Shown: positions 1-64,000, numbered from the stretch's first letter. The stretch: DNA of 64,000 bases from Terriglobia bacterium (GCA_965206645.1 CBDBKE010000004.1:2112001-2176000), one strand, 5' to 3'. The notes: generated from the sequence alone by a model not told the origin. Numbers and translations are program-made.

Positions 1-1483
1 ACCCGTCAAACCCGTCATTGTAGCCGGCCTGCAGGTGATTGGTCACCGTCGGCGAGATGATATAGTCCCAAGCGTACCGGTGGTTGGTCTGGTTGGAATC
101 GTTAGTTACCGTGGCGCCGTGCGGGAAGGGTAGGGCCCGTTGGCTTGACTGGGGGGTGGGTTTCCGTTGATACGAAGCAAAGACGCTGTGGCTGTCGTTA
201 ATCCGATGATCCAATCTCAGGATAAGTTTATAAAACGACCGTTGCGGGTTGTTTTGCTCCAGGAAATTGTTGAAATCGCCCGGACGGTTAGGAGTTGCCA
301 GAAAACCATTGATGTTCCTCGATACGGCACTGATCCGGTCGGCCGGGATTATGTTTCCCGGGAACGGGTCGCGCGTGAACCCACCTTGCCCGTCGTCCCG
401 GGTAGTTGCCGGGTCGAAGACCTGGTTCGCAAAGTAGGGAGTCCCCGCGATCGGATCACCCAGTATCGAAGAAAGATCGCCGCTTTTGATGGCGGCAGTC
501 GGAATCGAAACCGTACTGGTTCCTCCGGCATCCCTTTGTTTCAAGAAGTTCAGATTGACGAAGCCGAAGGTCCTGTCCTTTATGATAGGGCCCCCCAGAC
601 TAAATCCAAACTCGTGCCAGCGGCGTACCGGGGGTTCTGGTGAGAAGTGACCGCTCGCCTCAAAGTAGTCGTTGCGCCAGAATTCATACAGGTTCCCGTG
701 AATCTCATTGGTTCCGCCGCGTGTGATAAAACGTACGGTGCCAGAGGCGGAGAAGGTCTCCACTGAGGCGGTGGACGAAGAGACCGAAGCTTCCTGAACC
801 GATTCCGGCGTGGAGACCAATTCTAGGGTGGTTTGCATGACCCCGGGCCCGGTGTGCAAACTCATGCCGTCCAGGTGCATTTCCAATCCCATGGCCTGGC
901 CACCATTGATTCTTTGGGAGAATGTCGATGAAACGTTGCTGGTGTTCCCGGAGGCTCCATCGGGACGAGCTCTGCCGCCCGAAGTGGTGCCCGGCGTCAG
1001 GAAAATGACAGAAAGCGGCGCCCGGCCCTGGGATCCTAGCTGAATCGGGAGATCGGTCATAATTATGGGAGGAAGGGTGGTCCCGACCTCGGTGGTTTCG
1101 GTTTTCAGGAGTGGCGCCTCCGCCGTCACCTCCACGCTTTCGGCCACCGCGCCAAGTTCCAGCGTGAAGTTTAGGCCCACCACAGCAGCCACATCCACTC
1201 GGACGTCTTGAATGGCGCGCTTGAAGCCGGCCAGCGCCACCGCTACCCGGTAGCTTCCCGCCCCCAGGTTAGGAGCGTTGTACAGGCCGGAGCTGGTGCT
1301 CGAGGTTGTGAATGCGACGCCTGTGGCAATGTTGGTGACTGTGACTGCGGCTCCGGGGACTGCCGCTCCGGTGGGATCCAGAACCGTTCCCCGAATCACT
1401 CCGCTCAAACCAGTCTGCGCTACCGAGTTCAGCGCGAATGCCAACACGAAAACCAAAACACTGATGGCGAGTTTCTTCGTCAT
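1..1483 (-). CDS. TonB-dependent receptor with N-terminal carboxypeptidase-regulatory-like domain (5' part; runs off the window)
   Basis: Manual translation from ATG at 1483: MTKKLAISVLVFVLAFALNSVAQTGLSGVIRGTVLDPTGAAVPGAAVTVTNIATG...LELGAVAESVEVTAEAPLL. Signal peptide plus typical acidobacterial TBDR N-terminus. Absent from the ORF track because no stop lies in the window. Confidence 0.9.
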   Translation of the reverse strand, partial: MTKKLAISVLVFVLAFALNSVAQTGLSGVIRGTVLDPTGAAVPGAAVTVTNIATGVAFTTSSTSSGLYNAPNLGAGSYRVAVALAGFKRAIQDVRVDVAAVVGLNFTLELGAVAESVEVTAEAPLLKTETTEVGTTLPPIIMTDLPIQLGSQGRAPLSVIFLTPGTTSGGRARPDGASGNTSNVSSTFSQRINGGQAMGLEMHLDGMSLHTGPGVMQTTLELVSTPESVQEASVSSSTASVETFSASGTVRFITRGGTNEIHGNLYEFWRNDYFEASGHFSPEPPVRRWHEFGFSLGGPIIKDRTFGFVNLNFLKQRDAGGTSTVSIPTAAIKSGDLSSILGDPIAGTPYFANQVFDPATTRDDGQGGFTRDPFPGNIIPADRISAVSRNINGFLATPNRPGDFNNFLEQNNPQRSFYKLILRLDHRINDSHSVFASYQRKPTPQSSQRALPFPHGATVTNDSNQTNHRYAWDYIISPTVTNHLQAGYNDGFDG

Positions 1484-1821
1484 GACCTTCTTCCCATCCT
1501 CTTTGGCGTTAAGTTCAAGTATTGCTATACCACCCGACCGCGCACATATGGTAGGGGAGGCATGTTTTCTCTGTCAAGTGTTTTTTGCTGAATGTTCTTA
1601 AGCCTTCAGTACCACCGTCTGGCAATGCCCTCCTGGTGCCCCCCCCCACACACACACATGCAAGGTGTTCATTTTCAGTAGCTTGGCTTTCTAGATGCCA
1701 TCGCCTTGTCCAGGCGCAAGGTGCAAGTGCTTCAAGAACAACCGGTTAATCGGTACCCGGCTGTGGAGGGGCAGATTCTGTGCGCTCCGGCTCGCGGATT
1801 GCCAGCAAACGCTTGTAGAGC

Positions 1822-1927
1822 GCTCTGGGGCCGGAGCATCCCGACCTGGCCACGAGCCTCAATAACCTGGCGGAGCATTACCACATCCAAGGCAACTACG
1901 CGGCAGCCGAACCGGAGACGTTCCTAA
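1822..1927 (+). pseudogene. TPR remnant (kinesin-light-chain-like TPR repeat)
   Basis: Translates ALGPEHPDLATSLNNLAEHYHIQGNYAAAEP, the same repeat type as 12472..13176. No start codon context. Confidence 0.75.
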
Positions 1928-1953
1928 ACCTTTGGCGACAAGAGAGGACCGAT

Positions 1954-2020
1954 CTACCAACGCCCGCGTCATCGGCCGTATGCGGGCTTTTTGCGCGTCG
2001 GCTGCATTCGATTGTTATCT
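1954..2020 (-). mobile_element. Degenerate integron attC-like site
   Basis: Minus strand AGATAAC AATCGAATGCAGCCGACGCGCAAAAAGCCCGCATACGGCCGATGACGCGGGC GTTGGTA: AAC...GTT ends and an L''/L'-like stem, about 22 bp after the stop of 2043..2585. Confidence 0.6.
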
Positions 2021-2042
2021 TTCGACAACAGCCACTAAACTC

Positions 2043-2585
2043 CTAATTTAATATTTCTCGAGGAAAGTGCGGATGCAAAGCCTCATATAACCTTGCACTT
2101 CGAATCCTGAGAAGTTCCGGATGTCGAACGCCTGAATCATCCATAGCAGAGCATCCTATGTAGAACATGGATCTGCCGGTCAATGAAATTACAAATCGGT
2201 CCGCGGTGCCGTGGCAAACCTGTGGAAGCTCAAACTCGAACGACACCATTGTTACGGCTAAATTATGTTGATTAATAACTTTGAATTCGTGTTCTTCCAA
2301 AATGGCTGCCGCTGGTTTGAGGATATGAAGAATCTCCGAGGAATCCGTATGGAATTGCTGAACACTCACAACCCGCGCTGGCGCTTTCTTATGCGTTGAG
2401 GCGTTAATCTTCAGCGTAGCTATGGAACCTCGTTCGAGAGATTCCTGTACGTTCTTTCCCCACACCGAAATTCTGTCGATCCGAGCATCGATATCCTGGG
2501 ACCAGGCAATGGGACACAAACCGGGAAAGACAACCAAGAGCATTGCAAAGGCGACGAATGACGTTCTTCCAAGCAGACCAGCCAT
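2043..2585 (-). CDS. Hypothetical exported protein, probable integron gene cassette
   Basis: AGGAGG RBS before the ATG at 2585, signal-peptide-like N-terminus, lower GC, followed by an attC-like site. Confidence 0.65.
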   Translation of the reverse strand: MAGLLGRTSFVAFAMLLVVFPGLCPIAWSQDIDARIDRISVWGKNVQESLERGSIATLKINASTHKKAPARVVSVQQFHTDSSEILHILKPAAAILEEHEFKVINQHNLAVTMVSFEFELPQVCHGTADRFVISLTGRSMFYIGCSAMDDSGVRHPELLRIRSARLYEALHPHFPREILN

Positions 2586-2784
2586 GTTGTTAAACCTCCT
2601 GTTCGTGGTCACCATTTTCCACGGTTAAATGATCGGGTGTAACTTGGTGGGTACGCAGCTCCCGGAGCCGACCCGTACCGCATTCTAGCAGAACCTGACG
2701 CGATCCAAGAGGACCAGGACTAAGAGGGTGGGCTTCGGCGTGTACGCTCTGAAACGAAAGAATTCGCTTCGCATTTGACAGATA

Positions 2785-2812
2785 AGTCCCCACTAGTCGG
2801 TTAGCGTTTACT
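2785..2812 (+). repeat. 28-bp 11-6-11 Xer/dif-like site, copy A (spacer GTCGGT)
   Basis: AGTCCCCACTA GTCGGT TAGCGTTTACT; the motif recurs at 13208, 16372 and 16521. Confidence 0.6.
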
Positions 2813-2819
2813 TATCCTT

Positions 2820-2853
2820 AATCAGGCAGGAACCCCAATCAGGCAGGAACCCC
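2820..2853. repeat. Perfect 17-bp tandem duplication
   Basis: AATCAGGCAGGAACCCC x2. Confidence 0.95.
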
Positions 2854-3133
2854 CGAAAACTGCAGGTGTCAGGACCTGCCGCCTGCTCCTCCTCGAGGGA
2901 AGCGGCGGCAGCCACTGCCTGTCGCTCGCTCCTTCTGGTGCACAGAAAGTAAAAGGGCCGCTTCGTCGAGAAACGAGGCGCGCGGAAAGCAACCAACGTT
3001 CATCTTGGTGGACAAACTGGTGCACAAAACTGCGCCGAATGCGGGATTTCTTTCCCGAATAGCGGTAGGCTTTCCCGAACTACGTTGCTGAATCCAAACA
3101 GGAGAACAGGGGCGAGTATGGTTTATGCATGCA

Positions 3134-3178
3134 CTCCGGAACCAAAGGCCGCAGGTTCGAATCCTGCCGGGCGTACCA
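3134..3178 (+). pseudogene. 3' half of tRNA-Arg(CCG), att-site remnant
   Basis: CTCCGGA anticodon loop, then ACCAAAGGCCGCAGGTTCGAATCCTGCCGGGCGTACCA (T-arm, acceptor strand, CCA). No D-arm or 5' acceptor strand upstream. Confidence 0.8.
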
Positions 3179-3653
3179 TTTAACCCCCCTAAACGCCATT
3201 CACTTAGGCGTTAACCGCCGAGCTACTCAAGCTCCTGGGACACACGCGGCCAGACAAGATCGAGCTGGGAAAGGGATTGAGATCCTCGATGTCTTCTGGC
3301 TCCAGAGTCACAGCCGCGACGTCGGCGAGACGCGGGGGATCGCTAAACCTTCCGATAGAAAGTACTGCCCTCCCATTCCCCATGCCGCAGAAAGACATTC
3401 GTAGTGAGAAGCGCTGCACAGTATGGCTTAGTTCGGTTACAGTGTGTGCCGGATATGCGCCCCTGCTCAACCTCTCCATAGGCGAAAGCGGTTCTTGCCC
3501 ACTCGGGTAAGCCGGGGCTTGCGAGATTTGCGAATGTGTATGTCGAACTTCTTAGTTGATTCTTGGGTATTTTGCTATCGGGCTAGTCCTCCTGGCAGCG
3601 GTGGTGCTGGCCCAGTCGATTAGAGCTCCCAAGCCGAAACAACAAAACGAAGA

Positions 3654-5402
3654 GTGACGGTGACATCCTCAAGCAATAATAAAGTCGAACCACCGACCAG
3701 CCAACCGCCCGGTCTGTTCGAGCGCCTCGACAAGTTGAATGAGTTCGACCGGGAGCCCGTCACTCCGGACCGGCTCGAAAGCCGGCGGCATTTCGCGGCC
3801 GTTTTTGCGGGCGAACACGTCGCCGGTACGGAGTTCGTGATCGGCGCCCTCTTCGTCTCCTGGGGCGTTGGAACCCGGGATCTTGTTCTCGGTTTGTTGA
3901 TCGGCAATCTCCTGGCCGTTCTCGCCTGGACGTTCATCTGCGCCCCCATCGCCGTGCAGACACGGCTCACGCTCTATTGGTATTTGCGGCGCATCGCCGG
4001 GCCGGTGGTGACCACGATCTACAACGTAGTGAACGCCATTCTGTTCTGCGCGCTGGCGGGAGCCATGATCACGGTATCGGCCTCGGCCGTGCGCATCCCC
4101 TTCGGCATTCCGCCGCAAACCCAGTGGTACCCGACTGATCTTCGCTTCGTGTTGGTTGCCATGGCCGTCGGCGCGGTGGTGGTCACGATCGCGATCCTGG
4201 GTTTCAGACGGCTGGCCCAGTTTTCGACGATCTGCGTGCCCTGGATCTTCGTGGTATTTTTTGCCGGTGCCTTGGCCGTGCTGCCGCAATTGACGGCGGG
4301 CACCCCCGAGGTCGGTTCCATCGAAGGTCTCGATGACCTGCGGCGCCTTGCCGACGCGAGCATCTGGGTCGGCCGCGAGGACTCTGATTTCACCCTTTGG
4401 CATGTCGCCGCGTTTGCCTTGCTGGCCAACCTGGCGTTCCACGTGGGACTGTCAGATATGGCCCTGCTGCGCTACGCACCGCGAGCCAGCTACGGCTTGT
4501 TTTCCGCCTGCGGAATGTATATGGGCCACTTCTTGGTGTGGATGGCCTCGGGGGTGATGGGCGCCGGGACGGCGTTGATGCTCAAAACTCCTCTCAGCAG
4601 CCTGGACTCGGGGGAGATAGCGCATCAAGCGTTAGGTCTGGGCGGCGCACTGTGTGTGATCGTCTCCGGTTGGGCGACGTCGAACCCGACTCTGTATCGC
4701 GCCGGGCTTGCCTTGCAAGTGGTCACACCGGGGTGGCCCAGATGGCTGGTCACCTTGCTGGCCGGGATAGCGACGGTCACGCTTGCTTGTTTTCCCTACA
4801 TCTTTCGATACTTGCTCGAGTACGTTGGCACCTTCGCCATTCTCATGGCGCCGATCGCAGCGGTCGTATTCGTTGAGCATTGGGTTTTCCCGCGGATCGG
4901 CTTTCGCCGCTACTGGTTCGGCCAGTCGAAGAAGGTTGTCAACTGGGCGGCGCTGGCTGCCTGGGTAATCGCCGTCGTTTTCTGCTTTGCAGCTTGGAGA
5001 TGGGATCTGATGCATGTGGTGTTCATCGCCATCCCAGGCTGGGGGCTCGCTGCGATCTTGTACACGGCGTTTGCGGCCGTTGCTGGTGCGCGCGGGGAGA
5101 CCTTAGGAGAACTCCACCCATCTGAATCGGTAAGCGCTCCCATACCGGTGGCCGCCGCATCTCCCGCCCACGATCGAGCTGTCAAGTCAGCACGCTCCGC
5201 TTTGCAGATGGTGTCGGGAGTGATCGCCGCCTTGTCATTAGCGGCATGCTTTGCGCTCGCGCTCTGGGTTGGCCTGGCGGGTGAGGAGGAATATCAGCGG
5301 AACCTGGCAACTTTCAAAACATACCTGGCTGTGGCCAGCGTTGTACACCTGACTGCGGCTGCGATTTGGGTCTTGCGCTCCGAACAGTCGGGAGGAAATT
5401 AG
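3654..5402 (+). CDS. NCS1 / purine-cytosine permease family transporter
   Basis: 582 aa with many TM segments; GEHVAGTEFVIGALF and SNPTLYRAGLALQ motifs. Confidence 0.8.
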   Translation: MTVTSSSNNKVEPPTSQPPGLFERLDKLNEFDREPVTPDRLESRRHFAAVFAGEHVAGTEFVIGALFVSWGVGTRDLVLGLLIGNLLAVLAWTFICAPIAVQTRLTLYWYLRRIAGPVVTTIYNVVNAILFCALAGAMITVSASAVRIPFGIPPQTQWYPTDLRFVLVAMAVGAVVVTIAILGFRRLAQFSTICVPWIFVVFFAGALAVLPQLTAGTPEVGSIEGLDDLRRLADASIWVGREDSDFTLWHVAAFALLANLAFHVGLSDMALLRYAPRASYGLFSACGMYMGHFLVWMASGVMGAGTALMLKTPLSSLDSGEIAHQALGLGGALCVIVSGWATSNPTLYRAGLALQVVTPGWPRWLVTLLAGIATVTLACFPYIFRYLLEYVGTFAILMAPIAAVVFVEHWVFPRIGFRRYWFGQSKKVVNWAALAAWVIAVVFCFAAWRWDLMHVVFIAIPGWGLAAILYTAFAAVAGARGETLGELHPSESVSAPIPVAAASPAHDRAVKSARSALQMVSGVIAALSLAACFALALWVGLAGEEEYQRNLATFKTYLAVASVVHLTAAAIWVLRSEQSGGN

Positions 5403-5410
5403 CGAATGCC

Positions 5411-6205
5411 ATGGCCAACTCACGATTAACGAACCAGGTAGCGTGGATCAGCGGCGGCGCGTCGGGGATGGGTGAAGCTACGGCGCGACTGTTTGCCAGC
5501 GAGGGAGCGCGCGTGGCCATTGCTGACGTCAATCTGAAAGGCGCCCGGGAGGTGGCCGGCCGGATCGACTCTGGCGGTGAAAACCGGGCCGTTGCGATCG
5601 AGTGTGATGTGTCCCGTCAGGACGACGTGAGGCGTTCCATCGAGCAGACCGTTGACCTCTTCAACGGGCTGCACATCCTCGTCAATAACGCGGCGGTTGG
5701 CCAGTTCACGCCGCTCCACAAGTGTGAAGAAAACGAGTGGGACCGCGTCATGGCAGTGAACTTAAAGGCGGCCTACTTCTCCTTCAAGTTCTCCTATCCT
5801 CATTTGTGCAAGCTCGACCGCAGCTACGTCGTGAACGTCGCCTCCGTTAGCAGCTTTGTCGCGCAAGCCGGTACGCCTGTTTACACGGTTTCAAAGCACG
5901 CGCTGCTAGGGCTCACGCGGACCATCGCTCTCGACTACGCCGCGGACGGAATCCGCTGCAACTGCGTTTGCCCTGGTATTACCGATACCCCGGGGCTGCG
6001 CAAGCACCTGGAACAATACCCGGACGCCGACAAGAAGCTGGCCGAGCGACTCCGCCGCGTCCCCTCGGGAGAAATCATGACGCCCGATCAGATCGCCCGC
6101 GCGATCCTCTATTTCTCGTGTGAAGATTCAGCCGGCATTACCGCCACTTCGCTGGTCGCCGACGGCGGTTATTTGGCCGCCGCCGAGTGGGGCAGTGGAC
6201 AGTAA
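5411..6205 (+). CDS. SDR family NAD(P)-dependent oxidoreductase
   Basis: SGGASGMG glycine motif, NNAA, catalytic YTVSK, NCVCPG. Confidence 0.92.
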   Translation: MANSRLTNQVAWISGGASGMGEATARLFASEGARVAIADVNLKGAREVAGRIDSGGENRAVAIECDVSRQDDVRRSIEQTVDLFNGLHILVNNAAVGQFTPLHKCEENEWDRVMAVNLKAAYFSFKFSYPHLCKLDRSYVVNVASVSSFVAQAGTPVYTVSKHALLGLTRTIALDYAADGIRCNCVCPGITDTPGLRKHLEQYPDADKKLAERLRRVPSGEIMTPDQIARAILYFSCEDSAGITATSLVADGGYLAAAEWGSGQ

Positions 6206-6267
6206 CGGAGCACAAAAAAGAAGACTCTCCTTAATCTTGCACTTTTTAATCATTCTCAGGGTTGCCC

Positions 6268-7095
6268 ATGAAGCTTAAGCTCTCCTGCGCCGATTGCACA
6301 TTCCCACTTGTAACCCACAAGCAGTCATTGGATCTGGTCTCCATGCTTGGATTCGAGGGAATCGATATTGGGCTGTTTGAGGGCCGGTCGCACCTTCAGC
6401 CTTCCCGGGAGTTCCGGTCACTGGCACGCTCGGCACGTACACTCGCCAGGAAAGTAGAGGATCGCGGACTGAAAGTGGCCGACGTGTTCCTGCAAACGGA
6501 CGTAGCGCCTGAGCGTTACACACTCAATCACCCGCAGCCCCGCCGGCGCGCAAAGGCGCGGGATTGGTTCCTTAGAACGCTGGAGTATGCCAATCGCTGC
6601 AACTCAAAGCATGTCACCTTCATTGCCGGAGTGCCGTTTAAGAATGAGTCCAGATCTGCATCTTACGGGCGCAGTGTGGACGAACTTCCGTGGTATCTCG
6701 AGCAGGCGCAAGCTCACAGCATCGTCGCTGGTGTCGAACCTGGAATTGGCTCGATCGCGGCACGTCCCTTGCAGGCGGAGGAGTTGGTCCGAGATGTTCC
6801 TGGGCTGACCTTAACGCTCGACTACACCCACTTCACACGGGCCGGGCTACCGGACAAGCAGGTGGAGCCTCTGCTCGCCCATGCCAGTCACTTCCACGTG
6901 CGTGGCGCATGTAAAGGAAGACTCCAAGTGAACTTCAACGACAACGTCATCGACTACCGGCGCGTGCTTAGACGGATGAAGGAAATCGGTTATTCCGGTT
7001 GGCTCTGCATCGAGTATGTACACACCGAATGGGAGCGGTGCACCGAAAGCGATAATCTTTCAGAAACCATCCTCTTCCGCGACTTCATCAAGTAA
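6268..7095 (+). CDS. Sugar phosphate isomerase/epimerase (xylose-isomerase-like TIM barrel)
   Basis: VEP, LDYTH, HFHVR and GYSGWLCIE metal-site motifs. Confidence 0.85.
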   Translation: MKLKLSCADCTFPLVTHKQSLDLVSMLGFEGIDIGLFEGRSHLQPSREFRSLARSARTLARKVEDRGLKVADVFLQTDVAPERYTLNHPQPRRRAKARDWFLRTLEYANRCNSKHVTFIAGVPFKNESRSASYGRSVDELPWYLEQAQAHSIVAGVEPGIGSIAARPLQAEELVRDVPGLTLTLDYTHFTRAGLPDKQVEPLLAHASHFHVRGACKGRLQVNFNDNVIDYRRVLRRMKEIGYSGWLCIEYVHTEWERCTESDNLSETILFRDFIK

Positions 7096-7239
7096 GCGAT
7101 GGGAGAAATGTCATGAGACGATCATCCGCGAAAATCCGACGGGGTCTGGCCTAGACGTTTCTGAGCTAGCGACCGGGCCGCACCTAATAGTCTTCCGACT
7201 CGCCGCGCTCTCCGGTTTAAACGTTTCATCGAAAAGCCC

Positions 7240-8136
7240 TCAACTGGCGAGTCCAACGGATCGCAAATGCTCGAGATTGGCACGAGCGTCATCACGCGGA
7301 AGTGTGGCTCCTGCCGGATCGCAATCCTGCTCGACCGTGCCCCAGCCTGAGAAGCCGGCATGGATCAGCGCGGCCTTGAACGCTGCGAAATCAACCTCGC
7401 CCTTGCCCAGTATGCAGAACAGGCCCTGACCGCAGGCGTCATAAAAGCCGATCTGCTTGGCCACGACATGCGCCCGAACCGCGGGGTCGATGTCCTTGAA
7501 ATGCAGATATTCAACACGCGCGCTGTGGCGTGTGTAGAATGCGATCGGATCAAATCCGGCGTAAATACAGTGGCCGGTGTCGAGACAGATTTTCAGAAGC
7601 GAAGCGTCGATCGCATCGAGCATCCGCTCCAACTCGTCCGCGAATTCGACAAACCCGGCGGCGTGGGCGTGTAGCGAAACGGTTAAGCCGAATTCTTCCG
7701 CGCCGATCTTGGCGGCGCTGCGCAGACGATCTTGGAAAGAACTCAGCTCTGCGCCCTTCATGCGCCTCGCTTCAGCAGACCGCCCTGCAGTCGGCGCGCG
7801 CTCGGCTGCAATCGAATCGATCAGCACCATTCGTGGCGCTCCATGAGCGGCGAGCGACTTGCCGGTGCGGCGCACGGCATTCTGCACTTGGTCCCATGCC
7901 GCAGGATCGTGGAACGGCCGGAACACGACGCCGCCTATCAGCGCCAACCCGCGCGATTTCAGGGCATCACCCAATTGCGCAGGATTCTCGGGCATGAAGC
8001 CGATCGGCCCGAGTTCGGTACCCTCGTAGCCTGCCTGCAGGGTTTCATCGAGCACCAGCTCCCACGGCGGATTGCGCGGATCGTCAGCGAATTCCACGCC
8101 CCAGGAGCATGGAGCATTCCCTATGCGAAGTTTCAT
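7240..8136 (-). CDS. IolE-like (myo-inosose-2 dehydratase family) TIM-barrel protein
   Basis: IGNAPCSWGVEF, GYEGTELGP, HAHAAG, CLDTGH, LHFKD, LGKGEVDF, VEQD. Confidence 0.8.
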   Translation of the reverse strand: MKLRIGNAPCSWGVEFADDPRNPPWELVLDETLQAGYEGTELGPIGFMPENPAQLGDALKSRGLALIGGVVFRPFHDPAAWDQVQNAVRRTGKSLAAHGAPRMVLIDSIAAERAPTAGRSAEARRMKGAELSSFQDRLRSAAKIGAEEFGLTVSLHAHAAGFVEFADELERMLDAIDASLLKICLDTGHCIYAGFDPIAFYTRHSARVEYLHFKDIDPAVRAHVVAKQIGFYDACGQGLFCILGKGEVDFAAFKAALIHAGFSGWGTVEQDCDPAGATLPRDDARANLEHLRSVGLAS

Positions 8137-8237
8137 TTTGGTCTCTCGTTATGATCCAGTCCTCTAACGAACGTAGGCAGTGACGCGGGAGGGGTTAACC
8201 CACCTCTAACATAATCTTCAAGTACATGTAATCATTA

Positions 8238-8288
8238 GGACCTTCGACGATCAGCGCCGGTGTAGAGGCGCATCGCCTTGGTATGCAC
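8238..8288 (-). mobile_element. Second, more degenerate attC-like hairpin
   Basis: Minus strand GTGCATACC AAGGCGATGCGCC...GGCGCTGATCGTC just after the methyltransferase stop. An 8-bp inverted copy (GTGCATAC on +, 9031-9038) lies upstream of that gene. Confidence 0.35.
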
Positions 8289-8293
8289 TGGAG

Positions 8294-9013
8294 CTACTTC
8301 ACCTTTTGCCACACGAAGAACTTTTCGGTATCAGTCATTCCCAAGGGTGAGAAACCAGCATCAGCAAGCATTTCTGGAAACACTGTGTGTTTGTAGAATC
8401 CCAAGGTCAGCTTGTCTTCTGCAAGGAGTTTTCCGTTCCGCTTGAAGGAATAGTCCTTCTCGATGAAATAGTGGTCGGAGGTGCCGTTGCGACCCTCAAC
8501 TTTTTGGGAATAGACAATCCCATCGACCAAGTCGATGTCACGGTCTTCGTGGGGCTTCTGGACGCTTAACAACAGGAGCCCAGCGGCATCAAGATGCTCA
8601 GCAACGTTTTGCAATCCTTTGAAGTCCTTTTCACGGCTGAGCAGATGTGTTCCCAGCAGCAACTCTTTGTCCGACCGGATTATGACCCACGTACCGCCGC
8701 TCGATAAGGCAACATCAAATGTGCGGTCAAGGTTCATTTCGGCAACATCGCATTCTATGAGTGAAACTCGACTGGGTAGACGCTCCTTAGCAATCTCCAG
8801 CATCGAGGGACTGAAATCTACGCCGGTAAAATGGTAGGACGAATCGAGTTTACATAGCTCTCGTGCCAATAGCCCCGTCCCCACGCCAAGTTCAAGCATC
8901 CTTCTGCGTTCGCCGATCGTAGCTTGAACGACTCTGGCCAGCGATTCGTGATCATAGTAGCCGGCATCCATCAATAGATCGTAGTATCGGGCGATGCTTT
9001 TGTACTGATTCAT
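8294..9013 (-). CDS. Class I SAM-dependent methyltransferase
   Basis: LELGVGTG motif I, GVDFSPSML, FDVAL; lower GC. Confidence 0.9.
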   Translation of the reverse strand: MNQYKSIARYYDLLMDAGYYDHESLARVVQATIGERRRMLELGVGTGLLARELCKLDSSYHFTGVDFSPSMLEIAKERLPSRVSLIECDVAEMNLDRTFDVALSSGGTWVIIRSDKELLLGTHLLSREKDFKGLQNVAEHLDAAGLLLLSVQKPHEDRDIDLVDGIVYSQKVEGRNGTSDHYFIEKDYSFKRNGKLLAEDKLTLGFYKHTVFPEMLADAGFSPLGMTDTEKFFVWQKVK

Positions 9014-9140
9014 GTTGCTCGCTTCCTCCCGTGCATACGCCTGTAACTGCCTGCAACTTCAAAGACTTCCGTTCCATTCGGCGAAATGCGCCCGGAATCT
9101 TGTTCGGACCGGCTGATCCGCATAATTCCCCGCATCTCCC

Positions 9141-9269
9141 TCAGCTCTCCATTGAAGGATCCTGCCCCATCTGGTCAGGAGGGCTTTGAACCCCTCGTCT
9201 ACCACGGATCAACACGTGTGTATAGTCCCTCGTGATCTTAACGTCCTTGTGCCTCAGCAGCTCGTGCAG
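9141..9269 (-). pseudogene. intI: Integron integrase (IntI) C-terminal remnant
   Basis: Manual translation LHELLRHKDVKITRDYTHVLIRGRRGVQSPPDQMGQDPSMES*, compared with the IntI tail VQELLGHxDVxTTMIYTHVLNRGGxGVxSPLD. Confidence 0.8.
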
Positions 9270-9746
9270 TGGCCAAGGCACCGTCTATCCTCCTCCTCCC
9301 CACTTCGCGAGTCAAGGGGCCCGCGCCGTTCTCCGCTCCTTGGCTGTCGCCGAGATACCGCCTTGTTCTTGCACTGCCCGTTTTCTCTCCAAAACCTTCA
9401 CGCAGGTTCGCCCGTATCTGTGAGGCGGAAGTGGGCTACGAAGTCACGAAGAGCTAATGATGGGGAAGCCCTCGGCGTGGCAATTCCTCCCAGAGCCCCG
9501 ATGGTTTCCGGTTTGTCGGCGGCCCAGACAAAGGAGCAATCACCGTTCCCCTACCAGCAGAGGTAAAGGGGCGTGACGCAGTTCTCCGGCCCGATAGTAT
9601 TCCTCTCTCCCAGGGGTCTGGCGAGCAGGGTGGGAAAGTACCCCTGATGGGACTCAAGGAGGGGCTTACGACTGTTCCGTGTGGACGTTCGTGTGGACAG
9701 AGGGAGTGTTAGGCCAACTGTCGAATTGCTAAGCAAAAGAAAGGAA

Positions 9747-9800
9747 TTGTGGACCTGGCCGGGTTCGAACCGGCGAATCGGCGACCTCCTGACTGCCAGT
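9747..9800 (-). pseudogene. 3' half of tRNA-Ala(GGC) with an internal 8-bp duplication, att-site remnant
   Basis: Minus strand ACTGGCAGTCAGGAGGTCGCC[GATTCGCC]GGTTCGAACCCGGCCAGGTCCACAA: GGC anticodon and U70 identity base. Confidence 0.7.
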
Positions 9801-10408
9801 TCACTTGGCTCATGAATACGGACTGCTACCGAGTGTGCTGGAGGGCCTGTCTGTTGCGGGTTTCCTGCGACACCGCAAACTTCGTGACGCTCCGTAGCAG
9901 TCCGTAATCTGTCGTATTCCAGCGCCGCTCAGAGCCCCCAGAGAGAAGAACTGTGCTGGAAGGGCTCAGTTGGAGGCCAATGGGCGTATTTACTCACGAG
10001 TCCCGGAGGGCCAAAAAACTAATTCCGGATATAACCGAACAAGACACCGGAGCAGGCAAAGCGAGCCATGATGTCACCCAAAGGAGGCCATGGCGATCTG
10101 AACTGGATCGACAGACCGGCTTGCAAATGTTTGGGGGAGAGGGAAAGTCAAATCGGAAACTCTCGCTTCGGGAGGCGCTACGGGATGGGGAAACTCAACT
10201 TCACTGACATCAGCCCTGAGGTGGCGCGGCGCATCGTGGTGTTCCTCAATTGCGCGAAGAACGCCGGAGACATCGCGGGATTCGAGCCGGCAGCTAGGAA
10301 TTGTTCAGCATTCTATAGGGAAGTACAAGAGGGGAGCTTACCTCAGTGCCGAGGATATTCAAATCGATTTGAACGGGGCGTACAAATCGAGTCTCTAGAT
10401 CAAGCCGA

Positions 10409-12098
10409 TTATTCTTTCAAGTGATGCCGGGCGTCTACCGGGCGAACGCATGCATTGGCGAGGAGGGCCACAACGAGTAAGCCGGCCATCAGAAACATCG
10501 TCGAGTTATAGAGTGTGCTCGAAGGGTCCAAGGTTCCCGGTGCAGCAATTTCCATCAATTTCGCGATGGTCACGGTTTTTTGAGCCACCAGCTCATCGAG
10601 TTATTCCAGAGGCGCGCCGGATTTTGCCGCAAAGGCGGCCGGATCCACCGAGCGCGCGAGTTTTTCCAGGGCGCGGTCGAGAGCCGTTTCCCGCAGGGAC
10701 GTGATGGCCAGCGGGCCCAACACCCCGGCGGTGCTCCAGGCGGTAAGCAGTCGCCCGTGAATCCCTCCCACGAACCGAGCGCCGAACAAGTCGGCTAGAT
10801 AGGCGGGAACCGTGGCAAATCCTCCTCCGTACATCGTAAAGATGAGCAGAGTGGATCCGTAGAAAAAGACCAGCCAGACGGCGGACGGGGAGACGGCGGC
10901 CTGCCGGGCCGTATAAGGGATGGATAGATAAAGAAGCGTTCCCAGCACAAAGAAGATGGTGTAGGTGGTCTTGCGTCCGAGATAGTCCGATACGCTGGCC
11001 CAGAAAAACCGCCCCCCCATGTTGAAGACGCTGATCATCAGAACACTAGGTTGCGGCAAAAGTGCCGTCCACGATTCCCGGCGAGGTGGTGCCGAAGATT
11101 TCCGTCATCATCGTCTTGGCCACGCCCAAGACCCCGATGCCCGCCGTTACGTTGAAGCAGAGGACAATCCAGAGCAGGTAGAATTGGGGTGTTTTCAAAG
11201 CTTGGTCGATCCCCACGTCATTCCGGCTGATCATTTTCCGCGCTGCATCCCGTTCCTCGGGAGGCCTCCATCCTTCCGGTTTCCATCCCGGCGCAGGAAT
11301 ACGATAGGAAAAAGAGGCCAGCAACATGACAGCGAGATAAATCGCACCCAGGGCCAGAAAGGTTGCCGCTACACCCGTCGTTCCCGTACCAACAAGGCAG
11401 ACTCCCTCCGGGCCGGGCATCAACATTTGGGAGACATCATTCGCTCCGACGACCACCACTTCCCGTAATTCGCCGGCCAGGGAAGCAAACCGCTTTCCTC
11501 CTTCCGTCACCAGGGAAACCTCCTCCACGCGCCCCAGAAAATCCGGACTGCGGTAGAAGAGTCGGATCAGAAATTCCTTTAGCGGGGCCCCGATCATTGC
11601 GCCCCCGCCGAATCCCATGATGGCCATGCCGGCCGCCATCCCGCGCCGGTCGGGAAACCAGCGAATGAGCGTGCTGACGGGCGAAACGTAGCCCAGCCCC
11701 AGGCCGCATCCTCCCAGGACTCCGTAGCCGAGATAAAGGAGCCAGAGCTGATGAAGCTGGATGCCTGCGCCTCCGAGCATGAATCCCCCGCCCCAGCAGA
11801 TTGCCGCCACCGTTCCCACCAAGCGGGGTCCCACCTTCTCCAGCCATTTCCCCGCAAAAGCGGCTGCGAGACCCAGAAATACGATCGCCACCGTGAAGAC
11901 CCAGACCACCTGCTTGAGCGTCCAGTTCCCCGCGGCGCTTACGACCACCCCCTGGACTTTCACCAGCGCAGGGTTGAAAATGCTCCAGGCATAGACGGAA
12001 CCGATGCAGAGATGGATTGCCACCGAAGCAGGCGGAACCTTCCAACGATTGAAGCCGGATGGTGCAATAATCCGTTCTTTCGAAAAAATATCCGCCAT
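10409..12098 (-). pseudogene. OFA (oxalate/formate antiporter) family MFS transporter pseudogene
   Basis: A +1 insertion (ACC TAG T GTT, probably from ACC TAT GTT) near 11046 and an in-frame TAA at 10601-10603. Reading continues LDELVAQKTVTIAKL...VRPVDARHHLKE* to 10409. Confidence 0.85.
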
Positions 12099-12228
12099 GA
12101 TCCCAGATTATGAAACCGGAAATCTGCCCTTCAAATTTCACGAAGCAGGCGATTATACACGGGACACCTGCGCCTCCGGCTGCCGTGCTTTCTTGAGTCG
12201 GTTCTTTTGAATTCTGCTGCGAAAGGGT

Positions 12229-12247
12229 CTAACAGGGTGCTGAAAAA
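12229..12247 (+). mobile_element. Possible isolated IS5-like terminal inverted repeat
   Basis: CTAA target-like tetramer followed by CAGGGTGCTGAAAAA. No transposase or partner end seen. Confidence 0.35.
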
Positions 12248-12471
12248 CGCAGCAAAAATAAAAGTGCTTCGTTCTGGAGAAGCTGTGCGAGTCGTTTCCA
12301 GGGGCGTTCATGGGCCTTTGGGGCCTTGCTCGGATCCCCGATTCGCCTGGGGCCCATGTCCACCTCGCCGGGGAACGGCAATGCCGGATAGCCGTCCGGC
12401 CTTGAGAATCGGAGTATCATTGCCCCCAAGGGGAGAATCGGCCGCCCTGCCGTTTGCCGTAGGAGTCCTAG

Positions 12472-13176
12472 ATGACGAAAGCCAAAACCGGCTGGCTGCT
12501 GCTGGGAATCTTGTGTCTGGCCTCCTTTGCCGTGGCCCAAGCCGCGGCCTGGGCGAAGTACATAAAGGCAGGCACAGAAGCCTACCAGCGGGGCCAGTAC
12601 TCCGGGGCTGAGAAACAATTCGTGGCTGCCCTCAAGGAGGCTGAAAAGTTTAGAGAGCAGGACCCTCGGCTAGCCACCAGCCTCAACAACCTAGCGGAGC
12701 TTTACCGCGCCCAGGGTAAGTCCGCTGAGGCCGAGCCGCTCTACCGGCGGGCGCTGGCGATCGTGGAGAAAGCCCTGGGTCCGGAGCATCCGAATATGGC
12801 CACCAGCCTCAACAACCTGGCGTTGCTCTACGACGCCCGGGGGAAGTACGCCGAGGCCGAGCGGTTTTACAAACGCTCGCTGGCAATCCGAGAGAAGGCC
12901 CTGGGACCGCAACATCCTCACGTTGCCCAAAGCCTCAACAACCTAGCGTCGCTCTACCAAGCCCAGGCCAAGTACGCCGAGGCCGTGCCGCTCTACCAGT
13001 GGGCGCTGGTGGTTTGGGAGAAAGCCCTGGGGCCAGAGCATCCCAGCGTGGTCACGGCCCTAGAGAATTATGCTGAGCTTCTACGGAAGACGAACCGGAA
13101 GGCCGAGGCCGCCAAACTGGAGGCCCGCGCCCAGGCCATTCGCGCCAAGCACGCTGGAAAGAACCCACCGAAGTGA
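12472..13176 (+). CDS. Exported tetratricopeptide repeat protein
   Basis: Signal peptide; three ATSLNNLAxLY...ALGPEHP-type repeats. Confidence 0.9.
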   Translation: MTKAKTGWLLLGILCLASFAVAQAAAWAKYIKAGTEAYQRGQYSGAEKQFVAALKEAEKFREQDPRLATSLNNLAELYRAQGKSAEAEPLYRRALAIVEKALGPEHPNMATSLNNLALLYDARGKYAEAERFYKRSLAIREKALGPQHPHVAQSLNNLASLYQAQAKYAEAVPLYQWALVVWEKALGPEHPSVVTALENYAELLRKTNRKAEAAKLEARAQAIRAKHAGKNPPK

Positions 13177-13207
13177 CCTACCTCGTGGTCACCAGCAATG
13201 CCGAACA

Positions 13208-13235
13208 GGTCCCCACAAACGGGCTAGTGTTTACC
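13208..13235 (+). repeat. 28-bp 11-6-11 Xer/dif-like site, copy B (spacer ACGGGC)
   Basis: GGTCCCCACAA ACGGGC TAGTGTTTACC, preceded by CAGCAATGCC as in copy E. Confidence 0.65.
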
Positions 13236-13904
13236 TATGTTCCAGCCTGGATGGTCCACGTGTGTGTGCCTCGGGGCTGGAAAATCTTCGGTGTTGAGCG
13301 CCCTGGAGGACTGTAGCGATCCCCCGAGCGCAAGATTAGAGGGGGGTATCTAAAGTGGGCTAAGTACACGGCGCGTAGCCTCCAAGGACAGGGACGACGT
13401 TAGCGTTGCTGCCTATGGTGGTGCGAAGCGCCTGGCCCGACGATCTCGTTGGCGCCGATCGCCTCTCTGGCGCCGGTCAACGAATATGGGTTGCTGTTCC
13501 CGGCGACGGTCTCGGCGCCGGCGCCGCTGGAAGTTGCGCTCGTCCAGCAAGTTCCTTTCCCTTTCGCTCAGGTTAGGAATCCGTCGTGGAAGTAGTGTCG
13601 TTGTACGCCGCGAAACGGTCAAGCAGAGTCATGGACTTGGTTACATCCAAGACAATTCTTGAGCTCAGTGCTCGAAGCAAGCGAATGCTGAATCTGCTGC
13701 TTCAAGACCGATCCTTTCAGAGATTGCCGGAAGCGGGCGAACGACCGCAGTGAAGGAGTAAGGAGCCCGTAGATGGGCACATCTGCCGAGGCGTGAGCGC
13801 GTAGTTCGCCTGTAATATTGGGAACGCCCCCAATCGCCCAGAATCGCCCGCTAGGGCGCCTGACAGGGCTGGACTACCCCGCCGGACTGACAACCGGAAT
13901 TGCA

Positions 13905-14056
13905 GGCGATCGGATCGAGTTACGTGGCTTTGGGGTCTCCAACGTAAAGCCGCGCAAACAGGCATCGACCGCAATCCCCGCACCGGCAACGTCGTCAACA
14001 TCCCTCCAGGCAAGTCTGTTCGTTTCAAGCCGGGCAAGGAGCTGCAGAGTCTCTAG
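13905..14056 (+). pseudogene. HU/IHF family DNA-binding protein remnant
   Basis: GDRIELRGFGVSNVKPRK, a 1-nt frameshift, then GIDRNPRTGNVVNIPPGKSVRFKPGKELQSL*. N-terminus missing. Confidence 0.85.
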
Positions 14057-14160
14057 TCCTGTTCTTGCGCACCGTCCCCCACCGGCCCCAAAGAATTGAA
14101 CACCCCAGGCACGGCATGAGCGATCATCCCCTGACTTTATCGTGGGCCTTGAGAACCGGC

Positions 14161-14382
14161 TCACTTGACCAGTTGCATCGTCTCTGACGCGGCCGGCACC
14201 TTAACTTGCAAACCTGCGATTAGCTCCAGAGTGGCTTTGTTGACTGTTTCAGCTTCCTGTAGTCGTTGCTCCATGCGGTTGAACTCGACTCGAAGCTTGC
14301 GATTGCTTTCGTAAGTGGCCATTGTGAAGAACGTCAGAATCAGGATCGCTAGCGCAAAGATGACTCGCTCTGAAGTGCGCAT
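14161..14382 (-). CDS. Small membrane-anchored coiled-coil hypothetical protein
   Basis: AAAGGAGG RBS, N-terminal TM helix, heptad-like C-terminus. Confidence 0.65.
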   Translation of the reverse strand: MRTSERVIFALAILILTFFTMATYESNRKLRVEFNRMEQRLQEAETVNKATLELIAGLQVKVPAASETMQLVK

Positions 14383-14745
14383 CTTGGGCGTGACCTCCTT
14401 TCCGCTTTGGTTGTATTGGTGAGCAGGTCATGCGAAACTGCCGCCGTGGGACTTGTCACGTGTCAACCGAAATGCCCGATTGGAGGCTAGAAGCATACGC
14501 CGTCCCCCCTCTTGTTGCAAGCTCAGCACCATGGCCTCTCCTGGGTGGTATCGCGGACTAACGGTTGGGCTTATTAGGAAGGAAGCGGGAGTCCCACCTG
14601 AAAGCACCCTAGGTAACCCCCCTGGTGTGAGGTGCTGCCCAGGTCCGGACCCCTTTGTGCTGCGCCAAGCGTGAAACGCTGCTATTATGGCAGGTAGCCC
14701 CACCTCGAAAATGTGGGACCATGCCCGATAAGCCCAAATACGAGA

Positions 14746-15070
14746 GAGCAGCTAAAGGGAAGCGAACGCGCCCAGTGGCCTTCATCCTGGTCGTCGGACG
14801 GCCAAACCCTGGCCTTTCTTGAAGTCCATCCCAACACGGGCGCTGACATCTCGGTTCTTCCGTTGCAGGGCGAGCGCAAGCCGCGCCCATTCCTCCAAAC
14901 CCAATTTAATGAAGTCCTGGCGGTGTTCTCCCCGGACGGTCAGTGGCTAACGTATCTCTCCGATGAGTCCGGACGGTTTGAAGTCTACGTACGGCCGTTT
15001 CCCGGCCCCGGCGGCAAGTGGCAGATCTCCACCCAAGGCGGCCATCGGCCGTTCTGGGCGAAGAACGGTT
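14746..15070 (+). pseudogene. Internal fragment of the PD40/TolB-like beta-propeller of a Ser/Thr kinase
   Basis: WSSDGQTLAF...LPLQGERKPRPFLQTQF...FSPDGQWL...PGPGGKWQIS; close nucleotide similarity to about 34464-34790. Confidence 0.85.
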
Positions 15071-15109
15071 TCCTAGTACCAAGACCGGTTTCACGGCTCC
15101 AGGCTGCGA

Positions 15110-15135
15110 TGTAAACTCTCACGACGTGTGGTACA
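15110..15135 (-). repeat. Degenerate Xer/dif-like site, copy C
   Basis: On +: TGTAAACTCTC ACGAC GTGTGGTAC, versus the reverse complement of copy A (AGTAAACGCTA ACCGAC TAGTGGGGACT), with small deletions. Confidence 0.4.
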
Positions 15136-15211
15136 AAAAGTCGGTCTGGTCACCAGAGTTTTCCGGAATGGAAAGGTTTACTTCCAAACAGCGGATTGAG
15201 GGAGGCTACCC

Positions 15212-15697
15212 ATGCCGTGGAAAGTTTCATTCGTTGAGGGAATCGACGGTGTAATTCGTTGGGCGGTTCGGGCTTTGGCTCTCCTGATGACCTTTGTGGT
15301 GATCATGGGTGTCGTGGAAGTTGTGTGGGAACTATACGACCGCCTCCGTCAGCCACCCATTATGAAGCTGGGGATTACGGAACTCGAGGCTACGTTCGGC
15401 ACGTTCATGGCGGTTCTGGTGGCAATCGCAATCCTCGCAAATATCACCTTACGTCTGCGAGAAGGCGTCGTCCGCGCCGAGGTGGTGATGGGCACGGCGC
15501 TCATTGCCACGGCACGAACAGTTATCATTCTCGACCTGAGAGAGTATTCGGCGCCGCAAGTGTGGGGAGTTGCGGTGCTGGTTCTGGCGACGGCTATCGG
15601 ATACTGGCTGGTGCGCGGAGGTAGTCCGAAGAGTGCCCTCCTCTCTCGGGAAAGCGCGGACGTTCCGAGCGGTCGAAGTCCGGCGGAGAAAAATTAG
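15212..15697 (+). CDS. Phosphate-starvation-inducible PsiE family membrane protein
   Basis: Four TM segments; FGTFMAVLVAI and TALIATARTVIILD motifs; GGAGG RBS. Confidence 0.8.
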   Translation: MPWKVSFVEGIDGVIRWAVRALALLMTFVVIMGVVEVVWELYDRLRQPPIMKLGITELEATFGTFMAVLVAIAILANITLRLREGVVRAEVVMGTALIATARTVIILDLREYSAPQVWGVAVLVLATAIGYWLVRGGSPKSALLSRESADVPSGRSPAEKN

Positions 15698-16078
15698 TCA
15701 CATCTTCTCTCATGCTCTTTGGAAATGAATGTCATGTAGGGCGCCGTGCTCAGGGCGGGAGGAGATCAAGAAAAACGTCGTACCTGTAGGAGAGCAGGTT
15801 ATAAAGCTCGATACAAAATGACCCGCAGCCACTCTATGAGACACACGAAGTTGAGCGAGTTGGATTGTTGCGTGCCGACTACGACTCGCTTATCGCCGAA
15901 ATCGAGCAACTCACCAAAACGACAATCAGTGCCACTTCGGGCAAGTTGAGATGGTAAAGCGAGCCATCTTGCCTGGGCCAGAGAACAAGCGGCTGCGGGA
16001 GGTGCTGGGCAATTATTGGAAGCCTGCCTTCGGGCAGATGCGGCTGAAGACTTGGCCGAAGAGGTGGACGGCTCACTG

Positions 16079-16236
16079 CTAGATGCAGCTCGCGCCACGC
16101 TGGACCGGCTCTCGCTCCAGAGCCGCGTGATAGATCTCCTCGACCTTTTGCCAACGTTCGGGCGTCATCCCGCTACACCCCTGCCACCACCCAACTTCTC
16201 CAGGATGCGGTATCGCCCGAGCGGCCGGCCGACCAT
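16079..16236 (-). pseudogene. Two abutting N-terminal Ser/Thr kinase fragments
   Basis: MVGRPLGRYRILEKLGGGRGVAG* (from 16236) and MTPERWQKVEEIYHAALEREPVQRGASCI* (16168-16079). The second matches the start of the kinase at 32155. Confidence 0.8.
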
Positions 16237-16371
16237 GAGCAAGAAGCCTCCCTCTTGGGGGCCAAGCTACGCCCCGGCCACAGGCAAGTCAAGGCGAATG
16301 GCCTACTCCGGGAAGGGGTTGCTGACGGCAGTATCTCGCTCTAAAGCGGGTTCCCTCAATCTTCTTTGATA

Positions 16372-16399
16372 GCTTCCCACTAGTCGGTTCGTGTTTACC
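16372..16399 (+). repeat. 28-bp 11-6-11 Xer/dif-like site, copy D (spacer GTCGGT)
   Basis: GCTTCCCACTA GTCGGT TCGTGTTTACC. Confidence 0.6.
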
Positions 16400-16520
16400 C
16401 ATGCTGCCACACCGCCACTTGGATGTATAACGCGCTTATCGGAAACTGACCCACTACCCTGGCGGGCCTAGAGGGTCACTTGTCCGGTAAGCCGACTATG
16501 CGGCCAAGTGGAACTTGGTC

Positions 16521-16548
16521 GGTAAACGCTAGCCCGTTTGTGGGGACC
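16521..16548 (-). repeat. 28-bp 11-6-11 Xer/dif-like site, copy E (spacer ACGGGC)
   Basis: Reverse complement GGTCCCCACAA ACGGGC TAGCGTTTACC; 27/28 identical to copy B. Confidence 0.65.
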
Positions 16549-16709
16549 TGGCATTGCTGTTGACAAGGGGGTATCGCGTGCCGCTTGCACTGTGGCAGGC
16601 GCAAGACCGCCGGCGCAACTAGCCGAGTCGCCGCGTTGACTTGGCTGAGGGTGCAGACTAAGGAGCCAGCCCACCGCTGGCTCTTTTTCATTCTCATTTG
16701 GCTAAGTAC

Positions 16710-16931
16710 CTACGCCGTTGCCAGCGCCTTCCGCCGTTCGCGGTGGTATTCCGACAACTTGGCGTTAGCCGCCGCGATCGTTTTGCCCTCATCGGCAACC
16801 CTGGCCAAGTCATTCCCAGGAACCGCTACGTAAAGCTCGTCTTCCCCGAGGTCTGTGTAGACGCGGTTACCGATACAGCCCGTGCTCGTGTCGACCTCAA
16901 TGGGGAATCCCAGGCAAGGTTGGATTTCCAT
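16710..16931 (-). CDS. Hypothetical protein (possibly a fragment)
   Basis: 73-aa ORF with plausible composition; no recognisable motif. Confidence 0.3.
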   Translation of the reverse strand: MEIQPCLGFPIEVDTSTGCIGNRVYTDLGEDELYVAVPGNDLARVADEGKTIAAANAKLSEYHRERRKALATA

Positions 16932-16995
16932 CGGAAATCCGCAGCCCTGGGTTTTTCTTTCAAGAAGAATTTACCTGGCGGAATAAGGGAAAAGA

Positions 16996-18204
16996 TCAGG
17001 TCGCTTCCCAGTCGATTTCCTTGACCTCGTTCTGGGCGGGGGGAATCGCCGGCACGGGTTGCCTGCGAAACAGCAAGACCGCCACCGGGAATCCCACGAA
17101 ACCGGTCAGCCCCAGAACCCAAAGGGTCGAGTAAAGCCCGAATCTTTCGGCGAACATTCCCGCCGGGGTAATGCCGATTGCCGCCATCCCCCAGCTCACG
17201 CCCATCACGAAGCTCGAAATCGTCCCCACTCGCCGGGGAAAGCTGCGCTGGCTGATGGCGATCAGAATGGGCACTCCGGTGAAGATGGAATACCCCGCCA
17301 GTCCGAAGCACGCGATGCCCGCAATGGAAGTCCCCAAAAGGAGATATCCGAGCAAGAGCGGGATGGGAATCAGGAAGGATGCAAACAGGACTCCCTTTTC
17401 GCCGATGCGCTCGGCCCAGGTACCGCCCGTCAAGCCGCCGATTCCTCCCGCAATCCCGAACACAAAGAACGTCAGGCCCACGGTAGGGAGCGGGGTGCCG
17501 AGTTCGGTCAGGTAGAGCGGCACAAAGGTCTGAAAGCCCAGGATTACAAATGCGCGAAGCATGGAGAGAATTCCCAGGCCAAACAGTAATCCGTAGCCCG
17601 CTGGCAGGGTTCCCGCCCCCCGAGATTTTCCCTCCTGAGGCACGGGCCTTTCGTTGATGTTGCGGCGAATCAGGAAGGCAACCAGACATCCGAAAACGAC
17701 GGCATAAACCGTCGCGGACAATCCTCCCCAGTCGACCAGCGCCGCGGCCACCAGGGCTCCCACGGCCACGCCCATCACCCCGCCGGTGACGAAGATGGAC
17801 ATTCCGACACTATGCCGGGGCCCGCTTTCGAGCGCCGCCAGGGATGCGCCGTAGGGATGAAATGCGGCAATGCTCAGACCGCCGGCGATGACCAGGAAAA
17901 TCAGACTGGTGTAGGAAGGCATGATCCCGATACAACTCAGTGTGACTGCGGCGAGCATGGGAGCGAAGGCCACCAGGCGCACACTGCGCCAGCGGTCGAA
18001 CAACACCCCGAAAAGTGCCTGCGAGAATGTGACCGAAAGCGAAAAGGCCGAAACCAGGATGGCCGCCTCGGTAAGCGTAAAACCCACGGCCCGCTGCAAC
18101 ACCGGCACCAGCACGGGAATAAACCCGGCATAGAAGTCCACCGTAAAATGGCCAACCGTAAGCAGGAGGAGCTTGGATAATCTGAACTCAGCCTTTGAAA
18201 TCAT
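16996..18204 (-). CDS. MFS transporter, Fsr (fosmidomycin resistance)-like family
   Basis: GHFTVDFY, AAFHP, MSIFVTGGVMG, GGTWAERIG; about 12 TM segments. Start codon uncertain. Confidence 0.85.
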   Translation of the reverse strand: MISKAEFRLSKLLLLTVGHFTVDFYAGFIPVLVPVLQRAVGFTLTEAAILVSAFSLSVTFSQALFGVLFDRWRSVRLVAFAPMLAAVTLSCIGIMPSYTSLIFLVIAGGLSIAAFHPYGASLAALESGPRHSVGMSIFVTGGVMGVAVGALVAAALVDWGGLSATVYAVVFGCLVAFLIRRNINERPVPQEGKSRGAGTLPAGYGLLFGLGILSMLRAFVILGFQTFVPLYLTELGTPLPTVGLTFFVFGIAGGIGGLTGGTWAERIGEKGVLFASFLIPIPLLLGYLLLGTSIAGIACFGLAGYSIFTGVPILIAISQRSFPRRVGTISSFVMGVSWGMAAIGITPAGMFAERFGLYSTLWVLGLTGFVGFPVAVLLFRRQPVPAIPPAQNEVKEIDWEAT

Positions 18205-18430
18205 AAAGTTATGTCCCGCGATTGAATCCATTCGGACATGCCCTGCGGTGCTGGTGGATCATAGAACCGGAACCACTCCCGTTTGACGATGCCACCCTCA
18301 AGCGGAGCTGGACGCTGCTGGTACAGGCCAGCGAACATGTGCTTTCCCATCTCCGATTCCTTCTGGTGGAGTTCCGTCTTGCTATAGCGGGACTCCCAGA
18401 GCGCCTCACCGTCCCAGAACTCTCCCTTGC
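18201..18430 (-). pseudogene. Phage terminase large subunit internal fragment
   Basis: GEALWESRY...FAGLYQQRPAPLEGGIVKREWFRFY...WIQSRD matches the terminase YQQxP...GGxxKREW...QSWD pattern. Confidence 0.75.
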
Positions 18431-18799
18431 CTACCTTAACGCCGCAGAATATCGTCCTCATCCTCAGCGATCGCTGGCAGCTTCACGCCGCTGACCCCGT
18501 TCAGCAGGTGAGGGGCTTACGTCCGTGGGAAGCCAGCTTCGCAAGGCTCCTAGAATTTCAATAGCGAACAACCGCTTGTGGATCACCTGCCCCAGGCCGT
18601 CCACCACCCGCGGCGCGGTAGAAATCGAGGCGTGCGCGATGCTCGTTCGCCCTCCCTCGCGGCCCTTGCGGACGGCGGAAATATCTTCCAGGAAGCTGGC
18701 GAGCCAGTAGGGAGAGGGCGGCTCGCCCCCCTTTTGTTACCTAACTGTTACCTTTACCGACAGAGCGAAGCCTTATTTCCACACAACTGATTGAAAATA

Positions 18800-18846
18800 T
18801 GGAGCCGACGGGGGGACTTGAACCCCCAACCCCCTGATTACGAATC
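18800..18846 (-). pseudogene. 3' half of tRNA-Thr(CGT), att-site remnant
   Basis: Minus strand GATTCGTAATCAGGGGGTTGGGGGTTCAAGTCCCCCCGTCGGCTCCA; no 5' half. Confidence 0.8.
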
Positions 18847-19287
18847 CGGGGGCAGTATGTCCACCACGTTCACGGGCGTCTATTCTCTAGCAACTTACAA
18901 GCGACTTCATTCCATTTCGTCCAGGGCGTTTGGCTGTCGTCTATCCTGTTGGCTGTCAACCATATCTCGACGGGTAACCCACCCAGGGAACGCCCGCATG
19001 CGAGGCTTCCGTCCCGCGGGGCAGGCGACGGTCCCGATGGTACCAGCCCGAGCCAGAATCTTGTAATTCGGAATGACGTTTATGAATATAAATGACGCCC
19101 GCCACACCCGCTGACGTGGCTGGACCGCACCGGTGCTGACAATCGGCACTGTAGGGAAGCGGAGAGAGAAAGTGGGAGTCCCACTTGACACCCCCTGGGA
19201 TCACCCCCCAGGGCCCGTGCTGTCACGGACGGTACCAGGCGGTGGGCTGGTTCTTCGAGCGAGCGTCGCCCGCTCGGCCCTTGCCTC

Positions 19288-19435
19288 TCAGGCGGGCCCA
19301 TACAGGTGGTAGAGCATCCAGTACACGATCACCCCGGTCACCGACACGTAGAGCCAAAGCGGGAGCGTCCAGCGGGCAATCCTCATGTGCTTCTCAAACT
19401 GTTCAGTCCAGGCACGGTAGATTGTCATCAAGGCC
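19288..19435 (-). pseudogene. DUF420 (CtaM/YozB-like) C-terminal fragment
   Basis: ALMTIYRAWTEQFEKHMRIARWTLPLWLYVSVTGVIVYWMLYHLYGPA*. Confidence 0.8.
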
Positions 19436-19444
19436 TGGCGCTAA

Positions 19445-20464
19445 ATCTCCACCAAGACCACCAACTATCAGGGAGCCAAGCGTCTTCGGCGGAAAGCCCT
19501 GGAGGAACAAGAACAAGGGAGACTACCGGAGGGCGAGGTAGCGCGCTGGCCCTTCCAAAGGACGGCACAGGAATACCTAAAGGCAGCGGCTATCCGCCTA
19601 CGGCCTAGCAGCTTACGGAAGGAATCCTTTTTCCTGGTCCGCCCGCTGAAGCTTTTCGGGGCCGTTCCATGTGACCGGCTCACGGGTATACACATCCGGC
19701 GGCTGCAGTCCGACATGAAAGCAGCTCAGCGCCAGAACACCTACATCAACCTGGTCATGGGGGCGACGGCGCGAGTCCTGAAGTTCGCGAAGGTCTGGCG
19801 GCGCATTGAGGACGACGTGTCCCGTCTGCCGGAACGGAAGTCTCCCGTAGCTCGCGTCTTAAGCCCAGAGCAAAAGAAAAAGCTATTCGATGTAGCAGCG
19901 ACAAACCTCAATTGGACCTCAGCCTACGCAGCGACGCTGATTTCGGCCAACACCACCGCCCGAGGCTGTGACCTGCGGACCCTGCGGTGGCCTGATGTGG
20001 ATTGGTTCGAGCAAACCGTGTCCATTACCGACAGCAAGACAGAGGCCGGTGTGCGGCGGGTGCCTCTGAACAGAGATGCACTCGTTGGGTTCCGCATCTT
20101 GAAGGAGCGTGCCGCCAAACTGGGGATTGACGGCCCAGATTGCCATGTCTTTCCCGCCTGCGAACACTGGCATTATGACCCAAACCGTCCTCAGAAGACC
20201 TGGCGAAGTGCATGGCGCGCACTAACAAAGGCTGCGGGGCTCAAGGGGCTCAGATTCCATAACCTGCGGCACCAATGTGTAACTGAACTCCTGGAGAAGG
20301 GCGCCCCAGAGCAGACCGTCATGGCTCTTGCCGGCCACGTGTCTAAGCGGATGCTGGAACACTACAGCCACATTCGGATGGAGGCCAAGCGCAAGGCCGT
20401 CCAATTGCTGGCACCCGTGGCCGCAGACGAGGCAGAAAAGGCCGCTATTCCGAGGCCCAACTGA
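19445..20464 (+). mobile_element. Tyrosine recombinase/phage integrase, 5'-truncated
   Basis: Frame is open from 19445 (ISTKTTNYQGAKR...) with no start codon until the ATG at 19715. Catalytic R (ARGCDL), K (SKT), HNLR, AGH and Y (HYSH) are present. Converges on the tRNA-Val 3' end. Confidence 0.9.
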
Positions 20465-20538
20465 AGGTCTATGTGGAACTTTGTGTGGAACTCAGCCCTG
20501 CGAATGGAGGGCCGCTCCTGGCAAGCTACTGAAAAATA

Positions 20539-20615
20539 TGGTAGGCCCGAGCGGGCTCGAACCGCTGACCTCTACCGTGTCAAGGTAGCGCTCTAACCAA
20601 CTGAGCTACGGGCCT
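20539..20615 (-). tRNA. tRNA-Val(GAC)
   Basis: AGGCCCGTAGCTCAGTTGGTTAGAGCGCTACCTTGACACGGTAGAGGTCAGCGGTTCGAGCCCGCTCGGGCCTACCA; full cloverleaf with CCA. Confidence 0.97.
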
Positions 20616-20788
20616 ATTGTTGATGGTTTAATCAACTAGGCTTCGGAAGATTCTACCACGGTTCGTCTCGCCTCCGAGTTTGCTGCACAGGTCTGGCAAG
20701 ATGGAGAGAAGCCAGAGTCTAAGTGGTGGAAAAGAATCTGTGAAAAAAAGGAATGCTCCGCTGAGGGTCCGCGTCAACTCCTGGAATC

Positions 20789-21784
20789 TTACAGCAAGCG
20801 AAAGGTCACTTCGATCTGGGCGGACACGGGAACCGGCCGTCCGTCCTTCATGCCGGGCTTGAACTTCCACTGGAGCACGGCTTCCACGGCTTTTTCGTCC
20901 AGGCCCAAGCCAAGGCTGCGTTTCACGCGGATATTGCGGACCGCGCCGTGAATGTCCACCACGCAATAGATCAACACCGTTCCCTGGTACTTAGCCTTGC
21001 GGGCCTCTTCGGTGTACTCGGGCTCGACACGGTAAATCAACTGGGGCGCACTGACGCCGCCACCCGCTCGGAACACTCCGCCGCCGATGCCGCCACCCTC
21101 CCCCGGTCCAACGCCGCCGCCTCGTCCGGACCCGACACCGCCACCGTACCCAGAACCGATCCCGCCGCCACCCCCGGGACCACTGGAAGGCGGACCCAGC
21201 GCGCCTAGCGGATCGCCAAACTGCGCAATGTTGGTCTGTGGCAGCTTAATGTCGGGCGGGACCAGCAGCGTGGGGTCCACCGCCAGTTCCGGGTCTTCGT
21301 TGCGGATGATCACGGTGGGGGGCGTTAACTGTTCCATGGCAAATCGAGGCAGGCGCCCCTTGGAAGCCGGTTCGGGCGAGCGGTCGCCTCCGCCCCCACC
21401 GCCGCCGGACTCTTTCGCTGAGGCGGGCAATTGCGACAGGTACGGAGATATGTCAAGCACCTGGGCGAGTTTGTCCTTGGCGTCGACCACCACCTCACCC
21501 ACCTTGGGAGCGAAGATCACCAAAGCCGCAATCATGATCCCATGAAGCAACACCGACATCGGCCCGGAGATCTTTCCGTAGCGATACTGCCCCCAGATGT
21601 CTTTCACGGCAACCGGCCGGGACGTCACCCGCAGGGGCGGTGGCTTCTTGGCAAACAGCCATTGGATGTTGCTCTTCAGGGAGAGGTACCAGGGCTCGTC
21701 GGTCTCCACCAGCAGGCGTCGCAGGTGCAGGTTAGGGTCATCCGGCGAAAGCCGGGTGCGACGAGGAGTGGCCATATTGTCCAT
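20789..21784 (-). CDS. tonB: Energy transducer TonB family protein
   Basis: TM anchor, Gly/Pro-rich linker, C-terminal EPEYTEEARKAKYQGTV...GLDEKAVEAVLQWKFKPG. Confidence 0.9.
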   Translation of the reverse strand: MDNMATPRRTRLSPDDPNLHLRRLLVETDEPWYLSLKSNIQWLFAKKPPPLRVTSRPVAVKDIWGQYRYGKISGPMSVLLHGIMIAALVIFAPKVGEVVVDAKDKLAQVLDISPYLSQLPASAKESGGGGGGGDRSPEPASKGRLPRFAMEQLTPPTVIIRNEDPELAVDPTLLVPPDIKLPQTNIAQFGDPLGALGPPSSGPGGGGGIGSGYGGGVGSGRGGGVGPGEGGGIGGGVFRAGGGVSAPQLIYRVEPEYTEEARKAKYQGTVLIYCVVDIHGAVRNIRVKRSLGLGLDEKAVEAVLQWKFKPGMKDGRPVPVSAQIEVTFRLL

Positions 21785-22062
21785 CAGAACGAATCGCCTC
21801 TGGCGGCCGTTAGCCGCCCACGGCTCCTTCCGGAACCGATCTAGCCGAGCAGCGCGATCTAACTTGCGCGCCGCTCAAGATGTACCAAACTCCCGCGTAC
21901 TTGTCCAGGGGGCCCGTCTCACATACTCTCATTGTACACCGGCCTGCGCCCCCCACAAATCCAAGGGGGGACCCACTAGGTTAGACGCGGCTTTCGCCAC
22001 AAGAGTTTCGCAACCTGTGACTCCGGCTGGATTGCCGGTCCGCCGATGCCACAGTCGCCCGA

Positions 22063-22071
22063 TGCTATAAT
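22063..22071 (+). promoter_or_regulatory. Extended -10 promoter element of the ileS operon
   Basis: TGCTATAAT about 43 bp before the ileS ATG. The same TGCTATAATCGAGCA occurs at 27574 before the VWA gene. Confidence 0.6.
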
Positions 22072-22113
22072 CGAGCATTGCGCTCCGCGTAACCGGAGCA
22101 GCCCGGAGCAGCT

Positions 22114-24999
22114 ATGAAAGCCCCAGTGGACCTGAAGCTCACCATCAACCTGCCGCGAACCAACTTTCCTATGAAAGCCAACCTGCCCCAGCGTGAGCCC
22201 GGGGTCCTGGAGCGCTGGGAACGCGACCGGCTCTACGAACGCATCCGGCAACGACGCCAGGGCGCGCCGCTTTTCATCTTGCACGACGGGCCGCCCTACG
22301 CCAATGGCAAGATCCACCTGGGCACGGCGCAGAACAAGATCGTCAAGGACCTGATCGTGAAGTCGCGCACGATGGCCGGTTTCGATGCTCCCTTCGTGCC
22401 CGGCTGGGATTGCCACGGCTTGCCCATCGAGATCAAGGTGGATCAGGAACTGGGCGAACAAAAAGCGCAGATGTCGGCTTATGAGATTCGCCAGCACTGC
22501 CGCCGCTACGCCGAGAAACACGTCGATCTGCAGCGCGAGGACTTCAAGCGGCTCGGCGCCTTCGGCCAGTGGAGCAATCCCTACCTAACGATGAGCGCCG
22601 AATACCAAGCCACCATTGCCGGGGCTTTCCTGACGTTCTTGGAGAAGGGATACGTCTACAAGGGCCTGAAATCAGTGCATTGGTGCATCCATGACGTGAC
22701 GGCACTGGCCGAGGCCGAAGTGGAGTATGAGGAGCACGAAAGCCTGTCGGTATGGGTGGTATTCCCCCAGGCCGAAGGCGATCCGCAACGCTTTGGCCCC
22801 AATCTGCGCGCCATCATTTGGACGACCACGCCCTGGACGCTGCCGGCCAACATGGCCCTGACGGTTCACGCCGACTACGTCTACGTCATCCGGGAGGCCA
22901 GTGACGGCCACACCTACCTGCTGGCCCGTGAGCTGGCCGGTCCTGTGGCCGAAAAGACCGGCCTCCAGTGGGGCGTCGTCCGAGCAGAAGTGCGCGGCGG
23001 GGAACTGGAAGGCATGCGGTTCCGCCATCCTTTCGTCGAGCGCGAGGTGCCGGTAATCCTGGGGCCGCACGTCACGTTGGACCAAGGAAGCGGCATCGTG
23101 CACACTGCTCCCGGGCACGGCTACGAAGACTACGTGGTCGGGCAGCGGTACGGCATCCCGATCTATTGCCCGGTAGATGAGCACGGTCGCTTCACTCCCG
23201 AGGCCGGAGAATTGGCCGGCCGCCAGGTCTTTGAGGCCAACCCGGAAGTCGTCCAGTTGCTGCGCGCGCGCGGCATGCTGCTGGCCGCCGAGCAGATACG
23301 CCACTCCTACCCGCACTGCTGGCGCTGCCACAACCCCACCATCTTTCGAGCGACCAACCAGTGGTTTATCGGTATGGAACACAACGAGCTGCGTCGGCGG
23401 GCGATGGAGGAAGCGGGGAAAGTGAAATGGTCCCCGGCCTGGGGCGCCGAGCGCATGTCGCAGATGCTGGCCACTCGGCCCGACTGGTGCATTTCCCGCC
23501 AGCGCGTCTGGGGCGTGCCCATCGTGGCCTTCTACTGCGAGGGTTGCAGCGAGCGGCTCGCCGACTTGGCCGCGCTCCGGCACACAGTGGCCATCTTCGC
23601 CCGGGAGAGCGCCGACGCCTGGTACTTACGGCCGGCGCGCGAATTGCTGCCTGAAGGCACCCACTGCGCCCGCTGCGGCCACGGCGAATTCCGCAAAGAG
23701 AGCGACATCCTGGATGTGTGGTTTGACTCCGGCTCCAGCCACCTGGCCGTGCTGGGACACAGCGACGAGCTCCCCTGGCCAGCCGACCAGTATGTGGAAG
23801 GTGCTGACCAGTATCGGGGTTGGTTCCATAGTTCGCTGCTGGTCGGGCTGGGAGTGCACAACGCAGCACCCTACCGGCAGGTAACCACCACCGGCTGGGT
23901 GCTGGATGCACAAGGGCATGCCATGTCCAAGTCGCTCGGCAACGTAATCCTGCCCCAGGAAGTCTGGCAAAAGTACGGGGCCGAGATCCTCCGCCTTTGG
24001 GTGGCCTCGGTGGACTTTCGCGAGGACATGCGCATCTCCGAAGAGGCGCTGAGCCGCCTAGCCGAGGCCTACCGGAAAATCCGCAACACCTTCCGGTTCG
24101 CCCTCAGCAACCTCTCCGATTTTTCGCCGGAGCGCGACGCGGTGCCCGCCGCCGAGCTACGCGACCTGGACCGCTGGGCCCTGGTCCGGGCGGCTGAGCT
24201 GGTGGAACGCTGCCACGTCTGGTACCGTGAGCAGGCTTTCCATAAGGTCTATCACGCCGCCTACGACTTCTGCACCGTCCAGCTCAGCTCCTTCTACTTC
24301 GATGTGCTGAAGGACCGCCTGTACACCTCGCCGTCCGCCTCCCACGCCCGGCGCAGCGCCCAGACCGCCTTCTACCTGCTCGCCGAAGCCCTGTTGCGCG
24401 TGCTGGCGCCTGTGCTCTGCTTTACAAGCGAGGAGGCCTGGAGTTTCCTGCCCAAGCGGGCCGGCGCGCCTGCCGGCGCGCCTGATAGCGTGCACCTGAC
24501 CGATTTGCCTCGCGGCGAAGAACTCACCCAGGGCATCACCGCGGAGCAGCTGGAACGACTCCAGGATTGGGACCGTCTCCTGGTCGTGCGCTCCGAGGTC
24601 CTGAAAGCGCTGGAAGCCGCGCGCAACGAGAAGCAGATTGGCTCATCGCTGGAAGCGCGAGTGATCCTGGCCGCCGATGGCGAGTGGAGCGGGCTGCTGG
24701 AGCAGTACCGCGCCGAGCTCCCGATGCTGTTCATCGTCTCGCAGGTGGACCTGGTTCAGGACGGGCTGCCAGCAACGCAGCCCTCGCCGGTGCCTGGCGT
24801 GTTGCCGGGCACCGCGCAGGACGTGCTGCTGCGCGCCTTGGCGCCGGTGCGCGTAGTCATCCAGCGCGCCACCGGGGAGAAGTGCCAGCGCTGCTGGAAT
24901 TATTCGGTGCATGTGGGCGAAAATGAAGAGTACCCCACGGTGTGCGAACGGTGCGCGGCGGCGCTTCAGGAAATCACGGCTTCAGGAAATGACGAATGA
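22114..24999 (+). CDS. ileS: Isoleucine--tRNA ligase
   Basis: HDGPPYANG, HLGT (HIGH), AMSKS (KMSKS), WTTTPWT, C-terminal Zn finger. Confidence 0.98.
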   Translation: MKAPVDLKLTINLPRTNFPMKANLPQREPGVLERWERDRLYERIRQRRQGAPLFILHDGPPYANGKIHLGTAQNKIVKDLIVKSRTMAGFDAPFVPGWDCHGLPIEIKVDQELGEQKAQMSAYEIRQHCRRYAEKHVDLQREDFKRLGAFGQWSNPYLTMSAEYQATIAGAFLTFLEKGYVYKGLKSVHWCIHDVTALAEAEVEYEEHESLSVWVVFPQAEGDPQRFGPNLRAIIWTTTPWTLPANMALTVHADYVYVIREASDGHTYLLARELAGPVAEKTGLQWGVVRAEVRGGELEGMRFRHPFVEREVPVILGPHVTLDQGSGIVHTAPGHGYEDYVVGQRYGIPIYCPVDEHGRFTPEAGELAGRQVFEANPEVVQLLRARGMLLAAEQIRHSYPHCWRCHNPTIFRATNQWFIGMEHNELRRRAMEEAGKVKWSPAWGAERMSQMLATRPDWCISRQRVWGVPIVAFYCEGCSERLADLAALRHTVAIFARESADAWYLRPARELLPEGTHCARCGHGEFRKESDILDVWFDSGSSHLAVLGHSDELPWPADQYVEGADQYRGWFHSSLLVGLGVHNAAPYRQVTTTGWVLDAQGHAMSKSLGNVILPQEVWQKYGAEILRLWVASVDFREDMRISEEALSRLAEAYRKIRNTFRFALSNLSDFSPERDAVPAAELRDLDRWALVRAAELVERCHVWYREQAFHKVYHAAYDFCTVQLSSFYFDVLKDRLYTSPSASHARRSAQTAFYLLAEALLRVLAPVLCFTSEEAWSFLPKRAGAPAGAPDSVHLTDLPRGEELTQGITAEQLERLQDWDRLLVVRSEVLKALEAARNEKQIGSSLEARVILAADGEWSGLLEQYRAELPMLFIVSQVDLVQDGLPATQPSPVPGVLPGTAQDVLLRALAPVRVVIQRATGEKCQRCWNYSVHVGENEEYPTVCERCAAALQEITASGNDE

Positions 25000-25080
25000 A
25001 GAGTGATGAGTCCCTCAGGAACATCGCTCTTAACACCCGGAATGCCTGACGTTTCATTCCTGACTCTGCACTCTTAACCA

Positions 25081-25635
25081 ATGCGCGGGCTCCACTTACT
25101 AATTGCGCTGGCGGTGTTCACGCTGGACCAGGCCACCAAGGCCGTCGTCGAAGCCCGGATTCCTCTGCATGACGTCCGTCCGGTCATCCCCGGGCTGTTT
25201 CAGCTCACCCACGTGAAAAACCGCGGCGCTGCCTTCGGCCTCTTTGCTGACTCCCCGTCCGAGCTGAAGATCGTACTGCTGATTGCGGTTTCCGTGCTGG
25301 CGCTGGGCCTGGTGCTGGTGCTGCTGTGGCGCCACCAACCCGGAGCTTGGCCCGGAGCTTGGCGCACCGGGGTGGGACTGGCGCTGATTTTGGGCGGCGC
25401 CACTGGCAATTTGTTTGACCGGCTGCTGCATGGCAGCGTGGTGGACTTCCTGGACTTTTACCTGCGGAGTTATCACTGGCCTGCTTTCAACGTGGCTGAC
25501 AGCGCGATTGTTGTCGGAGCCGGATTGCTGGTCCTGGACATGCTTCTCAGTCCGACCGCCAGGGTCGAGCCCGTCTTAAGCGAGAGCCAAGCGAGGGCTA
25601 AGCGAGGGCCAAGCGAAGGCCAAGCGAGGGTTTAA
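25081..25635 (+). CDS. lspA: Lipoprotein signal peptidase II
   Basis: DQATK, NRGAAFG, GNLFDR, VVDF, FNVAD. Confidence 0.96.
   Translation: MRGLHLLIALAVFTLDQATKAVVEARIPLHDVRPVIPGLFQLTHVKNRGAAFGLFADSPSELKIVLLIAVSVLALGLVLVLLWRHQPGAWPGAWRTGVGLALILGGATGNLFDRLLHGSVVDFLDFYLRSYHWPAFNVADSAIVVGAGLLVLDMLLSPTARVEPVLSESQARAKRGPSEGQARV
25578..25631. repeat. 11-bp minisatellite x5 at the lspA 3' end
   Basis: AAGCGAGAGCC AAGCGAGGGCT AAGCGAGGGCC AAGCGAAGGCC AAGCGAGGGT. Confidence 0.9.
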
Positions 25636-26448
25636 TTGTACCCCAAGCTATTCACCATCGGCGATTTTGTCCAACACACCTACGGCCTGCTGGTGGCTTT
25701 GGGTTTCGTGGTGGCTTTGTGGCTCGTCACGAGGTTGGCGCGGCGGGACGGCCTGGATGCAGACCGCGTCTTCAACCTCGCCGTTTACTCGGCTCTGGCG
25801 GGGTTCCTGGGGGCCAAGCTCCTATTCTTGGTGACCGACTGGGAATATTACATGCTGAATCCTCGACAGGCGCTCTCTTTGCAGTCCCTGCAGGCGGGCG
25901 GTGTGTTCTACGGGGGGTTTCTGGGCGCAGTGATTTTTGCAGCCTGGTACACCAGGCGCGCCCGGCTTCCGTTTTGGAAAACCGGTGATGCCGTCGTGCC
26001 GGCTGTGGCGTTGGGTCACGCAGTGGGCCGGCTTGGCTGCTTTTCGGCCGGCTGCTGTTGGGGGACGCCTTCCACTTTACCCTGGGCCGTTACCTTCACC
26101 GACCCCTATGCCCACCAAACGTTCGGCGTGCCTCTGGGCATCCCGCTGCACCCGACCCAATTGTACGAAGCCGCTGCCGAGGCGCTGATCTTCCTTTTCC
26201 TGCTGTGGCAACGCAAGCACAAGAGCTTCGACGGGCAGGTTTTCGCGTTGTATCTGGCGCTCTATGGCGCGGCGCGTTTTGGGCTGGAGTTTCTTCGCGA
26301 TGACCCTGAGCGCGGCTTCTTGTTCGGCGGCTTGCTTTCCACGTCCCAGTTCATCGCCCTACTCTTGATCGCGGCCAGCGCCGTCCTGTGGTACTGGAAG
26401 CGGCCAGCGCGGGCGGCCGCCCCGGCCAGCCGCCCCACGCGTGGCTAA
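25636..26448 (+). CDS. lgt: Prolipoprotein diacylglyceryl transferase
   Basis: YG motif, GRLGCF, HPTQLYE, RFGLEFLR. Confidence 0.95.
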   Translation: MYPKLFTIGDFVQHTYGLLVALGFVVALWLVTRLARRDGLDADRVFNLAVYSALAGFLGAKLLFLVTDWEYYMLNPRQALSLQSLQAGGVFYGGFLGAVIFAAWYTRRARLPFWKTGDAVVPAVALGHAVGRLGCFSAGCCWGTPSTLPWAVTFTDPYAHQTFGVPLGIPLHPTQLYEAAAEALIFLFLLWQRKHKSFDGQVFALYLALYGAARFGLEFLRDDPERGFLFGGLLSTSQFIALLLIAASAVLWYWKRPARAAAPASRPTRG

Positions 26449-26544
26449 CGCGCTTGCTATCAATAACTTGCTTTGGGGCTTTCTTTGGGTTCTGAACAGG
26501 GGGTTCTGGACGGGCGGGCCTCGCTGTTCCACACTAAGTTTGTG

Positions 26545-27450
26545 ATGCGAGATTTTGTCGCCCAACCGACAGACGCAGGCAAACGCCTCGATCAGTTCCT
26601 GGTCGAACAACTGGTGGACGTGAGCCGCGTTCGCGCTCAGCGCCTGCTGCGTGCGGGCCGGGTGCAGATGAACGGCAAAGCAGCCAAAGTCAGCTACCGG
26701 CTCCGGGGCGGTGAGCAGATTTCGCTGGATTGGGAACCTTCTGGCCCCCTCCGCGCCTTGCCCGAAGATATCCCTCTGAAAGTCATTTACGAGGACGACG
26801 AGCTGGTGGCGGTGGACAAGCCGGCGGGGATGGTGGTGCATCCTGGAGCGGGCCGCCTCTCGGGCACGTTAATCAACGCGCTGCTGCACCGGTTTGAGGC
26901 CCTGTCCCAACTAGGCGGTGAGTCCCGCCCCGGCATCGTTCACCGCCTGGATCGCCAGACCAGCGGCGTGCTCCTGGTTGCCAAGAACGACGTCGCCCAC
27001 CGCCGCATGGCCGATCAGTTCCGCACCCGCGCCGTCGTAAAAACCTACCTGGCTCTGGTGCACGGCGTGGTCGAGCCGGAGCAGGACCAGATCACCGCTC
27101 CCATTGCCCGCGACCTATGGAGGCGGCGCCGTATGACCGCTCGTCGCAAAGGGACTAAAGCCCGCGAGGCTCTCACCGAATACAAGGTGCTTCGCCGCCT
27201 GCCCCGGTTCACTCTGCTGAAAGTCACCCTGCATACGGGCCGCACGCATCAGGCTCGGGTGCACTTGGCCAGCCGGGGACACCCCGTTGTGGGCGACACG
27301 CTCTACGGGGCCCCAGGCGGGCTGCTGGACCGCAACTTTCTCCACGCCGCCTCGATCGCTTTCCAGCACCCGCGCACCGGCCAGACGTTGGAAATCTCCG
27401 CGCCCCTGCCGCCCGAGCTGGAGAGGTTTCTCGCATCCAACGCGGAATAA
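26545..27450 (+). CDS. rluD: RluA/RluD family pseudouridine synthase with S4 domain
   Basis: RLDQFL S4 domain, KPAGMVVHP, HRLDRQTSG, TGRTHQ, GDTLYG. Confidence 0.92.
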   Translation: MRDFVAQPTDAGKRLDQFLVEQLVDVSRVRAQRLLRAGRVQMNGKAAKVSYRLRGGEQISLDWEPSGPLRALPEDIPLKVIYEDDELVAVDKPAGMVVHPGAGRLSGTLINALLHRFEALSQLGGESRPGIVHRLDRQTSGVLLVAKNDVAHRRMADQFRTRAVVKTYLALVHGVVEPEQDQITAPIARDLWRRRRMTARRKGTKAREALTEYKVLRRLPRFTLLKVTLHTGRTHQARVHLASRGHPVVGDTLYGAPGGLLDRNFLHAASIAFQHPRTGQTLEISAPLPPELERFLASNAE

Positions 27451-27615
27451 CATTGCGGCTCCTCTGTGTTGCCGCGGCACTGCTTGCGTCGTTGGGAGCC
27501 AGTCCGGCGTGAGGGGCCCACCGCGTATAATGCTACCTGCCGAAGTGTGGATTCAGCCGAGGCTGGCAAGCTTTGCTATAATCGAGCAAGGAGTTTTTGC
27601 CCGGTGTTGGGTCCT

Positions 27616-28569
27616 ATGACCCCGGTGTTGCGTCCTATGACAAAGTCACTCGCCCTTGTCTTCATTCTCAATGCGATTTGCCTTGCAGCCCAAAATCGGG
27701 CGGTACAGCCGCAAGGTTCCGAGCGCTCCGGAGGTGGCGATGCCAACATTCGCATCCGTGTGGATCGCGTGCCGGTGCTGTTCAGCGCTTTGGACCGCAA
27801 GGACCGCTACATCACCGATCTGACCCGCGATGAGATCGCGGTGTACGACAGCAAGAAGAAGCAGGAAATCATCGAGTTCACCAGGGAGACCGACCTGCCT
27901 CTGCGTATCGCATTGTTGATTGACACCAGCAACAGCATCCGGAACCGTTTCCGGTTCGAGCAGGCAGCGGCTATCGAGTTCCTGCAGGCGGTGCTGCGCC
28001 CCGAAATGGACCGCGCATTCCTGGTGGCCTTCGACACGAACGTCGAAGTGGTCCAGGATTTCACCGACGACATTAATAAACTCCGCACCGGAATCGAGTC
28101 GCTTCGCGCCGGTGGAGGCACCGCTCTCTATGACGCCATCTACCATGCTGTCCTCGAAAAACTGATGAAGGCAGAACCGGAGGGCAGTGTGCGACGCACG
28201 ATTGTTCTGCTCAGTGACGGCGAAGACAACCAGAGCCGGGTCACCCGGGAGGAGACCCTGGAGATGGCCCAGCGGGGCGAGGTCACCATCTACGTCATCG
28301 GAACCAACATCACTCGCATCCAGCGGCGAGGCGACAAGGTCTTGCGGCGGTTCGCGGAACAAACCGGCGGACGTATCTTTTTCCCCTTCAAGTTGACCGA
28401 CTTAACCAGTTCCTTCCGGCAGATTGGCCACGAGCTTCGGAGCCAGTACGTACTGCTGTTCCGACCCAGTACGCCGCGTGACGGCGCCTTCCATACCATC
28501 AAGGTGGTGGCCCGGCGCAAGGGTGTCACCGTACGCGCTCGCAAAGGCTATTATGCGCTGGAGGAGTAG
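27616..28569 (+). CDS. Acidobacterial VWA-domain exported protein
   Basis: DTSNS MIDAS, GGTALYDA, LSDGEDN, C-terminal RARKGYYA. Confidence 0.9.
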   Translation: MTPVLRPMTKSLALVFILNAICLAAQNRAVQPQGSERSGGGDANIRIRVDRVPVLFSALDRKDRYITDLTRDEIAVYDSKKKQEIIEFTRETDLPLRIALLIDTSNSIRNRFRFEQAAAIEFLQAVLRPEMDRAFLVAFDTNVEVVQDFTDDINKLRTGIESLRAGGGTALYDAIYHAVLEKLMKAEPEGSVRRTIVLLSDGEDNQSRVTREETLEMAQRGEVTIYVIGTNITRIQRRGDKVLRRFAEQTGGRIFFPFKLTDLTSSFRQIGHELRSQYVLLFRPSTPRDGAFHTIKVVARRKGVTVRARKGYYALEE

Positions 28570-28745
28570 GTCTGCCGGCGGACCCCGCCGACGGACCCTG
28601 GAGGTGAAGATTGGCCCGCGCCTCGGCCGGTCACCCGCGCCCCAGTAGCATTCCAGGCGGGCCTGTAGTATAACCGCAAGGAACATTCCACCCAGGGAAT
28701 ACCCTGACCGCCGTGGCTGGCGCGGCAGAAACGTAGCAGGGCAGT

Positions 28746-29837
28746 ATGGCAGACGAGCGGCAAGAGAAGACCCGGGCCCTGGAGCTGGCGCTCTCGCAGA
28801 TCGAGAAGCAGTTCGGCAAGGGCTCCATCATGCGGTTGGGAGCCCGGGAAGCTCTGGTCCCGGTCGCGGTCATTCCCACCGGCTCGCTGGCGCTAGACGC
28901 GGCGCTGGGCGTGGGTGGCGTGCCGCGGGGTCGCGTCATCGAGATCTTCGGTCCGGAGGCGAGCGGCAAGACTACGCTCGCCCTCCAAGTGGTCGCCCAG
29001 GCACAAAAGCAGGGGGGAATGGCCGCTTTCGTGGATGCCGAGCATGCACTGGATCCGGCCTATTCCCGCCGGCTGGGCGTGGACGTGGACAACCTGCTGG
29101 TCTCGCAACCGGATTACGGCGAGCAGGCACTGGAGATTGCTGAAGCCCTGGTGCGCTCTAGCGCCATTGACGTGGTGGTGGTGGACTCGGTGGCGGCTCT
29201 GGTGCCAAAGGCGGAGCTGGACGGCGAGATGGGCGAGCCGACCATGGGCTTGCAGGCCCGGCTGATGTCGCAGGCTCTGCGCAAGCTCACCGCCATCGTT
29301 TCCAAGTCCAGGACCAGCCTGGTCTTTATCAACCAGGTCCGGGAAAAAATTGGAGTCATGTTCGGCAACCCGGAGACCACCACCGGCGGGCGCGCGCTGA
29401 AGTTTTATTCCTCAATGCGCGTGGACATCCGCCGCATCGCCGCATTGAAGGACGGCGACGTGATCATCGGCAACCGGACCAAATGCAAGGTGGTAAAAAA
29501 CAAGCTGGCCGCCCCGTTCCGCAACGCGGAATTTGACATCCTCTACGGCGAAGGGATTTCCCGCGAGGGCGACCTGCTGGATTTGGGTGTGGAGAAGGGA
29601 CTGGTTGAGAAGAGTGGCTCCTGGTTCTCCTTCCGCAGCGAACGCATCGGGCAGGGGCGCGAGAACGCCCGGTTATTCCTCAAAGAAAACAAGGATATCT
29701 GCGAGCAACTGGAACGGGAAGTGCGCAAGGTGCTGGGGCTTCCCGAACCCGCCGCCGCTGCGGCTGGCCCTGTGCCGGCAAGCCCTCCCTCCGCGACCCC
29801 GCCTACTCCGCCGCGCGGCAAAGCAGTGACGCGGTAA
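28746..29837 (+). CDS. recA: Recombinase A
   Basis: [36 protein letters not shown]. Confidence 0.99.
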
Positions 29838-29898
29838 GGCCAACAAGACCAGCAAAAAGCGGCTCTCCTCCCGGTTTCCGTTACCCCCGTTTCCACCT

Positions 29899-30594
29899 TC
29901 ACCAATCCAGCGTTTTTCCCGGTTCGAGTTCCAGTACTTCCACTTCGGGCATGTCCGCGAGAAGCTGGCGCAGTTGCGCCGGGCGCCCGACCAGCGGCGG
30001 AAAGGTGCCGTAGTGCATACCCAGCACCTTCTTTGGGCGCAGCAGCCGGCAGGCATAGGCAGCCTCGACCGGGCTCATGGTGAACAGGTCTCCAATGGGC
30101 AAAATGGCTAGCTCGGGCGCGTATAGGTCGTGGATGATCTTCATGTCGCCAAAGACGTTAGTGTCGCCGGCGTGGTAGAAGCGGCGATCGCCCACCTGAA
30201 TGACGTAACCGACGGCCTCGCCCCCGTAGACAATCTTGCCGTCGTCCAGGATGCCGCAACTGTGGTCGGCGTGCACCATTGTCACCCGCAGTTCGCCTAC
30301 TTGCTGCGACCCGCCCTTGTTCATGGGCAGCGTTTTGGAAACGCCCTTGCTCTCCAGCCAGGCGCACACCTCGTAGACGCCCACCACCTGCGGCTGGTGC
30401 TGCCGGGCCAGCGCCACCGCGTCGCTGATGTGGTCAAAGTGCCCGTGCGTGATCAGCATCAGGTCCAGGCGGTCGAACTTCTTCAGCGCCGCCGGACAGA
30501 CCGGGTTGCCTTCCACCCAGGGGTCCACCAGCACGACGCTACCCCCGGGCGTGTTCATTCGGAACGTTGAATGGCCGAGCCAGGTAATCTTCAT
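29899..30594 (-). CDS. UPF0173 metal-dependent hydrolase (MBL fold)
   Basis: MKITWLGHS, THGHFDH, HAGDT, PIGD, MHYGTF. Confidence 0.92.
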   Translation of the reverse strand: MKITWLGHSTFRMNTPGGSVVLVDPWVEGNPVCPAALKKFDRLDLMLITHGHFDHISDAVALARQHQPQVVGVYEVCAWLESKGVSKTLPMNKGGSQQVGELRVTMVHADHSCGILDDGKIVYGGEAVGYVIQVGDRRFYHAGDTNVFGDMKIIHDLYAPELAILPIGDLFTMSPVEAAYACRLLRPKKVLGMHYGTFPPLVGRPAQLRQLLADMPEVEVLELEPGKTLDW

Positions 30595-30718
30595 CGTCGG
30601 TATGCTCTCCTCCGCGGGCGAGTATAGTCCAGTGCTCGTTTTTCCACCCCTCGACTCCGTGGAGTTCAGAAAGGTCCGTGAAGTTCGGAGACTGGGCGAC
30701 CAATCGTCCCGAGCGAAC

Positions 30719-32047
30719 ATGCTAGAATCGGGCGTGCCGATGGAGTCCGCTGTCGAAATGCTGGGGCAGGGCCGCCACCCGACGCCGTTCTCCTGCACTC
30801 GCTACGTCAACGACGAGGATCGTGTCATCTTCCACTCGGAAACGAAGCTGCTTCGCGCCGCCTTCGAGCAGCACAAGAAGCCGCCGTCGTTCGAAATGGC
30901 CGGGCCGCGGGAGAGCCTGTTTTTTGACCTGCGCCAGCTGAGCTGCGCCATCGTCACCTGCGGCGGGCTCTGCCCGGGGTTGAATGACGTCATCCGGTCC
31001 ATCGTCATGAGCCTGCACCACCTCTACGGCGTGAGACGCGTGCTGGGCATTCCTTACGGCTACCAGGGCTTGACGCCGCCATTTGAGAAAACCTGGCGCG
31101 AGCTGGCCCCCGCGGTGGTCGCCGACGTTCACCACATGGGGGGCACTATGCTGGGCTCCTCCCGAGGGCCGCAGGACATCGGCGTGATGGTGGAGACCCT
31201 GGAGCGGAATCGCATCGGCGTGTTGTTTGTCGTCGGCGGCGACGGAACGCTGCGCGGAGCGCACCAGATTACTAAGGAGATTGCCCGCCGCAACTTGCCC
31301 ATCGCCGTCATCGGCCTGCCCAAGACCATTGACAACGACATCGCCTACATTCAGCGCTCGTTCGGCTTTCAGACCGCGGTCGGAGCGGCCCGCCACCCCG
31401 TTTCGGCCGCCCACGCCGAAGCGCTCGGCGCCCCCAACGGCACGGGCCTAGTCAAGCTGATGGGTCGCCATTCCGGCTTCCTGGCCGCCCAGGCGGCGCT
31501 CTCCAGCGGCGACGTCAATTTCTGCCTGGTTCCCGAGGTGCCTTTCGTTCTGGAAGAGGGCGAGTCCGGGTTCCTTCCCGCGCTCAAGCGGCGTCTGGTG
31601 GCCCGCCACCACGCCGTCATCGTGGTGGCGGAGGGAGCAGGACAGGAATTGTTGGCCGCGCAGTCGGAGTCCGCCCACGACCCCTCGGGGAACGTGGCCC
31701 TGGGCGATATCGGAACCTTCTTGCGCGAGCGGATTCAGGAGTATTTTCGGCGGATTGGCTTGCCATTCGGGCTGAAGTACATTGATCCCAGCTACATGAT
31801 TCGCAGCCTGCCTGCCGACCCCGACGATTCCGCCTTCTGTTTGCTGCTTGGTCAGAACGCGGTCCATGCGGCTTTGGCCGGCCGCACCGACGCGGTGGTC
31901 GGCTACTGGAATCAGCACTTCACCCTGGTGCCCATCCCGCTGGCTGTCTCCCGTCGCAAGCGGATCGACCCGGAGGGAATGCTCTGGCAAAGCGTGTTGC
32001 AGACCACCGGGCAGCTCGACATGAGCGGCACGGGGAGTCCTGATTAG
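30719..32047 (+). CDS. pfkA: ATP-dependent 6-phosphofructokinase (PfkA superfamily, group X-like)
   Basis: TCGGLCPGLN, GGDGT, PKTIDND, MGRHSG, YIDPSYMIRS. Confidence 0.92.
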   Translation: MLESGVPMESAVEMLGQGRHPTPFSCTRYVNDEDRVIFHSETKLLRAAFEQHKKPPSFEMAGPRESLFFDLRQLSCAIVTCGGLCPGLNDVIRSIVMSLHHLYGVRRVLGIPYGYQGLTPPFEKTWRELAPAVVADVHHMGGTMLGSSRGPQDIGVMVETLERNRIGVLFVVGGDGTLRGAHQITKEIARRNLPIAVIGLPKTIDNDIAYIQRSFGFQTAVGAARHPVSAAHAEALGAPNGTGLVKLMGRHSGFLAAQAALSSGDVNFCLVPEVPFVLEEGESGFLPALKRRLVARHHAVIVVAEGAGQELLAAQSESAHDPSGNVALGDIGTFLRERIQEYFRRIGLPFGLKYIDPSYMIRSLPADPDDSAFCLLLGQNAVHAALAGRTDAVVGYWNQHFTLVPIPLAVSRRKRIDPEGMLWQSVLQTTGQLDMSGTGSPD

Positions 32048-32154
32048 GAGAAATGCAGTCTCGAAGCAGATTTGCTTCGGGAGAATTGCCTTCATATTCC
32101 AAGGGTTATTTTCTCCCAGGTTGTCGCCCTAGGGCTGGCCCACGGAAAAGCGTG

Positions 32155-33624
32155 ATGAAGCCCGAACGTTGGCAAAAAGTCGAGGAGATTTATCACGCAG
32201 CGTTGGAGCGTGAAGAGGGCCAGCGCGCGGCGTTCCTGGAAGAAGCCTGCGCCAGCGACGAGTCCCTGCAGCGGGAAGTCGAGTCGCTGCTGGCGCAGGA
32301 GGGGGCGACAGGGAGCTTCCTGGAAGCACCGGCGCTGGAGGTGGCTGCCAAAGTCATGGCCGAAGATGCAGGTCGCTCGCTGCTGGGCAGGCAGATCGCT
32401 TCCTACCAGGTTCTTTCGCTGCTGGGCACCGGTGGCATGGGGGAGGTGTACCGGGCACGCGACCGCAAGCTGGGTCGCGAGGTCGCTGTCAAAGTTCTGC
32501 CGGAGGAGTTCAGCCAGGACCCGGAGCGGCTGGGGCGCCTGGAGCGGGAGGCGCGGATGCTGGCCTCGCTGAACCACCCCCACATTGGAGCCATCTACAC
32601 GCTGGAGGAGTCCGAGGGGGTGCGCTTCTTAGTGTTGGAGCTGGTGCCAGGGAAGACCCTGGCGGATCGGCTGAAGGCCGGTCCGCTGGAGGTGCCGGAG
32701 GCGCTGCGGGTCTGTGCCCAGATTGCCGAGGCCCTGGAGGCCGCCCATGAGCGGGGAGTGATCCACCGGGACCTGAAGCCGGCCAACGTCAAGGTGACTC
32801 CGGAGGGCCAGGTGAAGGTACTGGACTTTGGCCTGGCTAAGGTGCAGCCGGCGGGCGCCGAGCTTTCCAAGGCCGGAACGGTGAGCGCCGTCGGCCTGGA
32901 GACGGGAGCGATTCTGGGCACTGTCGGCTACATGAGCCCGGATCAGGCCCGGGGCAAGGAAGTAGACAAGCGGGCTGACATCTGGGCATTCGGCTGCGTG
33001 CTTTATGAGCTGCTCACTGGCCAAAAGGCCTTCGCCGGCGCCACGGCGTCGGACACCATTGCCGCCATCCTGGAACGCGAGCCAGACTGGCAGGCGCTCC
33101 CTCAGACCACACCTGCGAGCATTCAAGCTCTACTGCGTAGATGCCTGCGCAAGGACGCCAACCGGCGTCACCGTGATATGGCGGACGCCCGCATCGAGAT
33201 CGAAGAGGCGCTCAGCGAACCTCCGAAAGCATTGGCGCCCGCCGAAATGGCGATCAGTGCAGCACAGCCCGCTCCGTGGCGGCGAGCAATTCCGTGGATG
33301 CTGGGCGGCTTGTTGGCGATCATGGCGGCGGTCACTGTTTGGAGTCTGTGGCGAGCTAGTCCACCCGCGCAGCGGCCCGTCAGCCGACTGGTCATTAACC
33401 TCCCGAAAGGTCAAACCTTTTGGGAGATCAATCCGGCGGTGGAGATTTCACTCGACGGCACCCAGATCGCCTACCTTGCCCTCACAGGAGACAGCCGGCA
33501 GCTCTACGTGCGTCGCTTAAACGAACTGAAGAGCAGGACGATTCCGGGCACTGCGGGAACGTACCATGGTGATTTTTTCCCGATGGGAAGTGGCTCGTCT
33601 TCGGCGGAGAGGACGGACTGCTAA
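32155..33624 (+). CDS. Hanks-type Ser/Thr protein kinase with TM segment (5' part of a frameshifted kinase-propeller gene)
   Basis: GTGGMGEVY, VAVK, HRDLKPAN, DFGLAK, YMSPDQ, DIWAFG. Frame breaks at about 33571-33581. Confidence 0.92.
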   Translation: MKPERWQKVEEIYHAALEREEGQRAAFLEEACASDESLQREVESLLAQEGATGSFLEAPALEVAAKVMAEDAGRSLLGRQIASYQVLSLLGTGGMGEVYRARDRKLGREVAVKVLPEEFSQDPERLGRLEREARMLASLNHPHIGAIYTLEESEGVRFLVLELVPGKTLADRLKAGPLEVPEALRVCAQIAEALEAAHERGVIHRDLKPANVKVTPEGQVKVLDFGLAKVQPAGAELSKAGTVSAVGLETGAILGTVGYMSPDQARGKEVDKRADIWAFGCVLYELLTGQKAFAGATASDTIAAILEREPDWQALPQTTPASIQALLRRCLRKDANRRHRDMADARIEIEEALSEPPKALAPAEMAISAAQPAPWRRAIPWMLGGLLAIMAAVTVWSLWRASPPAQRPVSRLVINLPKGQTFWEINPAVEISLDGTQIAYLALTGDSRQLYVRRLNELKSRTIPGTAGTYHGDFFPMGSGSSSAERTDC

Positions 33625-35054
33625 AGAAGGTATCGCTTTCCGGGGGAGCCCTCCAGACCATGTGCAACTACAGAGAAATAGCAGGCCAGGGGCCTCTCGG
33701 TCTAAGCTGGACTCCGAACGGGGACGCTCTCATTTTCGGAGGTTACTACGGTCTGTTCCGAGTTTCGGCCGACGGGGATACACCTGAGGTGGTCGCCAGT
33801 GCGGTCAAAGATGTGGAACACTATCATGCTTGGCCGCAGGTCCTCCCGGGAGGCAAGGCGGTGCTATTTACTGTCGGGCAAGAAAGCGGTACCTCAGTCG
33901 GTTTGCTTTCGCTGGAAACTGGCGAGCGGCGGACCCTGATCGAGCGCGGCGGGCGTGCTCGGTATGTACCAACCGGTCACCTGGTCTATGGATGGGAAGA
34001 CAAGCTGTTGGCGGCGCCCTTTGATCTCGACCAGCTCCAGTTAACAGGGCCGCCCGCCGTCGTTCTCGAGGGTATCGCGATATACATTAGAGAACTTGGA
34101 CAGACAGCGTTCAGCGTGTCTGAGAGCGGATCGCTCGTCTATATCCCGGGCGGTCTCAGCCAGCGAACGCTGGTCTGGGTAGATCGCCAAGGAGCGGTCG
34201 AGCCCCTGGCGGCACCTCCACGCGTCTATGACGACCCCCGCCTCTCACCCGACGGCCAGCGGCTGGCCGTCCAGATTGGGCCTGAAGGAAACTCTGACAT
34301 CTGGATTTACGACATCCCCCGGGGGACATTGACCCGGCTGACGTTTGAAGGGGGGAATATTCCCCGCTGGATGCCGGATGGAAAGCGAGTGGCGTTTGGT
34401 TCGCGCAGGGCTGGCGGACCTGAGAATCTGTTTTGGAAAGCTGCCGACGGCAGCGGCCCGGCCGAGCAGCTAACGGAAAGCGAACGTCGCCAGTTGCCTT
34501 CGTCCTGGTCACCGGACGGGCAAGTGCTGGCCTTTGATGAACTTCATCCCACCACGGGCTATGAAATCTGGGTTCTTCCGTTGCAGGGGGAGCGCAAGCC
34601 GCGCCCGTTCCTGCAAACCCAATTTTCTGAACGCGCGCCAGTGTTCTCCCCGGACGGGCACTGGCTGGCCTATACGTCCAATGAGTCCGGCCGTTCCGAA
34701 GTGTATGTGCAGCCGTATCCCGGCCCCGGCGGCAAGTGGCAGATCTCCAACGAAGGCGGCAATGAACCGCTCTGGGCGAAGAACGGGAGGGAACTGTTCT
34801 ACCGCGACGGCGACAAGATGATGGCCGTTCCGGTTACAACGCAGCCAACCTTTCGTGCGGGTACCCCCACCCTACTGTTTGAGGGGCAGCACCACAACGA
34901 CTTCAACTGGTCTCCCCCCAACTACGACGTCACGCCCGACGGCCAGCGGTTCCTGATGATCCAGCCAGGCGAACAAGAGGCAGCGACGCAAATCAACGTT
35001 GTGCTGAACTGGTTTGAAGAGCTGAAGCGCCTAGCCCCCACCGACCAAAACTGA
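33579..35054 (+). CDS. PD40/TolB-like beta-propeller (3' part of the same gene)
   Basis: The -1 frame resumes PDGKWLVFGGEDGLLKKVSL into ORF 33660..35054; SPDG repeats; terminal VVLNWFEELKRL. Confidence 0.85.
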   Translation, partial: PDGKWLVFGGEDGLLKKVSLSGGALQTMCNYREIAGQGPLGLSWTPNGDALIFGGYYGLFRVSADGDTPEVVASAVKDVEHYHAWPQVLPGGKAVLFTVGQESGTSVGLLSLETGERRTLIERGGRARYVPTGHLVYGWEDKLLAAPFDLDQLQLTGPPAVVLEGIAIYIRELGQTAFSVSESGSLVYIPGGLSQRTLVWVDRQGAVEPLAAPPRVYDDPRLSPDGQRLAVQIGPEGNSDIWIYDIPRGTLTRLTFEGGNIPRWMPDGKRVAFGSRRAGGPENLFWKAADGSGPAEQLTESERRQLPSSWSPDGQVLAFDELHPTTGYEIWVLPLQGERKPRPFLQTQFSERAPVFSPDGHWLAYTSNESGRSEVYVQPYPGPGGKWQISNEGGNEPLWAKNGRELFYRDGDKMMAVPVTTQPTFRAGTPTLLFEGQHHNDFNWSPPNYDVTPDGQRFLMIQPGEQEAATQINVVLNWFEELKRLAPTDQN

Positions 35055-35176
35055 TCTCGCGACTGATCTCACGTGTGGCCTCCGCCCTCCGCTTCCAATC
35101 CCTGCTGCGCCGCATGAATCTCCCTCCGTAAACAACACGGGGCAAGCGGAATAATCCACTACGGCAGCCGTAACGG

Positions 35177-35743
35177 TCACCCCCGATCCATATGGTCGGA
35201 GACTGGATGGTCGGAGAGTGGCGGACCGAAACGGTTGCTGAAATCCTCGGATTGCTTGCGCAAGGCGAGCCAGTCGAAGAACAGCTCCGGGGTCTGGAGC
35301 CAGATGGTGAACCACTGGGCGATCTCTTCTTTCTCCGCGCGCTTGTCCGCCGCTACCTTGCGGTTGCGGGCGATCAGGGTGGCGCGGCGGCGCACCCGAA
35401 TGGCGCCGCGCCGGCACTCCTCGGCGGGGGCGCGTTCATTTCGGCTGCGGCAGGTCCGGTAGCGCTCATCGAGCGCGCGCAAGGTGGTTTCGGCGGCTGC
35501 CAGCGTGTCGAAGTGAAGCAACTCTAGAACCTCTCGGGAGATCCCTCCCAGTTCAGCGTCCACGCTGGCACCCAGCTCGGCAAGCACGTCCAGCAGGTAT
35601 TCTTGGGAGATGCGCGCTTGCGGGCCCAGCACCCGCGCCAGCTCGCGCCGGATAGCCAAAGCTTCCTCCGTTCCGATGCGAGCCGGACGCGCTTGCTGCA
35701 GGTACTGGCGAATGACAGACTTCTTGGTGGGGCGGGCAGTCAC
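35177..35743 (-). CDS. Hypothetical helical protein
   Basis: 188-aa ORF whose start overlaps the stop of the upstream TPR ORF. Confidence 0.7.
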   Translation of the reverse strand: MTARPTKKSVIRQYLQQARPARIGTEEALAIRRELARVLGPQARISQEYLLDVLAELGASVDAELGGISREVLELLHFDTLAAAETTLRALDERYRTCRSRNERAPAEECRRGAIRVRRRATLIARNRKVAADKRAEKEEIAQWFTIWLQTPELFFDWLALRKQSEDFSNRFGPPLSDHPVSDHMDRG

Positions 35744-37029
35744 TGGGGTGACGCAGGCTTTTTCGGGGCTGGTTTGTTCAGCCCGCGCAATTCCGAAGCC
35801 AGGACAGGGTTGTCGGGGAGTTTTCGCAGCGCTTTCCGCAACACCTCCTGTGCGAGCTCACGTTCCCCGCGCGTTAGGTGCACCAGCACCAGGATGCGGA
35901 TCGACCCAACCGACTCCCAGTTGTCGAGCTCGACCGCGCGGCGAGCGTATTCGAGCGCCACGTCCGGCTCACGCTCGCGCAAATAGACGGCCATCCCGGC
36001 CAGGACAGCCGGGTTGTTGGGATCGCTAGCCAGCGCCAGCCGCCATTCCCTGGCCGCCTCTACGGTTCGCCCCACTCGGGCCAGCAGGTTGCCGCGCAGG
36101 GCCCGCGCGTCGCTCCGCCGCGAGTTGATCTCCACGGCGCGTGTCACCTCTTGCAGACCTTCCTGGAAGCGCCCGCGCTGCAGCAGGGCCTTGGCCAGTT
36201 GGAAGCGCGCCTCTTCCGAGTTCGGGCGCGCACGGAGCACGGCGCGCCACTGCTTCTCTGCCCGCGACCAGTCCTGATTGCTCATGTGCGCCTGAGCAAG
36301 CAGCTCGTGCAGGTCGGCGTTTTCCGGATCGGCCTTCAGGAGCCGGCTCGCACGGTTGATCGCTTTCTCGATCTCACCGGACTGCAGTTCGGCGGCCGCC
36401 AGGTAGGCTTGGGCGCGAGCGTTCCCAGGCTGTTCCTCCACAACGGCCTCCAGCAAAGTCCGAGCTTCGGCGATGCGGTTCTGGCGCAACAGCTCGACGG
36501 CGCGCTGCTCGACTTGGGGCCACGCCTCGGCAGGCCTTTCACTCGCACCGTGCGCGTTCGTAGGATCAGGCCTGCCGGGCTCCTGAGCGGGGGCGATCGA
36601 CTGCAGCACGACGGCCGCGGCCATAACGGTCACAAACCCCAGGTGTCGCATGCAAGAGGTGTCACAACGCGGCGGCGCGCCAGGCAGCGAATAGCGATTT
36701 CGGGCGATAAAGCGGTAGAAAGGCGGGCCTAGCCAGCGCAGCGGAGGCAGGGCCAGCACCCACCCCAGCCAGGCCAGGGCCGGCAGTCCGCGCATCACTG
36801 TGAGCCACGCGAAGAATCCTTTGCTCCAGGCGCCGTCCACGCCGCGCACGTGCATCTCGGCCGCCAGTTCCTCGGGCTGAAAGGGCAGCCCTGATTGGAT
36901 CGCCGTGTCGGTATAGTCGAGAAATTCCACGCGCCCGTGGCGGTCAAAGCGCTTCACTCGCTGCTCCATCCAGCGGCAGAACGCGCAATGTCCGTCCACA
37001 TAGACCTGAATCTTCGCAACAACCGGCAT
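35740..37029 (-). CDS. DCC1-like (DUF393) thiol-disulfide domain in frame with a signal peptide and TPR domain
   Basis: VYVDGHCAFC (DxxCxxC)...YRFIARNRY, then MRHLGFVTVMAAAVVLQSIAPAQ (ATG at 36651) and several TPRs. Confidence 0.75.
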   Translation of the reverse strand: MPVVAKIQVYVDGHCAFCRWMEQRVKRFDRHGRVEFLDYTDTAIQSGLPFQPEELAAEMHVRGVDGAWSKGFFAWLTVMRGLPALAWLGWVLALPPLRWLGPPFYRFIARNRYSLPGAPPRCDTSCMRHLGFVTVMAAAVVLQSIAPAQEPGRPDPTNAHGASERPAEAWPQVEQRAVELLRQNRIAEARTLLEAVVEEQPGNARAQAYLAAAELQSGEIEKAINRASRLLKADPENADLHELLAQAHMSNQDWSRAEKQWRAVLRARPNSEEARFQLAKALLQRGRFQEGLQEVTRAVEINSRRSDARALRGNLLARVGRTVEAAREWRLALASDPNNPAVLAGMAVYLREREPDVALEYARRAVELDNWESVGSIRILVLVHLTRGERELAQEVLRKALRKLPDNPVLASELRGLNKPAPKKPASPQ

Positions 37030-37091
37030 ACGGGCCCCGCTTCTGGGGGATCGCTCTGGTCGCCTGGCGCGGGTAGCTTCTCCGGCCCGCA

Positions 37092-37352
37092 TCAGGCCTG
37101 GGCAAGGCAATTGTAGAGCAACGCGAAGATGGCCCCACCCACGGCCCCGTCCACCAGCCCATACAGCGTACCCACGATGACCTGACCAAAGCTGGCCGTG
37201 GCCTGGTAGCCGGGGTAGATCGAGGCCAGCAGGCGGAGAAACTCCTGACCATAGCTCGGCCAGATGAGGTTCACGCAACCGGTCAGAAACACTGCCAGAA
37301 CTCCCCACATGATTCCGACCGCAATCGCCATACCTTTCACGCTGAGTTTCAT
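37092..37352 (-). CDS. Small two-TM membrane protein (resembles a family often annotated as holin-like)
   Basis: GGAGG RBS; YPGY...G.VDGAVGGAIFALLYN motif. Confidence 0.7.
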   Translation of the reverse strand: MKLSVKGMAIAVGIMWGVLAVFLTGCVNLIWPSYGQEFLRLLASIYPGYQATASFGQVIVGTLYGLVDGAVGGAIFALLYNCLAQA

Positions 37353-37407
37353 GGGCACCTCCAATGGTGCAAGCCCTTCTTCACCATTCTACTCCCGGGA
37401 AGATGAT

Positions 37408-37465
37408 GTAGCGCCCGGCCTTGTGCCGGGTATTTGGGCGAGCCGCCCGCCAGGGGCGGCGCTTC
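37408..37465. repeat. GTAG-type REP-like palindromic element
   Basis: GTAGCGCCCGGCCTTGTGCCGGG...CCGCCCGCCAGGGGCGGCGCTTC: two hairpins with inverted GTAGCGCC/GGCGCTTC ends. Confidence 0.55.
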
Positions 37466-37487
37466 ATTCTAGCGTTGATGGAGTCGG

Positions 37488-38090
37488 CTAGCGTTGATAG
37501 AGCTGGATGGTGTGCCGGGTGCCGTGGCCGCGGTCCAACTTCTCGATGCGGGTTGCCCGCCAGAGGGGGATGCCGAAGTCGTGGGTGACCACGCGGGCGC
37601 CGGGACGCAGTTGCTGTTCGAGCATTGGCCGCAGGCGAACCAGGGCCTCCGGCAGCAGGTAGAGAGCTACCACATCGGCGCGGCGGAGATCGGTGTCAAA
37701 TAGGTTGCCGCGGACCAGCGTGATGCGGTCCTCCAGGCCGTGGCTGCGCACATTGGCGCGGGCCAGGGCGAACACCTCGGCGGTCAGTTCCACACCGTGG
37801 CCCCGCGCGCCGTACTTTTCGGCAGCCATCACCAGGATGCGGGCGTCGCCGCATCCCAGGTCATAGACGGTTTCCCCCGCCTGCACCTCCGCCAAGCGCA
37901 GCATGAGCTCGATCACCTCGGCCGAGGAGGACAAGAACGGCGATACCTGCTCCGGGTTTTCCGGGACGTGCAGCGTCAGCGGACCGGGCTCCGGCTGGTA
38001 GTGGCTCCTCACGCCAGGCAGCACCAGGTTGCTCAGCGCCACCAGCAGCACCAGCACGCCCACCGTTAACCAGAAGAGCTTGGAGCGCAT
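37488..38090 (-). CDS. Class I SAM methyltransferase with N-terminal TM/signal segment
   Basis: SPF, YDLGCGDARI, GVEL, LRPGARVVTHDF. Confidence 0.88.
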   Translation of the reverse strand: MRSKLFWLTVGVLVLLVALSNLVLPGVRSHYQPEPGPLTLHVPENPEQVSPFLSSSAEVIELMLRLAEVQAGETVYDLGCGDARILVMAAEKYGARGHGVELTAEVFALARANVRSHGLEDRITLVRGNLFDTDLRRADVVALYLLPEALVRLRPMLEQQLRPGARVVTHDFGIPLWRATRIEKLDRGHGTRHTIQLYQR

Positions 38091-38189
38091 TGTTACATCT
38101 TGCGCGTTGTTACTACCTAAACACCAACGCAGAGAGGAGTCTTAAAGATCTTCCCGCGGCCTGAACCCCAGACCGGTGCTTACCGGCCT

Positions 38190-39128
38190 TTACGATAAGT
38201 CGCGGTGGACCATGTGGAGGACTTCAAGCGCTATTGTCGCCTCTTCCTTTCCGAACTTCAAACCACTTCGAATTTCGTTTCCTGGGTGGACAAGATTGCG
38301 ATATTCGCGGACCGGATCCGACAGCTTCTCTACTCCCAATGAAACCAACCCTAGCTCTACAGATACTTTGATCAAGTCAGAAAAGTCCCATTTACTTGGG
38401 TCGGACTTTCTGGGAGCCCTTGAAGCCGTACCGGCACGCGGATCGCGTTGAAGGATGTCGAGCAGAATTGCTTCAATGGCACCACCAGAAAGAATGATAA
38501 CTGACTTCCAACAGCCAGCAGCAAAAGCTGCTTGAATCTCGATGTAATCACGCTCGACAATTTGGCGCAATCTACTATCACTAACAAACGGAAATTCTCG
38601 ACTCTCAAGGGCCGCCGGCTGTCTTTGTACCGCAATGGTGGTTGCTTCTTTCTGCCCCCTCTGGCGGTCAAGCATCTGGCCATCCTTCTTGACATGTAGG
38701 CTGCGCCGAACCTCTGAAATCGCTCTTGAACTCCCTCGCTCAATTTGTCCCCTTATCGCGCCCTCAAGGTGCTTGTCTCCGTCCATCATGCGATTCGCAG
38801 GTGTAAATCTAAGATTCTCAATAATCCTCTTTGGCTGACAGCAGTTTTGTTCGACATCGGACATGATCTCGCTTATGACCTGATCGTCCAGGAGTGTTCC
38901 AGATTTCTCACAGGCACTGAGAAGAGAATCCGCCCGAGCCCTTGCAATCTCGGCAGCGCGTTGCACCGCTGCTTCAGCGATTGCAGTTACGTAACCACCT
39001 GATTGCAGCATATCGCGCTGTGCAAAATTCCTTGTGATTGCTTCCGTGCGCCCTTGCCGATTGATTCTCTCTATGGCTTCCGAAAACAGAAGATTCGCGT
39101 AACGTTCTGCGTTCTTATCCAGGGTCAT
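38190..39128 (-). CDS. Lower-GC hypothetical protein with C-terminal HEPN/DUF4145-like domain
   Basis: SVIILSGGAIEAIL...REYRNLVHP; composition differs from the flanking genes. Confidence 0.7.
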   Translation of the reverse strand: MTLDKNAERYANLLFSEAIERINRQGRTEAITRNFAQRDMLQSGGYVTAIAEAAVQRAAEIARARADSLLSACEKSGTLLDDQVISEIMSDVEQNCCQPKRIIENLRFTPANRMMDGDKHLEGAIRGQIERGSSRAISEVRRSLHVKKDGQMLDRQRGQKEATTIAVQRQPAALESREFPFVSDSRLRQIVERDYIEIQAAFAAGCWKSVIILSGGAIEAILLDILQRDPRAGTASRAPRKSDPSKWDFSDLIKVSVELGLVSLGVEKLSDPVREYRNLVHPGNEIRSGLKFGKEEATIALEVLHMVHRDLS

Positions 39129-39220
39129 TATCCCATCCGCCTGTGGCTCTCTTCTCCAAGCCCTCCCCAGCATTACCAGGAAACTGAGCTGCGTTTGAGG
39201 GGGATGAGACCACACAGGTT

Positions 39221-40327
39221 TTAAGCCACGGTGGTCACTTCCTGTTTGAGTTTTTCGGCTTGGAAGTGAGTCGTTAGGGCCTCCACCAGCGGCGTTAGCT
39301 TGCCGTCCATCACCTGGTCCAGTTGGTGGAGGGTGAGGCCGATGCGGTGGTCGGTGACGCGGTTCTGGGGAAAGCTGTAGGTGCGGATCTTCTCGCTGCG
39401 ATCCCCCGAGCCGACCATGGCCCGGCGCTCCTGCGCCACCGCCCGCTGCTGCTTTTCGCGCTCCAACTCGTAGAGCCGCGCCCGCAACACGCGCATGGCC
39501 TTGGCCTTGTTCTTGATCTGCGACTTCTCGTCCTGGCAGGTCACCACCAGCCCCGTGGGCAGGTGGGTGAGGCGCACTGCGGAGTAGGTGGTGTTCACCG
39601 ACTGGCCGCCCGGGCCGGAAGAGCAGAAGGTGTCCACTCGCAGGTCCTTGGGGTCAATCGCCACCTCCACTTCCTCGGCCTCAGGCAGCACCGCCACCGT
39701 GACCGCCGAGGTGTGGACGCGGCCCTGCTGCTCGGTCTGCGGCACGCGCTGTACCCGGTGCACTCCGCTTTCGTACTTCAGACGGCTATACACGCGCCGC
39801 CCTTCGATGACCACGATGATTTCCTTCAGTCCGCCGATACTGGAGGCGCTGCTGGAGATGACATCCACCTTCCAGCTCTGGGTTTCGGCGAAGCGGGCGT
39901 ACAGCCGGAAGATTTCGGCGGCAAACAGGCTGGCCTCGTCGCCGCCGGTGCCGGCGCGGATTTCCACCACCACGTTCTTTTCGTCGTGGGGATCCGTGGG
40001 GATCAGCAAGGACTTCAACTGTTGCTCCGCCGCGCCGATGCGTTCCTCCAGGTGGCGCAGTTCCTGCTCGGCCAGGGCGCGCATCTCGGGGTCGGCGTCG
40101 TCTAGCATGGCGCGGGTACCGGCCACGCCCTGCCGCAGGCCCTTCCACTCGCGGTATTTCTCGACAACCTCGCCCAGCTCCGAGTGCAGGCGGGCCAGCT
40201 TCTGGTAGCGTGCCCCGTCGGCCAGCACCGCAGGGTCAGCTAGCTGCTGGCTGAGAACCTCGTAGCGGGCCTCGATCTGGTCCAGCTTGTCAATCACCGG
40301 CTTGTCAACCAATTGCTTCTCGCTCAT
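39221..40327 (-). CDS. prfA: Peptide chain release factor 1
   Basis: [14 protein letters not shown] (PxT) motif, [11 protein letters not shown]. Confidence 0.98.
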
Positions 40328-40389
40328 AAAATAACGCTACCCAAACAAAACCCTCCGCCGGGCGGAGGGTCAGTAGAACTCGGAGTCTG

Positions 40390-41427
40390 CTAGGCGATCA
40401 CCAGGTCGCCGCCGCGCTGCTGCTCTAGCGCCATGGCTTCCTCCAGCGCGTGGATGGCCACCTCCAGTTGGTCGTCGGCCGGCGGCTTGGTGGTGATTCG
40501 CTGGAGCCACAGCCCCGGAGCCACCATCGAGGCCCACAACGTCCCCTGCCGCCGCGCCGCGAAGCGGATCAGCTCAAAGCTGACCCCGGCAATCAGTGGC
40601 AGTAGCGCAACCCGCACCAGGAAGCGCATTCCGAACGACTCCACCGGAATCAGCGTGTAAATGCCCAGGCTGAGCAGCATCACCACCAGCAGGAAGCTGG
40701 TGCCGCAGCGCGGGTGCAGCGTCGTAAAGGCGCGGGCGTTCGCCACACTGACCGGCTGCCGCGACTCAAAGTTGAACACTACCTTGTGTTCGGCCCCGTG
40801 ATACTCGAACACCCGCCGGATCTCGCTCCAGCGGGAAACTAACAGCAGGAAGGTCAGAAACAGGGCAATCCGGATCAGCCCGTCCACCAGGTTGAACACG
40901 AAATGGTTCTCCAACGCCGCAACGTACTGCTGGAGCCGGGTGGTGAGGAACAGCGGCACAAACTTGTACAGAAAAATGAAAAAGCCCAGGCTGAAGGCCA
41001 GATTGGCGGCCATGACCCAGGAGCTGACCTCTCCCTTGCCTTTTGCCTTGCCGCGACCGCCTTCGGCGGTGTTTTCCGCTGCGTTTTTCGCGGCATTTTC
41101 GGCGACATTTTCAGACTCCAGGGCGCTGTTGGCGGAGAAGCGCAGCGAACGAATACCCAGCACCAACGCTTGCCCCATAGTTCCCAGCCCGCGCAGGACA
41201 GGGATCTTCCACAACCGCCGGCGTTCGGAAGGGCGCACCAACGGGCCGGTCTGTGTGGCCAATTCGCCGGAGGGTTTGCGCACCGCCACGCAGTAGGCGT
41301 GCGGTGCGCGCATCATCACGCCCTCGATCACCGCCTGGCCGCCCACCAGCACCTCTTCGCCGCCTTCCATGGCCGGAAGCAGTTGCAGGCTGGCCGCCAG
41401 ACGAAGGTTCCGTTTCAGTCGGCTCAT
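40390..41427 (-). CDS. DUF1385 membrane protein
   Basis: GGQAVIEGVMMR, YHGAEHK, HPRCGTSF. Confidence 0.93.
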   Translation of the reverse strand: MSRLKRNLRLAASLQLLPAMEGGEEVLVGGQAVIEGVMMRAPHAYCVAVRKPSGELATQTGPLVRPSERRRLWKIPVLRGLGTMGQALVLGIRSLRFSANSALESENVAENAAKNAAENTAEGGRGKAKGKGEVSSWVMAANLAFSLGFFIFLYKFVPLFLTTRLQQYVAALENHFVFNLVDGLIRIALFLTFLLLVSRWSEIRRVFEYHGAEHKVVFNFESRQPVSVANARAFTTLHPRCGTSFLLVVMLLSLGIYTLIPVESFGMRFLVRVALLPLIAGVSFELIRFAARRQGTLWASMVAPGLWLQRITTKPPADDQLEVAIHALEEAMALEQQRGGDLVIA

Positions 41428-41526
41428 CTTCTTGATTATACCTGAAAGCAGCACGGCGCTATAATACGCTCGCCGTTTACCCCAGGCGAAGCGCAAGCAA
41501 CCAGAACTCGCCCCAAGGAGCGCCCC

Positions 41527-41841
41527 ATGCCCGAGGATGTATTCTCTGGAGCACGCAGAGATCAAGAAAAGTACTTCTACGAGCGAGACCGAGAATTGGT
41601 TGAGAAGCTGCGCTCGAAAGCCGAAGCCGAGCGGCGCGAGTTGGAGCGTAAGCATCGAAAGGAAACCCACTGGATGAAGTGCCCCAAGTGCGGCCACGAC
41701 TTGGAAGAGACCGAGATGGGGCCGTTGTTGGTGGACAAGTGCAAAGACTGCGGTGGCGTCTTCTTCGATGCCGGCGAGCTGGACATGTTACTAGCCGCCG
41801 AGAAGGAAGGCTCCATTCTTCGCCGAATCTTCCGGCGCTAG
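41527..41841 (+). CDS. zf-TFIIB zinc-ribbon protein with charged N-terminal helix
   Basis: CPKC...CKDCGGVFFDAGEL; AAGGAG RBS. Confidence 0.9.
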   Translation: MPEDVFSGARRDQEKYFYERDRELVEKLRSKAEAERRELERKHRKETHWMKCPKCGHDLEETEMGPLLVDKCKDCGGVFFDAGELDMLLAAEKEGSILRRIFRR

Positions 41842-41943
41842 TAGCAGGTGTCAGGTTGCAGTTCTCCTGAGGTTTAAGTCTCCCTCACCGTGTCTCTTTG
41901 CGGCAATCCTGACACCTGAAACCTGACGCCTGAGACCTTGCTC

Positions 41944-43593
41944 ATGCCCACTCCTTGGACGCAGGTTTATTACCCCTGGGGGCCGGGGTTGTGGCCCCTG
42001 TCAACGTTGGCGGCCGTGCTGCCGGTGCTGGTGCTGTTCACCTTCCTGCTGAAACATGCCCGGCCGCACATCGCCGCCATCGCCGGCGCGCTGACGGCCC
42101 TGCTTTGCTCAATCGCGCTGTTTGGGATGCCGGCGCCGCTGGCGCTGGCATCCTTCAGCTTTGGCGGCGCCTTCGGTCTGCTGCGCATCTGCTGGATCGT
42201 GCTGAATGCCGTGTTCCTCTACGACATTACGGTGGCCAGCGGGCAGTTCGACGTCATGCGCGCTTCGGTGGGCTCCATCTCCGCCGACCGGCGGCTCCAG
42301 GCGCTGCTGATAGCCTTCAGCTTCGGGGCGTTCATCGAGGGCGCCGCTGGCTTCGGCGCTCCTGTAGCCATTTCGGCGGCGATGATGGCCGGTCTGGGGT
42401 TCAACCCGTTTAAGGCGGCGGCCCTGTGCCTGATCGCCAACACCGCGCCGGTGGCTTTCGGCGCCCTGGGCACCCCGGTCCACACGCTGGCGCTGGTGAG
42501 CGGGCTGAACGAGAGCGACCTGTCGGCCATGAACGCGCGCATTCTGCCGCTGGTTTCCCCCATCGTCGCCTTCTGGCTGGTGCGCGCTATGGTGCCCTGG
42601 AAGCAAACCTTCCAGGTGTTGCCCGGCATCCTGGTCACCGGCCTCAGCTTCGGGGTCGTGCAGTTCTACTGGGGTAACTATCAGGACAGCAACCTGGTGG
42701 ACATCATGGCCGGAATTGCGGCGCTGCTGGCCACCGTCGTCTTTCTCCGCTTCTGGCAGCCCAAGGAAATCTGGCGCTTCCCGGAGGAACGCGGAACGGC
42801 CGTGGTCGGCCACGACTACACCCGCAAGCAGGTGCTGAGGGCCTGGATGCCCTTCGCCATCCTGACTCTTTTCGTGCTTCTGTGGGGTTTCATCCAGCGC
42901 CCGCTGGACAGCTACACACGAATTGACTTTCAGTTTCCCGTGCTGCACAACGCCGTGTGGCGGGACGCGCCGGCGGTGCCGGAAAAAACGCCGGAGGCGG
43001 CCGTCTACCGGTTTGCCTGGCTGTCGGCCACCGGCACGGCGGCTTTCTTCTCGGCCGTTTTATCCGGGCTGCTGCTGGGGATGAGCCCGCGGCGCATCTT
43101 CCAAATTTTTGGGCACACGGTCTACCGCATGCGCTTTGCCCTCACGGCCATCTTCTTCATGCTGGGACTGGCCTACGTGACCCGTTACTCCGGCATGGAT
43201 GTCGTGCTGGGCCTGGCCTTCACCCGCACCGGCGCGGTCTACCCGTTCTTCGCTGCCTTCCTGGGGTGGCTGGGCGTGGCGCTGACAGGCAGCGACACCT
43301 CCTCCAATGCCTTGTTCGGCAGCCTGCAGCGGATCACCGCCGAGCAGCTCAGCTTGGACCCCATCCTGATTGCCTCAGCCAACAGCACCGGTGGAGTGAT
43401 GGGCAAGATGATTGACGCGCAGAGCATTGTGGTGGCGGCGGCGGCCACCAACATCGTCGGGCGGGAGGGAGAGCTGCTGCGCTACGTCTTCTGGACCAGC
43501 GTGGCGCTGGTCTCCGTGGTCGGCGTCATCATCCTGCTTTACGCATACGTGTTTCCGCAGTTCGTCCCCCACGGCCTCACCTTCATGCAGTAG
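41944..43593 (+). CDS. lctP: L-lactate permease
   Basis: FIEGAAGFGAP, ANTAPVAFGALG, TGSDTSSNALF, GGVMGKMI. Confidence 0.93.
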   Translation: MPTPWTQVYYPWGPGLWPLSTLAAVLPVLVLFTFLLKHARPHIAAIAGALTALLCSIALFGMPAPLALASFSFGGAFGLLRICWIVLNAVFLYDITVASGQFDVMRASVGSISADRRLQALLIAFSFGAFIEGAAGFGAPVAISAAMMAGLGFNPFKAAALCLIANTAPVAFGALGTPVHTLALVSGLNESDLSAMNARILPLVSPIVAFWLVRAMVPWKQTFQVLPGILVTGLSFGVVQFYWGNYQDSNLVDIMAGIAALLATVVFLRFWQPKEIWRFPEERGTAVVGHDYTRKQVLRAWMPFAILTLFVLLWGFIQRPLDSYTRIDFQFPVLHNAVWRDAPAVPEKTPEAAVYRFAWLSATGTAAFFSAVLSGLLLGMSPRRIFQIFGHTVYRMRFALTAIFFMLGLAYVTRYSGMDVVLGLAFTRTGAVYPFFAAFLGWLGVALTGSDTSSNALFGSLQRITAEQLSLDPILIASANSTGGVMGKMIDAQSIVVAAAATNIVGREGELLRYVFWTSVALVSVVGVIILLYAYVFPQFVPHGLTFMQ

Positions 43594-43744
43594 AGTCGGT
43601 GGAGAGCCTTCAGCGAAATCAGGCAGAGCACGCTGGTGCACAGCAGGCGTACCGCGCGGCTGTAGTTCTGTTCCAGGTAGCCGTAGTTGGTCACGGCAAT
43701 CTCGGATTGCGGATTTCGGAATGGCAGATCGCCGGCTGTTTCTC

Positions 43745-44851
43745 TCACAAATCGGAACAGGCTGGATAGCCTGGAATCCCCTTGGCATGCAGGATGGCGG
43801 AGACCACGGCAGCTGCGACTACCTCGGCGGCCAGCGGTCCAACGATGCCCTGCGGGCCGGCCCCGAGGAAACTGGGCGCGCGCCCCGCGGCCAGTTTCAG
43901 CTTTCCGGTGGCCACAGCAAACAAGGTGTCTCCATCGGCCCGCGTGTGCACCGGTTGGATCGCCCGCGCCAGCCCGTCGTGCGCCATCTGGGCTACCTTG
44001 TTGGCTTCAGCCTTGGTGAGCGCTGCATTCGTGGCCACCACGCCGATGGTAGTGTTCTGTTTCTGCTTCCGGGAGCTCGGTTTAAAGGAAGGCAGTTTTC
44101 CCTTGCGCAACAGGGCCATCACGTCGGCCAGTCGGTTGCCGCCGGCGGTCCGCGCACCCGCCAGCAGCTTGCCGCGCCGATAGTCGAAAATATCGCCGAC
44201 TGCGTTCACAGCCACCAGCGCCGCCACCACCAGGCCGCCCGGCAGTCGCAAGCTGGCGGTGCCCAGGCCGCCTTTCATGGCGCGCTCACGTCCCAGCAGC
44301 TTGCCGACGGTCGCCCCGGCGCCGGCACCCACATTTCCCTGCTCGAGCTTGGCCCGCGGGCCGCCTCGGGCAGCCTTGCAGGCTTTGTAGCCGGACTCGG
44401 CGGTAGGCCGAATGGCGCTGTCGCCTACCAGCAGGTCAAACAGAATCGCGGCCGGGACAATGGGCACCCGAACGCGCCCCACCCGATACCCGATGCCTTT
44501 CTCTTCCAAGTAGCGCATCACCCCGTCGGCCGCGGCCAGGCCGAAGGCGCTACCGCCGGAGAGTACCAGGGCATGTACCTGTGACACCGTATTGACGGAA
44601 TTCAGCAGGTCGGTCTCGCGCGTACCGGGCGCCCCTCCCCGAACGTCCACGCCGGCGACTGCTCCCTCTTCGCACAATACGACGGTGCAGCCGGTGGGAC
44701 GCCGGTTGTGAGTAAAGTGGCCCACCTTCATGCCTTGGACATCGGTGAGCGAGCCGTTGGGTTCCCAGCCCTCCAGGTCCTGCCCCGTCGCGCAATCACT
44801 GGAAACCGGCATGCCCAAGAGCGGCACCGCTAGGAATCCCCGTCGTTTCAC
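43745..44851 (-). CDS. P1/S58 (DmpA-like) peptidase with Tat-like leader
   Basis: RRGFL, DVRGGAPGTRE, GGSAFGL, GNVGAGAG, NTTIG, HTRADGD. Confidence 0.9.
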   Translation of the reverse strand: MKRRGFLAVPLLGMPVSSDCATGQDLEGWEPNGSLTDVQGMKVGHFTHNRRPTGCTVVLCEEGAVAGVDVRGGAPGTRETDLLNSVNTVSQVHALVLSGGSAFGLAAADGVMRYLEEKGIGYRVGRVRVPIVPAAILFDLLVGDSAIRPTAESGYKACKAARGGPRAKLEQGNVGAGAGATVGKLLGRERAMKGGLGTASLRLPGGLVVAALVAVNAVGDIFDYRRGKLLAGARTAGGNRLADVMALLRKGKLPSFKPSSRKQKQNTTIGVVATNAALTKAEANKVAQMAHDGLARAIQPVHTRADGDTLFAVATGKLKLAAGRAPSFLGAGPQGIVGPLAAEVVAAAVVSAILHAKGIPGYPACSDL

Positions 44852-45030
44852 CTCGTCTCCTGTTTTCCTCTCCTTCTTTTTGTCGCACGCTTACTCTCTC
44901 CCACTATCATAGCCCTCCGCTAAGGAGGATTTTGCTGCCGATCGGACAAGGTGGCCACCCAGCACAATCTAGGAAACTGCGGCGTCTCGTCGCTCCTGGT
45001 GGTGTATTATGAAATGAGGAAGTGGTATTG

Positions 45031-46026
45031 ATGCCTGATGAACAATTGAAGATCGCGGTATTTGTTGATTTCGACAACGTCCAGATTGGAGTGCGCGACA
45101 CCCTGAAGCAGGAGTTCGACGTTGCCGCCGTGCTGGAGGCCCTCAAGGAACGAGGCGAGGTGGTCAGCAAGATCGCCTACGGCGACTGGAAGCGCCACGG
45201 AAACGCCAGCCGCAAGATGAGCGAGCAGGCGGTGCAGATGGTACAGCGGGACCCCACGCCACGCGGCGACAAGAACGGGGCCGACATCAACCTGGCCCTG
45301 GACGCGCTGGAAATGGCTTTTACTCGGCCCCACATCAACGCCTACGCGATTGTCGGCGGCGACAGCGACTTCGTCGCCTTGGTGGAGAAGCTGAAGCAAT
45401 ATAACAAGGCGGTGTTCGTGGTTGGGGGGCGGGGTTTTACCAGCTCCATCCTGCAGAGAAACTGCCGGGAGTTCCTCAGCTTCGAGAACCTGGTGCATCA
45501 GCCCGCGCCGTCGCGCCGAGCTTCGGTTCCCCGGCAGCCAACGCGCCGCGGTGTGTCGCTCCCGCTCGAAAACGCGCGGCCGCTACTGGAGCGGGCCCTC
45601 AACGTGCTGGCTGAACGAGAGCACCGGCCGTTGCTGGGTCTGGTCAAGAGCACCATGTTGCAGCTCGATTCCACTTTCAGCGAGCGCGACTACGCGTCCG
45701 GCTCCTTCCTGGACCTCATGCAGAAGATGGCTCAGGCCGGTTTCGTGCAACTGGACCGGGTGGACTCAAATTACACGGTGAAGCTGCCAGAACGGATAAT
45801 CTCCCCACTGCCGGCGCCCTTGCTCCAACCGGAGCCGCCTGAAGCGGCAGCGCCCACTGACGGTGGAGCCACTTCCGCAGGCGATGCCCGCACAGCGGCA
45901 GCGGATCAAGAGCCCCCTGCCATCACCAAAGCAGCTCCTGCCCGAAGTGCGGGCGGCCGCCGCCGCCGACGTTCGTCGGGCGCGCGCCGGCGACCTTCTG
46001 CTGCCCCTAGCGACCAGCCCCAGTGA
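45031..46026 (+). CDS. NYN (LabA/DUF88 PIN-fold) protein with OST-HTH/LOTUS domain
   Basis: VFVDFDN, KNGADINLALD, GGDSDF, DSTFSERDY. Confidence 0.9.
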   Translation: MPDEQLKIAVFVDFDNVQIGVRDTLKQEFDVAAVLEALKERGEVVSKIAYGDWKRHGNASRKMSEQAVQMVQRDPTPRGDKNGADINLALDALEMAFTRPHINAYAIVGGDSDFVALVEKLKQYNKAVFVVGGRGFTSSILQRNCREFLSFENLVHQPAPSRRASVPRQPTRRGVSLPLENARPLLERALNVLAEREHRPLLGLVKSTMLQLDSTFSERDYASGSFLDLMQKMAQAGFVQLDRVDSNYTVKLPERIISPLPAPLLQPEPPEAAAPTDGGATSAGDARTAAADQEPPAITKAAPARSAGGRRRRRSSGARRRPSAAPSDQPQ

Positions 46027-46063
46027 GCCACGCCAAGCTCGGCTGAGCTATCGTGAGCGTTGC

Positions 46064-46618
46064 CTATTGCTGCGTCTCCGGCTTTACCGGAAATTGTTGG
46101 TTATAGACTGCAAGGATCTCGGTGGTGAGATCCACACCAGGCCCGGCATACATGGTTCCCGCGGTGGCGGCGTCAAAAATCGCGGTGTATTGCTTTTCCT
46201 TCCCGTACCTGTTCACGACCTCCAGCAACCGCCCTCGCAAGCGTCCCAGGCCCTCCTCGCGCGCCGCGTTCAGATCGTAGTTGAGGTCTTCATTGAGGCG
46301 CTCTGCCTCTTTCTGCTTCCGCTGGATTTCCAGGGCGCGCTGCTGCCGCTCCGCGCCGGAAACCGCGGGCTGCCTCTGCTGGAATTCCGATTGCAGTTTG
46401 TTCATCTCGGCGGCCAGATCTTGTATCTTCTTTTGCCGCGGCCCGAACTTGCGCTCCATCTCGGCCTGGAATGCTTTGCCTTCCTCACATTCAGCCATGA
46501 CGCGGGTGCTCTCAACCACGCCCAGCTTGCCACTCACCGCCGGTGCCGGAGCCGGGGCCTGACCCACCGCCAGCCAAGTCACCAGCAGCAACATCATCAT
46601 TAGCGGCACTGCTCTCAT
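46064..46618 (-). CDS. skp: OmpH/Skp periplasmic chaperone
   Basis: Signal peptide, KLGVV, long coiled coil, VDLTTEIL. Confidence 0.85.
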   Translation of the reverse strand: MRAVPLMMMLLLVTWLAVGQAPAPAPAVSGKLGVVESTRVMAECEEGKAFQAEMERKFGPRQKKIQDLAAEMNKLQSEFQQRQPAVSGAERQQRALEIQRKQKEAERLNEDLNYDLNAAREEGLGRLRGRLLEVVNRYGKEKQYTAIFDAATAGTMYAGPGVDLTTEILAVYNQQFPVKPETQQ

Positions 46619-46800
46619 CAGCCTCTCCTCCGGCGCCGGAGCGCCTTGTAGGTTTTCTGTCTCTTCTACCATATAAGAACACAGCGGCTTCGGCCAAGAG
46701 GAACTACGGCCAAGAGGAACTCCGGTCTGCTGTGCTCTGTCAGAAAAAGGCAAAGGAGCAGTAGCGCATCACCAGGCTCCTGGCTTACCCTGGAACCTCT

Positions 46801-47703
46801 ATGGCGCCCCCGAAAATTCGCAAGGCGGTCTTTCCGGTGGCCGGCCTCGGAACGCGATTCCTGCCAGCCACAAAAGCGCAGCCCAAAGAGATGTTGCCGC
46901 TGGTGGACAAACCCATCATTCAATATGTGGTCGAGGAAGCGTACCACTCGGGCCTGGACACCATGATCCTGGTGACCGGGCGTGGCAAGACTGCCATCGA
47001 GGACCACTTCGACGTCTCCTACGAACTGGAGAAAATTCTGGAGGAACGGGGAAAGCTCGACCTGCTGGCTCTGGTGCGCCAGATCTCCGACATGATCCAC
47101 ATCTCCTACGTGCGGCAGAAGGAGGCGCTGGGCCTGGGCCACGCCGTCCTGATGGCCCGCGAGCTGGTGGGCCAGGAGCCGTTCGCCGTGCTGCTGGGCG
47201 ACGACATCATCGACGCCTCGGTGCCCTGCCTGCGGCAGATGCTGGACGTCTACGACCGCTGCGGGGAATCCATTGTGGGGATTTACGAGGTGCCCGACGC
47301 GGCCATTTCCGCCTATGGGGTGATCGCAGGGGCCCCAGCGGCACAGGAAAGCAGCGACCGGCTTTATAACGACCGGCTTTATCAAGTCAGCGACCTGGTG
47401 GAAAAGCCGCTCCCAGACCGCACACCTTCCCATCTGGCCATCATCGGCCGCTACATCCTGACCCCGGAAATCTTCGACGAACTGGAGAGAACGCGGCCGG
47501 GCAGCGGAGGGGAAATCCAGTTGACTGACGGCTTGCGCGGCCTGCTCCGCCGAGGCCGGAAAATTTACGGCTACCGCTTCGAAGGCCGCCGGTACGACGC
47601 CGGCGACAAGCTTGGCTTCCTGGTCGCCACTGTCGAGTTTGCTCTAAAGCGAGAGGGGCTGGGAGATGAGTTCCGCGAGTACCTGAAGGGATTGCGTCTC
47701 TAG
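46801..47703 (+). CDS. galU: UTP--glucose-1-phosphate uridylyltransferase
   Basis: AGLGTRFLPATKAQPKEMLP, VEKP, GEIQLTD. Confidence 0.97.
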   Translation: MAPPKIRKAVFPVAGLGTRFLPATKAQPKEMLPLVDKPIIQYVVEEAYHSGLDTMILVTGRGKTAIEDHFDVSYELEKILEERGKLDLLALVRQISDMIHISYVRQKEALGLGHAVLMARELVGQEPFAVLLGDDIIDASVPCLRQMLDVYDRCGESIVGIYEVPDAAISAYGVIAGAPAAQESSDRLYNDRLYQVSDLVEKPLPDRTPSHLAIIGRYILTPEIFDELERTRPGSGGEIQLTDGLRGLLRRGRKIYGYRFEGRRYDAGDKLGFLVATVEFALKREGLGDEFREYLKGLRL

Positions 47704-48185
47704 ACACCGCGTTGGCGCCACCAGGCGCGGATGCGCGCCAGGTGGTCCGCCTCGTGCGTCCAGGCGAACTCCGGCAGCCAGGCGGGCACCGGATAGCGGT
47801 GGGAGGGGTCATCGAGCGCGGCGGGCGGCACGCGGAGTAACGCCCGCACCAGGCTGGCGCGGACGCGCCCGACACGCCGCAAAAGCTCGGCCCAGGACCA
47901 GCGCCGGGCCCGCCGCACCACCCGGGCATTGAAGCGGTCGGCCTCCGCCATGTCGTCAAAGAAGTGGATGTGGTCGCCGCGGCCCCGCCGGATCAGTTCC
48001 AGCCGCCGGGCCCCTTCTTCCTCCCAAGCCACAATGTGCGCGAAGGTGTCCTTCACCGACCACTTCCCTTGAGTGCGTGGTTCCAGGATGGCGCGCTCTG
48101 GAAGGCGCTGGAAAAACCGCAGGCTGGCGGCTCGCGAGCGCTCCATGCGCCGGACTGCCTGCCGACGCCAAGCGACAAGCCGCAC
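47700..48185 (-). CDS. DinB/ClbS-DfsB-like four-helix-bundle protein
   Basis: WSVKDTFAHIVAWE...HEADH. Confidence 0.8.
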   Translation of the reverse strand: MRLVAWRRQAVRRMERSRAASLRFFQRLPERAILEPRTQGKWSVKDTFAHIVAWEEEGARRLELIRRGRGDHIHFFDDMAEADRFNARVVRRARRWSWAELLRRVGRVRASLVRALLRVPPAALDDPSHRYPVPAWLPEFAWTHEADHLARIRAWWRQRGV

Positions 48186-48853
48186 TACTCTTCCTCCGCG
48201 AACAGCGGCGGATTTCGCTTCTGTGGTGCTTGCCGGACGGGGAAGGGAGAAGCGGCTGCCACCGGAGCGTACGTTTTGCGATGCAGCGGAGTGGGGCCGA
48301 ATTGCGCCAACGACCGGAGGTGTTGCGGCGTGGTGTAGCCCTTATTGCGCCCCAAGTGGTACTGGGGATACACGGCATCCCATTCTTGCATCAACTGGTC
48401 GCGGTGCACCTTGGCCACAATGGAGGCAGCGGCGATGGAAACGCTTCGGGCATCGCCGTGAATGAGGGCGCGCTGGGACAGGTCCCAGGGAAGGTCGAGC
48501 CGCAGAGCATCCACTAACACCAAGGCGGGGCGAGGCTCAAGACCGAGCACCGCCTCACGCATAGCGAGCTGGGAGGCCCGGTAGATGTTGATGAGATCAA
48601 TGCGGGCTGCGTCCACGGCGGCCACCACCCAGGCGATGGCCTGCTGCCGGATGCTCGCCGCCAGCCGCTCGCGCACCTCAGGGTCCAGTTGCTTGCTGTC
48701 GTTGATACCGCGGATGCGGCGGGCGGGGTCTAAGATAACAGCCGCCGCCACCACCGGGCCGAACAAGGCGCCACGCCCCACTTCATCTACCCCGGCCACG
48801 TAGCGGTGGCCGGCGGCATAGGCCCGGTTCTCCAGGCGCCAAGTGCAACCCAT
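48185..48853 (-). CDS. rnhB: Ribonuclease HII
   Basis: GVDEVGRG, DSKQL, SIAAASIVAK, NKGY. Confidence 0.97.
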   Translation of the reverse strand: MGCTWRLENRAYAAGHRYVAGVDEVGRGALFGPVVAAAVILDPARRIRGINDSKQLDPEVRERLAASIRQQAIAWVVAAVDAARIDLINIYRASQLAMREAVLGLEPRPALVLVDALRLDLPWDLSQRALIHGDARSVSIAAASIVAKVHRDQLMQEWDAVYPQYHLGRNKGYTTPQHLRSLAQFGPTPLHRKTYAPVAAASPFPVRQAPQKRNPPLFAEEE

Positions 48854-48955
48854 GGAAGTGGGACCAAGGCCATGCTAGTGCCGTCCGAACAATTCCACAA
48901 GAAAATCTCTGTGGCGAGGTCACTGATCTGGTGGGACAGCACTGGACCGGCGATC

Positions 48956-49297
48956 TTATCCCCGTTCGCGGATGCGAGCGGCTTTGCCGCGCCGGCCGCG
49001 CAGGTAGTACAGCTTGGCCCGCCGCACCCGGCCACGGCGCAGCACTTCGATGCGGTCAATCACCTTGGAGTGCACCGGGAAGATACGCTCGACACCTTGG
49101 CCAAAGCTGATCTTGCGGACCGTGAAGGATTTCCCCATTCCCCGGTTCTTACGGGCAATCACGACGCCCTCGAATGCCTGCAGCCGCTCCTTGTCGCCTT
49201 CCTTGATCCTCACGTGCACCCGGACAGTGTCACCTGACCGAAACTCCGGCTGGTCGGCGCGGATGTACTGTTGCGCGATCTTGTCAACGGGATTCAT
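48956..49297 (-). CDS. rplS: 50S ribosomal protein L19
   Basis: [22 protein letters not shown]. Confidence 0.98.
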
Positions 49298-50069
49298 GTT
49301 GCTTCCTCTCCTGCTGAATTTCCGACAGCAACTGGCGGTCCTCCCCGCTGAGGTTCACTAGCTCCAGGATTTCCGGGCGGTTGCGGACTGTCTTTTCCAG
49401 CGCCTTCTTGCGCCGCCACCGGCGCACTTGCTCGTGGTGCCCCGAGAGCAACGCCTCGGGCGCTCGCAGGCCGCGAAATTCGGCCGGCCTCGTATAGTGG
49501 GGCCAGTCGAGGATCCCGCCGACGGTTGCGGAGCCTTCGGCGAAGGCGAACGATTCGCGCACCGCTGAAAGCTCGTCTCCCAAGGCTCCGGGCAGCAACC
49601 GAGTGACGCAGTCCACCACGATGGCCGCTGGCAGCTCCCCACCGCTCAGCACGTAGTTGCCGATGCACAACTCTTCGTCGGCCAGATGCTCGGCCACCCG
49701 CTCATCCACGCCCTCATAGCGGCCGCAGATCAGCAGAAGGCGCTCGCAGGTGGCCAACTGCGCGGCCCGCCGCTGGGTCAGCAAGCGCCCCTGCGCCGAT
49801 AGCAGAATGATGCTCTGCTTCGGGTCAGAGCCGCGGTCGGCGCCCCACAGGGCTTCAACCGCAGCGAAGATGGGCTCCGGCTTCAGTACCATGCCCTCGC
49901 CCCCGCCAAACGGCCGGTCGTCCACCACCTGGTGGCGCTCGGTGGTAAAGTCGCGCAGGTTGTGCACTCGAACCTCAAGCAAGCCGGCTTCGCGGGCTCG
50001 GCGCAGAATGCCGTGTTCCAAAGGCCCGGCAAAGAATCCGGGAAAAATCGTCAAGATGTCGAAGATCAT
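49284..50069 (-). CDS. trmD: tRNA (guanine-N1)-methyltransferase
   Basis: [25 protein letters not shown]. Confidence 0.98.
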
Positions 50070-50199
50070 CAGCTTATGATGGCTTCCTCGGTAGTTAATT
50101 GATTGGTGATTGTTTCATTGACGATTGGTTGATTCGACGATCGAGTGATTCCAGCCAGCGCTTCAAATCGTCACTGTCCAATCTTCAATGATTCAATCC

Positions 50200-50757
50200 T
50201 TACTGATTCAGTCCCAACAATCCGTCGGGCAACTCCACCTCAATGACCCGGCCGGCCAGATCAATTCGCCTGCAAATTTCCTCGGCGAAGGGGACCAGCA
50301 ATTCCCCCTCAGGTGTATCCACCACCAGCACGGGGGTGCCTGGTGTGGGGTCCAGCCAGCGCACCACGCCTAGCTCGCGCCCGCCTTCCACCACCCGGCA
50401 CCCGGGCAGGTCCGACCAGTACACAGCAGAGCCTTCCAATGGGCGGCGGTGGGCGGCCGGGATGCAGACTTCGTAGCCGGCCAGCTTTTTGGCCGCCCCC
50501 AGATCGTCCACTCCTGCGAATTTCAGGATCACCGCGCCCTTGTGAAGCCAGAACCCCTCCAGACGCGCGGGACGGTGGCGGCCGTCGGAGCCCACCAGCC
50601 AAACCGGCTCGGCCCCGGCAAAGCGCTGGGGGAAATCGGTGAGCAGCTCGGCAGCCACTTCGCCCCGGCGTCCCTGTGACCGCCGAATGCAGGCAATCGT
50701 CACGAACGGCTCGGCAGCTTCCGGGCCGGGCGTGTCTGCGGCGCTTGCCTCGGCCAC
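50200..50757 (-). CDS. rimM: Ribosome maturation factor RimM
   Basis: QGRRGEV, YWSDL, LVPF; position between khpA and trmD. GTG start inferred. Confidence 0.92.
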   Translation of the reverse strand: MAEASAADTPGPEAAEPFVTIACIRRSQGRRGEVAAELLTDFPQRFAGAEPVWLVGSDGRHRPARLEGFWLHKGAVILKFAGVDDLGAAKKLAGYEVCIPAAHRRPLEGSAVYWSDLPGCRVVEGGRELGVVRWLDPTPGTPVLVVDTPEGELLVPFAEEICRRIDLAGRVIEVELPDGLLGLNQ

Positions 50758-50764
50758 GCTTGGC

Positions 50765-50995
50765 TCACTCCAGGATTTCCAGCGCAAAGCGCTTTTTCAA
50801 TTTCATCCCGGCAGCGCTCAGGATCGTGCGCATGCTCCGGGCCGTACGTCCCTGCCGGCCGATCACTTTGCCCAGATCACCAGGGGCCACTTGCAATTCC
50901 AGCACCGTCGTCCGTTCCCCTTCGATCGCCTGCACCTGCACCTCGTCCGGATGATCCACCAAGGCCCTCGCCATCTGCTCGACGAGTTCCTTCAT
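50765..50995 (-). CDS. khpA: KH-domain RNA-binding protein KhpA
   Basis: [13 protein letters not shown]. Confidence 0.95.
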
Positions 50996-51182
50996 AACGT
51001 CTCCCGCTTCCCGTCCCGGCCAGCCGGGAACTCCCGGCCGCTGCTTTGAGCACCCGAAACCTGGGAATGCGAACCGGTGAAGAACCTTTGCGGCCCGGCT
51101 CTTGCCGGTCGGCCGAAAACGATTCGCTGTGTCTGGAAGCGGGCGGTCACCACGTTGAGCGGGTCCGCCGCGCGGGCCCAGT

Positions 51183-51449
51183 TCACGCGCCTAGCTCGGC
51201 GACCTGTTCCTCGGGCCCGGGCTGTTTCTCCAACAGATAACGCACCCGTTCGGAGGGTTGCGCACCCTTATCCATCCAGTAGCGAACGCGGTCGGCGTTG
51301 AGCGCGACCGTCGCCGGGTCCGTCAGCGGGTTGTACTGGCCGACGACTTCCACGAATCTCCCGTTCCGGGCGCGCTCACGCTCGATCACTACTACCCGAT
51401 AAATGGGCCTTTTCTTGGCGCCGAACCGGGCTAGGCGAATTCTCAGCAC
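51183..51449 (-). CDS. rpsP: 30S ribosomal protein S16
   Basis: [20 protein letters not shown]. Confidence 0.98.
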
Positions 51450-51479
51450 CTGCTCACCTCCTTGCTTTGATTAGCCGCT

Positions 51480-52823
51480 TCACTGCAAGGCCGGGAGCTT
51501 CAGCCTCCCCAGCCGTTTTTGAAGCGGACCGCCGGAGAGCGACCGCATCATTTTGCGAGCCTCCGCGTACTGTTTCAACAGCCGGTTGACCTCCTGTACC
51601 GTAGTGCCGCTGCCCCGTGCGATGCGGCGGCGCCGGTGGCCGTTGATGATCTGATGGTTGGCACGCTCCCGGAGGGTCATGGAGTTGATGATGGCCTCCA
51701 GGCGCACCAGTTGTTTTTCTTCCACCTTCACCTGCTGCAACTGACGGAAGGGACCCACCTGCGGCAAATGCGACAGCACCTGCTCGAGCGGACCAAGCTT
51801 GCGCATCTGGCGGAGCTGCTCGCCGAAGTCCTCCAGTGTGAAGCTGGCCGTGCGCACTTTGCGCTCCAGCTCCAGGGCCTGCTTTTGGTCCAGCGTCTGC
51901 TCAACCTTCTCAATCAGCGACAGCACGTCGCCCATGCCTAGGATGCGCGACGCCACCCGTTCGGGCTGGAACAGCTCCAGTGCGTCGTACTTCTCGCCGA
52001 CCCCGACGAACTTCAGCGGCTGGCCGGTCACGGCTCGAATGGAAAGAGCCGCGCCGCCGCGGGCGTCCCCGTCCATTTTGGTCAGGATGACGCCGGTCAA
52101 GCCTAGCCGGCGGTGGAACTGGTCGGCGCTTGTGACCGCGTCCTGGCCGGTCATGGCGTCGGCAACGAACAGCACCTCGGCGGGCTCCAGACGCTGCCTG
52201 AGCTGCTGCATCTCCTGCATCAGTTCGTCGTCAATGTGCAGGCGCCCGGCGGTGTCCACGATCAGCACATCGCGGCCGCTGTGGGCGGCCTCGCGGCGTG
52301 CCAGGCGCGCCAGCTCCAGCGGCGATGCCTCCTCAGCCGGGCCATCGAACACCGGCAGCTCCACGGCCTCACCGATCACCCGTAACTGCTCGCGAGCCGC
52401 CGGCCGGTAGACGTCCACCGAGACCAGCAGGGGCCGGTGCCCGTGCTGGAACAACCACCGGGCCAGCTTGCCCGCGGTGGTCGTCTTGCCCGAGCCCTGC
52501 AAGCCGGCCAGCAAGATCACCGTGGGGGGCTGCGAGGCGAACCGCAGCGGGGCCGCCTGGCCTCCCAACGTCTCCACCAGCTCGTCGCGGACAATCTTGA
52601 CCACCTGCTGCGCTGGCGTCAGGCTGGTCAACACTTCCTGGCCGAGGGCTTTCTCCCGGATGCGATCAATGAGCTGCTTGGCCACCTTGTAGTGGACATC
52701 GGCCTCCAGTAGCGCCATCCGGATTTCCCGCAGCGCGTCCTGAATGTTGGCTTCGGTCAACTTCCCCTCGCCGCGCAGGGTCTTGAAGACGCGTTGCAGT
52801 TTTTCGGTCAGGTTCTCAAACAT
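51480..52823 (-). CDS. ffh: Signal recognition particle protein
   Basis: GLQGSGKTT, DTAGR, TKMDGDARGG, RRRRIARGSG. Confidence 0.98.
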   Translation of the reverse strand: MFENLTEKLQRVFKTLRGEGKLTEANIQDALREIRMALLEADVHYKVAKQLIDRIREKALGQEVLTSLTPAQQVVKIVRDELVETLGGQAAPLRFASQPPTVILLAGLQGSGKTTTAGKLARWLFQHGHRPLLVSVDVYRPAAREQLRVIGEAVELPVFDGPAEEASPLELARLARREAAHSGRDVLIVDTAGRLHIDDELMQEMQQLRQRLEPAEVLFVADAMTGQDAVTSADQFHRRLGLTGVILTKMDGDARGGAALSIRAVTGQPLKFVGVGEKYDALELFQPERVASRILGMGDVLSLIEKVEQTLDQKQALELERKVRTASFTLEDFGEQLRQMRKLGPLEQVLSHLPQVGPFRQLQQVKVEEKQLVRLEAIINSMTLRERANHQIINGHRRRRIARGSGTTVQEVNRLLKQYAEARKMMRSLSGGPLQKRLGRLKLPALQ

Positions 52824-53078
52824 GAATGCGAGTCCTTCGCCTGGTCAGGGGACTCAAGCCCTCGGGACACACCTCCCCTCGGCAGCCAAACGACCCATTC
52901 TATCATGCGATAGCAGAACCGGGCACGCGCAGCAGAACCGGGGAAACGCGAGGCCGGGGGGTTGTCATCTAACTCGCGTGGTTCGCGATAGAGGGCACTA
53001 CTGCACGCCGAGGGTGACGGTGTTGTCCGGCACAGCGTTGTTGCTGATTTCCGGGTCGCGGGTCAACCGGGGGACTAA

Positions 53079-54290
53079 CTAAGTCGGTGGGGACAAAAAC
53101 ACCGGGACCTCGACGGTGTTGCTCGGTACACCGTTGTTGATGATTTCTAGATTAGTCGGCGGGGTTACACCCTCCGGCTGCTCAGTCGGCGGGGTTATTC
53201 CCGGGGGTACCTCGACGTTCACTTGGTACAGGCCCACGAATCCTGGGGCCAAGCCGGAGAAGACTACCTCAGCGGGAATGCCGCCGATGTTCACCATCGG
53301 CAGGCTAACGGTTAGTGCCAGTCCCGCCGTAGGGTTGTCTACGGTAGGGTTGTCTACGCCGGGGGCAACATTGCCGGATGGCACTTCCGGCAGCACCGGA
53401 CCGAGCCCCGTGCAAAAGATCAGCAGGAACTCGCCCGGCTGTGCCGGGTTGCTCTCGGTGACGGGCTGGAAATCTGCCGCGTGGAGGATCGCCCCGAGGC
53501 CGGTGCCCTGCTGGTTCTGCGTAAAAATGCCCGACGATACGGCCGCAATCGCGACCGGCTGCGCCGTGCTGGTTTCACCGCCCCGCGTCACCTGCACCGT
53601 GATCAAACCCGCTCCGGCCACCAGCTCAAACGGGACCTGCGCATTGATCTGCGTGCCAGAGACGAAAAACAGCGGGGCCGCAATGCCGTTGAAGGTCACG
53701 CTGGCCTCTCCCAGCATGGTGGGTAGAGGCACCTCCGACGCTATCTGGGTGTCGCTGGCCAGGTCCGTCCCAAAGATGGCCACGATTGCACCGGGAGCGA
53801 TAAAGGATTTGGGCTCCGTCCCCGGCCGGAAGCTGGCACCGTTGACCACCGAGTCGGGCGGCAGGATCGGAGGAGTCGTCGACTCGCACAATGTAACCGC
53901 GACCGAAATAAAAAACGTCTCGCCGCTGTCGCCAGTGCCGATGACGCGTGCCTCACTGACCCCAGGCCCCGGCAAGAGCCCGTAAATAATTGTCACGGTG
54001 AAAAACGCCTCCCCCGGCAAAAACGTCGCTGAGGGGGGAACACTGAGCCAGCCTGTTCCGTTCATGAAATCGACCGAGAGAGTAAACAGGACGCTTCCCA
54101 GTCTTTCGCAGGCCTCGGTTGTCTCGTCCACCATCACAACATGCTGTGAGGGCGCAGCTCCCGAGCTGGCCGAAACAGCCAGGACCCGTGGAGACACGCA
54201 CATGCTAAGGTCTTGCCCGAACGCAGGTCTCGCAAAGATCAATGTCAGACAGCAGAACCCCCAAAATACCAACCGCCGAATGGACATCAT
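53079..54290 (-). CDS. Exported acidobacterial protein with TIGR03437/IPT-like C-terminal domain
   Basis: VVNGASF, APLFFVSGTQINAQVP, FCTGLG, GLAPGFVGLYQVN. Confidence 0.85.
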   Translation of the reverse strand: MMSIRRLVFWGFCCLTLIFARPAFGQDLSMCVSPRVLAVSASSGAAPSQHVVMVDETTEACERLGSVLFTLSVDFMNGTGWLSVPPSATFLPGEAFFTVTIIYGLLPGPGVSEARVIGTGDSGETFFISVAVTLCESTTPPILPPDSVVNGASFRPGTEPKSFIAPGAIVAIFGTDLASDTQIASEVPLPTMLGEASVTFNGIAAPLFFVSGTQINAQVPFELVAGAGLITVQVTRGGETSTAQPVAIAAVSSGIFTQNQQGTGLGAILHAADFQPVTESNPAQPGEFLLIFCTGLGPVLPEVPSGNVAPGVDNPTVDNPTAGLALTVSLPMVNIGGIPAEVVFSGLAPGFVGLYQVNVEVPPGITPPTEQPEGVTPPTNLEIINNGVPSNTVEVPVFLSPPT

Positions 54291-54455
54291 ATTCTCCGCC
54301 TGAGTCCCAACACGTTTCCCAGCACCCTTTCGCTTACCTTCTGCCGCTGGAAGAGTGTGCTTGCCGTGTCCGGGGTAGCCTTGGCGGGGCCGCCACGTCA
54401 GGATTTACCTCAACAGAAGAAGATGAAGGTGTGGGCGCAGCAGCGCTTGCGCCCT

Positions 54456-55961
54456 TTAACCACCGACATTGATCCACACGGACTTCACCTGGGTGTAAAG
54501 ATCCAGCGCGTGGACTCCTGATTCGCGGCCGTACCCGCTCATCTTGTACCCGCCGAACGGCATGGCGGCATCGAAAACATTGTAGCAATTCACCCAAACG
54601 ACTCCGGCTTGCAAGGCCTTGGCGATGCTGTGAGCCTTTTGTATATCCCGTGTCCAAACACCGCCGGCCAGTCCATAGAAGGTATTGTTGCTCAGCTTCA
54701 CTACCTCATCTAAGTCCTGGAACGGGATCGCAGTCAGGACAGGCCCGAAGATTTCCTCCTGAGCGATGCGCATGTCTGCCCGCACGCCGTCGAACACCGT
54801 GGGCTTAACGAAGTACCCTTTTGCCAGATCTCCCGTGGTCAAGCGCTCGCCGCCGACGACGGGCTTGGCTCCTTCCTCCTTCCCAATTCGGAGGTACCCG
54901 GTCACGCGGTCGAGCTGCTCCTGCGAGACGAGCGGCCCCATCTGGGTCTCGGGATCGAGGTTGTTTCCGACCTTGATCGTCGACGCAAATTGGGCCACCT
55001 GAGAGACGAATTTGTCGTAGATCTTCTTTTCGACGAAAAGCCTTGACCCCGCACAGCAAACCTGCCCCGAGAGTCGGAAGATGGCCCAGGCTGCTCCCGA
55101 AACCGCTTGCTCGAAGTCGGCGTCCGCGAAAACGATATCCGGAGACTTCCCACCCAATTCCAGAGAAACTCGCTTGAGGTTTCCTGCGGAGGCCTTGACA
55201 ATGCTTTGTCCGGTTAAGTACTCACCGGTGAAGGCGATCTTATTGACGTCGCGGTGCTCTGCCAGGGCAGCCCCGGCAGTTGGACCGAATCCCGGGCAGA
55301 TGTTCACCACACCGGGGGGAATCCCGGCTTCCAGGATCAGCTCACCCAGGCGAAGCGCGCTTAGAGGCGTCTGCTCGGCCGGTTTCAACACCAGCGTACA
55401 CCCGGTCGCCAGCGCCGGCGCCACCTTCCACATCGAGGTGACCAGCGGACCGTTCCAGGGAACAATCGCTCCCACCACGCCGACGGGCTCGCGCAGTGTG
55501 TAGGTGAAGTAATTACCAGGTGCCGAGTTTGGGATTGTTTCCCCATGAATCTTGGTCGCCCATCCCGCGTAGTAGCGGCACACCGCAGCGACCCGAGGGA
55601 TCATCCCCGTTCGGGCCATGGTGATCGGCATCCCGTTGTCCAATACCTCAAGGAAGGCCAGTTCGTCTCCGTTGGCTTCGATCAGGTCCGCCAGTCGTAG
55701 CAGGAGGCGCTGGCGCTCCACAGGTTTGACCTTCGCCCAGTCGCCTTCGAATGCCCTGCGCGCCGCTTTCACCGCCCGGTCAATATCTTCCCGGTCGGCT
55801 TCTGCCACTCGGGCGTGGACCTCTCCGGTGGTTGGGTTCAGCGTTTCGAAGGTTTTTCCAGAAGCGGCCTCAACCCATTTCCCGTCAATCAACATTCGCT
55901 TGGGTTGAGTCGCAAGGAAAGATTGCACTGCCGGATGAATTTGTTGCGTAACTGTTGCCAT
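54456..55961 (-). CDS. NAD-dependent aldehyde dehydrogenase
   Basis: PWN, KPAEQTP, LELGGKSP, GQVCCAGSR, EEIFGPV. Confidence 0.96.
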   Translation of the reverse strand: MATVTQQIHPAVQSFLATQPKRMLIDGKWVEAASGKTFETLNPTTGEVHARVAEADREDIDRAVKAARRAFEGDWAKVKPVERQRLLLRLADLIEANGDELAFLEVLDNGMPITMARTGMIPRVAAVCRYYAGWATKIHGETIPNSAPGNYFTYTLREPVGVVGAIVPWNGPLVTSMWKVAPALATGCTLVLKPAEQTPLSALRLGELILEAGIPPGVVNICPGFGPTAGAALAEHRDVNKIAFTGEYLTGQSIVKASAGNLKRVSLELGGKSPDIVFADADFEQAVSGAAWAIFRLSGQVCCAGSRLFVEKKIYDKFVSQVAQFASTIKVGNNLDPETQMGPLVSQEQLDRVTGYLRIGKEEGAKPVVGGERLTTGDLAKGYFVKPTVFDGVRADMRIAQEEIFGPVLTAIPFQDLDEVVKLSNNTFYGLAGGVWTRDIQKAHSIAKALQAGVVWVNCYNVFDAAMPFGGYKMSGYGRESGVHALDLYTQVKSVWINVGG

Positions 55962-56143
55962 GCTGTAGCTCCTTTCTATGGATGACAGGCGTTATCTCCG
56001 AATCTGCCGTCGGGGACTAGGCCAAATCATATTCCACCGGAGAAGACCTTGCGGCCAGCGTTTTGCTGCCCGGTCTGTCGGTGCCGGGACGTTGCAAACT
56101 GGTTTATCGACCCTGGGCCAGTTTATCGACTCTGGGGATGCTG

Positions 56144-56680
56144 CTACCCGGCCAGCTTCCCAGCCACGCCCAGCGCCGCTTCAAAATTCGGAAGCGTGCT
56201 GAGCTCCTTGACGTACTCGACGTGGCGCACCGTATCGTCCTTATCGAGGACGAAGATGGCGCGGGCATCGAGCCGCAGTTCCTTGACCAGGGTCCCGTAG
56301 GCATGGCCGAAGGAGGCGTCGTGGTGGTCCGACAGGGTGCGCAGGTTGCTGACGCCGGCGGCGCCGCACCAGCGCTTCTGGGCAAACGGCAGGTCCATGC
56401 TAATGGTCAGGATCTCCGCGTTCGGCAGCTTGGCTGCTTCTTCGTTGAACCGGCGCGTCTGCTGGTCGCACACCGGCGTGTCCAGCGAGGGCACCACGCT
56501 CAGGATGCGCACTTTGCCCGAGGTATCTTTCAGACTGACGGGCTTCAGGTCGTTGTCCAGCACGGTGAAACCCGGTGCGCGGTCGCCCACCCGGATTTCA
56601 GCCCCGACCAGAGTAAAGGGGTTGTTGAACAAGGTCACCGCGCCGGCTCGTTCCACCGGCGACGCCTTGGCTCCTGCCAT
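56144..56680 (-). CDS. tpx: Thiol peroxidase (Tpx-type peroxiredoxin)
   Basis: PSLDTPVC, SMDLPFAQKRWC; GGAGG RBS. Confidence 0.95.
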   Translation of the reverse strand: MAGAKASPVERAGAVTLFNNPFTLVGAEIRVGDRAPGFTVLDNDLKPVSLKDTSGKVRILSVVPSLDTPVCDQQTRRFNEEAAKLPNAEILTISMDLPFAQKRWCGAAGVSNLRTLSDHHDASFGHAYGTLVKELRLDARAIFVLDKDDTVRHVEYVKELSTLPNFEAALGVAGKLAG

Positions 56681-56783
56681 GAATTTCACCTCCACCTGAA
56701 AATTTCCTGCTGCGAACCGAACGATTATACACGTGAACCCACAGTGGCCGGACTAGCTCCCGGGCGGAATTCGTGAGGCTTAC

Positions 56784-57923
56784 TCAACGATCTAGGCCTG
56801 GAGTCGGCTCCTCCGGTGGGCCAATCATGGGCGGCATCTCGCCGGTCAGCGATTCCAGAAACGCCACCAGATCGGCGCGTTCCCGGCCGCTGAGGAAGTC
56901 CAGCTCTCGAATTTCCTTGTCGAGGTGCGGGTTGGAGTTGCCACCTCCCACGTAGAGGTCCACGACTTCTTTCAGCGTCTTCAGGCTGCCGTCGTGCATG
57001 TAGGGAGCTGTCTGTGCGATGTTACGGAGCGAAGGGGTCTTAAAGGCGCCCCGGTCGGCTTCATTCTTGGTGACGTCGAAGCGCCCTTGGTCGGTCAACT
57101 CCGGGACTCCACCGAGTACCAGCTTCACGCCCACCCCGATGTTGTGAAACTCATTGTCCGTAAACAGGGCATGTTGCTCACCAATCGTGTGGCACTCAGC
57201 GCAGTCGCCTTTCTCGGAGTCGCGAAACACGTCCAGCCCACGCTGTGCGGCTTTGCTGAGTGCTGATTTGTCGCCGCCATAAAAGTGCCGGTCAAAAGGC
57301 GAATTGCCGCTGACGACCGTGCGCTCAAAGGAAGCGATGGCCTTCCCCACCTTCTCGTAGGTGATCGGCCCCGGGCCAAAGGCCTTTTCGAAGGCAGCCC
57401 CGTAGCTGGCGTCAGCCGTTAGCTTTTTCTCCACTCCCTCCAGAGTGTGGGCCATCTCGACCGAGTTCTCCACCGGACCAGCGGCCTGCTTCTCTAGACT
57501 CGGCGCGCGCCCATCCCAGAATTGCGTCGTGTAGTAGGCGGCGTTGAAGACGGTGGGCGCATTGCGCCCGCCCTTCTGGCCCCCTACCCCCTCGGAAAAC
57601 TGCTTCCCATCGGTGAAGCCAAAGTCGGGGTGATGGCAGGTAGCGCAAGCCACCGTGTTGTCCACCGAGAGGATGGGATCGTAGTAGAGCAGACGCCCCA
57701 ATGCGACGGTTTCCGCAGTGGGAGGATTGTCGGCCGGAATCGGGACCGGGGGTAGTCCCAGCGGGGCTTGCACCTCGATGGGAGTCCCGCGAGGCATCGC
57801 TGCTGGAGGTGCCTTGGCCGGCGTCGCTGGCCCCGGCTTCCGAGCGCGGTATAGCAACACTCCGACTACGATCAGCACAACACCAAGAACCATCAACATG
57901 AGCGTTCTTAGGGAACCCATCAC
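56784..57923 (-). CDS. Di-heme cytochrome c peroxidase (CCP/MauG family)
   Basis: CATCH and CAECH heme motifs, QFWDGRA, FKTPSLRN, PYMHDG. Confidence 0.93.
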   Translation of the reverse strand: MMGSLRTLMLMVLGVVLIVVGVLLYRARKPGPATPAKAPPAAMPRGTPIEVQAPLGLPPVPIPADNPPTAETVALGRLLYYDPILSVDNTVACATCHHPDFGFTDGKQFSEGVGGQKGGRNAPTVFNAAYYTTQFWDGRAPSLEKQAAGPVENSVEMAHTLEGVEKKLTADASYGAAFEKAFGPGPITYEKVGKAIASFERTVVSGNSPFDRHFYGGDKSALSKAAQRGLDVFRDSEKGDCAECHTIGEQHALFTDNEFHNIGVGVKLVLGGVPELTDQGRFDVTKNEADRGAFKTPSLRNIAQTAPYMHDGSLKTLKEVVDLYVGGGNSNPHLDKEIRELDFLSGRERADLVAFLESLTGEMPPMIGPPEEPTPGLDR

Positions 57924-58044
57924 CGCCTCCTTCCACTAGTCTACCTCTGGTCTGCCTCCATTCCAGGGCTGAGTTCAGAGGCCTTGCCCGGTAGTCATCC
58001 CCGAGCTGAAAAATCGCTGCCAGGTGGAATAGACCGCATCCGGC

Positions 58045-58773
58045 CTAGCTGCGCAAGTGCTTTTCCCAACCGGGAACCTCAAGCGAGGTGAAGGCGTAGA
58101 GCGGGAACAGGCGCTGGAACGCCTGCTCGATCTGGCGCGCCAGGCTGGCGCTGCCCAGGCCCGGATGGGAAGGCTTGAAGACTTTGCGCACTACCCAACC
58201 ATCCAGGCGCAACCACTCGGCGCCGGAGCGGGGCAGGCCGCTGGTCTTGACCCGCTGCTTCTTTTCGCTGCGGTACCAGTAGCAGTCGTAACCATGGCGC
58301 ACAACGTGGCGGGCCAGCCACCGCTCCAGCCGCTGCTGGCGGGTTTCGAGGCGCGGGCGAAACACGCGGACCAGCGTGCCGGTTTTGCTCTGGGCATAAA
58401 TGGAGAAGACCAAGGTAAGGCTCTCGCCGCTGATCCCCACGTAGAGGCGGCCGTCGGAGGGGCGGTCGCGCCGCCGGTCGTAAAAGTACAGGTAGTAGTT
58501 GGTGTGGTAGGGGCTCCGGTCGGGCCAAAAGCGGATGTCGCGGTTGATGCGGGAGAAATTTCCGTTTGTCTTACCCGCCGTGTCAAAGTAAGGGTTTAGG
58601 CGAAGCACGGCGGGTTCCAGTCGGGCCAACAGCGCCCGAAAGGTGGCGACCAGCAACTCGTAGCGCTTCCGGCTCTGGTCAAACCATTCCTTCCGGTTGT
58701 GGCGGGCCAGCTCGCGAAAGAAAGCAAAGTGCTCGCGCGAGAAGCCACTGAAGGCAACCTGTTTCGCCTGCAT
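58045..58773 (-). CDS. DUF2461 family protein
   Basis: FFRELARHNRKEWF, RINRDIRF...PY. Confidence 0.85.
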   Translation of the reverse strand: MQAKQVAFSGFSREHFAFFRELARHNRKEWFDQSRKRYELLVATFRALLARLEPAVLRLNPYFDTAGKTNGNFSRINRDIRFWPDRSPYHTNYYLYFYDRRRDRPSDGRLYVGISGESLTLVFSIYAQSKTGTLVRVFRPRLETRQQRLERWLARHVVRHGYDCYWYRSEKKQRVKTSGLPRSGAEWLRLDGWVVRKVFKPSHPGLGSASLARQIEQAFQRLFPLYAFTSLEVPGWEKHLRS

Positions 58774-58880
58774 GGGCCGATTCTAACATGCCGCGCACCG
58801 GCGGCGTTTCGACGGCAGGTCCGGACGAGGTGCTCTGGAGAAAAATGGCCCTGCTCCAGTGAAACAGCACTAGACTGGGA

Positions 58881-59228
58881 GTGATGCCGGAGTGCCTATT
58901 CTGCCAGATTGTGCGCCGGGAGCGCCCCTCGCGCATTGTGTTTGAAGACGACAGTGTGGTGGCCTTCGAGGACGTTCGCCCGCAGGCCCCCACCCACCTG
59001 CTGGTAATCCCTCGCAAGCACATCGCTGGACTGGACGAGGCAGAGGCCGAAGACGAGTTGCTGCTGGGCCGGCTCCAGCGGGTCGCGGCCCAACTAGCGG
59101 TCGAGCGCAACATCCACCGCACCGGCTACCGCACCGTGCTCAACGTCGGCTCGAACGCCGGCCAGAGCGTTTTCCATCTGCACCTGCACCTGCTGGGCGG
59201 GCGCCCTATGCACTGGCCTCCAGGATAA
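58881..59228 (+). CDS. hinT: Histidine triad (HIT/Hint) nucleotide-binding protein
   Basis: CLFC, PQAPTH, GQSVFHLHLH, WPPG. Confidence 0.95.
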   Translation: MMPECLFCQIVRRERPSRIVFEDDSVVAFEDVRPQAPTHLLVIPRKHIAGLDEAEAEDELLLGRLQRVAAQLAVERNIHRTGYRTVLNVGSNAGQSVFHLHLHLLGGRPMHWPPG

Positions 59229-59256
59229 CCTCGTAGGTGTTATCCTCTTCGAACTG

Positions 59257-59964
59257 ATGCCCGAATCCCATAACGCAAAAGAAGCAGAACCTGGGCGCAC
59301 CCGGCCCGAGGCCGGCAAACCCGAGGGCGCCCCAGCTCAGGCGCCGCAGCCCGAAGCCGCTGCGAAGTCGGAGAAGCCAAGACCGCAGGTACCAGCAGGC
59401 GCCGTGAGCCCTGCCCAGCCGGTCAAGCCTGCTGTTGGGAAAAAGCACGAAGCGAAATCGCTCAAGCCTCAGACCCCCACCCCCGGTGCGCTAGTGGTGG
59501 AGGAATCGGTGGAGATTGCCGCCCCTCCCGAAAAGGTGTGGAAAATCTTTACCGAGGAGCAGAACTGGCCGAAATGGAATCCAGTGACCAAGCGGGCCAG
59601 CCATCTGAGCGGCTCTCGGTGGAGGCTGGGATGGCAGTTTGAGTTGGTGTTGCGGAATCGGCCGTTCCCTTCCTTGAAAGTCCGACCGATCGTGTTGGAG
59701 GTAAACGTGCCACTGCTGGTGCGTTGGTTCGAGGCGGTGCCGGGCCTCAGCGCGATGCACTGGTTCCTGTTCGAGAAGACCGAGACGGGCACGCGCGTGA
59801 CCAGCTACGAGGAGTTCACCGGAACGCTGACACCGCTGCTGAGGCTGTTCAGTGGCTTGATCTTCCGCATGGTCCGCCTCTGGTTGCAAGCTTTGAAACA
59901 AGAGTGCGAGAAGACGGCCCCATCGGCTGCGGGCTCCCGGCTGCCGGTGCTAGGGGCAAAATAG
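59257..59964 (+). CDS. SRPBCC/START-fold protein with Pro/Ala-rich N-terminus
   Basis: VEIAAPPEKVW...WPKWNP; ALKQECE. Confidence 0.85.
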   Translation: MPESHNAKEAEPGRTRPEAGKPEGAPAQAPQPEAAAKSEKPRPQVPAGAVSPAQPVKPAVGKKHEAKSLKPQTPTPGALVVEESVEIAAPPEKVWKIFTEEQNWPKWNPVTKRASHLSGSRWRLGWQFELVLRNRPFPSLKVRPIVLEVNVPLLVRWFEAVPGLSAMHWFLFEKTETGTRVTSYEEFTGTLTPLLRLFSGLIFRMVRLWLQALKQECEKTAPSAAGSRLPVLGAK

Positions 59965-60025
59965 CCGCGCGCTGGGTGTACGAAGCCAGGCCCACTCTCT
60001 AAACCTGAGTTCTCAAAGAGCATAC

Positions 60026-60076
60026 TCCTGTCATTCCGAGCCAGGCCCCCTGTCATTCCAAACGAAGCGAGGAATG
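60026..60076. repeat. REP-like element between convergent genes
   Basis: CCTGTCATTCC twice; TGTCATTCCAAACGAAGCGAGGAATG hairpin. Confidence 0.5.
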
Positions 60077-60115
60077 TGCTTTTCGCTTGCCATGCAGGTT
60101 CTCCCGCTGGTCGCC

Positions 60116-60847
60116 TCAACCGCCGTCGAGTATGCGACGCCGCGTCGGATGGGGCAGCTTTTCGCAGGCAATGCGAAGGAGGAGGCGCGGCGCCCGCTGC
60201 CGGACACGCTGCAAGTAGGACACCACGGGCTGGCGTCTCACCTGGCTAGCTTCCTTCAGCAGCCAGCCAACGGCCTTTTGCACCATGTCGTCGTCATCCT
60301 GCAGAAGTCGATCGGACAAGCGCAAAGTCTGCTTTGTATACATGCCCCGCCGGGCAGCGAGGACCAGGGAGACAGCCGCCGCACGACGGTGCCAACGATT
60401 CTTTGACTTTGCCCAGCGAAAGACGCTGCCGAGTCGCGCAGAGTCGGCCGCAATCATCCGACCTAGCAGCGCGGTGCAGAACACGTCACAGGCGGCCCAA
60501 TTGCGGATGTGCGGCAGCCAGCGCTCCAAGCGCCGAAACTCGGCCGAGCCAAATTGGTGCACCGACGGTTGCAGCAAAGCCACTCCCAGAACTGCCTCTT
60601 CCAGCGTGGGTCCGGCGAACAGTTTTCCATCTACGTCCAGCAGCAGGTCGGAATCGCCCGTGGCCAATATCTCCCGCCGCAGCCTCCCCGCCAGTTTTCT
60701 GACTTCAGCCGTGCGCCAGCCATGGGCCCGCACCGGCTCCTTGAAAAACCGCTGCATCTGTTGCGCAAAGGCCGGCGACGCCTTGCTCCGAAGCTCACGG
60801 CGCGTGGCGCGAACCAACTGTTCTGCCCGTTTCATGAGCAATCTCAT
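60116..60847 (-). CDS. DNA alkylation repair protein (AlkD-like HEAT repeat)
   Basis: NWAACD, WHRRAA, DDMVQKAVGWLLKE. Confidence 0.88.
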   Translation of the reverse strand: MRLLMKRAEQLVRATRRELRSKASPAFAQQMQRFFKEPVRAHGWRTAEVRKLAGRLRREILATGDSDLLLDVDGKLFAGPTLEEAVLGVALLQPSVHQFGSAEFRRLERWLPHIRNWAACDVFCTALLGRMIAADSARLGSVFRWAKSKNRWHRRAAAVSLVLAARRGMYTKQTLRLSDRLLQDDDDMVQKAVGWLLKEASQVRRQPVVSYLQRVRQRAPRLLLRIACEKLPHPTRRRILDGG

Positions 60848-60937
60848 GGGCAACCTTATGCCATGGAGGCCCAGATCTGGCAAGCGAACATAATTCCGTT
60901 TCGGGACTCCTCCGGCTAGCCGCGTTACAATCAAACT

Positions 60938-61372
60938 GTGACGGCCCGGTACGAGATCCTGGAGCATCCAGCCGACGTTGGGCTGCTGGCCCGCGGGGCT
61001 TCGCTGGCTGAGATGTTCGAGAACGCAGCAGCAGGAATGATGGAGATTGCCGTCGAGCCGGCCGGCGTCGCTGAGCGCGAACAGAAGCGCATCGTGGCCG
61101 AAGCCCTGGACCGCGAGGCGCTGCTGGTAAATTTCCTCCAAGAGGTACTGTGGTTGGTGGATGGCGAAGGCTGGCTAGCCCGCCGCGTGGCGGTCACCCA
61201 AATCAGCGACACCCGCGTCTCGGCGACTGCCTTCGGCGAGCCGCGCAACGCGGCTCGCCACGCCATGCGGCTGATCATTAAGGCCGTCACCTATCACCAG
61301 CTTTCAGTGCGCCAGCAGTCCGAAGGCCAGCAGTCGGAAAGATGGAGGGTGGAGGTCTACTTCGACATATGA
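60938..61372 (+). CDS. Archease
   Basis: EHPADVG, IKAVTYH, C-terminal FDI. Confidence 0.93.
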   Translation: MTARYEILEHPADVGLLARGASLAEMFENAAAGMMEIAVEPAGVAEREQKRIVAEALDREALLVNFLQEVLWLVDGEGWLARRVAVTQISDTRVSATAFGEPRNAARHAMRLIIKAVTYHQLSVRQQSEGQQSERWRVEVYFDI

Positions 61373-62817
61373 TCCCCCGCGAAAAAATTCAGAAACTGGA
61401 CGACTACCGCTACCTGATCCCGCGCGACACGCGGCCCGGGATGCGAACCGATGCGCTGGTCTACACCGACGCCGGCCTGCTGGAGCACATCGTGAAGGAC
61501 CTGTCGCTGGAGCAGGCGGTGAACGTGGCCACGCTGCCCGGCATTGTGGGCCGGTCGCTGGCTATGCCCGACATCCACCAGGGCTACGGCTTTCCCATCG
61601 GCGGGGTGGTTGCCACCGACTGGCACGAGGGCGTGGTCTCGCCCGGCGGCGTGGGCTTCGACATCAATTGTGGGGTGCGCCTGCTCGGCACCTCGCTGAG
61701 CCAGCAGGACGTGCGGCCCCGCCTGCGGGAGCTGGTGCTGCAACTGTTTCGCGACGTGCCCTGCGGTACGGGCGGCCAGGGCCACGTCAAGCTGTCGACG
61801 GCTGAGCTGGACCACCTGCTGGTCCGCGGCGCGCAGTGGATGGTGGAGCATGGGTACGGTCAGGGCGCCGACGCCGAGTTCACCGAGTCGGGCGGGGCGC
61901 TGGCGGCGGCCGACCCTGCCAAGGTCTCCGAACGCGCCCACCAACGCGGCCGCCCACAGGTGGGCACGCTGGGCAGCGGCAACCACTTCCTGGAGGTGCA
62001 GTTCGTCCAGCGCATCCTTGATCAGCAAGCGGCCGAGGCGCTGGGCCTGGTGCAAGACCAAGTGGTGGTGCTCATCCACAGCGGCTCGCGCGGCTTCGGT
62101 CACCAGGTCTGCACCGACTACGTAAAGCTGATGCACGGCGCCATGCAGAAGTACGACATCAAGCTGCCCGACCGGCAACTGGCTTGCGCGCCCATCCAGT
62201 CACCCGAAGGCCAGGACTACCTGGGGGCCATGGCGGCGGCGGCCAACTACGCCTGGGCCAACCGCCAGGGCATCACCCACTTCACGCGCAAGGCGATCCA
62301 GCGGCTGTTCGGCGAGCAGACCCCGGTGCGGGTGATCTATGACGTGGCCCACAACATCGCCAAGCGCGAACGCTACGTGGTGGAGGGTGAGCGCGAGCCG
62401 CGCGATGTGCTGGTGCACCGCAAGGGCGCCACCCGCGCCTTCCCGGCCGGCAACCCGGAAATCCCGGCGCGCTACCGCCACGTTGGCCAGCCGGTGCTGA
62501 TCCCCGGGAGCATGGGCACCGCCTCCTACGTGCTGGTGGGGGCGGAAGGGGCGATGCGCGAGACCTTCGGCAGCGTCTGCCACGGCGCCGGGCGCATGAT
62601 GAGCCGCACCGCCGCCAAGAAAGGCCGCAACGCAAGGGAAGTGCAGCAGGCTCTGGAGGAGCAGGGCATCCTGGTGAAGAGCGAGACGCGCGACGGCATC
62701 CTGGAGGAGATCCCGGAAGCTTACAAGGATATTGACGCCGTCGTCGACGTGGTGCACAACGCCGGCCTGGCCAAGAAAGTGGCGCGCCTGCGCCCGATGG
62801 GCGTCATCAAAGGCTGA
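61369..62817 (+). CDS. rtcB: RNA-splicing/repair ligase RtcB
   Basis: PDIHQGYGFPIGG, DINCG, GNHFLE, HSGSRG, HRKGAT, HGAGR, YKD; ATGA overlap with archease. Confidence 0.97.
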   Translation: MIPREKIQKLDDYRYLIPRDTRPGMRTDALVYTDAGLLEHIVKDLSLEQAVNVATLPGIVGRSLAMPDIHQGYGFPIGGVVATDWHEGVVSPGGVGFDINCGVRLLGTSLSQQDVRPRLRELVLQLFRDVPCGTGGQGHVKLSTAELDHLLVRGAQWMVEHGYGQGADAEFTESGGALAAADPAKVSERAHQRGRPQVGTLGSGNHFLEVQFVQRILDQQAAEALGLVQDQVVVLIHSGSRGFGHQVCTDYVKLMHGAMQKYDIKLPDRQLACAPIQSPEGQDYLGAMAAAANYAWANRQGITHFTRKAIQRLFGEQTPVRVIYDVAHNIAKRERYVVEGEREPRDVLVHRKGATRAFPAGNPEIPARYRHVGQPVLIPGSMGTASYVLVGAEGAMRETFGSVCHGAGRMMSRTAAKKGRNAREVQQALEEQGILVKSETRDGILEEIPEAYKDIDAVVDVVHNAGLAKKVARLRPMGVIKG

Positions 62818-62857
62818 ATTGCGGAATTAGCAGGATAAACCGGCGCGGGAGGTCCGT

Positions 62858-63679
62858 ATGGGAAAGCTGGCACCGACCTGGCAACTGGCCAAGGTGAGCT
62901 GGGGGGTGCTGCGCGCCGACAAGGAGCTGCTCCTGCTGCCTGTGCTGTCGGCCATTTGCGCTGTACTCGTTTCGGCTACTTTCTTTATTCCACTCATCTG
63001 GATGCCGCAAGAGGCAACCGAAGGGGAACCGGGCTTCTGGGTCTATCTGGGCGTGTTCCTGTTTTACTTCGTCAACTACTTCGTGATGATCTTCTTTAAC
63101 ACTGCGCTGATCGGCGCCACCACCATTCGCCTGCAAGGCGGTGACCCAACCCTGGGTCAAGGCCTCAGCTTCGCCTGGCAAAACCTGGGCCGCATTGCCC
63201 AGTGGGCCGTGGTGGCTGCCACGGTGGGCATGATCCTGAAACTGATCGAGCGACGGGTAGCCGCGCTGGGCAGGCTGATCATCAACCTGATTGGTGTCGC
63301 CTGGACGCTGGCCACCTATTTCGTGGTGCCGGTGATGGTCTGCGAAAAGCTGGGGCCCATTGAGGGCGTCAAGCGCTCAGCCTTGATGTTCCGCCAGACC
63401 TGGGGTGAGCGCCTGGTCAGTGCGGTCAGCTTCGGGCTGCTGTTTTTCCTGCTTGCCATCCCGGCGTTCGTGGTCCCGGTGCTGGCTGGGTTGTTGCTGG
63501 GCGGCACCGCTTTTCTCGTGATGTTCAGCGTCGCGGTCCTCTACCTGATCCTGCTAGCGGTGGTCAGCGCGGCACTGAACGGTGTGTTCGTGGCGGCGCT
63601 CTACCAGTACGCCACCACCGGCCAGGCCTCGGGCCCGTTCACCCCACAATTGCTCAACTCCGCCTGGAGACCACGGTAG
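62858..63679 (+). CDS. Conserved membrane protein (DUF6159-like)
   Basis: DKELLLLP, KRSALMFRQTWGE, ALYQYA; about 6 TM segments; GGAGG RBS. Confidence 0.75.
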   Translation: MGKLAPTWQLAKVSWGVLRADKELLLLPVLSAICAVLVSATFFIPLIWMPQEATEGEPGFWVYLGVFLFYFVNYFVMIFFNTALIGATTIRLQGGDPTLGQGLSFAWQNLGRIAQWAVVAATVGMILKLIERRVAALGRLIINLIGVAWTLATYFVVPVMVCEKLGPIEGVKRSALMFRQTWGERLVSAVSFGLLFFLLAIPAFVVPVLAGLLLGGTAFLVMFSVAVLYLILLAVVSAALNGVFVAALYQYATTGQASGPFTPQLLNSAWRPR

Positions 63680-63932
63680 CAGCATGAGGCCAAGATCCTG
63701 CTCGCCCTGACGCTGGTGATCGGCGCAGTGGTTGCGTTGGTGGTGGGTGGCTTCATCCTGGTAACGAGCAACCCAGGGCCGCGCGCACGGAATTCTGCGG
63801 GCCGTCGAGCGTCGTGGACGAACCTTTGGCCCGCGTGCTTGCGCGCCTGGAGCAGCGATGACGCGACTGGTCCTGCGTTGATCGGGAAAATGGTATAAGA
63901 GTAGCGTAAGGATTTCGCTCGGGAGAAATAGC

Positions 63933-64000
63933 ATGCGGGCACTCGTGACCGGGGGTACCGGGTTCATCGGACGGCGGTTGGTGAAGAACCTTACGCGCCC
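63933..64000 (+). CDS. NAD-dependent epimerase/dehydratase family protein (5' end only)
   Basis: MRALVTGGTGFIGRRLV Rossmann motif; GGAG RBS. Confidence 0.8.
   Translation, partial: MRALVTGGTGFIGRRLVKNLTR

Follow-up and report, generated by a model that had tools for sequence, protein, structure and literature searches.

Introduction

Several described systems resemble the repeat analysed here. The XerC/XerD dif sites and the pdif sites of Acinetobacter plasmids are 28-bp imperfect palindromes with an 11-6-11 architecture, inverted copies of which bracket modules; the dif site itself is single. The BIMEs/REPs of E. coli are intergenic mosaics, in which motifs of two classes alternate in orientation and are joined by long or short linkers. 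In the excerpts of the ISfinder/ISsaga authors' account used here, MICs, MITEs and solo inverted repeats are described as non-autonomous derivatives of insertion sequences (PMC3129680). According to excerpts of two further sources, IS1-family elements have GGnnnTG ends and direct repeats of 8-9 bp (PMC10425158 Table 8; PMC6807381), and IS6-family elements likewise have GGnnnTG ends and 8-bp repeats (PMC6807381), so that assignment to IS1 by the ends alone is not unique.

Here, we analysed a 28-mer that recurs in a 64,000-nt stretch of Terriglobia bacterium DNA (the window) and in the genome to which it belongs. The 28-mers probably belong to IS1-like non-autonomous cargo elements of the MIC kind.

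Copies of the 28-mer in the window

The pattern RGTCCCCACWA-N6-TAGYGTTTACY, allowing up to three mismatches, matched the window at exactly 2785(+), 13208(+), 16372(+) and 16521(-), where no match was expected and none occurred in any of 100 shuffles; the four clear copies of the preliminary description (A to D below) were thus recovered. The features of the region are as follows.

2785..2812, plus strand: copy A of the 28-mer, 0 mismatches, class 1 (spacer GTCGGT), S-type context
13208..13235, plus strand: copy B of the 28-mer, class 2 (spacer ACGGGC), S-type context
15084..15158, minus strand: solo end fragment of a 1.25-kb IS3-like insertion sequence, not a 28-mer copy
16372..16458, plus strand: L-type class 1 transposon end in right-end orientation (copy C, 40-nt linker and IS1-like tip)
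16459..16466, no strand: 8-nt spacer CTGGCGGG separating two abutted tips, equal in length to the target duplication
16467..16548, minus strand: L-type class 2 transposon end in left-end orientation (variant tip, linker and copy D)
16724..18215, minus strand: passenger-like segment with an MFS transporter gene, 99% identical in G001 and G002

The repeated unit of copy A spans about 2747-2833, other genomic copies covering about -39 to +47 around the 26-mer, and G001 is without positions 2673-2841 of the window in DNA that is otherwise syntenic. The unit of copy B spans about 13181-13256, and the copy begins 32 nt past the stop codon of a TPR-repeat gene (12472-13176; TPR_12, 3.8e-61). The arms of both copies are symmetric at 7 of 11 positions, as had been reported and as can be seen directly in the sequence. 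No IS1-like tip was found on copies A and B or on S-type copies in general.

Copies C and D belong to a different arrangement. Copy C (16372-16399) has three mismatches to the 28-mer consensus, and its end terminates in an IS1-like tip, ...GGAAACTGACCCACTACC, at 16458; this tip (minus strand) has one mismatch to the consensus tip GGTAGTGGGTCAGTTTCCGG, and the terminus is 60 nt from the 26-mer of copy C. The end with copy D begins with the variant tip CCTAGAGGGTCACTTGTCCGG (16467-16487, plus strand; one mismatch to the tip consensus), and its conserved outer flank runs on past copy D (16521-16548) to about 16590. The 8-nt centre CTGGCGGG, or close variants of it, is also found at other back-to-back tip pairs of the genome. 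The whole pair region (16325-16600) folds into a long imperfect hairpin (z = -2.58).

Two degenerate copies, which had been proposed at about 15110 and 1635, proved no better than chance: the best ungapped matches nearby have 9 and 11, respectively, of the 20 fixed positions wrong, and 819 of 1500 random 101-nt chunks of the genome reach nine mismatches or fewer at the fixed positions. The sequence at 15110 was rejected as a 28-mer copy: it forms the end of a 1.25-kb IS3-like insertion sequence that is abundant in the genome and whose ends start TGACC... This insertion sequence contains an ORF with an rve/IS3-like motif (assigned by eye), and its subterminal 36-mer has 77 genomic occurrences. 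Because the 15110 copy is removed, strict alternation of orientation is lost, and the alternating arrangement formerly described gives way to the real order +, +, +, -.

A dispersed mosaic repeat family

The 28-mer is present in 64 copies in the 4.4-Mb genome (control 0), spread over all four contigs; it is not confined to an island. The counts in three sister genomes of the genus are 44, 46 and 10, and other genera among the 41 genomes hold 0-4 copies, near the control level of 0-3. The two spacer classes distinguished in the preliminary description are real genome-wide, with GTCGGT in 26 and ACGGGC in 38 of the 64 copies.

The repeat extends beyond 28 nt: conserved flanks, specific to each class, adjoin it on either side, and there is a sharp inner boundary at ...ACTGACCCACTAC. 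In L-type copies, the ends are about 105-130 bp long and finish in the tip, with the 26-mer core placed 55-71 nt inward; a tip was recognisable at this distance beyond the 26-mer in 16 of the 64 copies, and the division into L and S types is a rough one. When the two ends of an element were compared for two elements, the tip matched at 16-18 of 20 positions and the 26-mer at 19-20 of 26, whereas the linker and outer flank matched at only about 55%. Among adjacent copies 300-5000 bp apart, 11 of 17 pairs are oriented (-,+), each consisting of one class 1 and one class 2 copy. The overall architecture is a mosaic, in which two classes in alternating orientation are joined by long or short linker motifs, and back-to-back end pairs with the fixed 8-nt centre or close variants recur at many loci. 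Taken jointly with the cargo-element explanation developed below, it is likely that a dispersed mosaic repeat family, seen in only one genus among the genomes searched, has the 28-mer as its conserved subterminal block.

Such a mosaic recalls REP/BIME- or REPIN-like extragenic palindromes, which would be moved as single-stranded hairpins by a RAYT (Y1 HUH transposase), the IS1-like tips being secondary. Besides the two classes, their alternating orientation and the long and short linkers, this reading could draw on the restriction to one genus, on repeat units that end GTAG/CTAC and on two Y1_Tnp-family genes in the genome (35 and 27 bits). However, neither of these genes is flanked by the motif, single units fold no better than shuffled sequences (z = -0.26, -0.37, +0.47 and -0.88), and an Rfam search gave no family match. 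The 8-bp target duplications described below also argue against it, since Y1 transposases (IS200/IS605 and RAYT families) are not known to make them. Membership in the REP/REPIN group was rejected for want of a stable single-unit hairpin and of a motif-flanked RAYT gene, and we regard an origin of this kind as very improbable.

Tip-bounded elements and their insertion sites

The tip GGTAGTGGGTCAGTTTCCGG was found at both ends of 12 elements. The 8-nt flanks are at least 6/8 identical in eight of these, seven of them reaching at least 7/8, compared with 1 of 132 non-cognate flank pairings in the control; the remaining four of the 12 pairs show no duplication. Two elements could be compared with empty sites, at which the surroundings are syntenic, the absence is precise and one copy of the 8-mer is present. 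The first (C2:192568-195447, 2.9 kb) encodes a predicted 549-aa protein whose N-terminus, judged by eye, resembles a signal peptide; G003 lacks this element and retains one copy of the 8-mer. The second (C3:758129-761272, 3.1 kb), which carries a Ser/Thr kinase-TPR gene, is missing from G001 as well as from G003. The tip-bounded elements carry diverse passengers (Pkinase, Abhydrolase_1 and proteins without a family match), and the transposase genes inside the elements are those of nested IS256-type or IS1380-like insertions.

Boundaries at IS1-like tips with an 8-bp duplication are a signature of DDE transposition, not of Xer/tyrosine-recombinase crossover. This bears on the earlier suggestion that the 28-mers are Xer/dif-like (pdif-like) sites, or sites of a dedicated tyrosine recombinase, at which crossover in the spacer would shuffle, invert or excise gene modules. 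The 28-mer does have an 11-6-11 dyad architecture with 7/11 symmetric arms, and 14 of the 22 arm positions of E. coli dif are shared by copy B (8 mismatches), in agreement with the count given previously. Among the adjacent pairs, 11 of 17 have inverted copies on either side of genes. Read as its reverse complement, the class 2 spacer agrees with the class 1 spacer at 4 of 6 positions, against 2 of 6 in forward orientation, so that the spacer cores can be read as direct repeats (chance about 0.04, by our own estimate). An arm-swapped GTAAAC..GTTTAC site occurs once in G000 and once, with identical sequence, in G001, and Phage_integrase-family matches in the genome number 33, of which two score highly (152-168 bits).

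Against this, the boundaries of the modules do not fall in the 6-bp spacer, an outcome that the preliminary description had named as refuting its idea; they are found at the IS1-like tip with its 8-bp target duplication, 55-71 nt beyond the 26-mer. A dif site was rejected, because 64 copies on four contigs contrast with one per replicon near the terminus, and the inner arm bases are CACWA/TAGYG in place of the canonical CATAA/TTATG. The copies have 8-10 mismatches at the 22 arm positions of E. coli dif, whereas other loci have six, e.g., C4:431886 (..TATAA). Arm-swapped hybrids are also nearly absent: GTCCCCA..TGGGGAC has no occurrence in four genomes, and GTAAAC..GTTTAC is limited to the single site in each of two genomes. 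No Phage_integrase-family gene lies within 5 kb of 58 of the 64 copies. As boundaries of the pdif type, the sites were rejected because both clean presence/absence cases break at IS1-like tips outside the 26-mer. The inverted orientation of the module-flanking sites holds, but it is explained equally well by transposon terminal inverted repeats. On this evidence, which comes from assembled sequences, a recombination-site function of the 28-mer is considered highly unlikely.

The MFS gene (16996-18231; MFS_1, 5.1e-31) belongs to a segment that shares 99% identity with the sister genomes G001 and G002, against 93-97% for the syntenic flanks, and that occupies other contexts there; in G001, an end with the tip but no 28-mer stands before it. 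Homology of the segment begins 175 nt from copy D, outside the copy D spacer, which is a further point against spacer crossover. The earlier interpretation survives in part: the copies do indicate where mobile modules end and coincide with breaks in synteny, but the boundaries are not in the spacer.

For S-type copies, no 8/8 flanking direct repeat was found within 100 nt of the motifs in any of 13 (-,+) modules, and any mobility of the S type, including copies A and B, is therefore putative.

IS1-like transposases of the genus

We also identified IS1-like transposase genes with near-identical tips (GGTAGTGGG..) in the same genome. One insertion sequence (C4:1910685-1912760) has inverted repeats identical at 17/17 positions (GGTAGTGGGCTACTTTG) and an 8-bp duplication (GCCCGCCT). 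A 347-aa ORF matches DDE_Tnp_IS1 with 35.3 bits (cut-off 24.1), a partial match over one 42-residue stretch, and has relatives in all four genomes of the genus. The tips of another element (C2:14856-19501) equal the L-type tip over 16 nt, and the IS1-like transposase gene inside this element is disrupted. The four genomes yielded no autonomous element that is intact and has exactly the L-type tips, the best-matching autonomous candidate being interrupted by another insertion sequence. None of the transposase-bearing IS1-like elements contains the 28-mer.

Proposed organisation and the role of the 28-mer

The L-type 28-mer lies inside the long imperfect terminal inverted repeats (about 105-130 bp) of passenger-carrying non-autonomous elements, which end in GGTAGTGGGTCAGTTTCCGG, duplicate 8 bp of the target and contain no transposase gene; an IS1-family DDE transposase may move them in trans. 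From such ends, the passengers, the missing transposase and the presumed mobilisation in trans, the elements are assigned to the MIC kind. Each element carries the class 2 spacer at one end and class 1 at the other, hence the bracketing of genes by inverted copies. Copy C belongs to the right end of one element and copy D to the left end of a second, with the tips 8 nt apart, and copies A and B may be S-type variants or solo remnants that keep the 28-mer and outer flank with no tip. Independent insertions do not explain the 8-nt centre shared by the back-to-back end pairs.

Target duplications are also seen in elements without the 28-mer; the function of the 28-mer is therefore not explained by transposition, for which it appears dispensable. 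Within the cargo-element explanation, the dyad-symmetric 28-mer might be a protein-binding site with an accessory or regulatory role at the ends. A stronger version holds that it is mainly a binding site of a host regulatory or architectural protein (an operator or nucleoid-protein site), carried by or co-opted from mobile ends, and that its conservation reflects regulation of passenger genes and not mobility. Its dyad symmetry, its apparent dispensability and the retention of the arms between otherwise diverged ends are in line with this; one copy is 36 nt upstream of the start of a gene, and class 2 ends often lead, through a conserved segment (..CGCGTTGACTTGSCTG..) that is promoter-like by eye, into Ser/Thr kinase genes. 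However, the copies are neither placed nor oriented consistently with respect to gene starts, module genes occur in either orientation, and the site is conserved together with about 100-130 nt of its flanks, a feature typical of mobile repeats and not of operators. No candidate regulator was identified, and we consider this version unlikely.

Where its context is clear, the repeat would thus be a fairly ordinary mobile-element feature and not a new dif-like gene-shuffling system.

Comparison with known systems

The repeat resembles pdif/dif sites as a 28-bp 11-6-11 imperfect palindrome with inverted copies around gene modules. Unlike them, it is chromosomal and present in 64 copies, its inner arm bases differ, the boundaries lie outside the 28-mer with 8-bp duplications, and arm-swapped hybrids are nearly absent. 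With E. coli BIMEs/REPs, it shares the two-class mosaic, the alternating orientation, the linkers, the location between genes and the occurrence in one genus among the genomes searched, but it differs in lacking a stable single-unit hairpin and a motif-flanked RAYT gene and in having target duplications.

The tip GGTAGTG fits the GGnnnTG ends of the IS1 family and the 8-bp target duplication fits its direct repeats of 8-9 bp, as given in the excerpts of the two sources (PMC10425158, with the ends in its Table 8; PMC6807381), and IS1-like DDE transposases are present in the genus, whereas the 28-mer-bearing elements have no transposase gene inside. As far as the excerpts on MICs and related derivatives extend, the likeness to these includes IS-type terminal inverted repeats with target duplication, passenger genes without an own transposase gene, a related transposase-bearing insertion sequence in the same genome and the presence of solo ends. 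The present ends differ from MICs in their unusual length (about 105-130 bp) and in forming back-to-back pairs with a fixed 8-nt centre at many loci, and from their transposase-bearing relatives in holding a second conserved block, the 28-mer.

Distribution and structure of the repeat

Searching the window with the consensus of the preliminary description (a 28-mer whose two 11-nt arms enclose a 6-nt spacer) and allowing up to 3 mismatches recovered exactly the four copies described there, and 100 shuffled controls gave 0 matches.

2785 (+): copy A
13208 (+): copy B
16372 (+): copy C, with 3 mismatches
16521 (-): copy D

The arm symmetry of 7/11 in copies A and B is directly visible in the sequence, and the two spacer classes are real, with GTCGGT (class 1) in 26 and ACGGGC (class 2) in 38 copies genome-wide. 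The two additional degenerate copies once proposed could not be retained: near 15110 and 1635, even the best ungapped matches miss 9/20 and 11/20 fixed positions, respectively, and among 1500 randomly drawn 101-nt pieces of the genome, 819 reach 9 mismatches or fewer. The sequence at 15110 is actually one end of a 1.25-kb insertion sequence that is abundant here and has ends beginning TGACC.., an ORF with an rve/IS3-like motif (by eye) and a subterminal 36-mer that occurs 77 times in the genome.

The 26-nt core of the repeat is present in 64 copies (<=3 mismatches; reversed control 0) in the 4.4-Mb four-contig assembly of the source genome (G000), whose contig C4 contains the window. Among 41 genomes searched, it was also found in three others of the same genus (G001 to G003) in 44, 46 and 10 copies (the last count comes from an assembly only 62% complete), and 37 genomes from other genera contained 0-4 copies each (controls 0-3). 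The repeat is thus spread over whole genomes, rather than being the island-specific feature it was taken for.

The repeated unit far exceeds 28 nt. A class-specific conserved outer flank of 25-43 nt precedes GTCCCCAC, and one of several inner flanks per class follows 3' of GTTTAC. In the long form (L-type), coverage by other genomic copies stops sharply 55-71 nt beyond the 26-mer, at ...CCGGAAACTGACCCACTAC, which we call the tip. The short form (S-type) has no tip and its inner flank differs from that of the L form; derivation of S-type units from the abundant IS3-like insertion sequence was rejected, since the similarity is only at chance level. Folding of single units showed no gain over shuffled sequence (z = -0.26, -0.37, +0.47 and -0.88); there was one only for the inverted pair in the window (z = -2.58). 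No Rfam family matched at the sites.

Two patterns are seen among adjacent copies. At distances up to 300 bp, 6/7 pairs are oriented (+,-); among the 17 pairs 300-5000 bp apart, 11 are (-,+), one is (+,-) and five share the same orientation. In all 11 (-,+) pairs, one member is class 1 and the other class 2, and the genes bracketed by (-,+) pairs are unrelated to one another.

Element boundaries and mobility

In general terms, the proposal that mobile gene modules are bounded by the copies proved right. Two L-type modules are absent from otherwise syntenic DNA in sister genomes, the flanking DNA being 86-97% identical.

G000:C2:192568-195447: L-type element in which the gene for a 549-aa predicted protein lies between a class 2 and a class 1 end; missing from G003
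G000:C3:758129-761272: L-type element with an 875-aa Ser/Thr kinase-TPR gene; missing from G001 and G003

Around the element on contig C2, an 8-mer is duplicated in G000 (GCGCTCGG / GCGCGCGG) and present as a single copy at the joined flanks in G003 (GCGCTTGG); around the element on C3, an 8-mer is likewise duplicated in G000 (CAACCCAA / CAACCCGA). The predicted protein of the non-kinase element has an N-terminus that resembles a signal peptide by eye. In further synteny searches, the regions were too rearranged or the module was present in both genomes.

A genome-wide search for the tip (<=3 mismatches) yielded 49 tips, which form 12 pairs facing inward at distances of up to 10 kb. Eight of these pairs have 8-nt flanks identical at 6/8 positions or better, and seven of the eight reach at least 7/8; only 1/132 non-cognate pairings used as a control reaches 6/8; no duplication was seen in the remaining 4/12 pairs. 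Some tip-bounded elements have no 28-mer at one or both ends, yet show duplications. The absence sites and these duplications place the module boundary 55-71 nt outside the 26-mer, where the tip ends, instead of in the 6-bp spacer as the proposed Xer-type mechanism had it; that mechanism thereby fails the refutation test laid down in the preliminary description itself. With at least two elements polymorphic between sister genomes, the family has recently moved ordinary host-type genes.

Candidate transposase

According to ISfinder-derived tables (PMC10425158, Table 8), the IS1 family has GGnnnTG ends and 8-9-bp direct repeats, and the GGnnnTG feature is described as common to IS6 and IS1 (PMC6807381). 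The tip, GGTAGTG.., conforms to GGnnnTG. An intact 347-aa protein (G000:C4:1596665-1597708) matches DDE_Tnp_IS1 with 35.3 bits (cut-off 24.1), and its relatives occur in 4/4 genomes of the genus, including those in two elements.

C4:1910685-1912760: insertion sequence with an IS1-like relative; inverted repeats 17/17 identical (GGTAGTGGGCTACTTTG) and an 8-bp duplication
C2:14856-19501: element whose tips agree with the L-type one over 16 nt; a further insertion interrupts its IS1-like gene

Two other types of enzyme were considered as cognate and rejected. An IS256-type (Mutator-family) transposase lies inside a tip-bounded element, but it is part of a nested insertion sequence of 1440 bp that is present in 8 copies and has unrelated inverted repeats of its own. 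The transposases of two other modules, which we take to be IS1380-like from their N-terminal sequence, are nested insertions as well, and one such segment is absent at the same place in G001. No transposase-bearing copy carries the 28-mer (<=6 mismatches). We infer that the elements may be mobilised in trans by an IS1-like enzyme.

Insertion sequences are very numerous in the genome, which also encodes two Y1_Tnp genes, near which no copy of the 28-mer was found.

Other insertion sequences and transposase genes in the source genome
C4:1384541-1385790 (example): IS3-like element, 1.25 kb, about 40 or more near-identical copies
C4:428761-430200 (example): Mutator/IS256-type element, 1.44 kb, 8 copies
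C4:1247196-1248858 (example): further element, 1.66 kb, ~20 copies at ~100% identity
C4:709931-710560: Y1_Tnp (IS200-like/RAYT-like) gene, 209 aa, between housekeeping genes
C4:115722-116309: Y1_Tnp (IS200-like/RAYT-like) gene, 195 aa, between housekeeping genes

Function of the 28-mer and site-specific recombination

When the two ends of one element were compared (two elements), the tip matched at 16-18/20 and the 26-mer at 19-20/26 positions, whereas the linker and outer flank were ~55% identical. Such conservation suggests that the 28-mer is a functional dyad site, probably bound by a protein. It is absent from the transposase-bearing relatives and seems not to be needed for transposition. 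With low confidence, we favour an accessory or regulatory binding site, the main alternative being a role as a host operator.

A crossover between class 1 and class 2 sites is expected to produce arm-swapped sites, which were searched for in four genomes. The GTAAAC..GTTTAC hybrid occurs at one site each in G000 and G001, with identical sequence, and the GTCCCCA..TGGGGAC hybrid was found in none of the four.

G000:C4:2196792-2196817: arm-swapped site GTAAACACTAACGGGCTAGCGTTTAC; the inner flanks to its left and right are both S-type
G001:C10:177994-178019: arm-swapped site of identical sequence

This site is the product expected of a rare deletion between an inverted copy pair. Of 33 Phage_integrase-family matches in the genome, four lie within 5 kb of a copy, and 58/64 copies have no integrase-family gene within that distance. 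The two best Xer-like candidate proteins are encoded in the regions of C4:609221 and C2:61092. Compared with the E. coli dif arms, the 28-mer copies show 8-10/22 mismatches and three other loci are closer, with 6. The best dif-like candidate in the genome is at G000:C4:431886 (-), GTTGCGTATAA-GTCTAT-TTGTTGTAACT, with 6/22 mismatches to the E. coli dif arms, ~63 kb from the cumulative GC skew maximum of contig C4.

Apparent joints in contigs of four public runs (e.g. 2815 to 16414 and 13242 to 16419) have 12-13 other letters at the join. Cross-matching of further copies of the repeat would produce such joints, which bear neither way on excision or inversion. "Core flipping" between the spacer classes, first taken as crossover polarity, was dropped as evidence because it rests on 4/6 versus 2/6 matches (chance ~0.04 by our own estimate).

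It is very unlikely, in our judgement, that the 28-mers are crossover sites at which a tyrosine recombinase, either host Xer or an unlinked dedicated enzyme, swaps or excises cassettes inside IS1-like transposon ends. If they were, the family would act as an integron-like platform for cassettes that is itself carried by a transposon, the spacer classes would be attL-/attR-type hybrids and the single GTAAAC..GTTTAC site an emptied platform; such a system would also account for the very different passengers between the same conserved 40-nt outer flanks.

Copies in the window and neighbouring features

Copies C and D belong to two adjoining L-type ends whose tips face each other.

Copy C to 16458: class 1 L-type end, finishing in its tip
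16459-16466: 8-nt centre between the tips, CTGGCGGG
From 16467: variant tip, leading to copy D

This arrangement recurs at other loci with the same 8-nt centre or close variants, suggesting that the pair was propagated as a unit. An interpretation of the pairs as MITEs ending in the outer flanks was discarded. Inspection of the flanks by eye showed no duplication; in two synteny searches on such pairs the breaks fell 100-320 nt away, which speaks neither for nor against it. Beyond copy D lies a segment with an MFS gene (16724-18215), which G001 and G002 share at 99% identity in other contexts (syntenic DNA, 93-97%). Its homology begins 175 nt from copy D, and the segment in G001 is preceded by an end with a tip and without the 28-mer.

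Copies A and B are S-type, with the 28-mer and the outer flank common to L-type ends, and no tip was found for them within the window; at 10402 there is only a weak tip-like match, which we do not claim. None of 13 (-,+) modules, S-type included, has an 8/8 flanking repeat within 100 nt. S-type units offer a single piece of boundary evidence: in one S pair, the comparison of G000 with G001 shows a break precisely where the two halves meet. Around copy A, 2673-2841 is missing in G001, where a different 1.1-kb gene lies further on.

Several other features were observed nearby. After class 2 ends (16600-16680 in the window and 6330-6430 in another locus, L025), a conserved segment that resembles a promoter by eye (..CGCGTTGACTTGSCTG..) is followed by a Shine-Dalgarno-like AAGGAG/GGGAGG. 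At other loci this segment leads into Ser/Thr kinase genes starting MVGRTLGHYRILEKL; in the window only remnants follow, and a reversed fragment of the kinase 5' region is located at 16098-16296. A ~220-bp segment (1823-2041) that G001 lacks at the syntenic position includes a fragment similar to the TPR-repeat gene of 12472-13176. Another dispersed repeat of ~100 bp (9925-10034) has many copies of 86-95% identity in all three sister genomes (~8 listed in G003), and is located where synteny with G001 ends (9923).

3146-3178 (+): 3' tRNA fragment (T-arm, acceptor stem, CCA), without an ARAGORN gene call
18800-18877: tRNA-Thr, 0.9 kb beyond the integrase gene and tRNA-Val
19715-20464: tyrosine integrase gene (Phage_integrase, 6.4e-23; open frame 339 aa), adjoining tRNA-Val
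20539-20615: tRNA-Val

The tRNA fragment is not identical to either local tRNA, contigs of many organisms pile up there, and it may be the relic of an attachment site. The integrase gene and the neighbouring tRNA genes form the arrangement typical of a tRNA-targeted island and have no relation to the repeat family.

Interpretation

The repeat is real, but the earlier reading over-interpreted it. It likely belongs to IS1-like non-autonomous cargo elements and fragments of them, a family restricted to the genus among the genomes searched. This accounts for what would otherwise resemble a new recombination system: gene-carrying non-autonomous transposons and their fragments are scattered through these genomes and mark many synteny breaks. 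Knowing that the family has recently moved genes helps with annotation and pan-genome work, and in understanding the expansion of paralogous families in this group. Mobile insertion cassettes (MICs) and other non-autonomous IS derivatives have been described as a category (PMC3129680), and, as defined in that account, the elements found here fit it.
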